Shown here: positions 1 through 64,000 of the stretch, one piece after another
Position numbering within the stretch: position 1 is the first letter of the stretch
Layout: each line of letters opens with the position of its first letter
NCBI GenBank assembly: GCA_025594325.1
Contig: JANHCV010000002.1
Coordinates: 1,736,001 to 1,800,000 of the forward strand
DNA: 64,000 nucleotides
Direction of reading: 5' to 3'
Source: Blastocladiella emersonii ATCC 22665
Taxonomy: Eukaryota; Fungi; Blastocladiomycota
The notes under the pieces: model-generated
What the model saw: the letters and a program-made list of their open reading frames with translations, nothing else
The model's database searches: none
What the model was told of the DNA's origin: nothing
Made by a program: the position numbers and the translations under genes

Positions 1-88
1 CGTCGAAGTCGAACAGGTGCATCACGCGGCCGTACGGCCCGCGGCCCGCCGGCACGTCGCGGTAGGTCGGCGGCGAAGAGAGTTTCAT
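1..88 (-). CDS. 5' end of a gene running off the left edge; possibly a HAD-superfamily (Swiss-Army-Knife RNA-repair-like) hydrolase
   Basis: ATG at 88 on the minus strand reads MKLSSPPTYRDVPAGRGPYGRVMHLFDFD. HLFDFD resembles HAD motif I (hxhFDFDxT). Only 29 codons are visible. Confidence 0.35.
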   Translation of the reverse strand, partial: MKLSSPPTYRDVPAGRGPYGRVMHLFDFD

Positions 89-317
89 TGCAAGTGCGTG
101 GGGTCTAGAACGGATTGAGGGTGAGGGAGAGATAGGGTGGAAAGGGCGATCGGCGAGCAAGCTTTTTGAGTGCGAGACATTTTCGATCAGTCGTGTGAGT
201 CTCACATGATTTCGCGTCACGTCCACGTCGGTTCGCGTCTCCGTCGCGTCAGACCCACCTCATCCCGAGGCGGGTAGCACCTGAGGCGAGCCTAATTTAG
301 AAGCGCCAGTTATTGCA

Positions 318-2558
318 ATGAATCGATCGTACACGCCGCCGCGGCAGTGGCAGCTGAAATGCCCCAAGGAGCTCGAGGAGGACCTGCACGCCGCGCTGCA
401 GCTCCGGCTGTTCATCGTGCAGGAGTTTGGGCCCCTCAAGTTTGCCGTCCGCGACGGCGAGGGACAGGTGTTCCACGTCGTCCTCGGGTCCGTCAATGGA
501 TGACCGCATCGTCAGGCGAGTGAGTAGTTGACGTCTTGCTGCCTGGTTAGCACGCAGCACCAGTGTTCGTGCATCACGGAGGCCAGTAAAGAGGCCTCAT
601 GTAAGTTGCTCTGCCGCCACATCATCTGGTCGCTGCATCGGCGGCTTCGGATCGCCGAGTCCTCGCCGCTGCTGTACCAGAGCGGGCTCGCCGAGCACGA
701 GCTGTCGCGATTGACCGTTCCCTCGGGCGGTGTCGTGAGGTAAGCTAACTGCCTCGAGCGGCTTCATTCTTTGACTGACCGAGTGCTATCCCGGACGTAG
801 GAAGGGCAAGGCGAGAGCTACCTCGGCCTCGAAGAGCAAGTCGAGTTCGGTGCAGCAAAAGCCCATCACCGAGGACGATGTGTGGTACGGCCGACTAAAG
901 AGTCGTCTCGCGCAGTGGCATCTTGACTCACGCAGGGCTTGCCGAGTGTAGCCCGATCTGCCAGGAGACGTTCGTGAGCAGCACCACGCCCGTATGCTAC
1001 TGCCGCGGGAGCTGCGGCAACAACGTCCACGTCCCGTGCATGAAGCTCGTCGCCGAGCACCAGGTCAAGGCCATGGGCCGCGAAACGGTCGCTTGTCCGG
1101 TACGGCTGTCGATTCTGTCGTTGGTGGCACCAACAATTGAGCTCGCTTTGTTCGTCCGTGTAGTTGTGCCGCGCCGACTTCGGTCCCATCGAGGAGCTCG
1201 AGCAGCTCGACAAGGACTGGGAGCGCGAGCGCCGCGCGCAGACCATGAACAAGCGCACCAGCAAGACCGTCGCCCGGCTGCACGTCGGCGTCTACTGCCG
1301 CGGGTGCAGCTCGGCTGTCCGCGGCCGCTGCTATCGATGCACTGAGTGTGAGGTACATCTCTGTCTTGCTGTTGAACCATGCCACAACTGACCAACGTCA
1401 ACATGGTAGTCGTACGCGCTGTGCTCTGGGTGCTTTGACGATGGTCTCCACCGCGAGCATCCGTTCCAGTTCAAGGACGACCCCAAGGCGCCGTTCTGGG
1501 CCGTCGCTACGCGATGTACGTTTTCGAAGTCGGCCACGCGTTGCCTCGCACCGCTCACTCTCCGCACTGCGGCATTTTAGATCTCAAACCCGAGTTGTCC
1601 GAGTCCGAAGCCGCGGCGCTGCAGGTGCGTCGATCCTCATTCGTGGTCGGTGGTCGATGGTTGAGGCACTAACCACTCTTCCGTATAGTCTCGAGACCTC
1701 ACGGACGCCGACTACCAGGTGCTCACGAGCCTCGACCAGCCCAAGTCGATCCAGGGCTACCCGCGCCTGCACGCCGTGAACACGCTCCCGCTCATTCAGA
1801 TCCCGCGCTCCATGGGTCCTGCCGCCGACGGTTCCGACAGCAACACGAGCCAATGCCACGTCTGCCTAGCTGATCTCGTGGCCGGCGAGACGGTTCGCCG
1901 ACTGCCCTGCTCGCACTCTCGCTTCCACCACGACTGCGTCGACCGCTGGCTCATCCAGAACTCGACCCGCTGCCCCGAGTGTTCCGAGCACGTCCTCATC
2001 GAGCTCGCTGATCGGCCGGGCTTCTGTACGTCATCTAACGCATCATGATCGCCACGCGCCGGAAGCTCACGGATTCGTCGTGTAGTCGTGCCAGCTGAGG
2101 CCACCATCGAGCGCGACGACGAGGGTTACTCGTCGTTCACGCGGCGGCTCGAGGCCATGGTCATTGCTCGGCGCAGCAAGCCAAGAACGCGTCGCCCGGA
2201 GCGCATCGAGTCGGGTACGGGTTCTACCGCTCGGAAAGCAGCGCAGCAGCCGCTCAAGCGCGGCGCGACCAGCAGTGTCCCGGAGCTTCCTCCGCTTTTT
2301 GCCTCGCTTCTGATCGTGAGCGCGGCCGGTACAGCCGGTGGCCACGCGCATCCAACTGGCTCCGCGACTCGTTCGAGCACCACCACACCGTCGATGGCCG
2401 TGGCTGTAGCACGGTCTGGTCGGTCGCGCTCGACCAGGACAGGGCTGCCGACTACGCCCGTGCCGAGCGAGGTGAGCGCGACCTTGGAGCTTTCGGGATC
2501 TGCTCTGACGGTGGCCCTTCCGCGTATCGTGTGCTCCACGTCTCGACGAGGCGCGTGA
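318..2558 (+). CDS. ZSWIM2: E3 ubiquitin ligase ZSWIM2/MEX-like (SWIM-RING-ZZ-RING), multi-exon
   Basis: Spliced exons give a SWIM motif (CSC...CRH), a RING (CPICQE...[13 protein letters not shown]...CP), a ZZ finger ([18 protein letters not shown]) and a RING-H2 (CHVCLADL...[17 protein letters not shown]...CPEC), in the ZSWIM2 order. GT-AG introns are visible between them. Confidence 0.85.
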
Positions 2559-2863
2559 AAGTGCATAAATATAAGTAGATCCACGCGTCAAAGGGCTCGC
2601 CATCGATTTCAACGTGTATCACGGCTGTGAGACGCGACGCGACGCGTCGCGGTGGGGTGGTGGGAGACATCCCCGACGTTCGTCTCGCAGCATACGGCGC
2701 GCGCAAGTTCATGCGGGATTCGAGGCGCTCGATTGTCTGTGCGGCTCCTAAGCTCTGGAACTCTCGATGCAAGACGTAGGCGGAGTTCCTGAGCGCGACG
2801 CGCTGGTTCTCCGACCTCCGCGCTCGCCCGGTCCCTCGCTCCCCTACCCCACCACCACCCGCC

Positions 2864-5800
2864 ATGGCTGCAATACTGCGGCGCGCGTCTGAGCGCATCC
2901 ATGAACACTTTGAGAACAATGTATTCCTGCCCGACTCGAACCGGCTGCAGCAGCAGCGGTCCCTGACGCTGGCCGCCTCGGTCGTGCACCTGGTCAAGGC
3001 TCCGCTCGACGCGTCGTTCGACGACACGCCGCTCCCGCCCGCGGCGTACGCTGCCCTCGAGATTGGACTGGCCATCGTGTTCGTCATCGACATCATCGTC
3101 AACTTCAACGCGGCGTACCACGACGCCGCGGGCCAGCTCGTCAAGGACCCGCGGCTGATTCGCCGCCACTACCTGCGCACGCGGTTCCCGATCCACCTCG
3201 CCGCCATCCTGCCCTACGCCTACGTCCTGCGACCATGGGCCCCGCACCCGCTCGTCGCCTTCTCCAAGCTTGCCGCGTTTCTCCACCTGCACCGATGGTG
3301 GAAAACGGTCCAGGAGCGCGAGCTGTCCATCAACGCGTCGCGCCGCTACACCATGACCATCCTCTTCATCTTCGTCCTGCTCGTAACGCACTGGATATCC
3401 TGCTGGTGGTGGGTCCTGCAGTGGTGGATTCGCGACAATCCCGTCTCGTGGGCGCGCAAGAACGCGCACGCCGACATGTTCGACGCCCACTTCGACAACA
3501 ACGACTATGCGCGCTACCCGTACCTCATCAACTTTGTCGTCAACAGTACGTGAGCCAGCTTACCCGCGCGCGCCATGGTCTCCGGCCACTAACCCGGAAG
3601 CGCTCCTCGTGTGTAGCCATGACCATGCCCGGCCACGGGTTCTGGAAAGCGACCAACAACGTCGAGACGATCTGTGCTGCGGGTATCGCCTGGACGGGAT
3701 CAATCATCGTCTTCATCTACCTGGTACGGGCGCGGGAACCTGGTGATCGAGCCGTGCTGACGTCGGCCGTCGCTTGAGTAGGCAGTCTTCATCTCGTACC
3801 TGGCCAACACCATCGAGGAACGCAGCAAGTTCGAGCAGGAGGTGACGTGGGTCCGAGAGTACATGGCCGACCGTGGCCTGTCCTTCGAGGCGCAGGACCG
3901 CGTCGTCGAGTACTACCAGTCCATGTGGGATCGAAATCATGGCCACGTCTCGCACGGCCATCTGTTTGAGGATCTCCCCGTGGCGCTCCGCGCCGAGGTC
4001 ATGTACAAAGTGTCGGGACCGATTCTCGAGACGGTACGCGCACATGGCCCGCTACTCGGCGGCGGCGAACAGCTCACTAACGATTGCTTCGCTCCGTGTA
4101 GATCCCCATGTTCGCGTGCTGCAGCCTCACGTTCCGACGAATGCTCGCGCTCCGCATGAAGGAGGTCGTCTTCACGCCCGGCGAGGCCATCATCCGCAAG
4201 GGCGACTCGGGCAAGGAAATGTACCTGATCAAGTCGGGCCACGCGCAGGTCGTCTCGGACGATCTGTCGCGCGTCTGGGCCGACCTTGAGGACGGCGCGT
4301 ATTTCGGTACGCGCTCATGGCACGTCCAGGTCCAGCACCGCTGGCTCACGTTTCTCCTGCATCTAGGTGAGCTCGCGCTCTTCAAGAACCAGCCGCGCAT
4401 GACGACCGTGGTCGCCGCGCTCGAGACCGAGGTCCTGATCCTGACGCGCGACGACATCATGGACGTGTTCAAGGCGTTCCCCGACGACGCGGATCTCGTC
4501 ATGGCCGCGGCCAACGAGCGCTACATCGAGGTCAACCGCAAGAACTCGGTGATGCGCAAGAACCCGCTCCTGGCCAAGACGTTCCTGTTCCGCAACGTTG
4601 CCGTCGTCGACTCGGCGTCCGCGTCGCACGTCACGCTCCCGACGGGCCGCAGTATTGATGCGTCGGACCTGGCCTCGTCCAACAGTCTGAGCGGATCCGA
4701 CCCGCCATCCACGGCGTCGAGTTCACCGCGGCTCGCAAATGCAACCGGTTTGTCGACGGCCTCGCTCTTCGTCATGCCGAAACCGTCATCTCGGCGCGGT
4801 CCCGGTATGCCGATGCGGGCCAGCGGGACCTCGAGTGCGTGGCTCGCCGTGGCCTCGTACGGCGCCCTCAACGGGTCGCGGCCGGGCTCGCGGCCAGGGT
4901 CTCGGCCAGGGTCTCGGCCCGGATCCAACGGTCAGCTCAAGCAGTCGGCGCCGAAACTCAACAACTTCCTCGCGCCGCCCAGCCCGTCGTCCGCGTACGG
5001 CACGATCCGCCAGGGCCTCAACCAGCTCGCCAACAGCGCCGTTGTCGAGCCCATCATGCGCCGTCTGACGCTGCGCCACGTACACTTCCGCAACGCGACC
5101 ATCAAAAAGGAACCGTCCGAGTCCGAGACCAGCTCGCGCACGTCCGTCGACGATGCGCACGGCGGCAGCGTGTACCTGTCCCCAACGGGCGCCTTGTCGC
5201 CGCAGCAGTCCATGAACGGAGCCTTCTCGCCACCAACAGCCGGGCGTCGTAGTCCGCGCCGCATGACCATTTTCAACCGATTCACAACCCTGTCGCCGTC
5301 ACCAGCTGCGTCCGCATTCACGACCCCGGCTCAAACGCCGTCGGCAAGTGCTCTCCGACTCACGACGCCCGCCTCGCCGTCAAACTCAGCGATTGCCGCG
5401 CCCGCGTTCGTGTCCGCCTCGCCGTCACCGCTCCTGTCCACGCAGCAGCTCGACCAGGAAGCTGCCGGTTCTTCGGCGCCATCATCCTCGGCGGGCCCCA
5501 CCCCGATCCCGCTCGAAACCACCACCCCCGTCGCGGTCGTGTCCCGCCAACCGTCGACGCGGGCCAGCCGGCGGGGAAGCGCCGCAGCGCACCACGGCAC
5601 GTCGCCGCGCCGGCAAAGCTCGCTCGCGACGCTGCGCCAGCTCGTGCGCGAGTACCTGCGCCGCGACAACGACACCACGCACAACTCGGGATCCGGGCTC
5701 ATCTCGCCGGTTCCGGGCACGGTGCGGCGGTCTTCGCAGCGCGAGGGCGGGACCGAGTCGTCGGACGTGTCGCTCGACGAGTCGCGCCGCAACGTGTTCC

Positions 5801-6966
5801 TGTTCCCGCGCACGCCGCCGTCGCGCGGCCAGCCCGCGCTCGAGTCGGTGCCAGACAGCTCCGAGTTTGGCGATGAGTACATCCCGCCGCCAACCTCGCT
5901 CCCTGGGCCAGCTGGAAAACTGGTCCGCTCATCGTCGGTCCTGTCCTCGATTGGCGCGTTGCCCATCATGCCGGCTCCCGCGGCCGGCGTGCCCAGCGCC
6001 ATGGCCCGCAGGAGCTCCATCTCGACCGACCCTGCTCGGATGCGCGATGCCGGCAACAAGCCGCCACCCGCGCGACGCGCGTCCATGGCTCCTTTGATAC
6101 CCGGAACGATTGCCGAGCAATCGACCTCAACCATTGCGCGGCCGTCGTCTGTGGTGTCCTCGGAGCGCTCCGTCGTTCCCGCACCAGCGCCATCACTGGC
6201 TCCCGCAGAACGTCCCGTCGCCGCGGCGCCGGCGCCAAGTTTGCCGCTCGAGCACGACGTCGTGGTCTCCATCACGCCGGGCTCCATGACCCGCTCCGAC
6301 GACGACAGCGCCTCGCTCAACTTTATCAAGGAGACGGTGCTTGCGACGCGCGACGAGGCCATGCTTGACGACTCGCTCGGGTCGCTAACCACGGGCACGG
6401 GCACGGGAACGCCGCTCGACTCGAGCTTTTCATCGCGCATGCAGACGGCCGTCTCGTCGAACAACGCGAGTCTGTACCCGCACCGCACCACGGACCGCGA
6501 CCTGAGCTTGGCCTCGCCGACGACGCTCTCCACCATCAACAGCTCGCCGCGGCCCCCGCCGCCGCCGATCCAGTGGCACCGGCCGTCGCGGCCGTCGCTG
6601 CAGTCGATCCGCGACTACTACTCGCCCCGCACCGAGGCATCCACGTCGCTCCCGTGGGAGAGCGAGCAGCGCCGGCCGTCGCCGGCCATCAACTCGGCCG
6701 CGCGGCCGGGCACGCTCACGCTGTCCCAGAGCAGCTTCCACTCGGCCACGAGCACTCCTGCTCTCGACGCGGCGCCCGCAACGTCCGCATCCCGACTCGA
6801 TGCACACGAGGAGGAGGACACGGATCCCACACCGCTACCCGCGCCGCTCACCGCGAGCAGGCGGCACGAGTCCGTGTTCTTCAGCGCGGCGGGCTCGCTG
6901 CGGTCGGCGGCCAGCGTGTCCACTGATGGCGGCGGCGACGTCTTTTACACTGCGCCTGATGGCTGA
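2864..6966 (+). CDS. Cyclic-nucleotide-gated/KCNH-like 6TM cation channel, paralog 1, with a long disordered C-tail
   Basis: S1-S6 hydrophobic segments, a pore region (after removing intron 3546-3616) VNTMTMPGHGFW, a C-linker (REYMADRGLS...RVVEYYQSMW) and a CNBD (FTPGEAIIRKGDSGKEMYLIKSG...FGELALF...PRMTTV). The last ~750 aa are Ser/Pro-rich. ORF 4108-6966 contains an in-frame 60-nt intron. Confidence 0.9.
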
Positions 6967-7155
6967 AATCACTAGATCTATTGTTTTTGCAACTTCATGA
7001 AACCAACCTGCGAGAGAAACCCGATAGGCACCGCCGCCGCGTCCCTGCGCGCGAGCTGGGAGACACGGAGAATGGAAGGTTCCTCGAGCTCCCGTCTTGC
7101 GCTCGCAGAGCTCCCTCTTTACGCCGGCACTCCATGTGCACCCGATCAATCGGAG

Positions 7156-9918
7156 ATGAAAACAATGCAGTCAATGAAATGGATAGCCCGGCTCCGGCGG
7201 CTTACAGAGGATAAGCCAATTGTGCCGGGCAGCAGAGCCGACACCTTTTTCCAGTGGATCGGGTTCCTGGCGGCCACGGCCGAGTTGTGTTATGTACCGT
7301 TCGAGGTGGTCTTTGGCCTCGAGATCGCCAGGACTCCTGCTCTGAGTGCCGTGGTGGGCATCGCGCGTGTCGCCATCGCGGCCTGCATCGCGGCGGAGTT
7401 CGTGACGGCCTACTGGAGCGCCGAGAAGCAGCTCGTGCGCGACGCGACGCTCATCCGACGGCACTACCTGCGCGGCAAGTTCCCCATCCACGTCGTCGCT
7501 ATCTTCCCGTGGGACCGCATCGCCGACGCGATCTCCGGGCCGACGCGCAGTATCCCACTGCTGTTCCGGCTCCTGCACTTTCAGCGATGGACAAAGTTCC
7601 TGCGGCACCACTTTACGTCGCCACGCTCGCAGCGGTCGGCCGAGAGTGGGCTGTTACTGCTCCTATTCTTTGTCGTCGTCCACTGGCTGTCGTGCGTATG
7701 GTGGGGCGCACAGCAGCTCATCGGCTCCTCGTACCCCGAAACGTGGACCAAGATCACGTTCGGCGACCATGGCCACGCCGACGCTGCCGCCAGCTATCTC
7801 CGCTCCTGGCTATTTACCATCAATTGTCCGTCCGTCTTACGATGTTAATCGCCGTTTGTGCAGTTGCTCTTGCTCACGACCCAGATTGCTATTCTCACTT
7901 GCGTAGGCGTGACCATGCCCGGCTTTGGAGTGTGGAAAGCAAAGAACCCGGTCGAGACCTGGCTCAGCCTCAGCATCTTGCTCGTTGGCGCGGGCGAGAT
8001 GGTCCTCTCGTGGGTACGCGGTACTCGCTCACCTCACCGACCGTCTCTCATCATGGCCATGTGTAGATCATCGTGGCCGAGCTCATTATCAACGGCGTCA
8101 AGGAGCAGCACATGATCATGCTCGAGCTCGAGAGCGTGCTGCGATACATGCACGAGCACAAGGTTGCGGTCGAAGCGCAGGACCGCGCTCGCGTGTACTA
8201 CCGAATCCTGTGGAAACGGTTCAAGGGCTACCACCGTACATCGTGGATCCATGAACTGCCGCAGTGCTTCCAGACCGAGCTCGCGTACTTGATGCGCTGC
8301 GACCTGCTCCGCAAGGTCCCGCTGTTTGCGCAGTCCAACGATCTCGCGTTTCTCCGCATGCTCGCGTCGGTCGTGCAGGAGACGGTCTTTGCGCCCGGAG
8401 AGTACATTGTCCGGCGAGGAGATGTCGGCCGCGAGATGTTTCTGGTACGCTTGATGCTGCTCTCGTGGTGCTCAGGTCGCTAACTCCTCGCGCTGGTGAC
8501 TAGATCAAGTACGGCATAGTCCAGTTCATCACCGAGGACGGGGAATACGTCCAGAGCGAGCTCGAGGCTGGCGACTTTTTCGGTACTCGCTTCCGCAACT
8601 CGGCTGCCCGCACGCATCACGGCCACTGACCGCGGCCACCGCCCATGTAGGCGAAAAGGAGCTCTTCAACGACCGCCGGCGCGACGAGGACGTGGTCACG
8701 GCCACCGAGTGCCTCATGTACGTTCTCACGCGCGACAACCTCGAGAAGGTGTACAAGGTGTATCCCGCGGAGCGCACGGCCATGGACAAGCACGTGGAGC
8801 GGCGGCTCAGCGACGCCATGATGAAAGCGCCGCCGCCACCGCTCATGCCGACCACGCTCTTCCGCCGCGCCTCCGTCATGGTCCCGCCCGGCGGCGGCGG
8901 AAGCCCCATGGACGGCAGCGGCGCGCTCCCCAGCTTCCCGCACCTTGGCGCGTCGCCGGCCTCGCCCATGGCCAGCTTGTCGCGGCGCATGTCCATCTTC
9001 CCCGGCGCTATGGGCGGAAGAGATGCGCCGCCACCCGGATTCCAGCACCTCGGCGCGCCTACAGCCTCGCCCATGGCCAGTCTCTCGCGTCGCATGTCGA
9101 TCTTCCCCAGCACCGCTCCGGCCGGCGTTCTCCCGCTCCCCATGTCGCCGCTCCTCGGCAAGAACCTGTCGCTCCCGCGCACCGTGTCGCCGATCCCGTC
9201 CAACACGACGCTCGCCGGGAGCACCGGTCTCTCGATCCCGCCGTCGCGTGTCGAGTCCAACGCCTCGTCCATGGCCGAGGCGGGTCTGGGCACGACGACG
9301 GCGCTGCACTCGGCGCCGGGCTCGCCGCGCGCCGCACACTGCTCGCCGCTGTCGAGCATCATCGTGCCCGCGGGCACGTCGAGCCGCCGCAGCTCCATGT
9401 TGGTGTCGTCCTCGTCCGCGTCGCCGTCGCGCCGGAGCTCCATGGCCGCGACCACGTCGCCGCGGGCCGTCGAGTCGCTGCCGCGCCGCGGGACCACGTC
9501 GGGCTCCATCACTCCGCCACCCTTGGCGGCCACGTCGCCACCTCCTGTCGTCTCGCCGCGCGAGAGCGCGTCCAGCGGCGGCGCGCACAGCCCGCGGCTC
9601 GCGGCGCGCGCCTCGGTTTCGGCGCAGGCGGCGATCGAGGGGATCGCGCAGTGGCTAAGGACGGCGCCGAGTCTCGCAATGGGCGGCGGTGGCGGGTCGT
9701 CGTCGCCGCCGAATGAAGCTGCCGAGGCTGGTGCGACAGTCGCAGCTGGCGCGCGGCCGCCGCCGATTCGGCCTCTCGCGGAACGCTCGTGGTCGTCGGC
9801 GACGGCCGGGAGCGAGACGGCGCCGCTGGTCCGGATGATGTCGCGCGTCCAGAGCGTTGAGGCGGGGAGCAGAGCTGGCGGGGCGGTTCCAAGGGACGAG
9901 GAGAAGGCTGAACCATAG
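7156..9918 (+). CDS. CNG/KCNH-like channel, tandem paralog 2 (start codon uncertain, 7156 or 7174)
   Basis: Same architecture and several shared intron positions with paralog 1. Pore region INCVTMPGFGVW, C-linker (LRYMHEHKV...YYRILW), CNBD (FAPGEYIVRRGDVGREMFL|IKYG...FFGEKELF). Ser/Pro-rich tail. Confidence 0.85.
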
Positions 9919-10150
9919 AACTTCAATAGATTGTGTCTCTAGAGTCGTGTATCCTCGCACTGTGTGGTTGACGCAAGGTCCGCATCGGCGCACGACGCGT
10001 TGCGCCACTCAAGCCACCGCTCTCCGACTTGGCCACCGCGAGCTCTCACGACACCCGCATCCTCACGTCTTCGCCACGATCGTGGTATTACAGTGATATA
10101 TATAAACAATAGTGCGTATCCACCTCCCCTCCCATCCCCCTACATCCGCA

Positions 10151-13100
10151 TCATGACCGCGCCAGCAGCTCTGCGAACGTGTCGTTCCAGTGGAGGACCT
10201 GGTCCATGAACGCGTGGTCGCACTCGTCCTGCGACATGATGTACTCGTTGAGCGTGGCGCGGAACTCGAGGCACCGCGACACCACCGCCTGCATGCGCTC
10301 GCCCGACATGGACTGGCGGCGCGGCGGCGACGGCCCGCGCGGCGGCGAGTCGGGCGTCATGGCCGAGCCAAACTGCAGCGTCGCTACGGGCACGTCGTCG
10401 TCGTCATCATCGGCGGCGGTTGGGGTCGCGGCGCGGGGCGGCGCGGGGTCCGCGGACTGCGGCGGCAGCGACGACGTCTCGGCCTCCTGCAGAGCAGCAG
10501 TGACCGGAGGCGTCGCCTCGGGCGCGGGCGGCTCGACGACCGACCCGTCCTCGGCGAGCGCGACGCCGAGCCCGGCCGCGAGCGAGTGGACGGCCATCCA
10601 CGCGCGGTCGAGTGCGTCTCGCATCGACGCGAGGTGGGTCTCGCGGGCAATCACCGCCGCATTACGCGCACAAATCCGGGCGAGGTCGTCAGCGAACGCG
10701 CGTTTCTGGACATCGAGCGCTTCGGGGGTCGCGCCGAGCTCGACGCGGGTGACGCGTGGGTGCGCGAGGAGCGCCTGGGCGAGGGCCATGTACGCGCCGA
10801 GCTCCATGCGGTTCGCGGCGACGTTGAGCCGCTCGAGCGACCGGTTGCGCACGAGGCCGTTGCTCAGCGCGATGAGGGCCGCGGTGCCGAGCCCGGACTT
10901 GGCGACGCTCAGGCACTTGACGGGGCACGCGTCGGCCGCGAGCCACGCGGCGAGCGCCGTCATGGCCTCGACGTCGCGGCCGTCCGCCGAAAAGTCGTTG
11001 AGGCTCACGTCCAGCAGCTCGAGCGACGTGTTGCGCGCCATGGTCGCCGCGAACGCCGCAAAGTGCGCGCCCTGCACCGCGTTGTTGCCGAGGAGCAGGT
11101 GCTTGAGGTGCCCCGCGTGCGCCATGGCCTCGCCGAGAACGCGCACGCCGCTCTTGATGCTGTTGTCCGACAGGTCCAGCACCACGACGCCGCGCGCGCG
11201 CTTGCCCATGACCACGTCGCGCCACAGCGGGTCGTGCCGGTACCCCGCCGTCGACGAGGTCGTCGACGCGAACGACAGCGACGAGTCGGTCGACATGCGG
11301 ACGAGGGCTTTTTCGGACGCGGTCCGCGTCGACCCGGACGTTGCGGCGGCAGCGGCAGCGGTGGTGGGCGCGGCAGCGAGCGGCGGGGTCGGCGGCGGTG
11401 TCACCATGGACGTGGCGTCGCTCGGCGTCGGCGACGCGGCGGATGCGGACGTGACCGCTTGCGCCGCGCTGCTCGCGGTGGCGCTGCTCATGGTCGTGAG
11501 CGGGATGCTGACCATGCCCGACTCGTCGCCGATATCTGCGAGCAGAGCCACCTCCTCGGTCGCTGCCACCTCCTCGGCGACAACGGGCGGGATCGGCGCG
11601 GGCAGCTCGTTCTGGATAAAGATCCCGGCAATGACCGCGGCACCCATGGGATCGATACAGTTGCCGCGGAGCGAGAGCGATGAGAGGTTGGACCGCAGGA
11701 CGCCGGGGCACAGGACCTGGAGCGCCTCGGTCGTAAGCTTGCACCGGTCGAGCGTGAGGACCTGCAGCGTGGCGCCGAGCCCATCGGGGCCCTCGGCGAG
11801 CGCCTCGGCGAGCGGCGCAATATCGCCCGACGGGCCGATCCCGAGCGGGATCCCCGACAGGTCGAGCGATCGCAGCGCCGCCGACTTTTTGATAAACGCG
11901 CCGATCGTGTACGTGAAGGGCGGGAGCAGCGGCGGGTACGGCAGCACGTTGGCCGCGGGGCTCGACGTGTTGAAGGGCACGTTGGCGGGTGGCGCGGGCG
12001 GTGCGGTGGCGGCGGGAGGGGCGGCGCCGCCCGCGGCGGAGGAAAAGTAGCCCGACAGGCTCGAGAGGCTGGACCGGCGGCGGATCGCGTTGTTGTTGTT
12101 GGCGGTGGGCGCGGGAGTGGGCGGGATGATGGCGCCCGGCACGGGCATGGGCCGCGTCAGGTCCGGGTTCTCGGCGAGCGAAATGCTCGGGCACGAGTCG
12201 ACCTTGTACAGGAGGGCGAGGAGGTACCGTGCGACGTCGTTGGTCAGGGACACGTTGACGAGGCGCAGGTCGAGGAGGCCAAACTCGAGCTCGAGGATCC
12301 CGCCGAGCGCGAGCAGGTCGGGGCGGCGCAGCTGCATGTGCTGGACGACGAGCGTGGTGGGCGCCGTGTCGCCGGACCCGGACACGTGCGGGACCAGCGA
12401 GTCCATGACGGCCTTGAGCGGGCGCGTGCGCCGGTCGTTGCACGCCGCCATGTACGACTGGATCACCTCGCGCGCCGTGTACAGGCCTTTGGACACGCCC
12501 GGGATCTCGGGCTCGACGACCACCATGCCAGTCCCGGGCAGCGGGTGCTCGCTCGTCGGCGAGGTCCCCGCGGCGCCCTCGGGGAGCACGAACCGCACGC
12601 GCTTCGTGTGCGCGGACCCGCGACGCAGGCCCAGCGGCAGGTCGTCGTCGTCGTCCGCTTCCTCGTCGTCCTCGAGGTCGCTCGTGTCGCTGGCGACGAC
12701 GGCGGTCCGGCCCGAGGTCGCGTCGAGGGAGGCGAACTGGACGACCGGGCTGCTACTGGACCCCGCTGGTGAAGCGTCGGCCGCAGCGGGGCGGTCGGAT
12801 CCCGCCGCCGTCCCAAACGGGTTGTACGCGGCATCCTGCGCTTGGCGGACGCGCCGCGCTTCCCGGCGCGCCTCACGGCGGCGGCGCCGGCGAGCCGCCG
12901 CATCGGCCTGGTCGAAGAGGTCGGTATGGATGAGCGGGATACGCGAGTCGGGGTCGGCGGCGATCGCGAGCCACGAGGCGGGGATCCCGTTGACGGTGGT
13001 CTCCTCCTCGTCGCCGTCAAACGCGGCGGGCGGCGAGGCGGGCAGCAGCGAGCGGATGGACGTGGACAGCGACACGGCGGCGACCTGCACGTCGATGCTC

Positions 13101-13761
13101 AGGTTGCGCTTGAGCCACTCGGACGTCTTGAGGCTGAAGGTGGAGGTGGCGGCGGCGAGCGCGCCGCCGAGCAGGCCCTGGCCGGGCGGCGAGCCGGGGC
13201 CGCCCGCGCCCGACGCGCCGGCGGTGCCACCGGCGAAGAAGCCGTTGGCGGGGTTCGTCTTGAGGATCGACTTGATGGGCCGCGGCAGCGAGGATGGCGG
13301 CGAGGGCGTGGCCTGGGCGTCGTCGGCGGGCGACGGTCCTGCTGCGGGATCCGACGGTGATGATACAGGCGCGTCGGCAGGGGGCAGGGCGGGTGGTGGT
13401 GGTGGAAGCAAAGTGGAAGCGGCGCGGGGTTCGGCAACGACGTCGCCGCCGGCGGATGGCGGAAGCGCGACCTGCTGCTCCTACGGATACGGCGCGCAGA
13501 GGATCAGTTCTCAGCGTCATCAAGTTGCGCAAAGGCAGCGCGCGCGCGTACGAGAAGAAGCGCGAGGGCGGCGTCCAGCGACTCGCCGTTGGTGCACTCG
13601 ATGGCGGCCTGGGCGGTACCGAGCTCGACGCCGCGGCCGAGCAGCTGCGCGAGGATGGCGTCCTTGCGCTCGAGCGACGGCGACGCGGGCGCGCGGTCTT
13701 CTGCGGCGGAAACCGGATCGCTCGCGGTTGCAGCGACGAGTGGGACAGGTGTTGATGACAT
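10151..13761 (-). CDS. PP1-regulatory RNI-type LRR protein (PPP1R37/Mhp1/Gip3-like) with an N-terminal UBA-like exon
   Basis: Exon 1 (13761-13552) encodes a UBA-like helix bundle. Intron 13551-13481 (GTACG...CGTAG) splices in frame to ORF 10151-13411, which has a SILK motif (IKSILK), an RVxF motif (KRVRF) and many RNI-like LRRs (LRSLDLSG, LQVLTLDRC, LSLRGNCI, LDLSDNSI, LDVSLNDF). Confidence 0.8.
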
Positions 13762-14244
13762 TGCAGTGGCAGAGTGCGGGCCGTTGGACTCGAGCCAGCC
13801 GAGCAAGGAGGGAGGACCAAGACGGACGCGTGTGCGAGCGGGAGAAGGGACCGCACAGGCCGGCAGCGCGGGTGGCGTAGCGGGCGGAGGCTGGGCGACC
13901 AGGCGAGGGGTCCGCGCCGCTCTCCCTTGCTTGTTCTTTCACGCGCACGCAAAGAGGGCCGGGCGGTGCGGCGGTTGCCCGGAGCGACTCGAACAGGGAT
14001 CAGCGTCGGCGGGCACCGAGTGACGTCTGCGGCGGCGAGGCGAGGCGAGGTGACGACGACGACGACGCGACGGCCAAGGAACGGCCCGCGTGGACGCGGA
14101 CGCGGCAGGTCGGCGCGTGTGGGTGGCGTTCGACCGGCCGAGCCGTCCGTGACAGCTATTCTTACCCAAGAAGCCTTGACCTACAACTGACACGACGCTG
14201 GAGTGCGTGCGCGGTCATAAGCGTCAATCCCACAACAGGGATTG

Positions 14245-14282
14245 GTGACCTTGCAAGGTGTGACCTTGCAAGGTGTGACCTT
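14245..14282. repeat. 15-bp tandem repeat (about 2.5 units), each unit containing the palindrome ACCTTGCAAGGT
   Basis: gtgaccttgcaaggtgtgaccttgcaaggtgtgacctt, lying between divergently transcribed genes. Confidence 0.8.
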
Positions 14283-14739
14283 TTGGTTTATTTTTGCTTC
14301 GGAGGCGCCGAAGGACACGTGTTGTGTGCAGCGCGTCATGCGCCCTCTGTCGTTGCTTGACGCGTACGCCACGACGATATCGACGAGCGAAAATCGTGCA
14401 GGCGCTCAAGCGAGCTGTGCCGAAGGTGCGGAGCAAGGGCCGAGCCGTGTGGCCTCCTCCCTGCTCGCGCTCCGCGCTCTCTCTCACCCTCTTCACTCTG
14501 CTCTTGCGTCCCGAACACTCGGCTGAAGCCGCCGGTCATGAACCTCATGCAATGAATTCTGGGAGTCACTGCCGGTGATAGCCCAAGCAGGGGTGGCCCA
14601 AGGCCCGCGCTGTCCTGCATGAGGGAACACCGCCGCGGCCATCGCAAACTCATCGGCGCTCTAGCTCTTGCTCTCGCTCCCTCTCTCGAGTCATGTGCCA
14701 CCATTCTGAACGCGACTCGTCGACTTTTTGGCCGCCACC

Positions 14740-16234
14740 ATGAGCATGCTGTCGCTCTACGCCAACCGTAACCTCCGCGTCGACAGGACGGGCTCGATCA
14801 CCACGTACACTCTCATCCCTCTCCGCCACGCCTCGCTCGGCACCTCCATTTACATCCCGACGGCCCAAGGCGGCCGCACCAGCTTCACCGTGACGGGCAC
14901 GAGCGGCGTCGACTCGGTCTTCACCGCCATCTTCTCCGTCGTGGAGGGATCCACCGCGCCGATTCTGCTCACCCGTCTGCTTCCGCCCGAGGTCGAGGAG
15001 AGTAAGCTCGTCGCCCAGTCGTTCGAGGAGTCGCTCGTGGCCACCGGCAAGCTCCTGTACCGCGGCCTCCCGGCTAGTCCCTCCAACCACCGCGCCGCCG
15101 TTGCCCGCCGCCTCGCCGTCATGACCATCGACCACGCCAAAGGCTTCTTCGATGCGCCGCGCGCGCACCTCATCGACCGGCTTCCTGGCGTGACGCACGG
15201 TACGATTCTTGTGCCGATCCGTATCGCGTGCGCGTGCTGACTTAAATGTGATTCGTTCGTGTAGCTGCTGCCGCGTCCAAGGACGGCCTGCATCTCGGCC
15301 CCGAGCAGTTTAACCCCGAGGTCGCGTTCGCCGCCTTCGCCCAGGACGACATGGAGCTTCTCGGTCTCAACGATCCGCCTCAACGCATCCGCTACCGCCC
15401 GCTTCTCCTCGCCCGCTCCACGTCCTCGCCCGGCTTCAACGACGGCGTCTCGATGGACGGCTCGACCTACTGCTTCTCGTCGACCCTTTGGCGCGCACTC
15501 GCAGGGCACACCCGCCAACGAGCTCGAACGCGTCTTTCGTGCGACCCGGCTCGCGTCGGCCATCCCTAACGGCACGCTTGACGACCGAGTCCCCGTCATG
15601 ATGCGGCTCCGCGTGCTTGACGACGAGCGGCTTCCGATCACGGGCCCCGAGGGCTCCCTGCTTCCGCGCTGCGAGTCGCAGTCGTCGCTCGATGCGTTCA
15701 GGTTCATGGCCGAGCCAAAGGCTGCGCGGTACGTTTCTCACCGGCTACGATTCACCCGCACTGGACGCTCACAGTTCCGATAGCCACGCTTGCCTTCGCG
15801 CCACCGTATTCGCGTGCGCCTTCGACGACGGCGCTGACGGCGACGAGGCTTCGACCGCCGCCCCTGGGCCCGCAGTCGCAACGACCAATTCTCCCGCCAC
15901 GGCGACCACGCCCACGAGCGCGCGCAACGAGGACGGACCCCGTCACCCCATGGTCCAGCCGTACCTGAACGAGGCCAAGAACCGCCTCTTCGCGCCCAAG
16001 GAGCGCATCAACTACTTTGCCATCGTCGCCGAGCAGGACTCGTGGCACCTGTGCGCGTCGTGGCTGCTCAAGGACCGCAACCGCTGCGCGACGGCGCTCA
16101 AGCGCGGCCGCCCGCGCTACTCGGAGGCCATCAACCTCGGCCCGCTGCGCACCTTCCCCTCGCTCAACCAGATCACCAAGGCCGCCGGATGCTCGCGTAT
16201 CCGCGTCCACTCGCTGCTGTACGCGATGATGTGA
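14740..16234 (+). CDS. Uncharacterised protein, tandem paralog A (2 introns; probable frameshift near 15483)
   Basis: ATG in a gccgccaccATG context, GTACG introns at about 15200-15265 and 15729-15783, and colinear similarity to paralog B along its whole length. The reading frame slips from frame 3 to frame 1 at SS|PF. Confidence 0.65.
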
Positions 16235-16419
16235 AGGTCGCGGCGCGCGGCTGGGCGCGCACGCACGGCTGTTTCTCGGAGACGATGGATGAGGATGTAT
16301 CGAATACAATGCAATTTGCATGTCGAAACAGACTCCGCGCGAAAGCCGAGAGAAATGAGGGACTGCGCGACCGCCGCGGGCCTTGCACAGGGCTGCGGCC
16401 AGCAGCTGGGTCGGCAACG

Positions 16420-17140
16420 TGGCTGGGCGCGTTGTAAGGGCACGTCGCGTCGTGTGCTTGCGAGCCAACCGCCCTGCAGGTGCACCTGTCGGCGTGCGCG
16501 AAACGGTCCGGGTACAGCGCGTGCAGGCCCTGGCTGGCGCGACGGCGGAAGGCCCGCAGCCGCCTTGAGCGCGACATCCGTCATGCCGTTCTGCTCCCGC
16601 GACGTCTCGCGGGCGAGCGGCTTGGTCGCGCCGTGGAGCGCAAGCGACGTCGCGACCCAGTCCGCGCCGTCCACGCCCGCACTGTCCTGCTGCTGCTGCG
16701 CGAGCACCATGGCCGCCCGCGTCGGGCACTCGGTCTTGAAGCGGCGCGCGATGAACTTGCGCGCGAGTCCGAGCACACGGCCGCGCCCTGGAAGTGCGGC
16801 GCGTGCGACGGGGTGCCCAGCGCGCAGATGTCCGGGTGCACGCGCGCTGTGGTCTCGCTGTGGTCGCGCTCCGCCGAGCCCATGAACGCGAGCACGTCAG
16901 CCGTCGTGGTACCAAGGTCGCTGTAGCCGTTGACCCACTCGGGCGTAAGCGAGACCCCGTGGCCCTCGAGTGCGACGCACACCGCCGCTCACAGGTCCAA
17001 GTTCTGCCCGTGGACATGCCCGCGCAGCTTGGTCGGCGTCCGTTGCAGATGCGTCTCGACGGCCGCGACGAGCGCTCGCGCACGCGCAGCGCGGTGCACG
17101 GCGCGACGTCGTCCATGGCAAGCTGCACGTAGCGCCGACG
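16420..17140 (-). mobile_element. Degenerate 3' fragment of a non-LTR (LINE-like) retroelement: RNase H C-terminus plus a Cys/His finger
   Basis: Reads HGQNLDL*AAVCVALEGHGVSLTPEWVNGYSDLGTTTADVLA, similar to the RNase H motif N.DLW...WVkgH...N..AD.lA with W mutated to a stop. After frameshifts it reads LHALYPDRFAHADRCTCRAVGSQAHDATCP, similar to the terminal zinc finger of LINE ORF2. Confidence 0.45.
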
Positions 17141-17377
17141 TCTTTGCGCGTCTACACTGTACGCGTCCTCTCTGATGAACCAGAGACCCTGCCGTCCACA
17201 CCACTGCGACCTGTCGCAATGTATCAAACTCAGTCCACCGAGGCTTCAGGCCGTGCTAAGGCTCCCGGTGCTGTTCGCCAACCTGCGCGCCATCGACTCG
17301 TCGCCCTTCCCTCGCGTCCCTGATCCCGCCTTGATCCCGACGTATCAACAACCCGGAACCACGCACACATCACCACG

Positions 17378-19195
17378 ATGCTGTCCTCGATGCTGGTCCC
17401 CAAGCCGTCCTTCCCGGCGGACGCAAACGGCGCGGACGCGGCGGCAAGAGCGCAAACAAGTCGCCCGCTGCCCTCACCGCCACGCCCGCAGGCAACGCTG
17501 CGCGCGTCACCAACGACGACCTGTCGTTCCCGTGCTCGGCCGAGTCCACGTGCATCTACATCCCCGCCGACGCTCGCGTCGCCAAGGAGGGCCGCGTCGC
17601 GTTCGTCGCGACGGGCACGTCCGGCATCGACGCCGTGTTCGACGCCGTCTTCCGCGTCGCCATGGGCTCGGCTGCGCTGCCGCTCATGGAGCGTCTGCTG
17701 CCGCCCGAGGTCCCCGCGAGCTCGCTGCGCGACAAGTCGTTTGTCGAGTCGCTCAGGGCCACAGGTAAGCTGCTCAAGTGCCCCGACCTGCCTTCCACTA
17801 CGGCCGCCCGTTGCACTGCGCTCGGTCGGCGGCTCGCGACCATGGCGCTCGACTACGCCAACGGGTTCTTTGACGGGCCCCGCGCGCTCTTTATCGACCA
17901 GCTCCCCGGTGTGACGCGCGGTACGCTCGCTTTTGATGGACCGCGAGCGGTACTCGTCGCCCTACTGACCTCGCTCCTCTCGTGTCTTGAACGGGTAGAC
18001 GCTACCACTTCGGAAGACGGGCTGGCGCTCGACCCCGTAGAGTTCGGACCCGACACCGCGTTCCGCACGTTCGAGACATACGACCGCGAGCTCGTCCAGC
18101 TCAACGCGAGCCCCGCGACGCGGATCCGCCACCGCCCGCTCCTCGTCTCGTTTGCCGAGTCGCACCCGGGGTTCGACGAGGGCGTCGAGGTCGTTGTGGA
18201 CGCTGAGCAGGAGGGCGGCGGGCAGGGCGTCACGTACACGTACTCGTCCGTCCCGTTCACGGCCGCGACCACGGTGACGCCCGCCAAACTCATCGACACG
18301 GTCCTCGCCAAGTCGGGGCACGCCGAGATCCTCGCAGCGGGCGTGCTGACCGACATGGTGCCCGTTATGCTCCGCCTGCGGGTCGTCGACGACGCGCGGC
18401 TGCCAGTGACGGGCCCCGCCGACTCGGCGCTCCCGCGTCGCGAGGAGCAGGCGTCGCTCGACGTGCTGCAGCTCAGCCAGAAGCCCAAGACGCCGTACGT
18501 TCTCATTTTCTACGTCCGATGGCCGCTTTGGCTAACGACATGATCTCGCCTCGTACAGGAACGTGGTCCTCCGTGCCGCCATCTTCGCGTGCGCGCCCGA
18601 CGACGTGGCCATGGTGGTCGACGCTCAGCCCACGCCGCATCCCCCGCGTCCCCCGCGCACCGAGATCGCTTTCGACAACGTGCAGGCTGACGAGCACCGC
18701 CGCCAGCACCGCGCGGTCCAGCCGCACCTCAACGAGGCCAAGAACCGCGCACGCGCGCGCGAGGCCCACATCGCCTACTTCTCGCTCGTCGCGGAGCACG
18801 GCAACTGGCACCTGTGTTCGTCGTGGCGCGGCGGCGCGGGCCAGAACGCGGACCGGAACCGGTGCGCGCAAGATCTCGCCAAGGGGCGGCCGCGCACGTC
18901 GCGGTCAGTCGCGCTGTGCTCGACGGCCACGTTCCCCACGCTCGCCCAGATCACCGCGGCCGTCGGTCACCCGCATGTTCGACTTCACTCGCTCCTTTAC
19001 GCGCTGCCGCATCTGCACGAGGCCGTGGCCATGGAGGAGAGCGGCGAGGAGGACGAGGCCGCGTCGGCGGCCAACAACGACGGCGCCGCGGGAAGCGCGG
19101 AGTCGGACCACATGCAAGAGCGTTGCGCGACCTCGGGCCGACGGAGGTATCGTGTACAAAGCATTTGTGTCCGTGTCAATGAAGTGTTGTTCTGA
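17378..19195 (+). CDS. Uncharacterised protein, tandem paralog B (5' structure uncertain)
   Basis: High-GC3 exons aligning to paralog A (IYIP...TGTSG.D.VF; SF.ESL.ATGKLL; RIR.RPLL; VPVM.RLRV.DD.RLP.TGP; VQP.LNEAKNR; WHLC.SW; R.HSLLYA). In-frame intron about 17921-17998 and intron about 18497-18558. Confidence 0.7.
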
Positions 19196-19444
19196 AGCGC
19201 CTAAGTTCCTTCATCGCGTCAGAGGTGTGGGGCCAACGCTGCATTCACTCGTTAGAGCGAATGCAGCGTGCAGCATGTTCAAAAGTCTGGCTCATGCGAG
19301 TTGAGAAGAGGATGGGGTCCAGGAGAGCAGAGGGCCGCGAAACGACAGTAAGAAGTGGTCGCTGTCCCCGCCGCGCAGCGGGCAGGAGCGCGAACAGCAA
19401 GAGCGATGTGCGATGACAGCGTGCCGTGGCTGAACTTACACCCA

Positions 19445-19520
19445 CAACCGGGTCGGCGGTGGGCGGCGTTTGGGGTCAAATACGCGTCCTCCCCCCTAGA
19501 CTTCGCCTTAGGGCAAAATC

Positions 19521-19551
<31 letters not shown>

Positions 19552-20376
19552 GGTCCCTGCGCAAGGATGACACACTGTCTCTTGAGTGGAAGCATCTTCT
19601 AGATGCGAATTTTTTTTTGCATGTGATACTTTTGACCCGGGGGTGCGCTGGGACTTGGTGGTCCAGTGGCCTGCTGGTGACTCCAGCGCACCCTTACCGT
19701 GGTCTGACCGTGCAAATAGCCTCTAGATGCGGTTATATACTCGTTTTAGTCGTCATACTTGACTTGTAAAAGTCGCGGTGACGGCTGACTTGACGAGATA
19801 TGACTGGTCGCGGCGGCTGGAGCATGGCGGCCACGCAGTTTTTTGAGACTCCTTGAACGCTCACCACCACCACGCATCGACGTTGACTCATGCCGCGTGG
19901 TGCGATAACCGTGGCCCCCTTGCTGTTGCTGCGATCCTCGCCCAACGACTTGCACAAACTCGAACTTGAGCTCGGGCGCAGTGGCAGGACAGGTCCGCTG
20001 CCGCTCGCGATAACGCGGTCGCGGCGGCCACTTTCTTCTCCTAGACCGCCTGGATCCACTCGTTTTCATGGCCGTGTCGTGTCCACCACCAACTCGACTA
20101 GACCCTGAAGCGGGACGGCGTGCGGGACGCGTTTCTGCCCCACGAGATCGCTCTTATCGCCCCTTCTTTGATCAAATCGACGGGATCGACAGAATTCAAA
20201 GAGAGTTGCGTTCAACGTGTGGGCGGATGATCAAGGGAATTGGTGGAACCGGCTTGACATCGCGTCGCGTCGCGTCGCACGCGTTTGACATGTGGGTCGC
20301 ACGAATCCAGACCTCCAACTCCCCTCAGTGCGGCCCTGTGCGGAACGGCGCGACATTCCGGGAGTTAACCGACCTC
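19445..20376 (+). repeat. Left copy of a ~940-bp inverted segmental duplication (U6 gene, ~60 bp upstream and ~760 bp downstream flank)
   Basis: Reverse-complement match to 38441-39389 along the whole length, with scattered substitutions and small indels. Confidence 0.95.
19505..19618 (+). ncRNA. U6: U6 spliceosomal snRNA, copy 1 (5' end approximate)
   Basis: AAAATTGGAACGATACAGAGAAGATTAGCATGGTCCCTGCGCAAGGATGACAC: ACAGAGA box at 19535-19541, AGC triad and ISL. Ends in a T9 Pol III terminator. Confidence 0.97.
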
Positions 20377-20389
20377 TTTGAAAGTATCC

Positions 20390-21421
20390 GCGTTCTTGAC
20401 TTGGCTGGCTCCTCTGTATCGCCTACGAGTACTGACGCACAGGCCCCCGCCGCCTCGCGCACAGTCCTCGAGCAGCAGCTTCACCTCGAGATTGAGATCG
20501 AAATCGAGATTGTCACCGCCGCCGCTGTCAAGGTCTCGACCCCCCATCACCTCGGCCTCGGCCAGCAAGAAGGCCAAGCCGCTCAAAACGCCCAAGGACT
20601 CGAAGCGCTTGCTTTACCTTCAACAAGGTCGCGTGCATCGTCACGCGCGCCGACGGTATCGGCCAGGGCGAGGTGTCGAACGGCGCCAAGGCCGCCCGCA
20701 TCGTGCTCGAGACCCCGTCGCACGACCTCGCCAAGGTGCTGACCACGCTCGCCGTGCCCCAGCTCGGCAAGCCTGTCGAAAAGGTCCGCGAGGCCGCTCG
20801 CGGCGTCGGGTCGGTCGACCCCAAGGTACTCGGGTCCGCGGTGGCCAAGGCGCTTGGGAACAACGGGACCACGGCGCACACCGGGATTTACAGTTGGCTT
20901 CGGGCGCCGAGTCGCTGGACGATGCGGTGGTCCAGAAGTGGATTCGTGTTGCCGAGGTAAGTTGCTCTCGCCTCACCTCGTCGCCGTCGATCGCCCGCTA
21001 ACGCTCGATATGCGCGCGTCAATAGCGCTGCCTCCGCTCAAACTCGGATTTCGCGACGCTCGACGCGATCAGCCTCGCGCTTGAGTTCATCGACGCGGAC
21101 AAGGCGTTCACGATGGCGCCGCACGAGCGCCGCGCGCTGAAGCGCATCCTCGCGCTCAACAACATGTGTGGCAAGACCAAGGGCGTCAATATGCCCATCG
21201 AGAACAAGATGGTGGCCGCGGCGTCGGCCCAGTGTACGCTCCGCATGGTGCCGCTCATCGCGCCTGTGCTGGCGACGCTGTGCACGGCCGAGGTCTCGAC
21301 GGTCGAGGGGTCGTACTCCAAGAACGTGGCCATGGCGGTCGAGTTCTTCGGCCGCGTCGAGATGCCCCTGATCGCGCCGGCCCCCGACGCCGTGTTCGAG
21401 GCTGTGGCGGCGCTGATCTGA
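20390..21421 (+). pseudogene. Frameshifted gene of unknown family
   Basis: High-GC3 coding blocks switch frame near 20610 and near 20885. One canonical intron (GTAAGT...AATAG, 20957-21025). The last exon ends ...DAVFEAVAALI*. Confidence 0.5.
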
Positions 21422-23293
21422 GGAGGAGGAGAGGAAGGGTGGGAGCGCGTGTGTGCGCTCCGAGTCGAATGGGTTTCGGTTGTGTTGTGGAAGTATTTGT
21501 ATCGTTCGAACCTAGTGTACTATATCCTTCGCTTCGAGGGCTAAAGCCCTCTTTCTAGACCGGGTCGCTGCCGGATAGGGTGCCGACGCTCACGTGAGCG
21601 CGATCCACGTGAGCGACCCGAAAACGCGTGACAGACGCGTCGTGCGGGGCTTTGCCCAAGCTATAGTGACCGTGATTTTCTGGCTAACGCTCGTCACGTT
21701 ACAGTCACACTTTTCTCAATGACATCACTCCCCGCGTCGCGTTGCGCCACTTCGCTTCGGCTCCCGCTTCCGCCCCGCTCCCCTCCCGTTTGCTCTCCTT
21801 CTTCAATTAAGCTCATTTACTCTATGCAATGGATTCCATAAATCCTGAAATTGACGACACGCCGGTCCTGTCCCACCTCGGCGCCTTTGGGTGGCGCTCG
21901 CACGGCGACGTGCTGTGCTCGACTCGGCCGTTGACTAGAGTGTTCCGCTGGTACCGCCTTTGCACTCTGCTCTTGCTACTGCACAAGTGCTGCTTAGGCG
22001 AGCTCGCTGAGTGGAGTAGCATGTTGTGGGATGCTTTCACGTCGCCACGGCTTGCAGTACCTGCCATTGTGAAGGACCCCAGCTCGGGGCGATGCTATTT
22101 GTGTTCTCGTTCTTCCCCTTGTGTGGGCGCACTCGCTCTTCTTGGCCGCCGCTACCGCTACTACACCCGCGTTGCGCCCGCTAGGCGTCGCTATATGTTG
22201 TTCCGCGCCAAAGGAGGCGAGCTCGCTCAAGCTTTCAAGCTGGATCATAGCGTGCGACGCGAACGCCATCATCGTTGAGTGCTTTCTTGGCGGAAGATCG
22301 ATGCGTTAGTCGAGATCGAGTCGTCGCGCACATTCGCTGTGCATAGTACGCTCCGTTGCTCAATCGCTGACTACTTCCTTTTCGGCTCATTGAGAATATC
22401 AGCATGCTGCTGTGAGCGAGTGGCTCGCCTTGACGCATCTGTCAGAAATCCGATCTCAGTTGCCTCGAGCGCGCTGGCGATGCGCGCTACGTGCGCGTAT
22501 GCTGCATTGAGGCGATGTTGAGAGTAATCGGCGCCCACAATCAAGTCGCGCTAGCGCTCGATCAAAGCCACCATCACTAGAGCCAGTTCGTGTTTGTGCG
22601 CGCTCGATCGCAACTCGCTGCACAAGGAGTCGCTCCCGCAACTTGAACAACGATGCGTTCAGCGACCTTCAGCTATCTCCGCCACGTCCGTAGTCGACTT
22701 GATCCACCTCAAGAGCAGGAAGACGCACAAAAGCGCGAAGAAGGCGTGTTGCGAAGGCCCCAACACGTGGTTCTGACGCGTCGCGTCTCTTCCTTTCGAG
22801 CCCCTTTGAGTAATGCGAGTCAGAAGCATGATCTCAGTCTGCACTACATCTGAAGCGAGTTCCGTGTCTCTCAGTTCACAAATCATGCAGTTCCTTGCAT
22901 CGCGCGTCCACGACGCGTCTGGAGTGCCGTGTGATCGCGGCGAGAGGGCACTTGGGCAAAGCCCCGCACAGTTGACACCCGAACGGAGTGAGTGGTGGAG
23001 GTACTGGCAATTTCTCATGTGACTGCTGTGGCGCAACGCGTCCTGGCCTTGCACGTGATCGGCCTCGGCCCAACCCGCGGAAGCGCCGCGCGGCGCCAAC
23101 CACTCAAGGGCGAGCGGCAGGGCGAGCGGAGCGCGTTGCACCGACTAGCGTGCTTCGCGAGCTTCTGAGTTCAAGAGGATCGGAGCGATGTGAACGTAGG
23201 AGAACGAAAAGTATATCTTTGTGCGGGAGGAAAAAAGAGTCTGCGCGAGTCTGCGCGAGGGGAATGAACAGAGTCGGGGCGGGAGCGAGTGCA

Positions 23294-24286
23294 TCAGGTC
23301 GACGAGGACAGGCGGCCGCTGCGGCGCCGCTTGGGCTGCGCCTCGTGCTCGTCGTTGACGACGCACTCCTCGTGCTCCTCCTCGTGCTCCTCCTCGGCGG
23401 CCGCGGCGGCGGTCGCCGCCGTGCGCTTCGTCGCGTTGGCGGTAGACGTCGGGACACCGGCTTGGTCGTCACCGATGGCGGCGGGCGTGCACGCCGCGAG
23501 CGCCGCGGTTGTCGGAGCCGCAGCTGCGGCCGCGTCGTCCATGTCGCACCCGACCGACACGGAGTTCGAGTCCGGCACCCCCACGACGATCTTGTCGATG
23601 CTGCCGATCGCGATGAACGAGTGCGTCCAAATGGGGTCCGCGCAGCTCGGGAAGCCGCCGTACTTCTTGGTGCCGGTGTTCTTGCCGCCAGCGTTCTTGG
23701 TGTTGGCAGGCGAGTTGATGGCGGGCGACACGACAGCGAGTGGCTGGATCGCGTGCTCCTGCGTCACGGGCGCCGCGGCGGGCGAGACGACGGCGGCCGA
23801 GATGTCGACGGGCTGCTGGATCATGAGCTGCTGCGCCGCGGGTTCCGCGGCAATCGAGGCGGCGACCTGCTGCACACCGTGACCAGCGGCGCCCGATGCG
23901 ACGCCGTTTGCCGTGGCGCGGGCGGCCTGGTGCGCGGCGAGGTTGTTGACAAAGTTCTCGCGGCCGTCGCGCATGCACTCGTGGTACACCTCCGTGGCCT
24001 TGTTGAGCTCGGCCCGCATGCCCTTCATTGTGCGCGGCACGCCTGCCGAGGTGAAGGCCTTGTCGCTGGGGAAGCCCGGGTCGTTGTTGGATTCTGACGA
24101 GTCCGACGCGTTCACGTCGCAGTGGAATCGCGGCCGCGGCGGTGCCGTCAGCGTCGCGCGAGCCGGACCCGTGCTTGGCGTTGTCGGGGTTGGCGGCCCC
24201 GTGTACTTGGGCTCCTGCGGCTGCGTGTACTGCGCGGCGGACCGGGCGACGCGCGTGGCCGGCGGCCTCCACGACGGCGTCATCAA
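23294..24286 (-). CDS. Cargo-like ORF inside the Helitron, antisense to RepHel; unknown product (Ala-rich, acidic tail, PKRRR NLS-like end)
   Basis: 330-aa ORF with strongly GC3-biased codons on the minus strand (e.g. RAELNKATEVYHECMRDGRENFVNNL). It abuts the truncated Rep sequence head-to-head. Confidence 0.55.
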   Translation of the reverse strand: MMTPSWRPPATRVARSAAQYTQPQEPKYTGPPTPTTPSTGPARATLTAPPRPRFHCDVNASDSSESNNDPGFPSDKAFTSAGVPRTMKGMRAELNKATEVYHECMRDGRENFVNNLAAHQAARATANGVASGAAGHGVQQVAASIAAEPAAQQLMIQQPVDISAAVVSPAAAPVTQEHAIQPLAVVSPAINSPANTKNAGGKNTGTKKYGGFPSCADPIWTHSFIAIGSIDKIVVGVPDSNSVSVGCDMDDAAAAAAPTTAALAACTPAAIGDDQAGVPTSTANATKRTAATAAAAAEEEHEEEHEECVVNDEHEAQPKRRRSGRLSSST

Positions 24287-24917
24287 GGTCGCGACCCGGC
24301 CCGGCGACGAGGCGCGCCTTGAAGATGTCCTTGGCGGCCTTGTACGCGTAGACCCACGCGAGCCGATGATGATTCACTCGAACATGGACGCACGGTTCCT
24401 CACGTCTTTCGACAAGTCCATTGTCGAGTTCTACGCGACCAAGTACTCAACCAAGGCGCGCGACATCATCGAGAACCACGCCGCCATCATCGCCGCGTAC
24501 AAGGCGCAGCACCAGCGCTTTGACGCCGAGCCCAACGCCTTCTCGCGCGGGCACAAGAAGCTCCTCTCGCTCGCGTACCACATGTCGGCGAACTGCATGG
24601 AGGTCCCCGAGACCATGGCCGCCCTGTTCCTGCACACGTCGGCCGCGGGCATCTTCTCGCACAAGTTTGCGCCGCTGCTGCTCTACCAGGGCATCAAGTG
24701 GGTCGAGCTCGCGGGCGTCGCTGCCGGCGAGGCGACCAACGAGGACGTCGAGTGCATCGCGTTGCTAATCAACGTCAACGGCAAGCCCATGCTAAACGTC
24801 GCGCTTCACGACTACATCTTCCGGCCCGCCGAACTCGAGCGGCTGTCGTGGTACGACTTTGTCCGCACGTGGTCGCGCGTCGCCATGCCCAAGGAAATGC
24901 GCCAGGTCCTGGCCGAC

Positions 24918-25091
24918 TGTAAGGTGCCGAGGGGGAGGGTCTTGTGCCACGAGGAATGACTAGCCGGATAATGAAGGATTGTATCACGAATGACAAGAGA
25001 GAGGGAGAGCGAGGGCAACGCTCGGCTTATGAGGGACTGCGCCACCAGCCCGCGCCACCAGCCCGAGCCGTCGGATCACTGAACCGTGACA
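24918..25091 (-). mobile_element. Solo LTR (174 bp) of the same Ty3/gypsy family
   Basis: Reverse complement of the LTRs at 27839 and 32956, TG...CA ends, and a 5-bp TSD CCGAC (24913-24917 and 25092-25096). Confidence 0.97.
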
Positions 25092-28065
25092 CCGACAGCG
25101 GCCGTGTGGAACCCGCTCAACCAGACCTCGAACCCGGCACCAAGATCCAGCCCGGCACAAAGTTCTGCTTCATGGCCGACCATCCGCTCGCCAAGCCGTT
25201 CGAGCTGCACAAAAAGGACGTCGAGGCCGTGCCCAAAATTGCTGGTCCGCACCTCCCTGACCTGCGCAAGTTTGCCGACGTCGCTGGGTCTGAGGAAAAG
25301 TACTGCCGCATGGCGCTACTGCTTCTCCAGCACTTCCGCGTCTCGAGCGACATCCTCGACGCGCAGGGCTCCGCGATCGGCAAGTTCAAGGCGTTCAAGG
25401 AGACGCTCGAACCTGGCCACGCCGCGCTCGACCATCACGAGTACGCGCAGGAGTACTACTTCAGCCTTGACGGCGCTCGCGAGTTCCGCGAGCTTCGCGA
25501 TCGCGAGAACGCCGAGCTCGCGGCGCAGCTGTCGCATGAGGAGAAGGGGAAGCTCTACGTTCCTGACCGCGACAGCGAAACCAGCTCACGCAACCAGCCG
25601 ACTACCGATGACGGCTCTGTAGCCGCTTTGTGGACCATGTTTGGTCAGTCGGAGAACGACATTGTTCTTGACCCGACTATTGTCAACTCGGACGTGGAGG
25701 GCATCCTGGCCGACAATGGCGAAACCGAGGGCGAACCTCAAACGCATAGAGGGCCTGACCTCTACGCTGATCCCTGGAATGGGCCACGGCATGATGGGCA
25801 CCCTGCTCTTCCCCGACGTGCAGCCGTTCGATGTCAACGCCGCCCCGCCGCTGCCGTACCTCGAGACGCCCATCTCGCCAACTGACGCCAAGAAAATCAT
25901 GGCTCAACTATGCGCTGCCGCGGCTCAAGGTCATCTGACTGCGGATGTCGGCGCCGTACCTGTCGTTTCCGGGCCCAGGCAGCCACCCATGATTGGTATT
26001 GTTCCCGCAGTGCCATCTGGAGCCTCGACAAACACATCTCAGCATGGTATCGACCCGGAAATGGCCGCCGACGTGCCCAAACCAGAACTCGGACCAGCCG
26101 TCAACGTTTGGCGCAGCGCCTTCACGACCACGCCAACAGGTCCTGACGCGCGCGCGGTTCCTCGTCACCAAGGCCGCGCACTCAATCAGCAACTTTGCCT
26201 ACGACACACGCGGCGACGAGTGGAGCGACGAGAAGCAGTGCACTGTGCACACGCCCGCATACGCAAGCCTCGCGCAGGTCTCGCTCAAGTTCAACCTCAA
26301 CAAAGAGCAGCACCGCGCGTTCGTGCTCTTCCTCATGCCGCTCATCGACACCTTCATCAGCGGCAACGCGGGTATTGCAGACGCTGCGCCCTTGGCCGAG
26401 CAGAACGTGATCCTGTTGGGCTGCAACAACGTCCAACATGTTGTTGGCACCGCGGCCCTCCGGCCCTTGAGCAAGGACCGGACGCCAATCATCCTCACCA
26501 GCTCGGGCGGCACGGGCAAGTCACGCGTTGTCAATGCAATCCGATACTTTCTCGCGTCCTGGAACCGGGAAAAGTGCCTCATGGTCATGGCCATGACTGG
26601 GATCGCGGCTGCCAACATTGGCAGTACGACCATCCACGCCGCGTTCTCTTTCTCGCTAAGGCCGAAAGAAAGCAGCGTACCGATCCTGCGGTTGCCATCG
26701 CGTGGAAAGGGCGTCTCGGCGTCGTCACCAACGAGTTCTCCATGTGTGACGCGACTTTACTCGGCCGTATCGACGCGAACATGCGCCTCCTGCGGCGGTG
26801 CGACGAACCATTTGGCGGGTGCATCGTCATGCTCGCTGGCGATCATCTACAGCTGCCTCCCGTCAATGGAGCTGCCCTGTACAAGTGCCCGCTGTCCTCA
26901 ACAACGCGCCAGACTCGTTCTACCTGCGCATGACGTCAAATCAATTGACGGTCCCCGAGCACCTGGATCGAGGCCAGGTCGCGTACTGGCGCACTACACG
27001 CACTGTTCGTCTTGTGAAGAGCAACCGATTTGTCGACGATCCACCATGGGGCAACGAAATGGACGCGCTCCGCCTTGTCAAGGCGTCGGACACGCTGCGC
27101 GACCTGATCAACTCGCGTACGACCGCTCAGCTTCAGCAGCAGGTCGACGAAAACAGCAACAACGTCCTCAAGGAGATCCTCAAGAAGCCCGGACTCACGG
27201 TTATCACGCCTGACAACCACACGCGCCACGCCTTCAACCTGCTCTACACGCGGCTCGCAGCAGCAAACCCAAACCGCATTGTGTTCCAGATCAAGGGCAA
27301 CATCACGCGCCCGCGTGATAGGCGCCGCACGCGTGAACGCGTCGCCATCTGCGACAAGGACGTGTTCCGCCTCGGAGGAGAGCCAGAAACCACGACTGAA
27401 CTGCCAGCCATCCTTGAGTTCTGCGTCGGAATGGAGATGCGCGTCAAGACCAACCAGTGCGTAGCAAAGGGGTGCGCGAACGGTGCGGTTGGCGTTGTGC
27501 ACCACATCGGCTGGAAGCCCGAGACCACGTTCATGCGAACCGCGTCCAACATGTACCAGCCATCCTGCGCTCCACTCAACGTGTGGATCGACCTGCCCAA
27601 CGCTCCTTGTGGCCCTCGCTTCCCGGGCATGCCGGCCGCGTGGCCTGACACAGTCATCCCGCTTGCCGTGGAGAAGAAGGACTTCCTGTACATGGTGGGC
27701 GGTTCCACGTTGCAAGAGCGAGTTGTCAGCACAACGGGGGATTCGCTTCCGCTCTGTGTCAACAACACCAAGACCAACAGGAGCAAGTATCCTAATCATG
27801 TCGTTGCGCACATCGAGCAGTACCCGATGGTACCAGCCTGTCACGGTTCAGTGATCCAACGGCTTGGGCTGGTGGCGCGGGCTGGTGGCGCAGTCCCTCA
27901 TAAGCCGAGCGTTGCCCTCGCTCTCCCTCTCTCTTGTCATTCGTGATACAATCCTTCATTATCCGGCTAGTCATTCCTCGTGGCACAAGACCCTCCCCCT
28001 CGGCACCTTACACTTTGTATCACCGTAAAACCCCCTCCGAGCGGTGATTTCTTCCACGACGGCAA

Positions 28066-29143
28066 AATGATAACGCCGGCACAGTTCCTCGAAAAGCTGG
28101 CGACGTTTGACGTTGCGGCCATTGTCCCCGAGTACCAGCTCGCGCCGTGGCGCGACCTGGTCATGCCGTACGAGGACAAAGCCAAGCTCGTCTTCCTCGC
28201 GCTCAACGTCGCCAGCGACTACTGGCAACTGGGCGTGTCGACCGAGGCCCGCGCGGTCGCGGCCGAGCGGCGCGCCGAGACGGCGGAGCGCCGCGCGTAT
28301 GCGCTCGAGGTCGAGCTGCGTCAGACGCAGCAGAGCCAGCCGCTCAACGGTATCCTGCAGGGCGAGCTCGACAGCATCCAGGTCAGCAGCGCGCGCGGGC
28401 CGGGCGTGGGCGTTGATGGCTTCACGCCGGCCGCGATGCACGCGCTGATGCGCATGAATTCGGTTGACGGCGTCAACTTCAAGGTCAAGAGCGCCATCAC
28501 GCAGTACGAGAGCATCCTCCAGCTCACGTTCAACGTCCCGGAGAAGTTCAAGATTGCGCACTTCCACGGCAAGCTGACAGGCAAGGTGCTCAAGGCCGTG
28601 GAGCTGGCGATGGCCGGGTCCAAGTTTGAGGACTACGGCTCGTTCAACGCCTACATCTCCCTCGTCAAGTCAACGCAGCCGGCCGAGAAGTCGGAGACCG
28701 AGTACGCGCACGAGCTCAAGAACCTCAAGTACGTGCGCGGCGCCATGCCGGCGCGCGATTTCGTCTCCAAGTTCCGCCAGACCGCGTCCGGTGCAGGCTA
28801 CCGCGCGCTCAGCGAGCTGGCGATGCAGTTCTACCTGGTGGTCACGGCCGGCAACTCGCCGCTGGCCGCGGACGTGGCCTTCGCCTCGCTGCGCAAGGGC
28901 TACCGTTTCGACAAGATGGTCGAGCACTTCCTGGTGCACGAGGGCGGGGCGACGGGCGTCGCGGCCGAGCTCGTCCCGGACCCGGACGCCATGGACGTTG
29001 GCGCGATTCGGCAGCGGGCGGCGGCGCACCAGGGCCGCGCCCTCACCGACATCAAGTGCTACAACTGCAAGGGCTACGGCCACAAGGCGGCTGATTGCCC
29101 GTCGCCCCCGCGCTCGTCGTCGGGAAACGCCAGTCGGGCGTAG
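28066..29143 (+). CDS. gag: Gag with CCHC zinc knuckle
   Basis: Open frame with CYNCKGYGHKAADC and the typical DAMDVG motif before the knuckle. First ATG at about 28066. Confidence 0.9.
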
Positions 29144-32100
29144 CGGAGCAGGCCGCGACGTCCTCGAAGCCAAAACCTGCGGATTTGGGTGGTACAACGG
29201 CGATGGCCACGGCGGCCGCCGCCGCGGATAAGATGTCGGTGCCCGCCGACAAGAAGAAAAAAATGAACAAAAAGAAGAAACAAAACATGAATGATAAGAA
29301 GACTAATGGAAAATCTGTTGCTGCGTACTTTGGTGCACTTGTGCGTCTAGAGATGGCGCAGGACCACCAGCACCTCGGCGGGCTCCTCGCGCATCCAGGG
29401 CTCCGCACGGCGCCGATCCCGACGTTCATGATGCTCGACACGGGCGCGCCGGTTAACCTGATCAGCCGCAGGGTGGCCGAGCAGGCCGGGCTCGTGCCGA
29501 AGCGCCTAGCGCGTCGCATCGACCTCCGCGGTGTCGTCGGTTCCGCGCCGGGCCAGCGCCAGTACATCTCGCATTACGTGCACGCGGCCGTGTCCGTCAC
29601 GTCGCCCGAGTTCCTGCACGCGGCGGTCGCGGGATCCCAAACCGTGTTCGCGGACGGCGTCGTGCCTCCCGGCGACGCGTCCAAGCAGAAGCGCGTGGTG
29701 GGAGACGCGGGTCGCGCCATCGACATTCCGTGCCTTCATTGCTCGGTCGCGCGCTTCCTCGTCGTCGACTCTCCCGCGTTTCCGGTGATCATGGGACTCG
29801 AATGGATGGTCGCGAACGGCGCGAAGCCGGATCCGCGCTCGGCCACGGTCGCGATTGACGGCGCGTGCACTGGTCGCTGCGGGTGCCCGCCCGCCCAGCG
29901 CGTCACGGTGGCCACGGTCGCACCGCGCGTCGACCTCGACCCGCTCGCGTGGGACGAGGCACACGGCCCGCCCGAGGCGCCAGATGACGCGGCGCCGAAG
30001 CGCGTGCTGCCCGCCAAGTACCTCAAGTGGGCGCACGTCTTCGATGCCGCCGCGGCGTCCGCGCTCCCGCCGCACCGACCGTACGACTGCGAGATCGAGC
30101 TCGTCGAGGGCGCCAAGGTGCCGTTCCTGCCCGTCTACGCCCTGTCGCAGCCCGAACTCGAGGAGCTGCGCAAGACCATCGACGAGAACCTCGCGCGCGG
30201 CTTCATCCGCCCATCGCGGTCGCCAGCCGGCGCGCCGATCATGTTCGTGCCCAAGAAGGACGGGTCGCGCCGCATGTGTGTGGACTACCGCCGCCTCAAC
30301 GCGCTGACGGTCAAGAACCGCTACGCGCTGCCGCTCATCGCGGAGCTCATGAACCAAGTGCAGGGCGCGCGCATCTTCACCAAGTTCGACCTGCGCGGCG
30401 CGTACAACCTGGTCCGCATCCGCGAGGGCGACGAGTGGAAGACGGCGTTCCGCACGCGCTACGGACATTATGAATGGATGGTGATGCCGTTCGGGCTGAC
30501 CAACGCGCCGGCCGCGTTCCAGGCGTTTGTCAACGACGTGTTCCGCGACCTGCTCGACCGCCGCGGCGTTCTCGTGTACCTGGACGACATCCTCATCTTC
30601 AGCGAGGACCCCGAAGAGCACACGGCGCTCGTCAAGGAGGTGCTGCAGCGGCTCGCCGACAACAAGCTGTACGTCAAGCTCGAGAAGTGCGAATTCGACG
30701 TGACGCGCGTCGAGTACCTCGGCCACATCCTGACCACCGAGGGCGTCGAGATGGACCCGGCCAAGGTCCGCGCCGTGACCGAGTGGCCCGCGCCACGGAC
30801 GGTCAAGGAGGTGCAGGCGTTCCTGGGCCTCGCCAACTACTACCGCCGCTTCATCCCCGAGTTCTCGGAACTGACCATCCCGCTCACCCGTCTTACGCAG
30901 AAGGACACGCCGTGGCGGTGGGGCGACACCGAGGCGGCGGCCTTTGCGGCCATCAAGACGCGGTTCGCGTCCGACCAGTTCCTCGCGCACCCCGACCCCT
31001 CAAAACAGTTCATTGTCGAGGCCGACGCGTCCAACTTCGCCATTGGGTGCGTCCTGTCGCAGGTCGACAACGAGGGCACGCTGCGGCCGGTCGCGTTCCA
31101 CTCGCGCGCGCTCAAGGCGGCGGAGCTGAATTATCCCATCTTGGATAAGGAGCTGCTCGCCATCAAGGTCGCGTTCGAGATCTGGCGCCACCACCTCGAG
31201 GGCGCGCAGCACCCGGTCGAGGTGTACACGGACCACAAGAACCTCGAGCACTTTCGCACCATGACGGTCGAGTCGCAGCGGCACGCGCGGTGGGCACTGT
31301 TCCTCGAGCGGTTTTCGTTCCGGTTCACGTACCGGCCCGGCGCAATCAACGGGCGCGCCGACGCGCTGTCGCGCCGCGCCGACTACGAGCTGTTTGACAA
31401 CCCGATGCTCGGCCGCGCTGTCGTTCCCGCGTCGGCGCTCACGGTGGCCGCCACGGCCGCGGCCAGCGCGCCGCTCGTCGCGGGCACGCAGGGCGACGAC
31501 GTGCTCGCCGCGATTCGGGACGGCCTGGCGGAGGACGAGCTCGCGCAGTCGATGCAGCGGAACTCGGGCAAGCACCCGTCGCTCACCATGGACCTCGACG
31601 GCTTCGTTTGGCGAGACGACCGGCTGTACGTACCGTCAGGCGTCGCGCGCACCCGGGTGATCGAGGAGGCGCACGCGACGCGTGTAGCCGGTCATTTCGG
31701 CGTCCAGCGCACCATCGAGAAGGTGTCGCGCTCGTACTGGTGGCCCGGGATGCGCAAGGTGATCGAGCGGTTCGTCAAGTCGTGCCTCACCTGCGCGCGG
31801 GCCAAGGTGCCGCGCCACCGGCCTGACGGCGAGCTGCAGCCGCTGCCCACGCCGCCGCGGCCATGGTCGTCGATCTCCATGGACTTCATCACGGACCTGC
31901 CGCGCAGCAAGGGTCACACCTGCATCATGGTCGTCGTCGATCGGTTCTCCAAGATGACGCACTTCATCCCGCTCGCCGCGCTCCCAACGGCCGCCACGAC
32001 CGCCGACGCCTTCATCGAGCACGTGGTGCGGCCGCACGGGCTGCCCGACGACATCGTCTCGGACCGCGGGTCGCAGTTCACGTCGCGGTTCTGGTCGGCC

Positions 32101-32955
32101 ATGTGCGAGTCGCTTGAGATCAAGGCCAAGCTCTCGACGGCGTACCACCCGCAGACCGACGGGCAGACCGAGCGCATGAACCAGACCCTCGAGGTGTACC
32201 TGCGCATGTTCGCCAACGAGGACCAGTCGAACTGGGCCGAGCTGCTGCGGTACGCCGAGATGGCCATCAACAACACGGTCAACGAGTCAACGGGCATGTC
32301 GCCGTTCAAGGCCAACTACGCGTTTGACCCGCGGCTCTCGGCCGCGCCAGTTCGGTCGGATCGGGTCCCGTCAGCCGCCGCGCTGGCCGAGCGCATTGCC
32401 GACGTCCAGGGCAAGCTGCGCGAGAAGGTCGAGCGCGCCAAGGAGCTGTACAAGAAGCACGCTGACCGCCGCTGCCGCGAGGGCCCCGACTACAAGGTCG
32501 GCGACATGGTGCTGCTGAGCACCAAGAACCTGCGCGTCAACGTGCCCAAGGCCAAGCTCGGGCCCAAGTACACGGAGCCGCTCAAGATCGTGCGCCTCAT
32601 CCGGAAATCGGCCGTCGAGCTCGAGCTGCCGCCGACCATGGCGCGCGTCCATCCCGTGTTCCACGTCTCGCTCATCAAGCCGATCGACGAGCACGACGAG
32701 GAGGCGTTCCCGGGCCGCGCGCTGCCGCCGCCAACGCCGTACGCCGTCAACGGGCACGAGGAGTGGACGGTCGAGGCGATCCGCGACGCGCGCAAGGTCG
32801 GCCGCAGCGTCGAGTACCTGCTCAAGTGGCACGGCTGCCCCGAGGACGACAACACCTGGGAGCCGTACGCGAACCTCAAGCACCTCGAGCTGCTCGCCGA
32901 GTTCCACGCGCAGAACCCGTCAAAACCCGACCCGCGGAGGGGGAAGGGGAGATAG
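29122..32955 (+). CDS. pol: Pol (protease-RT-RNase H-integrase-chromodomain), expressed by a probable -1 frameshift
   Basis: LDTGA protease, YLDDILIFS RT, EADAS...DHKNL RNase H, HHCC plus DDE integrase, and chromodomain EEWTVEAI...YLLKWHG...NTWEP. The frame is -1 relative to gag, with G GGA AAC at 29122-29128. Confidence 0.95.
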   Translation, partial: GKRQSGVAEQAATSSKPKPADLGGTTAMATAAAAADKMSVPADKKKKMNKKKKQNMNDKKTNGKSVAAYFGALVRLEMAQDHQHLGGLLAHPGLRTAPIPTFMMLDTGAPVNLISRRVAEQAGLVPKRLARRIDLRGVVGSAPGQRQYISHYVHAAVSVTSPEFLHAAVAGSQTVFADGVVPPGDASKQKRVVGDAGRAIDIPCLHCSVARFLVVDSPAFPVIMGLEWMVANGAKPDPRSATVAIDGACTGRCGCPPAQRVTVATVAPRVDLDPLAWDEAHGPPEAPDDAAPKRVLPAKYLKWAHVFDAAAASALPPHRPYDCEIELVEGAKVPFLPVYALSQPELEELRKTIDENLARGFIRPSRSPAGAPIMFVPKKDGSRRMCVDYRRLNALTVKNRYALPLIAELMNQVQGARIFTKFDLRGAYNLVRIREGDEWKTAFRTRYGHYEWMVMPFGLTNAPAAFQAFVNDVFRDLLDRRGVLVYLDDILIFSEDPEEHTALVKEVLQRLADNKLYVKLEKCEFDVTRVEYLGHILTTEGVEMDPAKVRAVTEWPAPRTVKEVQAFLGLANYYRRFIPEFSELTIPLTRLTQKDTPWRWGDTEAAAFAAIKTRFASDQFLAHPDPSKQFIVEADASNFAIGCVLSQVDNEGTLRPVAFHSRALKAAELNYPILDKELLAIKVAFEIWRHHLEGAQHPVEVYTDHKNLEHFRTMTVESQRHARWALFLERFSFRFTYRPGAINGRADALSRRADYELFDNPMLGRAVVPASALTVAATAAASAPLVAGTQGDDVLAAIRDGLAEDELAQSMQRNSGKHPSLTMDLDGFVWRDDRLYVPSGVARTRVIEEAHATRVAGHFGVQRTIEKVSRSYWWPGMRKVIERFVKSCLTCARAKVPRHRPDGELQPLPTPPRPWSSISMDFITDLPRSKGHTCIMVVVDRFSKMTHFIPLAALPTAATTADAFIEHVVRPHGLPDDIVSDRGSQFTSRFWSAMCESLEIKAKLSTAYHPQTDGQTERMNQTLEVYLRMFANEDQSNWAELLRYAEMAINNTVNESTGMSPFKANYAFDPRLSAAPVRSDRVPSAAALAERIADVQGKLREKVERAKELYKKHADRRCREGPDYKVGDMVLLSTKNLRVNVPKAKLGPKYTEPLKIVRLIRKSAVELELPPTMARVHPVFHVSLIKPIDEHDEEAFPGRALPPPTPYAVNGHEEWTVEAIRDARKVGRSVEYLLKWHGCPEDDNTWEPYANLKHLELLAEFHAQNPSKPDPRRGKGR

Positions 32956-34834
32956 TGTCACGGTTCAGTGATCCGACGGCTCGGGCTGGTGGCGCGGGCT
33001 GGTGGCGCAGTCCCTCATAAGCCGAGCGTTGCCCTCGCTCTCCCTCTCTCTTGTCATTCGTGATACAATCCTTCATTATCCGGCTAGTCATTCCTCGTGG
33101 CACAAGACTCTCCCCCTCGGCACCTTACACAGCCTTTGCCATGACGGTCCACGGGGTTCAAGGCGTGACCAAGAACGCCATCGCCCTGGCAGATCCGCTT
33201 CCCACGGGCATGGAGCGTCTCATCAGCGGCGCTTCCCTGTACGTGGCGTTATCGCGGCTTTGTCGCTCAAAGTACCTGTGGGTGCTTCAGCCGATCCCAA
33301 GAGCCGTGCTCAAGTCCATGAAGCCGGATCCACTCGCAGTGGCCGAGGACAAGCGGCTCCAGATGCTCGATGAGCTGACCAAGACCGCTTTCGATCAAGG
33401 TACAGCCATTGTGCCAGGCGACCCGCGCATCGCCAAGCTCTTCGACGACGCGATTCCCTTCTCAGGCCAGCACGCGGCTGATAAGCTAGTCGCCAAGCGC
33501 GCGTCAGATGCTCTCAACGCAAGGTTTCGGCGATTGGCCAACAAACGTGCTGGAGGCGAGGATGGCTCACAGAACGCCAAGAAACAGAAAACACAGTAGA
33601 GTATTAACGTAGTGTATTCCATCATCCAATCCATCAATAGCACGATTTCCATAGCTCGATCACCTAAATCTCCTGTGCGGGATGCACGCGACAGCACCTC
33701 CACCACTCGTGCACCATACGTGGCGGGGGCTTTAGCCCTCGATTGAAAACCAAACGCGAAGCGTTTAGGTGCCTCAAGTATAATGCTGGGCTCAACCCCA
33801 GTGGTCTTCCCGAAAAAATGAAGCCCACGTGACCTGAACTTTTTCACGGTCACCCCTCTCAGCAACCGATCACTTGACCCCACCTGAGGCTCGATTTCCA
33901 CCTCGCCTGACCGTGAAGTCGTTGAGCACGGGCCGCGCGTTGCTCATATCCATCTTATAGAAAACCCGGTCGTTCCTAAACATGAAGCAACGCTGACGCA
34001 GTCTAATGAAGAACACCGGGACGCGGCAAGGCGCGCGAAGCGCGCAGAATGAACTGAAGCTCGGGTCGCTGATGGCAAGACGGCGGCTCGTGTGTGGCAC
34101 CAGCGCTGGGGGAGCAACTGCTTGTCGGCACGAGTGCTGCCATCGCTGGACGTCTCCGTTGTTCCTGAGCTTGAGCGACTGAGAGCTGTCGATGGGAAGG
34201 ATGAACCTTGACGTGAGTTGCTGCGCGCACCGCCTGTCGATACACGCTCTTCGCACCGGCTACTACCCGCATGTGAGTCTAACTGCTTGCCTCGCAGAAG
34301 TGCTGCGAGTTCCATGCGTGGCTGAAGGATCGCTTGCACTTGGGCTTGTGAAGCAGAGGCGGAGGGCCGCGACGATCATGCTCGGCAGCCGCCAACACCC
34401 GCCTGGTCACTCGAGCGGGGTGTGATCGTGATTTCGTCGCCTCTCCTGCGGGGCGCAACGCCGATCAGCGTGCTCGTCGCGCCGCGCGGAGTTTCGCGGG
34501 CCTGCTGCCCCTGATCGCCACCGCGAACCTGGCCGAGTCCTTCCCGCCCCCGCTGCCCACGCTCGAGCAGACGGACCAGCTGGTCCGCGAAGCGGAATAG
34601 CGGTTTCGCGTCGATTCTGACGGCCATGTGGTGGGACTCGTCACCAGTTGCTTGTGTGGGGCTCCGACGCGGCACACGCCTGTCTCGAGCAGCTGGAAGC
34701 GTGCTACGGCATTTGGTCGCGGTCGGCGGTTTGCTAGGCTCGCCGGCTCTTGCCTCGCGTTCCGCGCCATGGACGGCGTGCCCGCCGTCGCCATCTTGAA
34801 GAAGGCGCTAGTTTTCCCCCAAAAAGGCGCTTGG

Positions 34835-34878
34835 GAAGCACCCAACTCAGTGCAGAAGCACCCAACTCAGTGCAGAAG
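34835..34878. repeat. 20-bp tandem duplication GAAGCACCCAACTCAGTGCA x2
   Basis: Exact adjacent duplication, visible in the sequence. Confidence 0.85.
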
Positions 34879-35459
34879 TCGCCCATGGTCGCGATCGTGG
34901 ACGGTGTTCGCGTCAGGCTCGCCCTGGATGACGACGCAACGTCGCTCAAACTCATCGCCATCGCACTCGAGCAGACGCGCGGCAATTTCGGGGTCAACCG
35001 CAACGGGCGCAACGCGGTCCCCCGCTCCAACTTCCCGCATTGTAACGGCGAGCAGACCATCGCGGCCGCGTTGATCTCTGTGAACGTGACCGAATCGGGA
35101 GCCTTACAGGCCATCGTCGCTGGTCTCTTCACGCCGCTGAGCTTTTGCTGCGCACGCGCTACCCTTGCAACGCGTTCAGGATTCGTGAGCTTGTCGTCTT
35201 CGCAGCCATGTCACGCTGTCCAGCGTCACTACGCTTCACTTGGTAAACCGACGCGCTGAGCACGTTATACTTGCTCTGCTTGCTGTCACGCGACGCGCGT
35301 GAAGCTCGACCCACGCGCGCGCGCGCCGCTGATCTCCGCGTGATCCCCAACGCTGCGGACACGGCCGTCCGCGCCCGACCGCCGCCGGTGACTCGCCGCC
35401 CATTTCCCTGTCGCCCTCAAAAGGCGGCCGCACCCCCGCCGCGGACGTGAGCTCTCTTT

Positions 35460-35582
35460 AAGCTCACGTTCCGTTATCACTAGGTTAGTGCGGCCCCTTT
35501 ACCTTTCCTTTCCCTCTTGTTTCCCCCTCGTTTTGTTCCCCTCATTCCTCTGTAATCGAAGCTCACGTTCCGTTATCACTAG
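35460..35582. repeat. 24-bp direct repeat AAGCTCACGTTCCGTTATCACTAG at 35460-35483 and 35559-35582, flanking a pyrimidine-rich spacer
   Basis: Two exact copies 99 bp apart. Confidence 0.85.
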
Positions 35583-35747
35583 TTGTACCGGTCTACGTAC
35601 ACGGGCTTCCTGCCTAGAACGCCGTTCCCCCCACGGCGCTCTTTATTGCTCAATATGATCGCTTCTCTGATCCCTCACTAATCGCGCGTATTTCTTTCCA
35701 ACTACGACACCGCAGAGTATGTATCTTTCATTGACGCGCTGAAGGGC

Positions 35748-35797
35748 TGAGTTGAGTTGAGTTGAGGTTGAGTTGAGGTTGAGTTGAGGTTGAGTTG
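35748..35797. repeat. Compound microsatellite (TGAGT/TGAGGT)n
   Basis: tgagttgagttgagttgaggttgagttgaggttgagttgaggttgagttg. Confidence 0.85.
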
Positions 35798-36561
35798 GGT
35801 GGGGGAGAGGGTGGGGGAGGGTGGGGTTGAAAGCCCAGCACGGAGGGGAGCAGTTCCTAACGCTACCGGTCGCCAATTGCTTTCAACTTGACTCTCTCGC
35901 CCGTTCTCCGCGATCGGGAAGCGGCTCATGTCGGCCGCCCCTAGAGCGGGCAAAGACGCGTCGCGAAATGGCGTGACCGGCGCCAGTGGCTGAAACGCGA
36001 GCCGCGAGACACTTTCCCTCCCTCCCGCTTCGCCCACGCTCCCACATCCCACGCGTCCCTGCCGACGCGGATGCAAGCAAATGGAAGCCAACTGGATGCA
36101 ATGCGCAGCGCGCCACAACGGCCACGCGAAGCTCCGCGAAAGCGGACCCTGCCTTCGCGTCGGCACCCCGATGGCCGCGAGCGCGACTGGATCTAGCGCA
36201 GCGGCTCGAGCGGGCCTCGAGATTGCACCGCGTGTCCCTGCCGCCCCTTCGGGAAGGTAGAGTCTAACTCCATACGCCAGCTGGCGCACGGAGCTAGACT
36301 CCGGATGGCGAGGGAGCCAAGTTGCGCGCGTGGCCGCGATCAGGATCGCTCCGCTGCCGCACCGAAACTGGAGCTGCCCGCTAGATCACTCGGCAGCGCG
36401 TCCCTTCCATTGACGTGACGCCGGCGGGATCCACTCTCGATCAGCAACGGAGCCAGGCTGCGCCCCGCGTCCTTCTCGCCGCCTTCCTCGCTGGATCTCG
36501 AGCTGCACGACCGCCGCTGCTCGCTGCTCGCCCTCTCCGCCCTCACCGTCCCCGGCCCGCC

Positions 36562-36569
36562 CATAAATA
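36562..36569 (+). promoter_or_regulatory. TATA-like box upstream of the Tyr/Gly/Asp repeat gene
   Basis: CATAAATA embedded in GC-rich DNA about 150 bp before a ttcaccATG start, followed by a CT-rich leader. Confidence 0.45.
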
Positions 36570-36715
36570 CCGGCCGCCGCCCCGCATCCCTCCCTCTCGA
36601 TTCGACAGCGAGTACCTCCCAGTCCTCTCTCCCCTTGCACCCTTGCACACCTCCGCCTGCGCCTTCGGTCGCACAGCCTCCCCTCCTCTCCCCACCACCC
36701 ACCCCCTCCTTCACC

Positions 36716-37213
36716 ATGACTGGCTACGGCTACGGCGACGACTCGTACGGCAGCTACGACTCGGGCTACTACGGTGACGACTTGTACGGCAGCTACGACT
36801 CGGGCTACTACGGCGACGACTCGAAGGGCTACGACTCGGGCTATTACGGCGACGACTCGTACGGCTACGACTCTGGGTACTACGGCGACGACTCGAAGGG
36901 TTACGACTCGGGCTGCTACGGCGACGACTCGTACGGCTCCTACGACTCGGGCTACTACGGTGACGACTCGTACGGTGGCTACGACTCGGGCTACTACGGC
37001 GACGATTCGTACGGCGGCTACGACTCCGGGTACTACGGCGACGACTCCAAGGGCTATGACTCGGGCTACTACGGCGACGACTCGGGCTACGGTGGCTACG
37101 ATTCCGGGTACTACGGAGATGACTCTGGTTACGGTGGCTACGACTCCGGCTACTACGGCAACGATTCGTACGGCAGCTACGACTCGGGCTACTACGGCGA
37201 CGGCTGCTGCTAA
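36716..37213 (+). CDS. 165-aa Tyr/Gly/Asp/Ser tandem-repeat protein (12 x YGDDS-x1-3-GYDSGY) ending in GCC*
   Basis: Intact ORF, good Kozak context, and repeats differing mostly at synonymous positions. No signal peptide. Confidence 0.85.
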   Translation: MTGYGYGDDSYGSYDSGYYGDDLYGSYDSGYYGDDSKGYDSGYYGDDSYGYDSGYYGDDSKGYDSGCYGDDSYGSYDSGYYGDDSYGGYDSGYYGDDSYGGYDSGYYGDDSKGYDSGYYGDDSGYGGYDSGYYGDDSGYGGYDSGYYGNDSYGSYDSGYYGDGCC

Positions 37214-37399
37214 GCCGCTCCCTTTGCTCTTCCGCTCCTTGTTCGTTTGTCGATTCTCCCTCCCCTCTCGTTGTTCTCTTGCCCTCTCGCCCTAGCTCCT
37301 GTCGCCTATCGCCGCCTGTCGGTAATATAGCTGCGGTTGAGTCTTCTTCATCTCGTTTCTCTCGCGTTTGTGCTAGAGTTAGTTGGTTGATAGGCGTTG

Positions 37400-38354
37400 T
37401 TGAGTCGCTTGAGCTTGCCCAGAATCGCGATTGCAGCCCTTGTCTCGGCCACGGTCATGCTTGTTTCCGACTTTGCGTCCCGGTCGTTTTTTTTTTTAAC
37501 GCGAGTTTGGTTTGAGAGCCTCGAAGCGCGACGTTCGCGGCCTCATCTCGTTGACGCGAGTCGAGCGTCTGCTCTCTCAGCCCGGTCTTGGCTCGGGATT
37601 GCTCTTGCTCATCCTTTCTCGCGCGTAACGCGCATCTCGCTTGTCAATTGCAACATGACTCTCGCTCGCGTCCACATGCTCCGCCTCCCCAACTCTGACT
37701 CTGTCTTGCACCTGGACCTGTCTGATAACCCGCTGGGCGAAACGGGCGTACGGGAGGCCGATCCCAAGGGCCCAGAGCCGATCCGACAAAACAAGCGGTG
37801 CGTCCGCGAGGGCAACACTGCCAACTGCGACGGCTCGTGCTATCCGAACTTGTCAGCCCGCCAGCGCCACGAGCAGCAAATTGACGCGCAACTCGCGTTG
37901 AATGACAATACCAGCTACGGTCTTGGGAACTGGCTCCCTCCCGCTCTCATCAGCCATCGACATGATCAGCATGTGTTTCGAGCGCGCGTTCCACTACCTT
38001 GTTGCGCATCTTCCGCCTCAACTCGAGTTGCTGGACATTTCGCGCTGGATTCTCAAACGTCGAGGTTTGTGGGCGCTCACGCAGCACGAACTTCCGCAGT
38101 CTTTGACTCAAGTGACAATTTTTGTTCGGTATGACGACGACAATGCCTTCATGCTTGCTCTTGTTCACAAGCTTCCCATGGCGCTCCACGTTGTCAACCG
38201 CCACGATCCGACATTTGAATGGATTGGTACGGGCGGCCTGGCTGGTCCCGAATGGGCTTTTGGTGACGACACAGCAGATGACGCCGACGACCAATATGGT
38301 GGTGAGCATTACGGTTTAGAGTACTGGGAGATCGAGGAGCTTGAACAGCTCTAG
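37400..38354 (+). pseudogene. Degenerate RNI-like LRR gene fragment
   Basis: LRR-like segments (VTRISLVNCNM, VLHLDLSDNPLG, LPPQLELLDISR, LPQSLTQVTI) are split across two frames, with lower GC than host genes. Confidence 0.5.
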
Positions 38355-38440
38355 TGCACGAAGCGTTAAGCATTTGTTATGTCTCAAAGTTTGAATTTAA
38401 TTCACATGGTTGACCTCTTTCTGATCGGATCATTTTTGAG

Positions 38441-39282
38441 GAGATCGGCTAACTCCCGGAATGTCGCGCCGTTCCGCACAGGGCCGCCCTGAGGCGAGTT
38501 GGAGAACTGGATTCGTGCGACCCACATGTCAAACGCGTCGTCAACGTCACGCGTGTGGCGCGATGCGACGCGATGTGAAGCCGGTTCCACCAATTCCCTT
38601 GATCATCCGCCCACACGTTGAACGCAACTCTCTTCGAATACTGTCGATCCCGTCGATTTAATCAAAGAAAGGGCGATAAGAGCGATCTCGTGGGGCAGAA
38701 ACGCGTCCCGCCGTCCCGCTTCAGGGTCTAGTCGAGTTGATGGTGAACATGGCCGGCCATGAAAACGAGTCGTCGAGGCGGTCAAGGAGAAAAAAGTGTC
38801 CACCACGACCGCGTTATCGCGAGCGGCAGTGGACCTGTCCTGCCTCTGCGCCCAAGCTCAAGTTCGAGTTTGTGCAAGTCGTTGGGCGAGGATTGCAGCA
38901 ACAGCAAGGGGGGCCACGGTGATCGGACCACGCGGCATGAAGCGATGTCGATGCGCGGAAGTGATGGGATGAGCGTTCGAGGTGTTTCAGGGAGGTGAGT
39001 GCGACCACGCTCCGGCCGCCGCGACCAGTCGTCTCTCGTCGAGTCAGCGGAAAATGCGACTTTTGGTAAGTCAAGTATGACGACTAAAATGAGTATATAA
39101 CCGCATTTAGAGGCTATTTGCACGGTCAAGCCACGGTAAGGGTGCGCTGGAGTTACCAGCAGGCCACTGGACCGCTGAGTCCCGGCGCACCCCCGGGTCA
39201 AAAGTATCACATACAAAAAAAAATTCGCATCTAGAAGATGCTTCCACTCAAGAGACAGTGTGTCATCCTTAGTGCAGGGACC

Positions 39283-39313
<31 letters not shown>

Positions 39314-39389
39314 GATTTTGCCCTAAGGCGAAGTACAGGGGGGAGGACGCGTATTTGACCTCAAACGCCGCTCACCGCCGACTCGGTTG
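38441..39389 (-). repeat. Right copy of the inverted segmental duplication
   Basis: Reverse complement of 19445-20376, with an extra 16-nt insertion near 38540. Confidence 0.95.
39215..39329 (-). ncRNA. U6: U6 spliceosomal snRNA, copy 2 (variant ISL loop)
   Basis: Minus strand reads AAAATTGGAACGATACAGAGAAGATTAGCATGGTCCCTGCACTAAGGATGACAC...T9. Confidence 0.97.
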
Positions 39390-39644
39390 ACCGCTCAGAG
39401 AATCATTCTCAAAATGCATGTTGTATTTGGATTTAAGTGTTCAGAATTGGCGTATTAGGGTGAACGTTGTCGCGCGGTCGCACCCGCGTATGCGTGGCGA
39501 TCGTTTCTCGCTATTCTTTCCAAGCGGGATTCATGTCGCTCTACCTCAAATTAAGCGATCTCCTTACTCGCATCGTTTAACACATCTTGTTTCCGGCAAC
39601 TACGGCTAAAGCTCGCAGGTCTATAGACTTCATCACGCCACGCA

Positions 39645-42644
39645 TCACTTGCGCGCCGGCGAGTTCAGTGGCGCGTTGGACACGACTGACATGGCGCGCG
39701 ACTTGGACGAGGTCGGACTCCCACCGCCGCCGTTACCCGATGTGGTGCGCTTGATCATCCCCGTCGTCGCGCCAGGCCCGCCGCCCGCGCCGAGCGCCGA
39801 GCTCAGGATCGCGACCCACTTCTGGTACTCCTCCTCGCCGGGCAGCTGGATCGCCCATGCCTTGCCGCGGGCCGAGACCTCGATACAGTTGCGGAGCCCG
39901 GGCGGCGTGATGTCGATGATGGCGGCCGACAGCCGCACGACGACGCCGAGCTCTGGGTTGGTGTTGGCGGGCAGCATCGACAGCTGGCTGTCGATGACGC
40001 TGAGGATCACGTTGTGGGAGTGCCACGTCGACATGAGCCCGCCCTGCTTCTTGACCGGGTACGTGCTGCGGACGTGCGTCACCTTGCCGTTGACCTCGGC
40101 CACGGCAACCTTGTTCGCGGCCGTTGTTCCGTTCGCGGTGCCGAGCGCCGAGCGCGTCATGGACGCGGTGCCGCCCTCGCTCGTGCAACCCTGGTTGCTG
40201 CCCTGGCCGCCGGCCGAGCCGCCGCCGCCGTTGCGCTTGACCTGCAGGTACACAACGTACACGAGGCGGCCGACCAGCGCGGTGAAGGTGAACGTCGTCG
40301 CGTAGATGATGACGACCTGCTTGACGACAAAGGCGGCGAGCGTCGAGTCGCCGAACGAGAAGAAGGCGAAGAGCGCGACCACGATGCCGGACAGGAACAT
40401 GTTCTGCAAGGACGAACTTGAGGGTCAGTGCTCCCGTTTGCGCGACACGAGTAGTGAGTGAGCTCACGCACCTGGCTGACGTAGAAGAGCCAGATACTCT
40501 CGCGGAACCCGCTCGCGACGTTGCGCGTCTTGTACGCGAGGATCGTGAGCACGCAGAGGAGCAGGATGTTGTAGGCCAGCGTCGCGCCCGACAGGCCCAT
40601 GTTGAACGTGGGGCTGGCGCTCTGGCACACATAATAATAATAGGTGCGCGACGAGACGATCTGGGCGAGCTGTGGGCCGGCGCCCGACCACACGACGAGC
40701 AGGATCGTCTGGATCAGCATGACCACGGCGACGCCCGACAGCAGCGACTTGTTGCCGACGCGCGAGACGCTAATCATGGCCTTATTGTCGAAGATGCTCC
40801 AGATCTACATGCAGAGCCGCGGTCCGGGTCAGTCGTGCACGTAACTCGAGTTGTCAGAGTAAGCGGTATCACGTACGCGATAGGCCTTGGCCGCGCTACT
40901 CGCCAGGACGAGCTGGACGCCGTACGTGAAGAACCAGAGAGAGACCTGGCACGAACCGCTGGTCGGCTCGCCGAGTGCCGCGAGGTTGCTGGCGAGAACG
41001 AGCGCGCAGCCGACGCAGATGAGTGTGAGGAAGGGGAAGGAGAGGTTCTTGACGGCCGGGATCGTCCGGTGGACGTAGAGGTACGCGTTGGACGCGAGAA
41101 TCAGGGCGAGCAGGAGCGCGTTGGCGATGGCCAGACCGATACCCGAGGACTGGTTCCAGCGCGCGAACAGCGGGACCTGTTCGGGCCGGTCGCGCGGGAT
41201 CTCGGACGTGCCCGAGTAGAACTTGGGCGGCGCCTTGGCCACGACCGACATGTCCGGGTTCACCTCGTACACGAGCGTGCGCTCCGATTTGAAGAAATTG
41301 AAGACCGAGAAGTAGGCGAGACGGTTGCCCTTGTCGTCGAACTTGACCGTGCCCGACACGCCCTCGAATGGGACCAGAAAGTGCTTGGTCATGTTGGGCT
41401 GGTAGTTGCCCGACAGGAAGCTGTTGAGCCCGACGTCCGCGACCGCCTACACGCGAGTTTGGGTTAGCTCGAGGACGACCGTTCGCGCAAGCTCGGAGGC
41501 ATACACGCAGAATGCCCTGCGCAAGCGTCGTGACGCAATCCTGGAAGAGGAACGAGTAGGTCGCGACCGAGACGCCTGGGTACGCCGCGTTCCAGCGCGC
41601 GAGCGCCGTGTTGTAGAGCGCGTTGAAGCTGTCCTCGCGCGGCATCACGTACATGAACCCGTTGACGTTCTCGTTGTCGGCTGCCGAGAGGCCCATGTCG
41701 GCGTACAGCGACCATGCCTCGGGGCCTAGCCACACCGTGTCGGGGCCGACCATGCCGAAGAGCTTGGCCTGGCGGAGCAGGTTCACGCCGTCGTCGGGGA
41801 GCATGGCGGCGATGATGATCTGCGAGCCGCCGGCGAGGATCGCCTTGAGGACGCCCGTGAAGTCGGTCTGGCCGGGCTGGAAGACCTGGCTCGCCGTGAT
41901 GGTGATGCCGAGCGCGGGCGCGCGCGTGAGGAAGGTGCCCGAGACTACACGGACCGAGCAGGGTGTGAGTCGGGTACTCGCGAACGCGCGCCACGATTCC
42001 ACGCGTACCCGACTGCCCGTACGAATCAGAGCTGGCAATCACGGACGCCGACGACCAGCCCATGGACTTGACAAAATGCGCGAGAATCTCGCCCTGCGCC
42101 GGGTCCGTCGCCATGGTGCGCATGAAGTACGGGTAGTTGGCCTTGTCCGAGAGCGTACCGGAACTCGCCGAGCCACTGCACATCCACGTCTTGGTGCGCG
42201 TTCCCGCGAGCGACGACGGGATCGTGTGCGACGACGCGTAGTCGCCGACCACGGCCGAGACACCCTTGTCGACGACGGCGTTGAGCATGGCCTGCGTGGC
42301 CGTCATGGCCGAGTAGTTGGTCGGCGTGAAGACGAGCGAAAAGTCATGGGTGCGCGTCGGGTCGATGGTCGCGAGATCCGGAATCCCGAGCTTGAGGAAG
42401 TTGACGATCCCCGTCATGGACGACCCGAGCGAGGCCGTCGTGTAAGGCAAGTTGACGCCAATCTACACATGCACACGCGCGCGAGCGGGACGCACGCGTC
42501 AGCCCGCGTCAGGGCGCGCCACGCGGTGAGGCACACGTGTACTTTGAACGTGTATGGCGTCGTCGGCGCGATCATGCATAACATGCACGCGAGCAAGCAC
42601 GTCGCCCAGACGGGCCAGTGCGACCCGCAGCGGCGTGATTCCAT
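39645..42644 (-). CDS. Class C (GABA-B/glutamate-like) GPCR: signal peptide, Venus-flytrap domain, 7TM_3 and a C-terminal PH-like domain; paralog A
   Basis: Signal peptide MESRRC...TTPYTFK|IGVNLP. VFT motifs (AVVGDYASS, LSDKANYPYFMRT, GVSGTVKFDDKGNR). 7TM_3 motifs (SFPFLTLICVG, AKAYR|IWSIFDN, LAYKTRNVASGFRES). Five GT-AG introns. Confidence 0.92.
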
Positions 42645-43391
42645 CGTTGCAGGTAGTGTGGATCAGAACGGGACGGTTATTCTTGAGCTGGAGCAGCCCG
42701 ATTTGGTCGAGGGCCAGGTAGAGCGAGAGATGCGGTGGGGGCCGGGCGCGCAGAGTCGATTTGAGCAACGCGCGAACCGCCACCGTGTTTGCTGTCCAAG
42801 CTCGGCGTTGCACAGGAACGCCGGCGCTCATCGAACTTCACGTGTGCAAGACGCGGATTTGCCTCGCCTCGATTTATTTCTTCCGCGAGAGACGCGTGGA
42901 ACGCGTGGGAGACGCGGCACCGCGACGCGTCGGCGCTCACGTGGAGGTCACGTTTGCGGTGCGAGACATGTGAGACGCGTTCCGTCTCCCGCAAAATTCC
43001 GCGTTTGTCCGGTGGCCAGGGCAGCGTTCCAGCGATCACATGCTTCACCCGGATGGATCGCTTCGATCGAGCCGCGTGGCCGAGTCGTCGGTGACGACCT
43101 GAGAGACCCGACTCCCACCCTGCTCTTCAAAGCAGACACGACCGCGGCCACTGCTCCTCGTCACTGAGAACCCCAACGCGCACGTGGTTGTGGTGGCCGC
43201 GGTCCGAAACAGGGCATCGTGCGAGGCGCGTGAACATGAAACTCAGGAGCAGAGGAGCGAACGGGTGCACGCCTTCGCCGGGCTCGATCCCTGGGCGTCT
43301 GCCGTCACATCGCCGAGTCCCTGGCGCCTTCAGAGCAACTTAAGCGCCGGAGGAGGCGGCTCTCGACGCCCGCTCTCCGCCATCTCGCATC

Positions 43392-44271
43392 ATGAATCGT
43401 CCTCTCCTTGCTGCTCTGCTCGCGGTCCTCGCGGTGGCCGCGGCCATGGCGGGCCCGATGCCGCAGGTCTCGTCCACAACCACGTTCACCGAGACCAACT
43501 CGACGACGATCACGGTCAGCGACGGGACGCACCGGACCAGCACCACTAACTCGACCACGTCCCGGACCTCGCTCCCGTCCGCGGGATCCGCGGTGCCGGT
43601 GCCGGCGCCCGATCCGGTCGCCGCGCAGTGCATGATCATGTACGCATCACGCTGCACATTGTAGTGCTCAGTCCGCTCACTCGTCCGTCCACTTTAGGGC
43701 CGAGACCATGTCCTCGTGCCTGCTGACGAGCGACTTCACCGACTCGATCGCGGGCGGGGACAAGATGCTCGACGAGCGGACGTGCAGCGCGCGTTGCCGC
43801 CAGGTGTACGCGGATACGCTCAAGAGCGACCCGGGCAAGTGCACCGTCGCCAACTCGGGCCGGCGCGGCGCGTATCTCGAGTTCCGCGCCAACATTCTCC
43901 CCCTCAACTGTGCCAAGCGCGACGGCCAGAACGCGTACCCGCGTGTGGAGGACGCTCTCAAGGTGGGCGACCCGAACAACACGCTGCTCACCGAGAACCC
44001 GGCGGCCATCGACAAGCGGTTCCTGTGCACGCCGTGGATGGAGACCATTTGCGGGGTGTGGGACGCGAAGCGGCCGCGGTACTTGGAGATGGTGCAGCGG
44101 TTCCCCGACGATTTCGCGGCGAGCGATCTGCCCAACACGACGGTGATCCGCGGGATCTGCGGGTTCAGCCAGGGCAGGGCGGCGAGCGGGGCGATGGCCG
44201 CGGTCGGCGGCGGGTCGGTGGTTGTCGCGGTGGCCGCGGTGCTCGCCGCCATGTTCGCGCTTACTGTCTGA
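43392..44271 (+). CDS. Secreted, probably GPI-anchored Cys-rich surface protein with a Ser/Thr-rich segment
   Basis: Signal peptide MNRPLLAALLAVLAVAAAMA, Thr/Ser stretch, an intron (GTACGC...CTTTAG) that splices in frame, about 9 Cys, and a C-terminal small-residue spacer plus hydrophobic tail. Confidence 0.8.
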
Positions 44272-44368
44272 GCGCTTGCCGTTCCGTGCTCAACGTCCTC
44301 GTCAGGACGATCACCATAGATGATAGAGAAGACGATTGAATAGATTGGTCCCTCTGACCTGGCCCTCC

Positions 44369-46360
44369 TCACACAACGACCCACGTCACAACGACGCCGA
44401 GCACCGTCGCCGAAAGGAGCATCGGGACCGACATGACCGAGAACCCGACGCGGGAGAACGACGTAGGCCGCATCGGCACGCCGTTGGCCGCGAGCGACTG
44501 CGCCCAAATCAGCCCCGCGAGACACCCGGGCAGCGCGAGCGTCGGTCCGAGATTGCTCCCAGCAACGACCGCGTACGCGGCAGCACGAACGACCCGTGGA
44601 TCCGCCGCAACCCGCGCGCGAAACGCCGGCGACGTCAGCACCTTGGTCAGCAGCAGCGTGAGCGGGAGGTTGCTCATGCCCATACTCCCGACGGCCGCGA
44701 CGAGCGTAACGAGGACAGCGGCGACGAGTGGGCCGTGCGCGCAGAGCCCGTACGCGGCACCCGCGCCGAGCCACGCGACGACCTGCGTCGTATCCAGCGC
44801 CTCGACCATGGCGAACTCGCCCAGCAGGAACGGGAGGACTGCCCATGGGATCCGGTCCAGGCACGTCGCGATGCGCGGGAACCGCGCTGCGACGCGCGCC
44901 AGGGCGTCCGTGTCGCCGCCGAGCCCGTTCACCGAAGAAGCGGCGATGGGCGAGGCCGAGAAGTCGGTCCCGGACCCGGCGCCGCCGCCGTCGCTCAGCG
45001 TGCTCGTGGCGTCGGTCGTGTCGATGCGGTGAAGGTGCAGGTGCGGCGCGGGCTCGCCGAAATGTAGCGTCGAAATGCCCGCGTCGCTGGTGCGGTGGCG
45101 GCGGCGGTGTGCGAGCACGTCGGGCGACTTCTCGTCGTGCTGGTGGTGGCCCGTGCTGCCAACAGCGACGAGGTGCGGCGCGGCGGACTGGACCGCGGTG
45201 CGGGCGGGGCCCGCGGCGTCGTGGTGGTGGTGGTGGTGGTGGTGGAGCGCGGTGGGGTCAAAGAGCTTGGAATCGGGTATCGCAATGGAGTCGTGCTCGG
45301 TTCCCGCAATCGCCGTGAGCTCAAACGAGGCGCGCGCGGGGCCGTCGATCGCCGCCGCATCGCCCGGCATGGGTCCCGCAGCGAGCCGGCCGGCCTCCTC
45401 CTCGGCGAGCGAGGTCGGGAGGACGGGCGAGACGGCGTCGGCGGCGAGGTCGCGGAAGATGGCGATGCCTGCGGCGGCGGTGGTGATGGCCCAGACGGGG
45501 AGGGCGGCGAAGCCCGAGGCGAAGAGCAGCGCCATGCACACGACGGTCAGGGCGGCGAGGAAGGCGCCGGCGGTTCGGTCGCGGATGGCGTGGGCGGGGC
45601 GCAGGTCGATCGGGGCCACGTCGGTCGGGATGTCGGCCTTGAAGTAGAGGTAGGTGCAGACGAGGGTCGAGACGTGCGCGACGAGGGTGACGAGGCCCAT
45701 GGTCGCCGAGAAGTCGAGGGTGCCGAGGTCCATGGCCATGGCGACGACGACGTTGGTGGTGTTGCCCAGGAACCAGACCATGGACAGGGTGTTGGCGGCA
45801 AAGAAGCAGACGAACAGGTACGGCAGCGGGTTGATGCGCGTGTGGCGGGCGAGGTGCAGGAGCAGCGGCGAGAGCGTCATGATCACGACATCGTTGGACG
45901 TGAACAGCGTGAGGACCGAGGCGAGCACGAACACGGAGACGAGCAGGCGGCGGCCGGAGCGGCCCGAGATCTGGAGGACCTTGAGCGAGAGGAACTCGAG
46001 CATGCCCGTGAGGTCGAGGCTGATGCACAGGTAGTTCATCGAGTAGAAGAGGACGAGGATCTGCCACGGCTGCAGGCCCTCGGGGTGGCCGACGACGGCG
46101 GTGCGCAGCGAGCGGCCCTCCATGCTGCCGGCGGCGAGCAGGACCAGGGCGCCGGCAAAGGCAGTCGTGGCGTAGTCGAGGCGCACGCGCATGACGCCGC
46201 CGTGGGCCTGCGACCACGGCAGGCGCATCGGGAAGCTCACGGGGTGCACGGTGAAGACGTTGGTCAGGAGGAAGACGGCGATGGTCAGGTACGCGTGCAC
46301 GGTGAGCGCGGGCAGCGGGGCCGCGGCCGGTGGTGGATCGGGGCTGTTGTCGGTGGCCAT
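44369..46360 (-). CDS. ArsB/NhaD (ion-transporter superfamily) permease, arsenite/silicon-efflux-like, with a His-rich central loop
   Basis: Intronless 663-aa multi-TM ORF with hallmark motifs TLFTSNDVVIMTLSP, ANTLSMVWFLGNTTNV, MSNLPLT and GSNLG. Confidence 0.85.
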   Translation of the reverse strand: MATDNSPDPPPAAAPLPALTVHAYLTIAVFLLTNVFTVHPVSFPMRLPWSQAHGGVMRVRLDYATTAFAGALVLLAAGSMEGRSLRTAVVGHPEGLQPWQILVLFYSMNYLCISLDLTGMLEFLSLKVLQISGRSGRRLLVSVFVLASVLTLFTSNDVVIMTLSPLLLHLARHTRINPLPYLFVCFFAANTLSMVWFLGNTTNVVVAMAMDLGTLDFSATMGLVTLVAHVSTLVCTYLYFKADIPTDVAPIDLRPAHAIRDRTAGAFLAALTVVCMALLFASGFAALPVWAITTAAAGIAIFRDLAADAVSPVLPTSLAEEEAGRLAAGPMPGDAAAIDGPARASFELTAIAGTEHDSIAIPDSKLFDPTALHHHHHHHHDAAGPARTAVQSAAPHLVAVGSTGHHQHDEKSPDVLAHRRRHRTSDAGISTLHFGEPAPHLHLHRIDTTDATSTLSDGGGAGSGTDFSASPIAASSVNGLGGDTDALARVAARFPRIATCLDRIPWAVLPFLLGEFAMVEALDTTQVVAWLGAGAAYGLCAHGPLVAAVLVTLVAAVGSMGMSNLPLTLLLTKVLTSPAFRARVAADPRVVRAAAYAVVAGSNLGPTLALPGCLAGLIWAQSLAANGVPMRPTSFSRVGFSVMSVPMLLSATVLGVVVTWVVV

Positions 46361-46980
46361 GGCTGAAGGGGAGAGAGGGGGGAGCGGTGTCGACGCGTGC
46401 GTGCAGGGCAGTTACATGAGCTTCATGGGCGGCGCTACGGCCAAGGCAGCGCGACCAGTGACGATCGGGTCAAGCACGGACTGGATGAGGAGTGAGGAGT
46501 GAGGGTGGCGAGGGCGGCGACGTGAGAACTCAGGGACGGAGTCTGCGGCGCCGCCACGCACGTGGCCATCGACTCTATCGCGAAGAGCCGTGCGATGCTT
46601 CTGCGCCGCAAGGGATGTCGAACAAATGATTTGGACCGTCGAGAATGCTGTCCACGTCATTAAACACATATTTGCGCAAAAGCGTGCCCAAGGGCAACGG
46701 GGGAGCGAGCGCCAAAAGCGGTGCCCGTGAGGTGGCGCTGTGTGCGCTCGCGCCGCAAGGCTGGCCGGCTGGCCCACGCACTCCACTGCCCTCTGCATTC
46801 GTCGCCCTCTCCTGCTTTCAAGTCGACGCTCTCTCCTCGCTCCCTGCAACGCATCGACGCCCGCTCCGTCCCTCTGCGCCGCACTCTCGAACAGTGCCCG
46901 CAGACGCCGACGGCCTTTGATTTTGACCCTCAGCGGCGCCACCGACCGACCCACCCGCTCGTCCACTCCTCTCCGTCGCC

Positions 46981-47284
46981 ATGTGGCCGTTCGGCAAGAA
47001 CAAGAAGAAGAAGGAAAAGGAGCGCCTCGCCTCGCAGGCGACGCTCGCCGCCAACGCGGGCCACTTCTCCACCTCCACCAACGGCAGCAACGGCTACCCG
47101 GGCTCGAACGGCACCGCCGCCGCGTCGTCGCAGCCGCTGCGCCCCGCCGCCCCGCCCGGCAGCCTGCCGTCGCTCGACGACTGGGCCACCACGCCGCGCG
47201 TCCAGCAGGGCCTGCCGTCGCCACGCAGCGAGTTCGGGTCCATGGCCCAGCAGCAGCAGCAGTTCCTCCAGCAGCAGCAGTACT

Positions 47285-47324
<40 letters not shown>

Positions 47325-49360
47325 GGGGTACCCGCAGTACGGCATGCCGCAGCCACAGCAGCAGCAGCCGTTCATGGGCGGGCCCAACGGCGGCGGCATG
47401 GCGCGCGCCGCCTCATCCGAGGGCGGTAGCCGCCCGTCGTCGACCGGCTGGCCGTCGGGCGAGCGGCCCGGCATGATGATGGGCCAGGTCCTCACCCACT
47501 CGACCGGCGGCTCGCAGCAGGCCCTGCCCACCGTCCCGCCACCGCACCCCATGACCAGCCCCGAGACCGACACCCCGCCGTGCAAGTACGTCGTCGGTAT
47601 CGATTTCGGGACCACCTACACGGGCTTTGCCTTTCACCGCGTCACCGCCAAGAAGGGCCTGCCCGAGATTGTCGGTACGTCGCTCTGCTCCGTGCAGCGT
47701 TGCTAGCATCTTGGCTCACTCTTACCCGCACGGAACAGGCAACGAGATGTGGGAGGACCAGCCCATGGGCCTCTTCTCGTACAAGACCCCGACCGTCATG
47801 TCGTACGGCACCGCCAACCGCGACAACAAGCTCTACTCGTGGTCGGCCAAGGCCCAGGGCCACGACGTCAACTTTGAGCGCATCGAGCGCGTCAAGCTCG
47901 CCCTCGAGGAGACCATCCCAGAGAACATGCGGCCCAAGCTGCCCTCGGACCTGCCCGCCGAGCACATCATCGCCGACTTCCTCGCGTGGATCCGCGACCG
48001 CATGCTCGCCATGATCCAGGACCGCTACCCCATGGACACCAACCTCAAGCCCAACGACTTTTTGTTCTGCTTCACCGTCCCCGTCGGCTGGTCGCACGGC
48101 GCCCACCAGGCCCTGCGCCGCGCCGCGTCGCGCGCCCGCCTCATCGACCACGAGAACAGCAAGCACCTCATCTTCTGCTACGAGCCCGAGGCCGCCGCCC
48201 TGGCGTGCGTGCACGAGTCGGACATTGACATCACGCCCGGCAGTAAGATGCTCGTCGTCGACTGCGGCGGCGGCACCGTCGACCTGTTCCTGTGCAAGCT
48301 CGACGAGAACAACGACCTCGAGGAGCTGACGCTGTCGGACGGCCGGTTCCTCGGCGCGACGCGCGTCGACACCAACTTCTTCACCCTGCTGCGCCAGCGC
48401 ATCGGGCTCGTCGCCTTCGACAAGTTCAAGTCGCAGCCCGAGTTCCGCAAGCAGTACACGGAGATCGAGTGGAAGTGGGAGTTCTTCAAGCGCCAGTTCA
48501 ACGGCACCCTGCGCGACCCGCTCGCCATCACGCTCCCGCAGCAGCTCCTGCGCATCATGTCGCCCGCCAAGCTCAACGAGCTGTCGACGGGCGAGGTGAT
48601 CCTGACCCAGGAAGACGTCCGGTCGCTCTTCGACCCCGTCATCGAAGAGATCATTGCCGCGACGCGCGCGCAGCTGCGCCAGGCCGAGGAACAGGGGATC
48701 GGCCGCGTCAACTACCTGTACGTGGTCGGCGGGTTCGGGTGCAACGCGTACGTGCGCAAGCGCGTCACCGAGGACACGGAGGTCGCGCAGCACGTCGACT
48801 ACCCGATGCTCCCGCGCCGGCCCGACGCGGCCGTCCTGCGCGGCGCCGTCTGGTGCGCGCTCAACCACCAGAACATCAAGTCGCGCCGCGCGCGACGCAC
48901 CATCGGGATCCAGGTGCTCCGCCGGTTCGACCCGAACCGCGACAGCCCCTCGGAGATCGCCTCGTTCGACCCGACCGCGCCCAACGACCTGTCGCGCGCC
49001 CACGTCGCCAAGTCCGTGTTCGTGTTCGCCGTCCGCGGCATGTCCGTCCCCTACAACGCGCGGCTCGTCCGCGGCGGGTTCTGCGTCCGGTCCACGGACC
49101 AGCGCGTCATCAACGTGTGCGTCTACGCGTCTGACGCGACGCCGCCCGCCGGGTCGAACCGGCTCGAGATCGACGACTGCGAGCTTGTCGGCACGATCAG
49201 CATTCAGCTCCCGCCGTTCGCCGCCGGCCAGGCGCTGCCCCGGTTCACCATCGAGATCTCGTACGGCCGCGTCGAGCTCGCCGTCCGCATCGTCGACGAG
49301 GCCACGGGGCAGGAGTGGAGCCAGTTCCTCAACCACGGCCACTTTGAGATTCACCAGTAG
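46981..49360 (+). CDS. HSPA12-like atypical Hsp70/actin-fold ATPase with a Q-rich N-terminus
   Basis: VVGIDFGTTYTG, FTVPVGW, YEPEAAALAC, VVDCGGGTVD, YVVGGFG and AVLRGAV motifs. Intron 47675-47738. Confidence 0.88.
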
Positions 49361-49484
49361 TGATTTCCTTTTTGTCCTCGCCTTTTTGTGTTCCCCCTCC
49401 CTTAGACCTCCATTGCAATGCAACAGTTTAATCCAAAAACAAGTCTACTGATACAGCTTCCCATTCGCATCCAACTTCGAGTCC

Positions 49485-51176
49485 TCACCACGACGCCTGA
49501 TGCCCTGCCTGATGCCCACCTCCCTGCTGCGACCCAGCCGCATTCACGCGGTCGCGCACCTGCGCCGCGCGGCTCACGTCGTGCGTCTGCGGGAACAGCG
49601 ACCGGCCGCGGACCGGGGCCCCGTCGCGGCCCATCGCGGTCCCCGCGGTCCCGATCTCGCTCGTGCTCGCCATCGTCCGCAGCGGCGGCGGCGACGCCCG
49701 TGTCATCCCGCCCGCCACCGGCACCGCGGGACGCCGCCCGGGTCCCACGGCGCGCAGCGGGAAAGCGTCGGGCCCGCGGTCCAGCGACGGCGGCGCCGAG
49801 GACGACGGAGACTCGGGCCGCCCGCTGCCCGCGCCGTCGTGGCTCAGCTCGCGCACCCGGAAGAACGGCGACGGCACGCTCCCGCGGTCCGTCGACGCGG
49901 CCGGTGAGCTCGGGTTTGACGACGACGGGATCCACCCGTGCGGCGACGGCGCGCGTGGCGGGAGCGACGGTAGCGTTGGCGCGGTCGACACCAGGTTGCC
50001 GTACGGCGGGCGCCGGAAGGAGGTCGCGTCGCGCGGGGACGGCAGCGACGTGTACTGGTACTGGTCGATCACGTCGTCGGTCTCGTCGCGCGGCGCGGGC
50101 GCGCGGGAGGACGGGGCGCGGCGCGGGGGCGGGAAGTTGGTCGAGCTGCTGGCCGCAGTGCGAGGAAGGGGAGGGGGCGGGGGCGAAGAAGTGCTCTTGC
50201 GCAGGCCCATGGTGCTCTCGGACTGCAGCCGCGGGACGGACGTCGACCGCGGGAAGCGCGGTGGTGCGGGACCCGACGACGACGAAGAGCCGGCGGCGTG
50301 GTGGTGCGGGGTCCGCCTTGGCGGGAAGTTGGTCCCGACGGCCGAACCCGCGGGCGACGAGGTGGTCGAGGCGGGCAGCGGGATGTCGGCGGCGAGAGCG
50401 GCGTAGCCGCGTGGTGGCAGGTGCCCGCTACCGCCGTTGGACGCGGTGCGCGATGGCGGGAACTGCAGGTTGGTCGGCTCGGTCGCGGCGCGCTGCAGCG
50501 GCGGTGGCGGGTGGTGGTGGGTGTACTGCGGCTGATGCTGCGGCATCGTCGCGTACTGCTGCTGCTGCTGCGGGTACTGCAACGGCGTCGGCAGGGCAGG
50601 CGGCCCGAGCTCGCTCAGGCCATCGTTGCCGAGCTCGGGCGAGAAGGTGACTCCGCGCGGGCTCGACGGCAGCGGCGGGAGCGGGAGCGGGCCGAGCGCG
50701 ACGAGCGGCTTCGCGGGCGGGGCGGCGGGCGACTCGCGCAGACGGCGCAGCTCGGCCTGCAGCGTGTTGATGGCGTTGCGCAGGGCGTCGAGCCACTTGG
50801 TGATCTCGTCGGTCGACAGCGGGTTGATGTACCACACGTCCGGGTGGTCGTGCGCCTCGTCGCTCTCGATCCGGATGGCGGTGCGGCCTAACGGGTGGGA
50901 AGGATCAGCTCGGTGATCAATCGCGGCAGTGCCTGGCGTCCCCAAGGATGTGTATGTACCCTTATGATCCATCAACCGCACGGTCGAGTATGGCGTCAGC
51001 GTGATCAGGCCGAGCGACGGGACCGTCGGGGACTTGTGCATGGTGAGCGTGGCCAGCGTCGGGTGCACGGTCAGGCGCAGGAACCGCCGCTTCCACGGCT
51101 TGAAGAAGGACGTCGAGAAGAGCACGTTGGCAAAGCCGACGGCCCGCTCGACCTCGGACCCCAGCGCCACCATAGA
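49485..51176 (-). CDS. PH-domain adaptor with a coiled coil and a Pro-rich tail
   Basis: FKPWKRRFLRL...DEITKWLDALRNAI is a PH signature. One in-frame intron at about 50891-50959. Confidence 0.75.
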   Translation of the reverse strand, partial: SMVALGSEVERAVGFANVLFSTSFFKPWKRRFLRLTVHPTLATLTMHKSPTVPSLGLITLTPYSTVRLMDHKGTYTSLGTPGTAAIDHRADPSHPLGRTAIRIESDEAHDHPDVWYINPLSTDEITKWLDALRNAINTLQAELRRLRESPAAPPAKPLVALGPLPLPPLPSSPRGVTFSPELGNDGLSELGPPALPTPLQYPQQQQQYATMPQHQPQYTHHHPPPPLQRAATEPTNLQFPPSRTASNGGSGHLPPRGYAALAADIPLPASTTSSPAGSAVGTNFPPRRTPHHHAAGSSSSSGPAPPRFPRSTSVPRLQSESTMGLRKSTSSPPPPPLPRTAASSSTNFPPPRRAPSSRAPAPRDETDDVIDQYQYTSLPSPRDATSFRRPPYGNLVSTAPTLPSLPPRAPSPHGWIPSSSNPSSPAASTDRGSVPSPFFRVRELSHDGAGSGRPESPSSSAPPSLDRGPDAFPLRAVGPGRRPAVPVAGGMTRASPPPLRTMASTSEIGTAGTAMGRDGAPVRGRSLFPQTHDVSRAAQVRDRVNAAGSQQGGGHQAGHQASW

Positions 51177-51615
51177 TGCAGGTTGGTCGGTCAAGTGCTG
51201 GTGGTGGTCGTGGCGGTGGTCGGTGGGTGATGCGTGATCAAAGCGGCGGTCGGCCGCGTTTCCAGTCTACTCTAGCGTGGTGTCGATGCGTTGCGTGATG
51301 ATGTGATGGGTGGCGTCGCCTCGGACGGGGCCGAGGAGAAGAATGCGAGAAGGGCAGGGCAGGGCAGGGCGGCGCCAGGGAACGGAACGGCGGCGGAACG
51401 GCGAGGGCGCGATCGGCGAACCTTGGGCGCAACGGCACGTGCGTGGCGAGGGCTTGGCTCATTCCGCTTTCGCTTAATTGCGCCACTCACGCGACTTCAT
51501 GCGGGGCCGAGCACGTGGCGCAACGCGTCTCGCGTCTCGCGTCTCCGGTCGTGCTCTCGCATATCCTGCCCCACCAACCCGCACCCATGCATCCACGGCA
51601 TCACCACATCTAGCA

Positions 51616-54600
51616 ATGTCAAAGAAACCCGCCGGCGGTGGCGCCGCGGCCGCCGCCAACGCGAAAAAGTCCAAGGACCCCAACGTCCTCTACCCGCCGC
51701 GCGACGTGCCTATCCCGCTCGCCCTGCCCGAAGCGCGCCGCATCACCGTCTCAGCGCACGACCTCGGTGCTGCCGTGGCTGCGTCGCCGCCGCGACCCAC
51801 ACTCCTACGCCCGCTCAACGCAGGTCCGCACTTTTCGGCCGGGACCGAGAAGAAGCTCTCGACCGTCGTCGCCGCCGAGACCAAGCGCAAGCAGGACGCG
51901 CAGAGACGGCTCGCCGAGTCGCAACAGCAGCAGACAGTCGCCGCCCCGAGTCCGGCCGAGTCGAAGCTCGGCGTCCCCGCACCCGCCGCCGGACGACGCG
52001 GGTCCGTCGCTCCACCACCTGCAGCACCTCCAGCTGCCGCCAAGGCCGCTGAAAAGGCGCCCGCACGTAAACCGAGCGGTGCTGCTGCTGGGGCTGCCAA
52101 GGGCAAGCCCGCCGATGCAGCAGGCGGGTCGGCCTCGCGCCGCGAGTCGGGCGGTGCTGCTGCACCCGCGAGCTTCGCGTCCGATCCCGCGCTCGCCGAC
52201 GTCTTTGCCAAACTGCCCAGCATCCCGTTCCGCGCCCCGAAACCCAACGACCGCCCGCTGACCCCGCCGGCGCCGCTCCGCCCGCGCGTCCTCGATGCGC
52301 CGACCGACGAGACGCTGCACCCGGCGGACCCGTCGATCCGCGTCCAGTACAGCGCCGCGCGCCGTGCCCACCTCGCATGGCGCGAGGGTCAGGAGCTCGA
52401 GTCCGAGATACCCTTCGACTCTGCGCCGCCGCCACCGCCGACCGCCGGTGACCTCCTCGACGCGTCCGTCTCGACGACGACGACGCGCAGCCTCGACCTC
52501 GTCGTCGCCGCCAACGCCGAGGGCGAGACGGTCGCGGAGCGCAAGTGGTGGCAGCTCGTCGCGTGGGAGGACGCACAGGCCGCGCGCCTGTGGGACCGGC
52601 TCGACGGTGCCGTGCTCGCGTTCCAGGACGCCGTCGACCGGTGCATGGACGACCACTGGGCCGAGCAGGACCGCATCGGCGACCGTATCCTTGCCCAGGC
52701 CGCGCGGATCCGTAACGAGTCGCCCGCGTGGCCGCGCGACCAGCTCCTGACCGAGCTCGAGACGCTGCGCGAACTCGTGACCGACGACGCGTACGTGTTC
52801 GACCTCGCCGAGAGCGAGCTGGCGTGGCACCAGGAGGACGCCGCCGGACGCGTCGCCGAGTCCGTCGACCGGTTCCGCGCCCGCATCCTCGTGCTCCCGG
52901 GCACCCGCGAGGCTGAGGAGGCGGTTGATGAGACCGAGGAGTGCGATAACGCGGACCGCGGCGGCGAGCCTGTTGCGGCTGGTCTCGCTGCGCTCATCCC
53001 GTCGCGCGCCCGGTCCCTGCAGCTGCTCGCGCACCGCGAGCTCGTGCGCGCCAGCATCGACCTGCTCCGCGTCCGCCAGGAGGCGTCGGCGCTGCTCCTC
53101 GGGCTCCAGGTCTCGACCACGCGCCGGTTCCACGACGGCGTCCAGCCCGTCGTCGCCTGGGTGTACGCCGAGTGGCCGCTCGCCCGCGCAAGACACATCG
53201 TCGACCAGTTCCGCGCCACGCACACGTCGCGCGAATGGGTCCGCAACGTCGCGCAGCGCGTCGTTGCGGTGCTCGACGCGCTCGTTGTCCGGTGCCGCCA
53301 CGCCGCCCAGACCCCGACGACGCCCGGTGGAGCGCGGCGTCGGTCGAGCGAGGACCCGCTCGACGCGTCGTTTGCCGAGGCTCCGCCGCTCGACCTCCCG
53401 CCGCTCCCGCTCGCCATTGACGCGGCGGCTGTCGAGGACGCGGTCAAGAACCTGAACCGCTTCCTGTCGGCGATGCAGCACGAGCACGTCGGGCGCGTCA
53501 CGGCGGCGCTGAAGCGCGCGGTCCGCGACCTCCTCGAGGCCGCGCTCCCGTGGCCCGGCCAGCTCACGGACTTTGACACGCTCACGAGGATCGCGAGCGT
53601 CGGCGGCGTGACGGTCGCCGAGCTCGAGCCGTGGTGGATCGGCCGCGCGCTCGCCGCCGATGTCCGGCGGCCCGACTGGGTCCACTTTTTGTACCTCGTC
53701 GGCCGCGAGGCGACCGCGGCCGTCGAGACGCTCGCAGACACGATCCGCGTGGCAAGGCGCTACGCGCGGTGCCTGCACGAACAGTGGGCGATGCAGCAGG
53801 CCGAGATGGCGCGCGTCCGCCGCACGCTCGAGCAGCAGCTCGCCGAGAGCCAGCACGTGCACGACGACGACGTCGCCAAGCACCAGCGCGAGCTCGACCG
53901 ACAGCTTCGCGCCATGGCGGCCGCGACGACCGAGTCTGAGTGTGTCGCCGTCTATGACACGATCAAGGCGATTCTGAGCGAGCTCGAGTATGGTACGGAC
54001 TTTGGAGTGCACTCACTGTACACGCGCGACGTCGCTAACCTGGACCGTTCGCCTGTAGCCTACTCGTCGCGGGCTCGACAGATCAACATGCTCGTCTCGG
54101 GCACCGACGAGGGCGCCGTGTCCAAGTTCGACGGCTACCAGCAGCGGTGGAGCGAGATGATCGTCACTGACTCGATCGACCCGGCGGTTCTGCGCGCCAA
54201 AATCGCCTCGTTCGAGCAGTCCAAGCGGCCGTCGCACGTCGGCTTCGCCGAACGCGCGCGCGGACCCGGCGTCGTGACCATCCGCGAGGACACGAGCAAC
54301 AATGCCTCGCCAACACCCGACCAGTCGGCGGCCGCGGCGGCTGCGCGCGGACCGTCGTACGACGACGACCTCAGCGTGTCGTTCACGGGCAAGCCCGCCG
54401 CCTCGAAGAAGAAGCGCGGCCGCGCCAAGGACACGCCGACCCCGACTGCCATCAACTTCCAGCGGCCGTCCGGGACCCACGCGACGCCGTCCACCGACGC
54501 TGCGCGGGGACCGGCGTCACCCGCCAAGTCGCCCGCGACTCCCGCCACGGGCCCGCTCAACACCAGCAGTCTTGACGGCGTCGTGCTCGGCGGCAACTAC

Positions 54601-57081
54601 ACGCTGGGCCCGGACGTGTGTCCGCGCGGGTTCACGCTCGACGCCGAGCTCGACGCGATCCGCGTGAGCATCCACGAGCTGGTCCAGCAGCCCATGGCGG
54701 TGCTGCAGGTCGCGCTGACGAGCCACTGCACCGCGTACCGCGCGGCGTTCGAGACGTGGCGCGACTCGACGATCGCGACGCTGACGGAGCTCGAGAAGGC
54801 GTCGCTCGCGCGCACCGCCAACCTCGTGCACGCCAAGGGGTACGCGCACGAGCAGCGCGGGCGCCAGCTGCAGCACACGTTCACGCAGCGGCTGCTCGCG
54901 ATCCAGGCGACCAAGCAGGCCGCGCGCAAGCAGGCCAAGGACCGCGAGGGCGCCCTCGTCGCGCTCGCCGAGCAGTGGCGCGCCGCTGTCGAGACCGCCG
55001 AGGGCATCCTCCAGTCGCACCTCCAGAAACTCGTCGCCGACCACGACGTCGTCACCGAGTCGCTCACGCTCGTCGAGGTCGAGCGCAGGAAACGCGCGGC
55101 CGCGGCGACGGTCGCGGCGGGGACCGACAAGGCGTCCAAGCTCATCGGCCCGCTGCAGGAAAAGTGGGCCGCGTTGTCGGCCGAGCTCAACGCGGTCCTC
55201 GAGCAGGCCAACCAGGACTCGCGGTCAGGCACCCCCGACGGCGCCGACGACGCGGTGCCGCGCGGGTACCTCGGCAACGGCGGCGCGGGCCCCGCGATCT
55301 CGGGCGCCACGGCCGGCGGGCTCGGCCAGGTCAAGGTCCTTACCGTGCAGGGCCTCGAGGGCAAGCTGACCGAGGTGACGGCGCAGTTCCGCGAGGGCGC
55401 GCAGCGCGTTGCAAAACTCCGCGCCCGCCTCAACGAGTCGCTTACAGGCGTCCAGACGGTCCTCACCGGGTACGCCGCCGAGCTCGAGGTCGTGCGCAAC
55501 CTCCAGACGGCGCTCGGGCGCGCCAAGACGCGGCTCCGGTCGACGCTCCTCGCGGACCAGGCCGCGCATGCCGCCGCCATGGCGGATCTTCGTGCGCGGC
55601 TCGACGAACTGCACGCACACGGCGGGAACGAGGGCGGTAGCTGCAACGAGCTCTTTGTCGTGGTCCCGCCGAGCCGCCAGGGGAAGCGGAATTCGATGCC
55701 GCACGTTGTCACCACGAGCGGGAGTCGGCGGTCCTCGCGCGCTCAGCAATGCGCGGCGGACGGTCACGCCGCGACAGCCGCGGATGAGCCATCGACGCAG
55801 GACGCGTTCTGGCAGTCGTTCTGCGCCGACGTCGTTCGTGTCGTCGAGATGTGGAACGCTGCTGCCGCGCGGAACCGCGTGCTCGGGATTCCCGCACAGC
55901 CCATCGCCGTGCCCAAGCTCATGTCGTGGTCCGACGTATCCGCCCTCCTCACCGCCGCGCAGTCGGGCGGCAGCGAGACGGGGACCAAGTCGACCAACTC
56001 GGCCGCGTCGTCGCGCACCGGCAGCGGCGAGGCCAAGTCGCGCGGCAGCGGCACGCGGTCCAAGCGCGGTAGCGTCAGCTTTGCCGGCACCCCGACGACC
56101 GCGTCAACTGATTCCGCGCAGCCCGCGTCCCCGTCCCGCACCGCCGACGCCGCGTCCATGGACTCGTGGCTGCAGACGCTCGACGCCGAGCTGGCCCAGG
56201 TGTGCGACACGCTCGTCCCGCGGCGGCAGTGGGCGACGGGGAACCGCTCGTGGTCCATGGTCGACAGCATCGTGGCGGCCGCATGGGCGGCACAGATCCG
56301 GTCCGAGATGGCGGACCTCGTCGCGCAGCACCACGAGTCGTGCGTCCGCGACCTGCACTACTGGCAGCACACCGTGTTCCCGTCGCTCGCGCAGGGCCTC
56401 CTCGACCGCGGCGTGCGGCGCCTCGGCAAGTGGATCGCGCTCGAGTGGCAGCAGCTCCGCGACGCCGCGCAGGCCCGCGTACAGGCGGCGAATGCCGAGG
56501 ACCAGAAGGCGCGGCGTGCGCGGTGGGATGGGACGCTGCGGGCATGGCGACCGGGGTCAACGGAACCGCAAGCACGTCGTGACCCGTCGACGGTCGCGGC
56601 CGAGTGGCTCGGTCAGGTGCTCGCCGAGAACGCGGCGTGGACCAAGTCGGCGCTCGAGGAGGGCGCGCGGCAGCACATGCGCGAGCTCGGCTCGCGGTGT
56701 CGCACGACCGACCTCGCATCGCTCGTGTACCTCGCAATGTTGCTTGCGCCGCTCACGCACCTGCTCGCAGCAGCAACCGAGGGCGCTGCTATTGCCATGA
56801 CGCCGGTTCCGCAGTGGCTGTCCGTGATCCCCGACATGACGGCCATCGAGTCGACCATCCACGCTGCGGCCGCGGCCACTACAATCGCACACAAGACGGT
56901 GCTCGCCAAGCGTGTCCTGACCGAGTGCCGTGCGCTCCTCGAGACCATCTCGACCGAGGAGCAGACCCTCGATCTCGTCGTGTGTCGTGCTGTGGACGCG
57001 GCACAGGCCGACCTGCAGGGCTGGCTCGCCGGGTGGACGGGCGCGCTGGATTTGATGCGGAGCGAGCTTTTTCATGTATAG
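51616..57081 (+). CDS. Large coiled-coil protein, probably CCDC180/CFAP76-like (DUF4455/4456), ciliary
   Basis: About 1800-aa helical ORF with one in-frame intron (about 53992-54058). The pattern of helical blocks (QQLAESQHVHDDDVAKHQRELDRQL...) recalls CCDC180 from memory; family call not verified. Confidence 0.5.
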   Translation: MSKKPAGGGAAAAANAKKSKDPNVLYPPRDVPIPLALPEARRITVSAHDLGAAVAASPPRPTLLRPLNAGPHFSAGTEKKLSTVVAAETKRKQDAQRRLAESQQQQTVAAPSPAESKLGVPAPAAGRRGSVAPPPAAPPAAAKAAEKAPARKPSGAAAGAAKGKPADAAGGSASRRESGGAAAPASFASDPALADVFAKLPSIPFRAPKPNDRPLTPPAPLRPRVLDAPTDETLHPADPSIRVQYSAARRAHLAWREGQELESEIPFDSAPPPPPTAGDLLDASVSTTTTRSLDLVVAANAEGETVAERKWWQLVAWEDAQAARLWDRLDGAVLAFQDAVDRCMDDHWAEQDRIGDRILAQAARIRNESPAWPRDQLLTELETLRELVTDDAYVFDLAESELAWHQEDAAGRVAESVDRFRARILVLPGTREAEEAVDETEECDNADRGGEPVAAGLAALIPSRARSLQLLAHRELVRASIDLLRVRQEASALLLGLQVSTTRRFHDGVQPVVAWVYAEWPLARARHIVDQFRATHTSREWVRNVAQRVVAVLDALVVRCRHAAQTPTTPGGARRRSSEDPLDASFAEAPPLDLPPLPLAIDAAAVEDAVKNLNRFLSAMQHEHVGRVTAALKRAVRDLLEAALPWPGQLTDFDTLTRIASVGGVTVAELEPWWIGRALAADVRRPDWVHFLYLVGREATAAVETLADTIRVARRYARCLHEQWAMQQAEMARVRRTLEQQLAESQHVHDDDVAKHQRELDRQLRAMAAATTESECVAVYDTIKAILSELEYGTDFGVHSLYTRDVANLDRSPVAYSSRARQINMLVSGTDEGAVSKFDGYQQRWSEMIVTDSIDPAVLRAKIASFEQSKRPSHVGFAERARGPGVVTIREDTSNNASPTPDQSAAAAAARGPSYDDDLSVSFTGKPAASKKKRGRAKDTPTPTAINFQRPSGTHATPSTDAARGPASPAKSPATPATGPLNTSSLDGVVLGGNYTLGPDVCPRGFTLDAELDAIRVSIHELVQQPMAVLQVALTSHCTAYRAAFETWRDSTIATLTELEKASLARTANLVHAKGYAHEQRGRQLQHTFTQRLLAIQATKQAARKQAKDREGALVALAEQWRAAVETAEGILQSHLQKLVADHDVVTESLTLVEVERRKRAAAATVAAGTDKASKLIGPLQEKWAALSAELNAVLEQANQDSRSGTPDGADDAVPRGYLGNGGAGPAISGATAGGLGQVKVLTVQGLEGKLTEVTAQFREGAQRVAKLRARLNESLTGVQTVLTGYAAELEVVRNLQTALGRAKTRLRSTLLADQAAHAAAMADLRARLDELHAHGGNEGGSCNELFVVVPPSRQGKRNSMPHVVTTSGSRRSSRAQQCAADGHAATAADEPSTQDAFWQSFCADVVRVVEMWNAAAARNRVLGIPAQPIAVPKLMSWSDVSALLTAAQSGGSETGTKSTNSAASSRTGSGEAKSRGSGTRSKRGSVSFAGTPTTASTDSAQPASPSRTADAASMDSWLQTLDAELAQVCDTLVPRRQWATGNRSWSMVDSIVAAAWAAQIRSEMADLVAQHHESCVRDLHYWQHTVFPSLAQGLLDRGVRRLGKWIALEWQQLRDAAQARVQAANAEDQKARRARWDGTLRAWRPGSTEPQARRDPSTVAAEWLGQVLAENAAWTKSALEEGARQHMRELGSRCRTTDLASLVYLAMLLAPLTHLLAAATEGAAIAMTPVPQWLSVIPDMTAIESTIHAAAAATTIAHKTVLAKRVLTECRALLETISTEEQTLDLVVCRAVDAAQADLQGWLAGWTGALDLMRSELFHV

Positions 57082-57370
57082 ACATCACATTCCCTGCTCG
57101 CCTCGTGTTCTCAGCTGCACGTGATAGCGCGACCCGCGTCTCGCGGGCCACCACAACGTCTCCCTCGCCTTGTCCGACGATTCTTTGTCTGGTGCTCCTC
57201 GCGTGTCGGGTTTGGCACCGCATGCGGACACGCGCTCAGGCCTGGCGACTCCCGGCCAGCTAGATCGAGGAGTTTTCAACCAGCTCGCCACACGCCTCCT
57301 CGACTTTGGCTGAAATGAATCTCATGCGCTCGTCATCCATGCAGTTGCCGCCTCTTCGAAACGCAACAAC

Positions 57371-60300
57371 ATGAAACATTGTCGTCAGAGCGCTCTGCGC
57401 GCGTGGATAAGCAGCTCGGGCCTGCTGGTTCTGCTCTTGGCATGCGTTCTCACGCCGGCGGGAGCGGTCACCTTCAAGGTTCGCACGGTGGCAACATCTC
57501 TATGTCGCAAAATCATGCTGAGCCCGCGAATCGATAGATCGGGGTGAACTTGCCGTTCACGACGCCGTCGCTCGGCCGGTCCATCACGGGCATTGTCGAC
57601 TTCCTCAAACTGAACGCCCCGGACCTCGCGAGGCTCGATCCGACGGGCACCCACAACTTTTCACTCGTCTACACGCCGACCAACTACACGGATGTCGCCG
57701 CAACGCAGGCGCTCCTCCACGCCGTCCTGGACGAGGGCGTAGTGGCCATCGTCGGCGACCTCGCGTCGTCGCACACGATCCCCGCCGCGCTCGCCGGCGC
57801 ACGGACCAAGACGTGGATCTGTAGCGGGTCGGCGAGCTCGTCTACGTTGTCGGACAAGGAAAACTACCCATAGCACGTTTCGCGCCCGTGATCTGCTTCA
57901 CGTACCTCACTGACAATCCGCTCGCCGCGTAGCTTCATGCGCACCATGGCCACGGACCCGGCGCAGGGTGAGATCCTGGCGCACCTTGTCCGGTCCATGG
58001 GCTGGGCCACGGCCTCAGTCATCTCGAGCTCGGACTCGTACGGTTCCAGCGGTACCTCTCTTCACTTGACGCTTCCACGTCGCTGGCTCACTCATCACTC
58101 TCACCGTAGTTTCGACGGCATTCGTGACGCGCGCGACGCAGATCGGCATCACGATCTCTGCGAACCAGGTGTTCCAGCTCGGCCAGGCCGACCTGACGGG
58201 CGTCCTGAAGGCGATCCAGGCGGGCGGCTCGCGCATCATCGTGGCCGCCGTGTTCACGGACGACGGGACCAACCTCCTGCGTCAGGCCAAGGCGCACGGC
58301 ATGATCAACGCCGACACGGTTTGGCTGGGGCCTGAGGTACGTCGACGCTGGCGCGGCACACTGCGCACTGCGTGGACAACGCTGACACGATGTTTAGGTC
58401 TGGGGCATGTACATTGACACGGCCATCTCGGACGACGACATCCAGAGCATCAACGGGCTCATGTACGTGATGCCGCGCGAGGACAGCTTCAACACGCAGT
58501 ACAACGCGTCTCTCGCGCGCTGGAACGCCGCGTACCCGGACGTGCCCGTCGCGACCTACTCGTATCTCTTCCAGGACTGCGTGACGACCATCGCGCGTGG
58601 GATCTTGAGCGTACGGCCATCGACGCCTCGTGCCGACCGCATCGTTGCTCATCCTCGCGTTCTTGTAGACGGTCGCTGACGTCGGCACCAGAAATTTCCT
58701 CGCAGGCAACTATCAGCCAAACATGACCAAGCACTTCTTGGTCCCGTTCGAGGGCGTGTCGGGTGCGGTGCAGTTCACCGCCGAGGGCGACCGCAAATCC
58801 TTCTTCTCGGTCTACAACTATTGGGACGGCAAGCGCACCCTCGTGTACGAGGTAAACCCGGACCTCAACGTGGTGCCCAAGGCGCCGCCTCGGTTCTTCT
58901 CGGGGTCGTCGGCCATCCCGCGCGACCGGCCCGAGCAGACACCGCTGTTCGCGCGCTGGAACCAGTCGTCTGGCATGGGCCTCGCGATCGTCAACGGGCT
59001 GCTCATCGCCCTGATTCTCGCGAGCAACGTGTACCTGTACACGAAGCGCACGGTGCCGGCAGTAAAGCACCTCTCGTTCCCCTTCCTCACGCTCATCTGC
59101 GCCGGGTGCGTGCTCGTGCTCAGCAGCAACCTCGCGGCGCTCGGCCAGCAGACGACCATGTCGTGCCAGCTCTCCCTGTGGCTGTTCGTGTACGGCGTCG
59201 AGCTGGTGCTGGCGAGCAGCGCGGCCAAGGCGTACCGCGTACGTGTGTTCATGGTCGAGCAGCAGCAAGGCCAAGCTAACGAGTGATTGTCGTGTAGATC
59301 TGGAGCATCTTCGACAACAAGGCCATGGTCAGCCTGTCGCGTGTCGGCAATCAGTCGCTGTTCCTCGGAGTCGGGTGCATCATGCTGGTGCAGACGTGCC
59401 TGCTCGCCATCTGGTCGGGTGCGGGCCCGCAGATCGCGCAGCTCGTGTCGCAGACCACCTACTTTTACTACGACTGCCAGAGCGCGAGCGTGACGTTCCA
59501 CAAGGGCCTGGCGGGCGCGACGCTTGCGTACAACTTTTTCCTCCTGGTCGTGCTGACGTACCTCGCGTTCAAGACGCGCAAGGTGGCGAGCGGGTACCGC
59601 GAGAGCACCTGGCTCTTCTACGTCAGCCAGAACTTCACCATTTGCGGGATCGTGGTCGGGCTGTTCGCCTTCTTCTCGTTTGGCGAGTCGACGCTCGCCG
59701 CGTTCGTGGTCAAGCAGGTGATCATCATCTACGCGACCTTCTTCACGTTTTCGGCGCTGGTCGGGCGGCTCGTGTACCGCGTGTACCCGCGGTCGGGCCC
59801 GGCGCGGCTCGGCGGCGGGCGCAGCGGGCTCGTGGGCGCTGGCAACAATGGCAGCGGGATCGTCGGCGGTGGGAGCGGGCACGCGCATAGGCACGGCAGC
59901 AGTCACCACGGCCACGCCGGCAGCAACCACGGGCACGGCGGGACGGGCAGCGGGATCGCGCCGGCCAACGCGTCGTCTTCGGCAACGTCGCGATCCGGGC
60001 TCGGCGCCAACATCGAGGCGGCGCTCGCGCCGCCGGCGGTGCGGGTGGCGACGACCGAGAGCAACGGCAAGGTGACGCACGCGCGCGGCGTGTACCCGGT
60101 CAAGCGGCACGCCGTGTTCGCGACGTGGGTCAACCATACGGTGGTGCTCAACGTCGTGGACGGGCAACTGACGCTGATCCCGGCCAAGGTCGACCCCGAG
60201 CACGGCGCCGCGATCCGCGTCGCGCTCGCCATGATCGACCTGGCGCCGCCCGGGATGCGGCACTGCATCGAGGTGACCGCTCGCGGCACCACGTGGCTGA

Positions 60301-60536
60301 TCCAGCTCAGCAGCGAGGATGAGGTGCAGCAGTGGGCGGCGCTGTTCGCGACCTGTCTCGGCGGCGGCAGCGGGGCCGCGCCGGCCGTGCACGGCGGGAT
60401 CCGCGTGACGCTGTCGGCGAGCAACCTCAGCGGCGGCACGGCGGCATCGCCGATGTCGCCCGTGGCGGCCGCGTCGGCGGGTCGGCCCGTCACGTCGAGC
60501 TCGCTGCTCGCTGCGCCGCACGCGTCGGCCAAGTAG
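57371..60536 (+). CDS. Class C GPCR with a C-terminal PH-like domain; paralog B
   Basis: Signal peptide ...VLTPAGAVTFK|IGVNLP. Colinear with paralog A through the VFT, 7TM and PH parts. Six introns, including a GC-AG intron at 57873-57932. Confidence 0.92.
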
Positions 60537-60838
60537 GCCGTGCAACTTTCATAGACCAGTGTTCATGTATCCATGTCCCTCGAGTGAGTTGTGCAGACGC
60601 GACGAGAGCAACGCGAGGTTGCATGCATGTCAGGTGATGCGTTGTGAGGGGCGCTCGGTCGCCGTTCCCGCCGAACGCGTTTCCCCCCGCCGCCGCCGCC
60701 GACGCCGCGAACCGGCCGCATCGGATCCGCGCTCCCATCACCTAGTCGTCACCGCGACTCGATGCATCGTGCCCGCCCGAGCCTGCCGCACCCACTGTGA
60801 CCGCCTCGCCCCACCACCACCCGCACTCGCCGTCCGAC

Positions 60839-63670
60839 ATGGCCAAGCCAAAGTCGCTCGCTGGCTCGAAGTCGCGCCGCAGCGGGACCGCCGCCAACGG
60901 CAACAGCAGCAGCAACAGCACCAACGGAACTGCCGCACAACAGCCGCCCGCGACGCCGCACTCGAATGCGGCCACGACGGGCACGCCGCCGTCGAGAAAC
61001 CGCTTCGCGCGGCCGCCGACCGTCAAGAAGGGCTCCTTTATCCCCACCTCCATCGACTTTTCTCTGAGCTCCTTGCGCATCACCGCCCAGAAGCCCCACA
61101 AGGCCCTCGCCGCTGCCCCAGCGGCTGACGGTGCTGCTGCGTCCGCCAAACCCGCGACGTCCGCCGCCCGCTGGTCCGCCGCCGGATCGGCCGACTCGGC
61201 GGCTGCCGGTAACGGCGTTGCGCCCGCTGCCGGCGCCGCACCCGCCGCTCCGACCTCGTCGCTGCTGCAGCAGCCCAAGGTGTACCTCCCCGGCTCGTCG
61301 TCGTCGACCACCGCTGCTGCGCGCCCTGCCGCCGCCGCCGCCGCCACGGCGACGCGCACGAAAACGTCGCGCCCGTCGGCTGCGACCGCGCCCGTCCACG
61401 TCTCGCGCGTGCCCAGGCCGACCAACGGGCCGACCGTCGTCACCGCCTCGGGCGCTTCCAAGACCAACGGCGCCGCAGCTGCTGCTCCTGCTGCCTCGTC
61501 CCACTCCCGCAAGTCGTCGAACGAGGCCCAGAAGTACGCCGAGGTCGACGACGATGCCCTCCTCGCCGAGTACCTCTCGCTCAACGCCCGCATCGGCAGC
61601 AACGGCGTCCCCACCACCGACAAGGCCCGCGTCATCTTCAAGGAGATCAAGCACCGCGGCCTCGTCATCCCGACGCCGACGAATGACGTCGACGCCGCCG
61701 CGGCTTCGTCCTCCATCCCCACTGCCGCTGATGCTGCCGCCGCCGCAACCGTGGCACCTCTGGCTGCGGGCAAGAAGCGTCACTTCTTCATGTCCGACCC
61801 GGACGAGACCGAGACCGAGCCCGAGGTGGACGACGTTGACGAGCTCGCGCCCACCGGGGATACGGCCGCGACCGCCGCGCCAGCACCTGCTCCTGCGACT
61901 GTGGTCGACGTCGACACCGACGTCGATATGGCCGAGGTTTCGATGCCCATGCTCCCCGACACGTCGTCTGGCATCAGCACCACTCCCAGCAGTCCTCCCG
62001 CCGCCGCCCAGCCGCCCGCGCCCGCGCCCGCGCTTGTCCTGTCGACGGCGCCCAGCTCGCTCAACAGCATCGCCTCGGACCCGGCCTCGGCCACGCCTCC
62101 GCGCGCCGACGAGCCCGCGCCATCACAGGCTGCGGCTGTTCCCGCTTCCCAGGGCAAGGGCATGGGCAAGGACCAGGTCGACCCGTCGCCCATCCGCAGC
62201 GCTACCCGCCCGCGCGGCACTCGCAGCAACGTCCTCAACACGATCCCCACCCCGACTCGCCTGCGCAACCCCGCGCCATCCGCGGCCCCGCCTGCGAAAC
62301 GTCCACGGCTCGGCGAGCCCGCGTCCGCCGCCACGACCGTCGTGGTCCCGTCGTCGTCGCGGCCGTCTTCGTCGTCCTCCACCCTGTCCCCCGTGCCCAC
62401 GTCCCCTACCCTCGCGAACGGCGCGCTCGCTGATTCACCCTCACGCCCTGCCTCTACGACTGCTGCTGCTGCGCCCGCTGCCCCTTCCCCCACCCCCGCC
62501 CCCGACATCGCCGCCCTCGCTCCCGCGGCGACCACGCCACCCGCCCTGCAGCTGCACCTGCACCAGCGCAGCCGCGAGCTCAACCCGCCGTACGCGGCGC
62601 TGCTCGCGTCGCAGATCGCGGCGCCCGCGCTCGACCCCGCCCTCGCCCCGCTCGGCGCCTACCTCTCGGCGCGCTTCGCCGAGTTTGCCCACCACGTCGC
62701 CGACCACCTCGACCTCATGACCTTCATGTTCGAGCACAAGGTCGCCGAGGCCGTGGCCAAGCGCGACGACGCCCTCGACCAGCTCACGCGCCTGCTCGTC
62801 GCGCGTGGGCTTCTCGCCGAGGGCGAGTTTGTCCCGCCCGCGCCCGCGCCCGTCCTCGACGTCCTGCCCGAGGCCGACTCGTTTGCCGCGATCCGCGGCG
62901 AGGGGCTCGACACGCTCGCCCGCATGTTCGCCCAGTTCAAGTTCGACGTGTTCCGCAACCTGACGGACCGCGCCGCCGGGCGGTTCGGCGAGCCGGCTGC
63001 GGCTCCGGCGCCCGCGGTCACGACGGCGGGGCAGCCCGAGGCGGCAGCCACGGGTACTACGACCCCGCCGGTCGTCGCGGCGGCGACGACGTTCAACCTC
63101 GCGACCCCGATGGCATCCAACCCGTCCGCTGCCGTTGCCGATGCTGCCGCCGACGCGTGCGAGTCTGCGGCCGCGTCCTGCGCCGTGACGCCCGTCCCCA
63201 CCTCGGCGGCGGCGCCCGCTGCAGCGAAGCTGACCGCGCCGCGCTCGCCCGCCCTCGTCTTCACGGTCCCCGACTCGAGCTCCCCCGCCACCGCGCCCGC
63301 CTCGACTGCCTCGTCGCCGATGCGCACCCCGGCCCGGCCAGCCAGCGCCGACCCGTCGACGTCCGCGAACTGTACCTCGTCCGCGATCCTCGCCGCGCCC
63401 ACCATCTCTACGGCGGCGGCCGCCGCCACGGAGCCCGCGTCGTCCGCGCCCGTGGCCCTCGGCGCAAGCCTCGGCAGCCCGGCCCGCCCGGCGCCGTCGG
63501 CCCTCTTCGGGTCCGGGTCCTCGCTGTCGGACGCGCTCGCGGCGTCGCCCAGCTTGGCCGCTGCGGCCTCGTTCGGGTTCGGGTTCGGGTTCGGCGCCAC
63601 GATCGTGCGCACGCCGCCTACGCGCGAGGAGGACGAGGAAAAGAAGGAGGAGGCGGGCAAGGATGAGTGA
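60839..63670 (+). CDS. Intronless Ala/Pro/Ser/Thr-rich, largely disordered protein with two short helical islands
   Basis: Long high-GC3 ORF. Islands AQKYAEVDDDALLAEYL...FKEIKHRGL and FAEFAHHVADHL...LVARGLL. Confidence 0.7.
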   Translation: MAKPKSLAGSKSRRSGTAANGNSSSNSTNGTAAQQPPATPHSNAATTGTPPSRNRFARPPTVKKGSFIPTSIDFSLSSLRITAQKPHKALAAAPAADGAAASAKPATSAARWSAAGSADSAAAGNGVAPAAGAAPAAPTSSLLQQPKVYLPGSSSSTTAAARPAAAAAATATRTKTSRPSAATAPVHVSRVPRPTNGPTVVTASGASKTNGAAAAAPAASSHSRKSSNEAQKYAEVDDDALLAEYLSLNARIGSNGVPTTDKARVIFKEIKHRGLVIPTPTNDVDAAAASSSIPTAADAAAAATVAPLAAGKKRHFFMSDPDETETEPEVDDVDELAPTGDTAATAAPAPAPATVVDVDTDVDMAEVSMPMLPDTSSGISTTPSSPPAAAQPPAPAPALVLSTAPSSLNSIASDPASATPPRADEPAPSQAAAVPASQGKGMGKDQVDPSPIRSATRPRGTRSNVLNTIPTPTRLRNPAPSAAPPAKRPRLGEPASAATTVVVPSSSRPSSSSSTLSPVPTSPTLANGALADSPSRPASTTAAAAPAAPSPTPAPDIAALAPAATTPPALQLHLHQRSRELNPPYAALLASQIAAPALDPALAPLGAYLSARFAEFAHHVADHLDLMTFMFEHKVAEAVAKRDDALDQLTRLLVARGLLAEGEFVPPAPAPVLDVLPEADSFAAIRGEGLDTLARMFAQFKFDVFRNLTDRAAGRFGEPAAAPAPAVTTAGQPEAAATGTTTPPVVAAATTFNLATPMASNPSAAVADAAADACESAAASCAVTPVPTSAAAPAAAKLTAPRSPALVFTVPDSSSPATAPASTASSPMRTPARPASADPSTSANCTSSAILAAPTISTAAAAATEPASSAPVALGASLGSPARPAPSALFGSGSSLSDALAASPSLAAAASFGFGFGFGATIVRTPPTREEDEEKKEEAGKDE

Positions 63671-63804
63671 TGTGTGTGTGATTGGATTACAAGAACGCTT
63701 TTTGTATGAATCAAAAGATCAGCCAGCGATCGCGTCTGTGCCGTTGCGACTGGTGGAGAGTAATTCAGTGAGCGCAACGGCAGCCGCGACTGGTGGAGAG
63801 GAAG

Positions 63805-63999
63805 TTACGAAGGGCGGGAAGGAATACGAGTAGGATAGGGTTTGTTGGTCGCAAACATGCTCTCGCGATCAAGACTCGCGTCCTCGAGCGCGACGAGAAA
63901 CTCGGGGACCAGGACAGAGCGAGGTGCCACGCGCGCCACAAGCTCGGCCACGGCCGTGTCGCGGTCCAGGTTGCTGTACTGAGCGAGGCGGCGCGCTTT
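63805..63999 (-). CDS. 3' end of a gene entering from the right edge
   Basis: Open high-GC3 frame KARRLAQYSNLDRD...PTRIPSRPS* with the stop at 63807-63805. Confidence 0.5.
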   Translation of the reverse strand, partial: KARRLAQYSNLDRDTAVAELVARVAPRSVLVPEFLVALEDASLDRESMFATNKPYPTRIPSRPS

Positions 64000-64000
64000 C

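What the first reader, a model, noticed from the sequence alone, without database searches (positions are those of the whole stretch)
3540..7935. Tandem CNG-type channels share a non-canonical selectivity filter T-M-P-G-[H/F]-G
Seen: after splicing, the pore loops read VNTMTMPGHGFW (paralog 1) and INCVTMPGFGVW (paralog 2). Established: K+/HCN/KCNH/CNGK channels use TT[V/I]G[Y/F]GD. Here a proline replaces V/I, the following Asp is lost and one copy has His for Tyr. Both diverged paralogs keep TMPG-x-G-x-W, which argues for selection rather than decay. Inference: a channel subfamily with altered selectivity (non-selective cation, Ca2+ or H+) or a non-conducting pore, possibly linked to blastocladian cGMP zoospore signalling (BeGC1/BeCNG1 is the known system).
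Basis: partly seen in the sequence, partly recalled or inferred. Interest (0 to 1): 0.75.

Follow-up and report, generated by a model that had tools for sequence, protein, structure and literature searches.

The report
Fungal channel clade with proline pore filter
Two neighbouring ion-channel genes of the water mould Blastocladiella emersonii belong to a channel group, so far seen only in its phylum, in which a proline sits inside the normally invariant potassium-filter motif, so these channels may let through different ions than their known relative BeCNG1.

Summary
After splicing at consensus sites, gene 1 (window 2864-6966) reads N-T-M-T-M-P-G-H-G-F-W and gene 2 (7156-9918) reads N-C-V-T-M-P-G-F-G-V-W. 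No alternative exon restores a canonical filter.

The genome is Blastocladiella emersonii ATCC 22665. A third linked copy, H9P43_002516 (S-A-P-G-Y-G), lies 4.4 kb upstream of gene 1, outside the window.

The closest relatives that could be named are all Blastocladiomycota:
- Group A, which holds both window genes: T-M-P-G-Y-G in Allomyces and Coelomomyces, V-V-P-G-Q-G in Catenaria.
- Group B: T-V-P-G-[YF]-A-D in four genera, including a B. emersonii gene on contig 18.

Among 357 other pore domains from the 150 best database hits, none has a proline before G-x-G. The BeCNG1-like gene (T-T-T-G-Y-G-D, contig 19) falls outside the clade.

The pore loop is the best-kept stretch between the two genes (12 of 17 residues). 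However, gene 1's Catenaria sister and two B. britannica members have lost the glycines, so the filter is not conserved throughout group A.

Fold and sequence place the clade in the CNG/HCN/KCNH superfamily, with a charge-poor S4.

Ion selectivity, ligand and expression were not tested, and no RNA run was listed. I rate it a new variant of a known kind. The scan's first readers had already noted the upstream and T-V-P-G-F-A-D copies on other DNA of this genome.

The parts
2864..3545 (+). Gene 1 exon 1: N-terminus, S1-S5 and pore helix, up to the Asn before the filter. S4 is charge-poor (K-L-A-A-F-L-H-L-H-R-W-W-K).
   Evidence: ORF. Aligns to profile positions 14-226 of the P0001/P0002 profile. 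45% identical to Catenaria ORZ31587. Pfam Ion_trans was not detected on this piece alone.
3546..3616 (+). Gene 1 intron 1 (71 nt, GTACGT..CTAAC..TAG, phase 1). The same position is used in gene 2, in H9P43_002516 and in the contig-18 T-V-P-G-F-A-D gene.
3617..3723 (+). Gene 1 exon 2: selectivity-filter loop and S6. The filter codons T-M-P-G-H-G are at 3622-3639.
3782..4033 (+). Gene 1 exon 3: end of S6 and C-linker.
   Evidence: Profile positions 263-343. tblastn with P0002 and P0036.
4102..4306 (+). Gene 1 exon 4: first half of the cyclic-nucleotide-binding domain.
   Evidence: Pfam PF00027, 30.4 bits (cut-off 27.5), model positions 2-51.
4307..4366 (+). Gene 1 intron 4 (60 nt, in frame, no stop). 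Removing it joins Y-F-G to E-L-A-L-F.
   Evidence: The Pfam model resumes at position 53 directly after it. Splice signals. Gene 2 has an intron at the same position.
4367..6966 (+). Gene 1 exon 5: second half of the CNBD (phosphate-binding cassette P-R-M-T-T-V-V-A), then a Ser/Pro-rich tail of about 800 residues. Stop codon at 6964-6966.
7156..7825 (+). Gene 2 exon 1: S1-S5 and pore helix. The start codon is taken as the ATG at 7156; in-frame ATGs at 6997 and 7072 are also possible.
7826..7906 (+). Gene 2 intron 1 (81 nt, GTCCGT..CTCAC..TAG, phase 1).
7907..8013 (+). Gene 2 exon 2: filter loop and S6. The filter codons T-M-P-G-F-G are at 7912-7929. S6 contains a Glu (G-A-G-E-M).
8067..8444 (+). 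Gene 2 exon 3: C-linker and start of the CNBD.
8504..8582 (+). Gene 2 exon 4: middle of the CNBD beta-roll.
8651..9918 (+). Gene 2 exon 5: rest of the CNBD with an acidic phosphate-binding cassette (R-R-R-D-E-D-V-V), then a disordered tail. Stop codon at 9916-9918.

Best explanation
Gene 1 and gene 2 are intact genes for subunits of tetrameric six-helix cation channels that carry a C-linker and a cyclic-nucleotide-binding domain (the CNG/HCN/KCNH superfamily).

They are two of three old, linked paralogs in B. emersonii. They belong to a clade seen so far only in Blastocladiomycota. Its ancestral filter was a potassium-type signature changed to [T/S]-[M/V/A]-P-G-[Y/F]-[G/A]: the Thr that forms the innermost K+ site is hydrophobic, and the Val/Ile is a proline.

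Inferred, not shown:
- Gating is by a cyclic nucleotide and not by voltage, because S4 has only one to three basic residues.
- The altered filter holds fewer ordered K+ sites, so the pore is a weakly selective cation pathway (like HCN or NaK) and not a strict K+ channel like BeCNG1. In group A the filter has also lost the stabilising Asp and the pore-helix Trp.
- Tyr became His in gene 1 (TAC to CAC) and Phe in gene 2 (TAT to TTT), each a single-base change from the ancestral Tyr.
- Gene 2 has an acidic phosphate-binding cassette, a very diverged S6 and a long branch. It is the likeliest to act as a modulatory subunit in heteromers with its neighbours.
For: Identity and architecture:
- Pfam cNMP_binding is split across exons 4 and 5 of gene 1.
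- The exon pieces align colinearly to the P0001/P0002 profile.
- That profile matches TAX-4 (179 bits), HCN1/4, SthK, CNGA1/3, hERG and GORK over S2 to the CNBD.
- The AlphaFold model of the upstream paralog's core has mean pLDDT 86, with six membrane helices, a pore helix, a C-linker and a beta-roll. Its best Foldseek matches are CNGA1/B1, HCN4, GORK and hERG.

Clade:
- A tree of S1-S5, built without the pore columns, gives group A 100/100, group B 99/97 and A+B 96/92. The BeCNG1-like gene groups with Synchytrium outside the clade.
- All named close relatives are Blastocladiomycota.
- The intron just before the filter is shared by group A and group B genes in B. emersonii.

Filter:
- Pro-G is present in 9 of the 12 clade proteins retrieved from databases, in both window genes and in the contig-18 gene.
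- None of 357 pore domains outside the clade has Pro before G-x-G.
- The pore loop is the most conserved stretch between gene 1 and gene 2.

S4 and cassette alignments.
Against: - No RNA evidence for either gene. Neither product was found in the protein collections searched.
- Pfam Ion_trans did not reach threshold on the exon pieces.
- Nothing here measures ion selectivity, ligand binding or assembly. Backbone carbonyls, including that of proline, could still build K+ sites, so K+ selectivity is not excluded.
- Loss of the glycines in Catenaria ORZ31587 and in two B. britannica members shows that some clade members do not need a K+-type filter. This fits a non-conducting role as well as it fits altered selectivity.
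- The A+B grouping is not resolved by the C-linker tree.
- Only the 150 best hits of the large search were visible, so weaker members in other phyla could have been missed.
Confidence: 0.6

Rival explanations
1. These are ordinary K+-selective cyclic-nucleotide-gated channels. The proline keeps its carbonyl in the filter, and the G-x-G backbone still forms K+ sites, so the proteins are functional equivalents of BeCNG1.
For: The ancestral form keeps G-Y-G (Allomyces, Coelomomyces, H9P43_002516). Group B keeps the pore-helix Y-W and the Asp after the filter. From general knowledge, K+ sites S1-S3 are built from backbone carbonyls.
Against: The Thr whose hydroxyl forms the innermost site is Met, Val or Ala throughout the clade. 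The Asp and the pore-helix Trp are lost in group A. The Tyr is His in gene 1, Phe in gene 2 and Gln in a Catenaria protein. No proline occurs at this site in 208 G-x-G filters of related channels.
Confidence: 0.2
2. The proteins are non-conducting or purely modulatory subunits. Gene 2, and perhaps gene 1, cannot form a pore alone and act only within heteromers, for example with H9P43_002516, in the way CNGB or silent Kv subunits do. Alternatively they act as cyclic-nucleotide sensors without ion flow.
For: Gene 2 has the longest branch in group A (1.75), an acidic R-D-E-D cassette and an S6 only 2 of 18 identical to gene 1. Sister lineages lost the filter glycines completely. The three copies are linked on one contig.
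Against: The pore loop is the best-conserved segment between gene 1 and gene 2, at 12 of 17 residues. That would not be expected if the pore were irrelevant. Assembly was not tested.
Confidence: 0.17
3. The genes are decaying pseudogenes, or the filter is an artefact of assembly or of wrong splicing.
For: There is no transcript evidence, and no matching protein in public collections.
Against: Both genes have five exons with open frames of 1281 and about 833 codons. All eight introns have consensus signals. The exon structure matches an annotated paralog. The motif is shared with other genera. No alternative exon encodes a canonical filter.
Confidence: 0.03

Closest known systems
BeCNG1, the cGMP-gated K+ channel of Blastocladiella emersonii (Avelar et al. 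2014, PMC4046227)
   Same: Same organism and same superfamily: six membrane helices, C-linker and CNBD, in a single repeat.
   Different: BeCNG1 carries the G-Y-G-D signature (PMC4046227). The probable BeCNG1 locus on contig 19 reads T-M-T-T-T-G-Y-G-D, has its intron inside the filter codons, and groups with Synchytrium homologs outside the proline-filter clade.
Animal CNG channels (TAX-4, CNGA1/CNGB1)
   Same: Best sequence match among solved structures (TAX-4, 179 bits) and best fold match (CNGA1/B1). S4 is charge-poor. The upstream paralog and the Allomyces protein have an R-T-A-N cassette like CNGA.
   Different: The CNG filter is T-I-G-E followed by prolines, with a Glu ring and no Tyr-Gly. 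Here the filter is T-M-P-G-x-G with no acidic residue. In the alignment the proline falls on the Ile of T-I-G-E.
HCN channels (filter C-I-G-Y-G)
   Same: A K+-type filter in which the innermost Thr is replaced, which goes with weak K+/Na+ selectivity (general knowledge). Similar full-length alignment.
   Different: HCN keeps Ile-Gly-Tyr-Gly and a long, highly charged S4. The clade has Pro and a charge-poor S4.
Four-repeat CNGK-type channels (sperm CNGK and its protist relatives)
   Same: These were the strongest whole-protein hits of the large search. Each of their repeats has S1-S6 plus a CNBD.
   Different: They are single chains of four repeats with canonical T-[TS]-[VT]-G-Y-G-D filters. 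The window genes are single-repeat proteins.

Membership tests
CNBD-channel superfamily (CNG/HCN/KCNH; Pfam Ion_trans PF00520 plus cNMP_binding PF00027) | Cyclic-nucleotide-binding beta-roll C-terminal to the pore | tested here: met
   Gene 1 exon 4 hits PF00027 at 30.4 bits (cut-off 27.5), and exon 5 continues the model. Gene 2's CNBD exons (3-5) align to the same profile columns.
CNBD-channel superfamily (CNG/HCN/KCNH; Pfam Ion_trans PF00520 plus cNMP_binding PF00027) | Six membrane helices with a pore helix between S5 and S6 | tested here: inconclusive
   PF00520 was not detected on the exon-1 pieces alone. However, exon 1 of each gene aligns over the S1-S5 columns (gene 1 up to the pore helix) of a profile that matches TAX-4 and HCN1. 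The modelled paralog P0002 shows S1-S6 and a pore helix. P0001 carries PF00520 as a precomputed hit. The spliced window proteins themselves were not folded.
CNBD-channel superfamily (CNG/HCN/KCNH; Pfam Ion_trans PF00520 plus cNMP_binding PF00027) | Conserved Arg of the phosphate-binding cassette (G-E-x-A-L ... R-[TS]-A) | tested here: met
   The Arg is present in both genes, but the residues after it are unusual: R-M-T-T in gene 1 and R-D-E-D in gene 2. The rest of the clade has R-T-[AT]-[NTS].
K+-selective channels (signature T-x-x-T-[VI]-G-[YF]-G) | Thr-Val/Ile-Gly-Tyr/Phe-Gly filter | tested here: not met
   Gene 1 has T-M-P-G-H-G and gene 2 has T-M-P-G-F-G. Met replaces the Thr and Pro replaces the Val/Ile in gapless alignment.
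BeCNG1 orthologs | G-Y-G-D filter, and phylogenetic grouping with BeCNG1 and its chytrid homologs | tested here: not met
   In the S1-S5 tree the contig-19 gene groups with Synchytrium (99/97), outside the 13-row proline-filter clade (96/92).
Animal-type CNG channels | Filter T-I-G-E with a Glu ring | tested here: not met
   There is no acidic residue in the filter.
HCN channels | C-I-G-Y-G filter and an S4 with many regularly spaced basic residues | tested here: not met
   The filter differs, and S4 has only one to three basic residues.
Blastocladiomycota proline-filter clade (defined here) | Pro directly before G-x-[G/A] in the filter, the phase-1 intron after the pore-helix Asn, and grouping in the S1-S5 tree | tested here: met

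The most novel reading that the evidence does not exclude
The proline-filter clade is a new selectivity class within the CNBD channels. In particular, a gene 1 tetramer would place a ring of four histidines (G-H-G, followed by F-W) at the outer filter. That could make a cyclic-nucleotide-gated pore that conducts protons, or that is gated by pH or Zn2+. It would give zoospores a depolarising or pH-signalling partner to the hyperpolarising BeCNG1.
Probability: 0.1. Interest if true: 0.85.

Novelty: new variant of a known kind. Interest (0 to 1): 0.6.

Why it matters
The T-V-G-Y-G filter is one of the most conserved motifs in biology. Natural departures from it, as in HCN, NaK and CNG channels, have been the main guides to how selectivity works.

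A proline at the Val/Ile position, kept across at least four genera of one fungal phylum, is a natural experiment that was not seen in any of 208 related G-x-G filters sampled here. No paper in the library searched contains these motif strings.

B. emersonii is also the source of the optogenetic tools BeCyclOp and BeCNG1. A cyclic-nucleotide-gated channel from the same organism with a different ion preference could extend that tool set. It could also reveal a second, non-K+ branch of zoospore cyclic-nucleotide signalling.

The repeated complete loss of the filter inside the same clade raises the question of what such 'poreless' CNBD channels do.

Tried and rejected
- **RNA evidence.** The look-up of sequencing runs listed no run for window 2800-8500. 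Its cap is one search, so read laying could not be used.
- **Public annotation context.** The look-up of encoding contigs returned nothing for P0002. Whether genes 1 and 2 are annotated in GenBank could not be settled. None of the returned proteins is more than 48% identical to the window region.
- **Pfam on exon pieces.** This gave only the CNBD. In that call the gene 2 pore exon was sent one base out of frame (7908 instead of 7909). It was re-read correctly.
- **Word-index searches.**
  - The first, with gene 1's open frame, found only the Allomyces protein.
  - The third, with the clade alignment, hit the 8000-candidate limit and added only a Chytriomyces protein with an unrelated, degenerate pore.
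- **C-linker tree.** One row (Be_C18_groupB) was cut in the wrong frame and must be ignored. That tree confirms group A (100/99) but does not resolve A+B.
- **Gene conversion.** Rejected as the reason for the shared motif. DNA identity in the pore half is 37 of 51, with third positions 10 of 17 identical.
- **One fused two-repeat gene.** Considered and judged unlikely. Gene 2's open frame is in the same frame as gene 1 and about 190 nt downstream (to the ATG at 7156). Two stops lie between them, and the only GT..AG pair that would remove them spans about 36 nt with a poor donor.
- **Other B. emersonii CNBD-channel loci with glycine-free pores** (contig 1 at 4.996 Mb, contig 11 at 2.627 Mb). 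They score only 15-88 bits per piece against the clade profile and were not counted as members.
  - Exons were searched and aligned one by one by reference.
  - The annotated paralog P0002 stood in for structure prediction.
  - The full-length fold of the window proteins is therefore left out.
- **Complex prediction.** Not used. A homotetramer pass would not separate the rival explanations.


Full report
**What is in the window**

The region is GC-rich (about 65%) eukaryotic DNA with short introns. The window is contig 11, positions 1,736,001-1,800,000, of a 32.65-Mb, 21-contig assembly.

Protein P0002, annotated as H9P43_002516 of Blastocladiella emersonii ATCC 22665, is encoded at 100% identity just upstream of the window. 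It lies on a contig of the same length as the one recorded for that protein, 2,841,633 bases. The genome paper describes a 21-contig assembly of this strain (PMC9730499). So the organism is B. emersonii ATCC 22665.

**Gene models**

| | Gene 1 | Gene 2 |
|---|---|---|
| Exon 1 | 2864-3545 | 7156-7825 |
| Exon 2 | 3617-3723 | 7907-8013 |
| Exon 3 | 3782-4033 | 8067-8444 |
| Exon 4 | 4102-4306 | 8504-8582 |
| Exon 5 | 4367-6966 | 8651-9918 |
| Length | 1281 codons | about 833 codons |

All eight introns are 53-81 nt. Seven start GTAC and one GTCC, all end TAG, and a CTAAC-, CTGAC- or CTCAC-type branch site is visible in six.

Three lines of evidence support the models:
- The Pfam cNMP_binding model is split exactly across gene 1's 60-nt in-frame intron. 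Model positions 2-51 lie in exon 4 and 53-87 in exon 5.
- Every exon aligns colinearly to a profile of two annotated relatives.
- The annotated paralog P0002 has introns at the same two positions around its pore/S6 exon.

No RNA run could be listed, so the junctions are inferred, not observed.

**The filter**

Spliced, gene 1 reads N-T-M-T-M-P-G-H-G-F-W-K and gene 2 reads N-C-V-T-M-P-G-F-G-V-W-K.

In gapless alignment with canonical relatives (W-A-V-T-T-M-T-T-V-G-F-G-D), four things change:
- The proline falls on the Val/Ile.
- The Met falls on the Thr that forms the innermost K+ site.
- The His or Phe falls on the Tyr.
- The Phe or Val falls on the Asp.

The same register holds against TAX-4, where the proline meets the Ile of T-I-G-E.

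No other G-[YFHLW]-G is encoded in the coding frames of either pore region, so alternative splicing cannot restore a canonical filter. In the whole genome the back-translated motif occurs only at these two sites, and the control pattern occurs nowhere.

**Relatives**

A word search with gene 1's CNBD frame found one protein, Allomyces macrogynus AMAG_13663. Its pore reads A-V-T-M-P-G-Y-G-I-F-K.

A profile of that protein and P0002 was then scored against 1.84 billion representative proteins. The whole-protein ranking is led by four-repeat CNGK-type proteins. By single-domain score, the ten best after the two query proteins are single-repeat proteins. All ten carry NCBI names from Blastocladiomycota: Catenaria anguillulae, Blastocladiella britannica, Coelomomyces lativittatus and Allomyces arbusculus.

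They fall into two groups.

Group A:
- T-M-P-G-Y-G in Allomyces and Coelomomyces.
- S-A-P-G-Y-G in B. emersonii H9P43_002516.
- V-V-P-G-Q-G in Catenaria ORZ40726.
- Both window genes.
- Three members without the motif: Catenaria ORZ31587 (L-T-R-E-F-G-Y-T-W) and B. britannica P0069 and P0075, which have no glycine.

Group B:
- T-V-P-G-[Y/F]-A-D in Coelomomyces, A. arbusculus and B. britannica.
- A B. emersonii gene on contig 18. It reads N-L-V-T-V-P-G-F-A-D and has the same phase-1 intron just before the filter.

I fetched the Catenaria and B. britannica loci to check the three exceptions. The Catenaria pore lies in one uninterrupted exon, and the B. britannica pore exons use the conserved intron position. 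These losses are therefore real and not annotation errors.

Among 357 pore domains outside the clade in the same hit set, 208 of them with G-x-G, none has a proline before G-x-G. No paper in the searched library contains any of the motif strings.

**Phylogeny**

A maximum-likelihood tree of S1-S5 was cut before the filter, so the trait itself is excluded. It gives the following support:

| Grouping | Support (bootstrap / SH-aLRT) |
|---|---|
| Group A, nine rows including both window genes | 100/100 |
| Group B | 99/97 |
| A+B | 96/92 |
| Contig-19 gene (T-M-T-T-T-G-Y-G-D, probable BeCNG1) with Synchytrium, outside the clade | 99/97 |

Gene 1 pairs with Catenaria ORZ31587 (91/79). Gene 2 sits on a long branch at the base of group A. 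The linked copies are therefore old duplicates, 29-32% identical in exon 1, and not a recent tandem duplication.

A second tree from the C-linker and the start of the CNBD again gives group A 100/99 but leaves A+B unresolved. One row of that tree was mis-framed by me and must be ignored.

**Conservation**

Between gene 1 and gene 2 the pore-loop half of exon 2 is 12 of 17 identical. The S6 half is 2 of 18, and exon 1 is about 29%. Only the S2-S3 linker and the CNBD beta-roll come close.

At the DNA level the pore half is 37 of 51 identical, with third positions 10 of 17, so recent gene conversion is not the cause. This supports purifying selection on T-M-P-G-x-G-x-W-K in B. emersonii.

The three glycine-free members show that selection is not universal in group A.

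**Family and fold**

The clade profile matches the following solved structures from S2 to the end of the CNBD:
- TAX-4 at 179 bits.
- HCN1 and HCN4 at about 168 bits.
- SthK, CNGA1 and CNGA3, hERG, EAG, SKOR and GORK.

An AlphaFold model of the P0002 core has mean pLDDT 86. It shows six membrane helices, a pore helix, a short filter loop, a long S6 and C-linker, and a beta-roll. Its best Foldseek matches are CNGA1/B1, HCN4, GORK and hERG.

S4 is charge-poor throughout the clade. Group A shares an H-x-x-R-W motif.

The phosphate-binding cassette is R-T-[A/T]-[N/T/S] in the clade. It is R-M-T-T in gene 1 and R-D-E-D in gene 2.

**Mechanism**

Shown:
- The channel architecture.
- An intact CNBD in gene 1.
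- The altered filter and its conservation.

Inferred:
- Tetrameric assembly.
- Gating by ligand and not by voltage.
- A filter with fewer K+ sites. The reasons are the loss of the Thr hydroxyl, a proline that has no amide hydrogen, and, in group A, loss of the Asp and of the pore-helix Trp that brace the canonical filter.
- By analogy with HCN and NaK (general knowledge), weak selectivity among cations.

I put about 0.9 on the family and clade assignment and about 0.45 on reduced K+ selectivity. The rivals are ordinary K+ selectivity (0.2), non-conducting or modulatory subunits, most plausibly gene 2 (0.17), and pseudogene or artefact (0.03).

The subfamily idea is supported and extended: three linked copies, two groups and several genera. 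The selectivity and signalling ideas remain untested, and nothing links these genes to BeGC1/BeCNG1 beyond the shared organism.

First-stage notes of this scan had already flagged the upstream copy, the T-V-P-G-F-A-D gene and other atypical CNBD channels of this genome. I checked the first two myself.

**Limits**

- There are no transcripts, no functional data and no multimer model.
- The spliced window proteins were never sent as joined sequences. Their full-length fold is left out.
- Only the top 150 of 62,063 hits were visible, so weaker members in other phyla cannot be excluded.

Noticed in passing
G000:C11:1732477-1734423 (locus L010:3477-5423), about 4.4 kb upstream of gene 1 and outside the window: A third linked paralog, H9P43_002516 (P0002, 606 aa). 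Its filter is S-A-P-G-Y-G and its cassette is the CNG-like R-T-A-N. It has introns at the same positions around the pore/S6 exon.
   Followed up: yes
window 6964-7156: Gene 2's open frame (from 6997) is in the same reading frame as gene 1. It is separated from gene 1 by only TGA (6964) and TAG (6973), and the likely start at 7156 is about 190 nt after gene 1's stop. That is a very short intergenic space. Many distant relatives are fused two- or four-repeat channels.
   Followed up: partly
window 4307-4366: Gene 1 intron 4 is 60 nt, in frame and free of stops. If retained it would insert 20 residues into the CNBD beta-roll without breaking the frame.
   Followed up: partly
window 8651-8720 and 4367-4420: Gene 2's phosphate-binding cassette is acidic (R-R-R-D-E-D) and gene 1's reads R-M-T-T. 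Every other clade member has R-T-[A/T]-[N/T/S]. Gene 2 may not bind a cyclic nucleotide.
   Followed up: partly
window 4868-4925: There is a short tandem G-S-R-P repeat (four copies) in the long Ser/Pro-rich tail of gene 1. Both tails are long, about 800 and about 390 residues, and low in complexity.
   Followed up: no
window 900-2050: ORFs with Cys/His zinc-finger or RING-like patterns (for example C-S-H-x-F-H-x-x-C-x(n)-C-P-x-C at 1719-2048) lie between the upstream paralog and gene 1.
   Followed up: no
P0084, P0128, P0133 and P0165/P0167 (public annotations): Group B channels of Coelomomyces lativittatus and Allomyces arbusculus are named 'Kinesin-like protein kif27' in their NCBI records. 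This looks like a naming error by the annotation pipeline.
   Followed up: no
G000:C1:4996594-4997985 (L036/L047) and G000:C11:2627239-2628669 (L028/L041): These are further B. emersonii loci with S1-S6-like and CNBD matches. They are far more diverged, at 15-88 bits per piece. The contig-1 copy has a glycine-poor pore region (F-R-D-I-T-M-G-A-E-R). They are not members of the proline-filter clade.
   Followed up: partly
P0144, P0149, P0151, P0159 (large-search hits, unnamed): These four-repeat CNBD-bearing proteins have four pore loops that differ from one another, for example F-E-G-E-L-P, G-R-T-I-E-P, N-P-G-E-L and K-K-G-R-T-F. That is reminiscent of asymmetric four-domain cation channels.
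   Followed up: no
window 2864-9918: Neither gene product appears among the proteins returned by the word-index search or the 1.84-billion-representative search (best identity 48%), although the upstream paralog from the same genome does. The two genes may be missing or mis-modelled in the public annotation.
   Followed up: partly

Follow-up and report, generated by a model that had tools for sequence, protein, structure and literature searches.

To our knowledge, the known proteins rich in tyrosine and glycine fall into two groups: condensate formers, which are uncharged, and secreted matrices, which are neutral to basic and become cross-linked. The systems closest to the protein described here are the FUS/EWS/TAF15-type domains, the cross-linked Tyr-rich precursors such as trematode eggshell proteins, resilin and the coccidian oocyst-wall proteins, and the hydrophilins together with the LEA proteins. 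The hydrophilins are defined by a Gly content above 6% and a hydrophilicity index above 1, and form a compositional class rather than a homology family.

The locus analyzed in this work lies in a stretch of 64,000 nucleotides (hereafter the window) from contig JANHCV010000002.1 of Blastocladiella emersonii ATCC 22665, and encodes a Tyr/Gly/Asp/Ser repeat protein of 165 aa, which we call the Y-repeat protein. Like the FUS/EWS/TAF15-type domains, it lacks a signal peptide, is predicted to be disordered and is rich in Gly and Ser, with regularly spaced Tyr residues and [GS]Y[GS] motifs. However, there is no homology between them, and the window protein has roughly twice their Tyr density, 22% Asp and a net charge of -33, while FUS-type domains carry almost no charge and are rich in Gln, such that it departs from the low content of charged residues used as a criterion for them. 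Furthermore, unlike FUS-type proteins, it consists of the repeat alone and lacks an RNA-binding domain. Its likeness to the trematode eggshell proteins, resilin and the coccidian oocyst-wall proteins lies in the Tyr/Gly-rich tandem repeats and the presence of Lys or His as nucleophiles, and extends to the multi-copy genes, the variable number of repeats and the tyrosinase repertoire of the genome. In contrast, these cross-linked precursors are secreted with a signal peptide and are neutral to basic, while the Y-repeat protein lacks one and is strongly acidic, and no homology to them was detected. Like the hydrophilins and LEA proteins, it has more than 6% Gly, a hydrophilicity index above 1, predicted disorder and a cytosolic location by default; yet LEA proteins have few aromatic residues and possess motifs of their own, and no LEA or dehydrin Pfam match was obtained for the Y-repeat protein.

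Organization of the gene and its repeat array

The coding region comprises the following features:

36716..37213 (+): coding sequence of the Tyr/Gly/Asp/Ser repeat protein, a member of the short, CC-type subfamily; single exon, 165 aa plus TAA
36730..37202 (+): in-frame tandem array with a 39-bp period and 12.3 copies (TRF score 568, 82% matches)

The ORF opens with an ATG in the context caccATGa, and its translation begins with MTGYGYGDDS and terminates in YYGDGCC. Tyr and Gly contribute 46 residues each (27.9% and 28%), followed by 36 Asp (22%), 27 Ser, 3 Lys and 3 Cys, with Y, G, D and S together accounting for 94% of all residues. The 36 Asp and 3 Lys amount to 24% charged residues, Gln is absent and Asn occurs once; the net charge of -33 corresponds to about -0.2 per residue, and the GRAVY score is -1.38. 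The motif [GS]Y[GS] occurs 10 times and the pair YY 11 times. At the protein level the array resolves into 12 units of 12-14 residues each, encoded by units of 36, 39 or 42 bp, every one of these lengths being divisible by three. The N-terminus is acidic and lacks a hydrophobic segment, implying the absence of a signal peptide, and no in-frame ATG lies upstream of the start, which in every typical copy reads MTGYGYG(D/G/S)DS. There is likewise no membrane segment in the 165-aa product.

An earlier note on this DNA, made from the letters alone, had described an intact gene with 46 Tyr and without a signal peptide, and both the 165 codons plus TAA at 36716-37213 (+) and the missing N-terminal hydrophobic segment bear this out. 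Its count of 12 repeats stands if units with L, N or C as variants are counted, but the literal expression YGDDS.{1,3}GYDSGY in which it was cast matches only 7 of them.

A multi-locus gene family

A census of the window's own genome (32.65 Mb, 21 contigs) recovered 13 loci on five contigs, 10 of which are intact (101-509 aa) and 3 broken, so that the gene in the window is not unique. Nine of the intact genes are typical members, encoding proteins of 101, 115, 165, 243, 265 (two identical genes in an inverted pair), 289, 339 and 509 aa. The tenth is a diverged, Ala-rich paralog of 354 aa, which at 55-62% identity keeps the GYG start, the SGYYGD core, in the form (D/E)SGYYGD, and the penultimate Cys, and ends in GGCA. 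The broken copies comprise one with a TAG at codon 10 (C21:227744-228226), one with a frameshifted tail and one that is truncated.

All typical copies start with MTGYGYG and end with GYYGDGC followed by one residue, and the 6 to about 41 units between these termini share the core Y-(D/E)-S-G-Y-Y-G-D-D-S. Tyr makes up 25-29% of the family's residues at strictly conserved positions, and Asp 22-25%. Two subfamilies can be distinguished among them. The short, Y-type copies of 101, 115 and 165 aa, the last being that of the window, end in Cys-Cys. The long, K-type copies have units of the form YYGDDSKGYDSG and end in Cys-His; most of their units contain one Lys, and His appears in the last units. 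The window protein shows all the hallmarks of the family, namely the MTGYGYG start, core units of the form YDSGYYGDDS, the GYYGDGC-x end and the conserved TATA box and leader described below. Its closest relative by blastn is the copy at C11:1581082-1581387, with 88-89% identity. The 509-aa paralog (C16:2447818-2449347) has the same start, unit core and association with a partner gene, and 79% DNA identity to the window copy across -843 to +478. This paralog, however, is of the K-type, with 12-residue units bearing one Lys each and a Cys-His end, whereas the window copy has mostly 13-14-residue units, 3 Lys, a Cys-Cys end and a cassette split by transposons.

At the C-terminus the endings are GCC in 3 intact copies, GCH in 6, GCA in 1 and GCS in 1 broken copy; thus, the penultimate Cys alone is conserved family-wide. 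The earlier note had drawn attention to the terminal Cys-Cys as a potential lipidation signal. Given the Cys-His end of the six long copies and the Cys-Ala end of the diverged paralog, such a signal is not a conserved feature of the family but a trait of one subfamily, and prenylation of a Cys-Cys end was rejected as a family trait since this end is limited to the three short intact copies. When the family was checked against the criteria of a Cys at -4 for CaaX boxes and of CC/CXC ends for Rab proteins, neither a CaaX box nor a GTPase domain was found. The conserved penultimate Cys most likely has an end-specific role, such as a disulfide, a metal ligand or S-acylation, with no prenylation signal.

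The two identical 265-aa genes, at C1:1350847-1351644 (-) and 1355740-1356537 (+), form an inverted pair with partner remnants between them; judged by sequence, this pair is a recent inverted duplication or the outcome of gene conversion.

Evidence for protein-coding function

The DNA of this region is about 65% GC, dozens of ORFs overlap in it, and the array can also be read without a stop in frame +2. Hence, ORF length alone is no evidence for coding here, and the coding status is instead derived from the pattern across codon positions, GC3 and the conservation across paralogs. In the window gene GC3 is 0.89 as against 0.49 for GC1 and 0.46 for GC2, and in the typical intact paralogs it is 0.89-0.98 as against about 0.45-0.50 for the first two positions. 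Comparison of the unit cores of the window gene (10-codon cores from 11 internal units) with their consensus revealed 18 synonymous versus 3 non-synonymous differences, which agrees with the claim, made previously from the array itself, that the codon differences are mostly synonymous and reflect selection on the protein. Across the family the corresponding counts are 204 and 57, giving a crude omega of about 0.07; these counts are inflated because units duplicated by concerted evolution are not independent events, though their direction is clear. Among 35 distinct variants of the 36-nt unit in the family, the third position varies in 12 of the 12 codons, the first in 4 and the second in 5, and synonymous states are enriched in these units (observed 13:13 versus possible 22:86; Fisher p = 7e-5). 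The unit lengths found in the family (36, 39, 42 and 45 nt) are all multiples of three, and the alignable ends of the coding sequences are 89-92% identical between copies, as against 50-80% for the flanks.

These observations bear on the alternative that there is no independent gene at this position, the array being either a non-expressed minisatellite that resembles coding DNA or a 3' exon of the upstream partner gene (see below). The openness of frame +2 across the array is compatible with a minisatellite, but a neutral one would not be expected to show the third-position variation, the GC3 values and the omega of about 0.07. In addition, a conserved ATG, a TATA box and a leader free of ATG belong to the array itself, which argues against both forms of this alternative, and we regard it as improbable. 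Thus, on the evidence of codon usage and paralog conservation, the ORF at 36716-37213 is a genuine single-exon protein-coding gene of B. emersonii ATCC 22665.

A two-gene cassette split by a transposon island

Examination of the surroundings of the other copies showed that homology between them extends upstream into a partner ORF on the same strand, which ends about 1 kb before the ATG. The partner ORF is 469 aa long at C21:597896-599302, and paralogs of it are found directly upstream of nearly every Y-repeat copy. Alignment of the whole cassette against the window placed the region from -1934 to -839 at 20436-21524 and that from -843 onward at 35880-37590. From these breakpoints (-839, -843) it follows that the cassette spacer has been split 840 bp upstream of the ATG by a 14.35-kb insertion. 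The resulting arrangement is as follows:

20436..21524 (+): upstream half of the cassette, comprising the partner's C-terminal portion (coding to 21418) and some 100 bp of spacer
about 21525..35879 (no strand): transposon island of 14.35 kb in the cassette spacer; breakpoints located to within a few bases
35877..37590 (+): downstream half of the cassette, with the spacer from -840, the coding sequence and about 375 bp of 3' flank; delimited by blastn against the paralogous loci
36260..36301 (no strand): palindrome of 42 bp in the spacer, with CAGCTG at its centre; at -456 from the ATG
36563..36715 (+): conserved core promoter and 5' leader; TATA box ATAAATA at 36563-36569, leader free of ATG

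The partner remnant at 20559-21418 represents only the C-terminal part of the protein and has a change of frame near 20885-20903. The island contains a chromovirus pol ORF (29095-32952), whose product has RT, RNase H, integrase and chromo domains. Its stretch from 33800 to 35876 consists of dispersed repeats, present in more than 40 copies in the genome. The insertion leaves 840 bp of promoter and spacer intact. The description of the gene as stranded among decayed elements is therefore half right: it is one half of a two-gene cassette, the halves of which were separated by a transposon island, and the locus offers a clean example of such an island dividing a duplicated two-gene cassette. Within the island, an older dispersed repeat (33800-35284 and 35646-35876) is interrupted at 35284-35644 by an element of roughly 360 bp, which resembles a young SINE or MITE and has many genome-wide copies at 92-97% identity. 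An inverted duplication with 87% identity (38427-39200 and 19633-20390) flanks the entire split cassette.

In the retained spacer the TATA box ATAAATA is situated 153 bp before the ATG (-153), with no ATG in between. Six copies have the TATA box at -153 to -157, others have near variants at the aligned position, and the diverged Ala-rich paralog retains the TATA-like GATAAAAG there. An alignment of 11 copies indicates that the best conserved non-coding segment runs from the TATA box through the leader; hence, the TATA-like box pointed out in the earlier note corresponds to a conserved element at 36563-36569. The CAGCTG-centred palindrome has counterparts with 4-9 mismatches, located at -453 to -542, in five further cassettes; it is missing from the C1 and C18a copies, and may be a regulatory site.

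Searches with the partner protein recovered eight "hypothetical proteins" of B. emersonii ATCC 22665 at NCBI, all with H9P43 locus tags, and it showed no match in Pfam and no sequence or profile match in the PDB. A profile comparison using hhalign with four genuine RasGEF domains from the same genome gave a probability of 74% and E = 2.9e-5 over just 51 columns. A scan of the genome with PF00617 did not match the partner and found no PF00617 gene adjoining the Y-repeat copies, and an AlphaFold model built from 7 paralogs was unusable (pLDDT 35). The partner might thus be called RasGEF-like, though weakly so. In the C16 cassette a RhoGAP-like segment with a GIFRVP motif (L030:5887-6792, -) lies upstream of the partner; its Pfam E-value of 0.0023 falls short of the cut-off, and it has been merged into the gene model H9P43_004633.

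Treatment in the public annotation

The assembly was published as 21 contigs, and its account of the annotation methods lists gene-prediction programs alone and names no transcript evidence (PMC9730499). Exact look-up of nine of the intact Y-repeat proteins in a collection of 15 billion proteins, which includes the proteome of this species, returned none of them, and none of these nine is annotated by NCBI. An EST paper on B. emersonii makes no mention of such a protein. The sole trace of the family met in the annotation is H9P43_007063 (630 aa), in which the C-terminus of a partner is joined to the array of the broken copy C21:227744-228226. Taken at face value, this model would favor the reading of the array as a 3' exon of the partner. 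However, its splice acceptor is the AG of the premature TAG at codon 10 of that copy (C21, about 227745-227774), and for this reason H9P43_007063 is probably an artefactual fusion. The same reading also conflicts with the partner ORF having its own stop about 1 kb upstream in all other copies, and with the distance of 15 kb between the two halves of the cassette in the window. The model H9P43_002521 (752 aa), which joins an unrelated upstream ORF (18001-19120) to the degenerate partner remnant (20625-21418), is probably a chimera as well. A practical result of this analysis is therefore the correction of one or two public gene models.

Search for relatives and structural predictions

No Pfam-A family matched the 165-aa protein even at E <= 10. 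Neither the window protein nor the diverged paralog retrieved anything in word-index protein searches; given that the same search does retrieve B. emersonii proteins deposited at NCBI, these blanks are meaningful. The ESM Atlas yielded no usable match. A HMMER search of 1.84 billion cluster representatives returned 20 matches at E <= 0.001 (best E = 1.6e-14), of which the 11 inspected, including the five best, proved to be unrelated repeats with different unit sequences. A degenerate DNA pattern for YDSGYYGDDS recovered 18 single matches in metagenome contigs, all attributable to chance, with reading frames interrupted by stops; nearly all of them are copies of one recurring sequence. A search of the literature for the motif strings and for tyrosine-rich Blastocladiella proteins uncovered nothing relevant. 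The earlier note had recognized no named family and had proposed a pattern search: the Pfam, word-index, HMMER, ESM Atlas and literature searches agree with it on the first point, and the pattern search, as run on metagenome contigs, produced chance matches only. The family thus appears so far to be restricted to B. emersonii, where "species-specific" is to be understood as not found so far, the DNA of other Blastocladiomycota lying outside the scope of the search.

AlphaFold2 run on the single sequence predicted no secondary structure, with a mean pLDDT of 39, which is weak evidence for disorder. The 165-aa product is accordingly predicted to be fully disordered. A beta-solenoid or RTX-like fold was considered and rejected, as the AlphaFold model has no strands and Pfam is blank; the RTX beta-roll in particular was set aside, with the nonapeptide GGxGxDxUx being absent and the period being 12-14 residues. 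The protein also lacks an EF-hand or any other defined metal site.

Possible functions of the Y-repeat proteins

The explanation that best accounts for these observations is that the locus is a genuine gene whose product is a bulk, material-forming polyanion, and we assign this a probability of roughly 0.5. As to how such a product would work, we tentatively suggest, at odds a little short of even, that it acts in bulk as a material-forming polyanion that either self-associates through Tyr or can be cross-linked. This proposal draws on the spacing of Tyr and Asp, the Lys, His and penultimate Cys residues, the lack of a targeting signal and the expansion of both gene copies and repeat number. 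The regularly spaced Tyr would serve as association points (pi-stacking "stickers"), while the Asp/Ser spacers would hold the protein in solution until it is neutralized by Ca2+, polyamines, basic proteins or other cations, or is acted on by an oxidase.

Two mechanisms, to which we attach about equal weight, can be envisaged. The protein could form a cytoplasmic gel or condensate that is switched by cations; its high net negative charge disfavors self-condensation without counter-ions. Alternatively, its Tyr residues could undergo oxidative cross-linking by a tyrosinase or peroxidase in the style of quinone tanning, for example in the thick, melanised resistant sporangium, with the Lys of most long-type units and the terminal His/Cys potentially supplying the nucleophiles. 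Lys-based cross-linking in the window copy itself is disfavored by its having 3 Lys only. In the genome there are at least 12 loci with a tyrosinase domain (PF00264), with 17 matches in total (for example C11:1913907-1914479). These tyrosinase-domain loci favor the material-forming role, as does the precedent of trematode eggshells, where quinone tanning of Tyr-rich precursors via Lys and His is established (PMC3656142). In a 33-Mb genome they represent a sizeable repertoire. None of these genes adjoins any Y-repeat copy, the nearest being 141 kb away. Since the protein has no signal peptide, a role in the wall or extracellular matrix is disfavored unless it leaves the cell by an unconventional route. 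The wall scaffold, Ca2+ granule, membrane-anchored hydrogel and condensate named in the earlier note are all candidate functions, among which the present observations give no preference.

The same composition could suit a protectant of the hydrophilin or LEA kind, which, in the dormant resistant sporangium, would protect the cytoplasm from drying or osmotic stress by vitrification or molecular shielding without building any structure. With 28% Gly and a hydrophilicity index of 1.38 the window protein falls within the hydrophilin definition on both counts, its predicted disorder and missing targeting signal fit, and many copies of variable length would suit a stoichiometric demand. Nevertheless, the LEA proteins and hydrophilins typically contain few aromatic residues, as opposed to the 25-29% Tyr at strictly conserved positions seen here, and no LEA or dehydrin motif is shared, Pfam being blank; we consider this role unlikely.

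The resistant sporangia of B. emersonii are melanised, and this, along with the many tyrosinase-domain loci, could also be reconciled with the protein being a store of tyrosine for melanin or wall synthesis, or else a buffer of low affinity and high capacity for Ca2+ or other metals, that is then degraded or kept in the cytoplasm. Its 28% Tyr and 22% Asp, in an Asp/Ser context that would maintain solubility, are in keeping with such a use. However, storage by itself would leave the strict unit sequence, the MTGYGYG start and the conservation of the penultimate Cys unexplained, and neither an EF-hand nor any other defined metal site speaks for a buffer, such that this possibility seems less probable still than a protectant.

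Returning to the bulk, material-forming polyanion, its most specific version would be a cytoplasmic protein with 25-29% Tyr that is kept soluble by Asp and is set by Ca2+ or polycations, or by tyrosinase, into a gel or a melanin-protein composite. The setting would be timed, for example, to the construction of the resistant sporangium or cyst. In this detail the proposal is speculative and unlikely to hold in full, but if true it would define a new class of intracellularly made, Tyr-based structural material without homologs elsewhere.

Implications

If expressed, the Y-repeat proteins would constitute a family of 13 loci, of unusual composition, almost wholly absent from the reference annotation of a fungus that is emerging as a model. 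As the known Tyr/Gly-rich proteins are either uncharged or secreted and neutral to basic, the Y-repeat proteins would also provide a natural test of what happens when extreme charge and extreme aromatic content are combined in one disordered protein. Finally, the family could point to the protein chemistry of the resting structures of the blastoclads.

Follow-up and report, generated by a model that had tools for sequence, protein, structure and literature searches.

Several GPCRs are known to carry a fused cytoplasmic domain, including GPCR-PIPK (RpkA), GPCR-RGS (AtRGS1), the oomycete 'GPCR-bigrams' and GPR155, which has C-terminal DEP domains. The receptors that have chiefly expanded in zoosporic fungi are the class C GPCRs, and, to our knowledge, nothing is known about how they signal. 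[quoted passage not shown] Domain shuffling as a source of GPCR fusions has been discussed elsewhere (de Mendoza 2014; eLife 2025 paper).

We analyzed two neighboring receptor genes of Blastocladiella emersonii ATCC 22665, referred to as paralogs A and B, within a 64,000-nt stretch of contig JANHCV010000002.1 (the window, whose coordinates are used throughout). Like GPCR-PIPK, GPCR-RGS, the 'GPCR-bigrams' and GPR155, both encode a 7TM receptor with a folded signaling module on its C-terminal tail. However, the partners in those fusions are catalytic (PIPK, RGS) or DEP and the 7TM is not of class C, whereas here a noncatalytic PH domain is joined to a class C core. Since PH is the sole folded module in the tails of the Blastocladiella receptors, with no catalytic or GAP domain, these proteins do not qualify as GPCR–effector fusions. 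They resemble GABA-B–type class C GPCRs in that an ANF_receptor/Peripla_BP_6 ectodomain leads straight to 7tm_3 without an NCD3G domain, but animal GABA-B receptors have a coiled-coil tail in place of the PH domain. GRK2 and GRK3, whose C-terminal PH domain binds G-beta-gamma and PIP2, similarly bring a PH domain to an activated GPCR, the analogy drawn in the initial annotation, but there it sits on a soluble kinase and not on the receptor, and GRK3 scores at chance level against our family profile (E 1.3). The GPCR literature that we searched contains no description of a class C GPCR–PH fusion, in line with the initial annotation of this DNA, made from the sequence alone, which knew of none.

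The gene for paralog A occupies 39645..42644 on the reverse strand. Its public model (H9P43_002525 / KAI9188134.1, hereafter P0002; 862 aa) maps exactly onto the window, with six exons at 42575-42543, 42462-42010, 41945-41505, 41446-40877, 40804-40472 and 40403-39648, a stop codon at 39645-39647, and introns of 58-80 nt with GT..AG ends. The in-frame Met at 42644 is probably the true start, and extending the protein to this upstream Met gives it a hydrophobic, signal-like N terminus. The Venus-flytrap ectodomain (ANF_receptor / Peripla_BP_6) is encoded at 41294..42351(-), introns included, and corresponds to P0002 residues 49-360 (Pfam PF01094, 125 bits; PF13458, 82 bits). The class C 7TM core (7tm_3) follows at 40278..41161(-), two introns included, and corresponds to residues 405-652 (PF00003, 111 bits, profile positions 2-242/251). 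Beyond TM7 come a low-complexity, Gly/Ser/Thr-rich linker of 52 aa (40092..40247, reverse strand), the PH domain (39789..40091, reverse strand; residues 715-815) and a Gly/Ser/Thr/Pro-rich C-terminal end of 47 aa (39648..39788, reverse strand). The last exon is a single open frame, 39645-40409(-), which encodes TM6-7, the linker, the PH core and the end tail.

Paralog B, at 57371..60536 on the forward strand, is joined to an upstream gene in a single protein in the public model (H9P43_002530, hereafter P0007). We propose a first exon at 57371-57478, which comprises the Met and a putative signal peptide. Beyond a 59-nt GT..AG intron come the exons 57538-57828, 57934-58050, 58109-58339, 58401-58610, 58669-59238 and 59298-60533, with the stop codon at 60534-60536. 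The expression and the splice junctions assumed for both genes are based on the public gene model, on GT..AG sites and on A–B homology, and the exon 1/2 junction, 'TFK|IGVNLP', is identical in the two paralogs. The parts of the gene follow in the same order, all on the forward strand: the Venus-flytrap ectodomain (ANF_receptor) at 57649..58821, introns included (PF01094, 98.5 bits on P0007:1780-2664), the 7tm_3 core at 58954..59756, one intron included (PF00003, 107 bits), a Gly/Ser/His-rich linker of 92 aa at 59787..60062, the PH domain at 60063..60362 (a member of alignment A1; family profile E 3.5e-33) and a Ser/Ala/Pro/Gly-rich C-terminal end of 57 aa at 60363..60533. Its last exon, 59298-60536(+), encodes TM4-7, the linker, the PH core and the end tail. 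Since the PH core thus shares an exon with TM6-7 in A and with TM4-7 in B, the fusion does not depend on any splice.

In full-length searches, run with the public proteins P0002 and P0007 or with single exons, PF01094/PF13458 and PF00003 all scored above threshold, and no Pfam match to the Cys-rich NCD3G domain was found in A or B at E<=0.05, which bears out the earlier assignment to GABA-B–like class C receptors. The peptides cited in support of a PH-like tail after TM7 and a Gly-rich linker are likewise present in both genes. A and B are therefore almost certainly GABA-B–like class C GPCRs in which a signal peptide, a Venus flytrap, a 7TM core and a cytoplasmic tail made of a flexible Gly-rich linker of 50-90 aa, a diverged PH domain and a short Ser/Thr/Pro-rich end succeed one another, and which stem from one old fusion that has radiated.

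We next considered whether the tail is a PH domain. An AlphaFold2 model of the paralog A tail (pLDDT 91, pTM 0.84) has seven strands (2-12, 19-27, 32-37, 46-49, 54-56, 65-70 and 73-78) and a C-terminal helix (82-96). When this model was compared to the PDB with Foldseek, the best 50 matches were PH domains without exception (50/50, TM 0.6-0.76), the ASAP1 PH domain (5c79) matching with E 3e-6 and TM 0.75, so that the PH fold suggested initially was recovered. The closest structural neighbors in the ESM Atlas are ArfGAP, RhoGAP and DAPP1 PH domains (TM 0.70-0.77); nothing usable came from a feature search of the same Atlas. At the sequence level, phmmer with the single paralog A tail found nothing in the PDB, and PDB PH domains were reached only with a profile of 14 paralogs (A1), for which 20 of 21 PDB matches were PH domains, led by ORP11 (E 2.7e-4) and including ASAP1 (E 2.5e-3). 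Searched against 1.84 billion proteins, the family profile also picked up non-GPCR proteins, 7 of the 10 that were Pfam-scanned being multi-PH or ArfGAP proteins (E 1e-8 to 1e-6). The Trp of the C-terminal helix (W88) occurs in both A and B; across the family it is present in 41 of 48 members (85%), and three of the rest have Phe instead.

Standard annotation misses the domain in A and B since the Pfam PH score is under threshold: PF00169 gives 15.7-19 bits on paralog A, below the 25.1-bit gathering threshold, and is not listed for paralog B. Among the 48 tails, 24 match PF00169 at E<=0.01 and about four reach roughly the gathering-threshold level; a Catenaria homolog, at 32 bits, exceeds it. 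These subthreshold scores could be taken to mean that the tail falls elsewhere within the PH-like superfold (PTB, EVH1, RanBD or GRAM), or that the PH-like model is artefactual, and a few EVH1 and Ran-binding-domain matches do appear low in the list obtained with the model of a chytrid tail. We consider this very improbable, however, because the best 50 Foldseek matches of A are all classical PH domains, PF00169 is the only PH-like family whose proteins the sequence profiles detect, and the tail has the helix Trp and beta1-beta2 pattern of a classical PH domain. As judged from the structural model and the profiles, the tail of A and B is a genuine but very diverged PH domain. With the PH domains of ASAP1, ACAP1, ADAP1/centaurin-alpha, ARAP, ORP11, CERT, TAPP1 and DAPP1, which are its best structural and profile matches at only 13-20% identity, it shares the fold, seven strands and a C-terminal helix, together with the Trp of this helix and the Lys of beta1.

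How well the tail is conserved depends on which parts and which paralogs are compared. Between A and B, identity is 66% in the ectodomain and 73% in the 7TM, drops to 32% with 33 gap columns in the linker, rises to about 50-51% with one gap in the PH core (E 7.6e-33) and falls to 26% in the end tail. The PH core is therefore a conserved island amid fast-evolving disordered stretches, and the earlier observation that the linkers had diverged while the domain was kept stands. The description of A and B as two distant paralogs does not, since on a 7TM tree of 51 loci, built from exon-wise HMM matches concatenated per locus, they are each other's nearest relatives (SH-aLRT 97), sister genes with 73% identity in the 7TM. 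Only the sharing of the PH tail with many paralogs at greater distance, and with other genera, keeps the argument from conservation valid.

In the B. emersonii genome, at least 28 of about 64 class C loci carry it. A genome search with the profile gave 21 matches, 20 of them directly downstream of a 7tm_3 match, and a broadened profile (A2) added eight; three loci (L032, L034 and L054) have diverged PH-like tails according to a reading of the tail and A2. The nearest non-GPCR PH domain in the genome, that of a Cla4-type PAK kinase, matches at only E 1e-5 and was not retained as a clear donor gene. In one pair of loci, L012 and L015, a gene-conversion tract spans the 7TM and ends before the tail. 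Beyond this species, the tail is present in all five Blastocladiomycota genera sampled (Blastocladiella, Catenaria, Allomyces, Sorochytrium and Paraphysoderma) and in at least one chytrid, whose tail aligns with an hhalign probability of 96.7% and is likewise modeled as a PH fold. This taxonomic range is a minimum, 30 of the 79 profile matches having been assigned to species. Word-index searches with P0002 705-825, P0078 750-870 and the full-length alignment A4 returned 2, 1 and 4 proteins, respectively, and are uninformative on absence in other phyla.

We next inspected the putative ligand site. In one published account (PMC8282632), PIP binding is reported for about half of the human PH proteins, and the ASAP1 PH domain, the closest solved relative, binds PI(4,5)P2 via its beta1/beta2 and beta3/beta4 loops (PMC7527224). 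Of the 48 tails, 92% retain the beta1 Lys, but at the beta2 position matching the canonical Arg 58% have His and 10% Lys/Arg; the beta2 positions read H-S-H in A and V-N-H in B. With His in place of the beta2 Arg, the canonical phosphoinositide motif is incomplete, and neither A nor B displays K-Xn-(K/R)-X-R with a basic beta3-beta4 loop. The beta1-beta2 segment has two Lys/Arg residues in A and two in B, versus seven in ASAP1 (family mean 2.9), the beta3-beta4 loops of A and B are neutral or acidic, and the net charge of the domain is +1 in A and -1 in B (family range -5 to +6). Thus, unlike the classical PH domains to which it is closest, the tail has far fewer basic residues in these two loops and a His at the key beta2 position. 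No functional surface stands out because the best-conserved positions are those of the generic PH scaffold. The sequence therefore speaks against a classical high-affinity, headgroup-specific PIP3/PIP2 site, which is not expected in A or B.

Classical PH domains are on soluble proteins that need to be recruited to the membrane, whereas this one is on an integral membrane receptor. Because the receptor already sits in the membrane, the tethered PH domain would be at very high local concentration, and it may dock weakly and electrostatically on acidic inner-leaflet lipids, either phosphoinositides or phosphatidylserine; on the residues present, we regard this docking as plausible but somewhat short of an even bet. 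The contact residues would be the conserved Lys of beta1 and the beta2 positions occupied by His/Arg, and docking would keep the tail on the bilayer, beside the G-protein–coupling face. With the tail held there, receptor coupling, clustering or trafficking could be tuned by the state of the lipids nearby, by pH acting on the conserved His, or by phosphorylation in the Ser/Thr-rich segments on either side. A PH-fused receptor with a lipid-docking tail is the best explanation overall, to which we assign a probability of roughly 0.45.

The features that weaken the case for a classical lipid site, namely weakly basic loops and an incomplete motif, are also what would be expected if the PH domain bound a protein and preassembled a partner on the receptor. 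Candidate partners would be G-beta-gamma (as for GRK2), G-alpha, an Arf/Arl-family GTPase (as for the ASAP1 PH–Arf1 pair) or a phosphorylated motif, and the outcome could be a built-in scaffold, a desensitizer, or a signal for flagellar or plasma-membrane sorting. The closest relatives in sequence and structure are PH domains of the ArfGAP type (ASAP, ACAP, ADAP and ARAP), some of which also contact Arf (PMC7527224), and G-protein components are plentiful in the genome, which has about 9-10 G-alpha loci and about five RGS loci. However, at 13-20% identity the ArfGAP PH domains are only modestly close, no specific similarity to the GRK2/3 PH domains was seen, GRK3 matching only at chance level (E 1.3), and no family-specific conserved surface was found beyond the PH scaffold. 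The initial annotation had proposed built-in lipid or G-beta-gamma sensing or self-desensitization, and its G-beta-gamma reading did not rise above the alternatives. Weak docking on anionic lipids is our best guess, with an adaptor role almost as likely, although taken by itself we hold the latter to be rather unlikely. More speculatively, the PH tail could be a built-in adaptation module for zoospore chemosensing, which would read a PI3K/PI4P5K lipid product or freed G-beta-gamma in cis and switch off or relocate its own receptor. This is a long shot, but if it were true, dozens of nutrient receptors would have adaptation built in, with no need for GRK or arrestin-type machinery.

Two further possibilities were considered. 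The PH domain might fold back on the 7TM face of its own protomer or of its dimer partner and block the G protein until it is released by ligand binding, by lipid or by tail phosphorylation, much as the Akt PH domain autoinhibits the kinase domain. The domain hangs on a flexible linker whose length suffices to reach the 7TM face, Ser/Thr-rich segments lie on both sides of it, and published work on PH-mediated autoinhibition (PMC9417420) provides a precedent; yet a linker unconstrained in length and sequence, of 52 versus 92 aa in sister genes, makes such a plug improbable. It is similarly doubtful that the tail is a vestigial or purely structural part, an inherited folded spacer with no specific ligand and under weak selection. 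The PH domain does evolve faster than the rest (50% between A and B, against 73% for the 7TM and 66% for the ectodomain), its charge varies widely across the family, and the L012/L015 conversion tract stops short of the tail. Nevertheless, in at least 28 paralogs, in five genera of blastoclads and in one chytrid the domain is retained almost without indels, unlike the linker and end tail around it, which decay unchecked, and this argues against a mere relic.

A PH module found on nearly half of the class C receptors and kept phylum-wide provides a concrete handle on receptor regulation, the routes at issue being lipid coupling, partner recruitment and self-inhibition. Interest in it is tempered by the fact that both domains are well known, that other GPCR tail fusions are known and that the function proposed here is only inferred. 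Since annotation at the Pfam threshold misses most members, surveys of fungal GPCR architecture under-report the PH tail. The architecture is not already catalogued widely, but at least one Catenaria protein has PF00169 in its precomputed Pfam annotation.

The initial annotation had claimed that two receptors in the window, paralogs A and B, are class C G protein–coupled receptors (GPCRs) fused to a C-terminal PH domain, which our analysis bears out. Paralog A is encoded on the minus strand and corresponds to public model H9P43_002525, a protein of 862 aa from six exons separated by introns of 58 to 80 nt. Its last exon (39645-40409) is a single open frame encoding TM6-7, a Gly-rich linker of 52 aa, a module of ~100 aa (39789-40091), and a Ser/Thr/Pro-rich C-terminal end of 47 aa. 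In paralog B, which lies 15 kb away on the opposite, plus strand, the last exon (59298-60536) encodes TM4-7, a Gly/Ser/His linker of 92 aa between TM7 and the module (60063-60362), and a C-terminal end of 57 aa. Since 7TM helices and module share one exon frame in both genes, the fusion is independent of splicing. The exons upstream encode ANF_receptor/Peripla_BP_6 and the remainder of 7tm_3, while the Cys-rich NCD3G domain of Pfam is absent from both receptors, and the domain order is GABA-B-like. The window has a G+C content of 66%, and KAI9188134.1 and KAI9188139.1 are exact matches of proteins it encodes, which assigns it to Blastocladiella emersonii ATCC 22665.

With the public start of paralog A (42575), the N terminus lacks a signal peptide; starting from the in-frame Met at 42644 (42543-42644, minus strand) lengthens it by 23 residues that include a hydrophobic, signal-like stretch, as in the N terminus of B. 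The public model of paralog B (P0007, H9P43_002530, 2664 aa; 51616-60536, plus strand) fuses the receptor to an unrelated 1779-aa gene (51616-57075) that has only a weak DUF4455 match. Since the junction is a 462-nt "intron" when other introns here span 58 to 80 nt, and since B opens with a Met and signal-peptide exon of its own (57371-57478) followed by a 59-nt GT..AG intron, with an exon junction, where TFK meets IGVNLP, identical to that of A, this merge is probably an annotation error.

We then asked what the module is. The Pfam PH model scores paralog A under threshold (15.7 to 19 bits vs. a cut-off of 25.1), B is absent from its list of matches, and a single-sequence search of the PDB with the tail of A gave no match. 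Within the genome, however, that tail yields 18 matches, and 14 clean copies were aligned into a profile. This profile matched 21 PDB sequences, 20 of them PH domains, with ORP11 (E 2.7e-4) and ASAP1 (E 2.5e-3) followed by CERT, centaurin, TAPP1, and spectrin. AlphaFold2 predicted from the same alignment a fold of seven strands and a C-terminal helix (pLDDT 91.1, pTM 0.84), for which the best 50 Foldseek matches in the PDB were all PH domains, the first being that of ASAP1 (E 3e-6, TM 0.75), and ESM Atlas neighbors were PH domains of ArfGAP, RhoGAP, TBC1D2, DAPP1, and PHLPP (TM 0.70 to 0.77). Scanning 1.84 billion representatives exhaustively with HMMER and this profile returned 79 proteins at E ≤ 1e-3, ~50 of which display an ectodomain, a 7TM, and the module at the C terminus; when non-receptor matches were scanned with Pfam, 7 of 10 were classical multi-PH or ArfGAP-PH proteins. 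These profile matches and predicted structures indicate that the module is a true, diverged PH domain, not merely PH-like, and uphold the fold first proposed.

How widespread such tails are was determined in the 32.65-Mb, 21-contig assembly in which the window is contig 11, positions 1,736,001 to 1,800,000 (the published B. emersonii assembly has 21 contigs; PMC9730499). It contains ~64 class C loci (PF00003), many in tandem or inverted clusters, such as four PH-tailed genes at 2.868 to 2.875 Mb of contig C1. The profile detects 21 gene copies, 20 of which directly follow a same-strand 7tm_3 match, the exception (C7:758222) being a TM6-7-plus-PH fragment. Reading the tails at loci first scored negative revealed clear PH domains in L020 and L021 and diverged PH-like ones in L032, L034, and L054, which rules out these three as PH-less. 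A broadened profile adds tails behind L044, L042, and L027, and the tally stands at no fewer than 28 of ~64 class C loci, a lower bound. In a 7TM tree of 51 loci, for which the exon pieces of each locus were joined, one clade (SH-aLRT 98) unites 22 receptors, every one of them with the tail; the remaining five tail carriers fall in a neighboring clade, and there are none in the most distant, 12-member clade. Since this tree pairs A with B as sister genes (SH-aLRT 97; 7TM identity of 77% over tree columns and 73% in global alignment), calling them "distant paralogs" was wrong. The conclusion that this label was meant to back nevertheless stands, with much stronger evidence behind it.

Source species were retrieved for 30 of the 79 proteins from the HMMER scan. 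In Blastocladiomycota, these are Blastocladiella emersonii, B. britannica, Catenaria anguillulae, Allomyces macrogynus, A. arbusculus, A. javanicus, Sorochytrium milnesiophthora, and Paraphysoderma sedebokerense. One of the 30 lies outside this phylum, in the chytrid Phlyctochytrium bullatum, with a tail that aligns to the profile with an hhalign probability of 96.7% and, modeled with the mostly blastoclad family alignment, adopts a PH fold (pLDDT 85, ASAP1 PH as first match). Since the exhaustive search used the first profile, the range beyond Blastocladiomycota is a minimum. Among the papers searched, none pairs "pleckstrin homology" with "7tm_3", and there is no mention of a PH domain on these receptors in the B. 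emersonii genome paper, Krishnan 2012, de Mendoza 2014, the 2025 fungal GPCR classification, or the 2025 eLife GPCR survey. In precomputed Pfam, Catenaria ORZ38031.1/A0A1Y2HWA4 has PF00169 beside PF01094 and PF00003, and PF00169 is absent from P0002 (paralog A) and from public proteins P0090, P0018, P0024, and P0078. In our hands, PF00169 reaches E ≤ 0.01 in 24 of 48 tails, and only ~4 of the 48 come near its gathering score. With so few tails recorded or near threshold, records of the architecture are confined to a handful of proteins, and it has not been catalogued widely. The initial annotation was right in proposing a PH fold, a receptor fusion, and an architecture with no published description and mistaken about the distance between paralogs. 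Class C GPCRs with a C-terminal PH domain form a large, phylum-wide, mostly unannotated subfamily.

What might the tail do? Conservation over 48 tails falls on generic PH scaffold positions, i.e., Lys/Arg of the β1 "PVK" (92%), the β2 Trp (100%), the helix Trp (85%), "C-I-E" of β6, and "Q-F" of β7. The position aligned with the canonical β2 Arg is His in 58% and Lys/Arg in 10%. In the profile-PDB alignment, the β1-β2 segment has two Lys/Arg in A and two in B, whereas ASAP1 has seven, and the β3-β4 loops of A and B are neutral or acidic; net charge of the PH domain is +1 in A and −1 in B (−5 to +6 in the family). Since the canonical lipid site of ASAP1 uses these very loops (PMC7527224), a high-affinity, headgroup-specific site is, judging from sequence, unlikely in A and B. 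Because a flexible linker tethers the PH domain to a membrane protein, even weak affinity for anionic lipids would suffice to hold it against the bilayer, and we tentatively favor weak electrostatic lipid docking, with a probability of roughly 0.4. Either pH, acting through the conserved His, or phosphorylation of the segments flanking the PH domain could modulate such docking, which would tune receptor coupling, clustering, or trafficking. Nearly as likely, if doubtful in its own right, is a role as protein adaptor, in which the tail would bind Gβγ, Gα, or Arf/Arl; candidate partners are encoded in the genome, with ~9 to 10 Gα and ~5 RGS loci. After this, we rank cis-autoinhibition by the tail and a mostly structural PH domain.

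The non-receptor PH domain closest to the family profile in the genome is that of a Cla4-type PAK kinase, in which PH, PBD, and kinase domains follow one another (L065, 481-3270, minus strand; C9:20980-23769), but its match (E 1e-5) is too weak for it to be taken as the PH donor. Locus L004/L063 (C7:754500-760000) has only TM6-7 and a PH domain, with no other 7TM or ectodomain in 3.7 kb upstream. It is a duplicate that has been truncated or else a short gene; TM-plus-PH proteins of similarly reduced layout, 230 to 290 aa long, exist among public proteins (P0004, P0006, and P0012). L012 and L015 (C1:1685582-1693839), an inverted pair of PH-tailed receptors, share a 1126-bp tract that spans the 7TM and is 99.6% identical, and identity falls abruptly to 55 to 75% in linker and PH domain, which looks like recent gene conversion ending before the tail. 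The receptor tails of L017 (C3:1269378-1269656) and L018 (C3:1354397-1354675) have identical PH domains and lie in opposite orientation at a distance of ~85 kb, pointing to a recent inverted segmental duplication. Finally, an in-frame stop, hence probably an intron, is found directly before the PH domain in L003, L004, L005, L010, L013, and L017 and inside it in L007 and L016, and A and B have neither stop nor intron between TM7 and PH domain. Intron positions around the PH domain therefore vary within the family.
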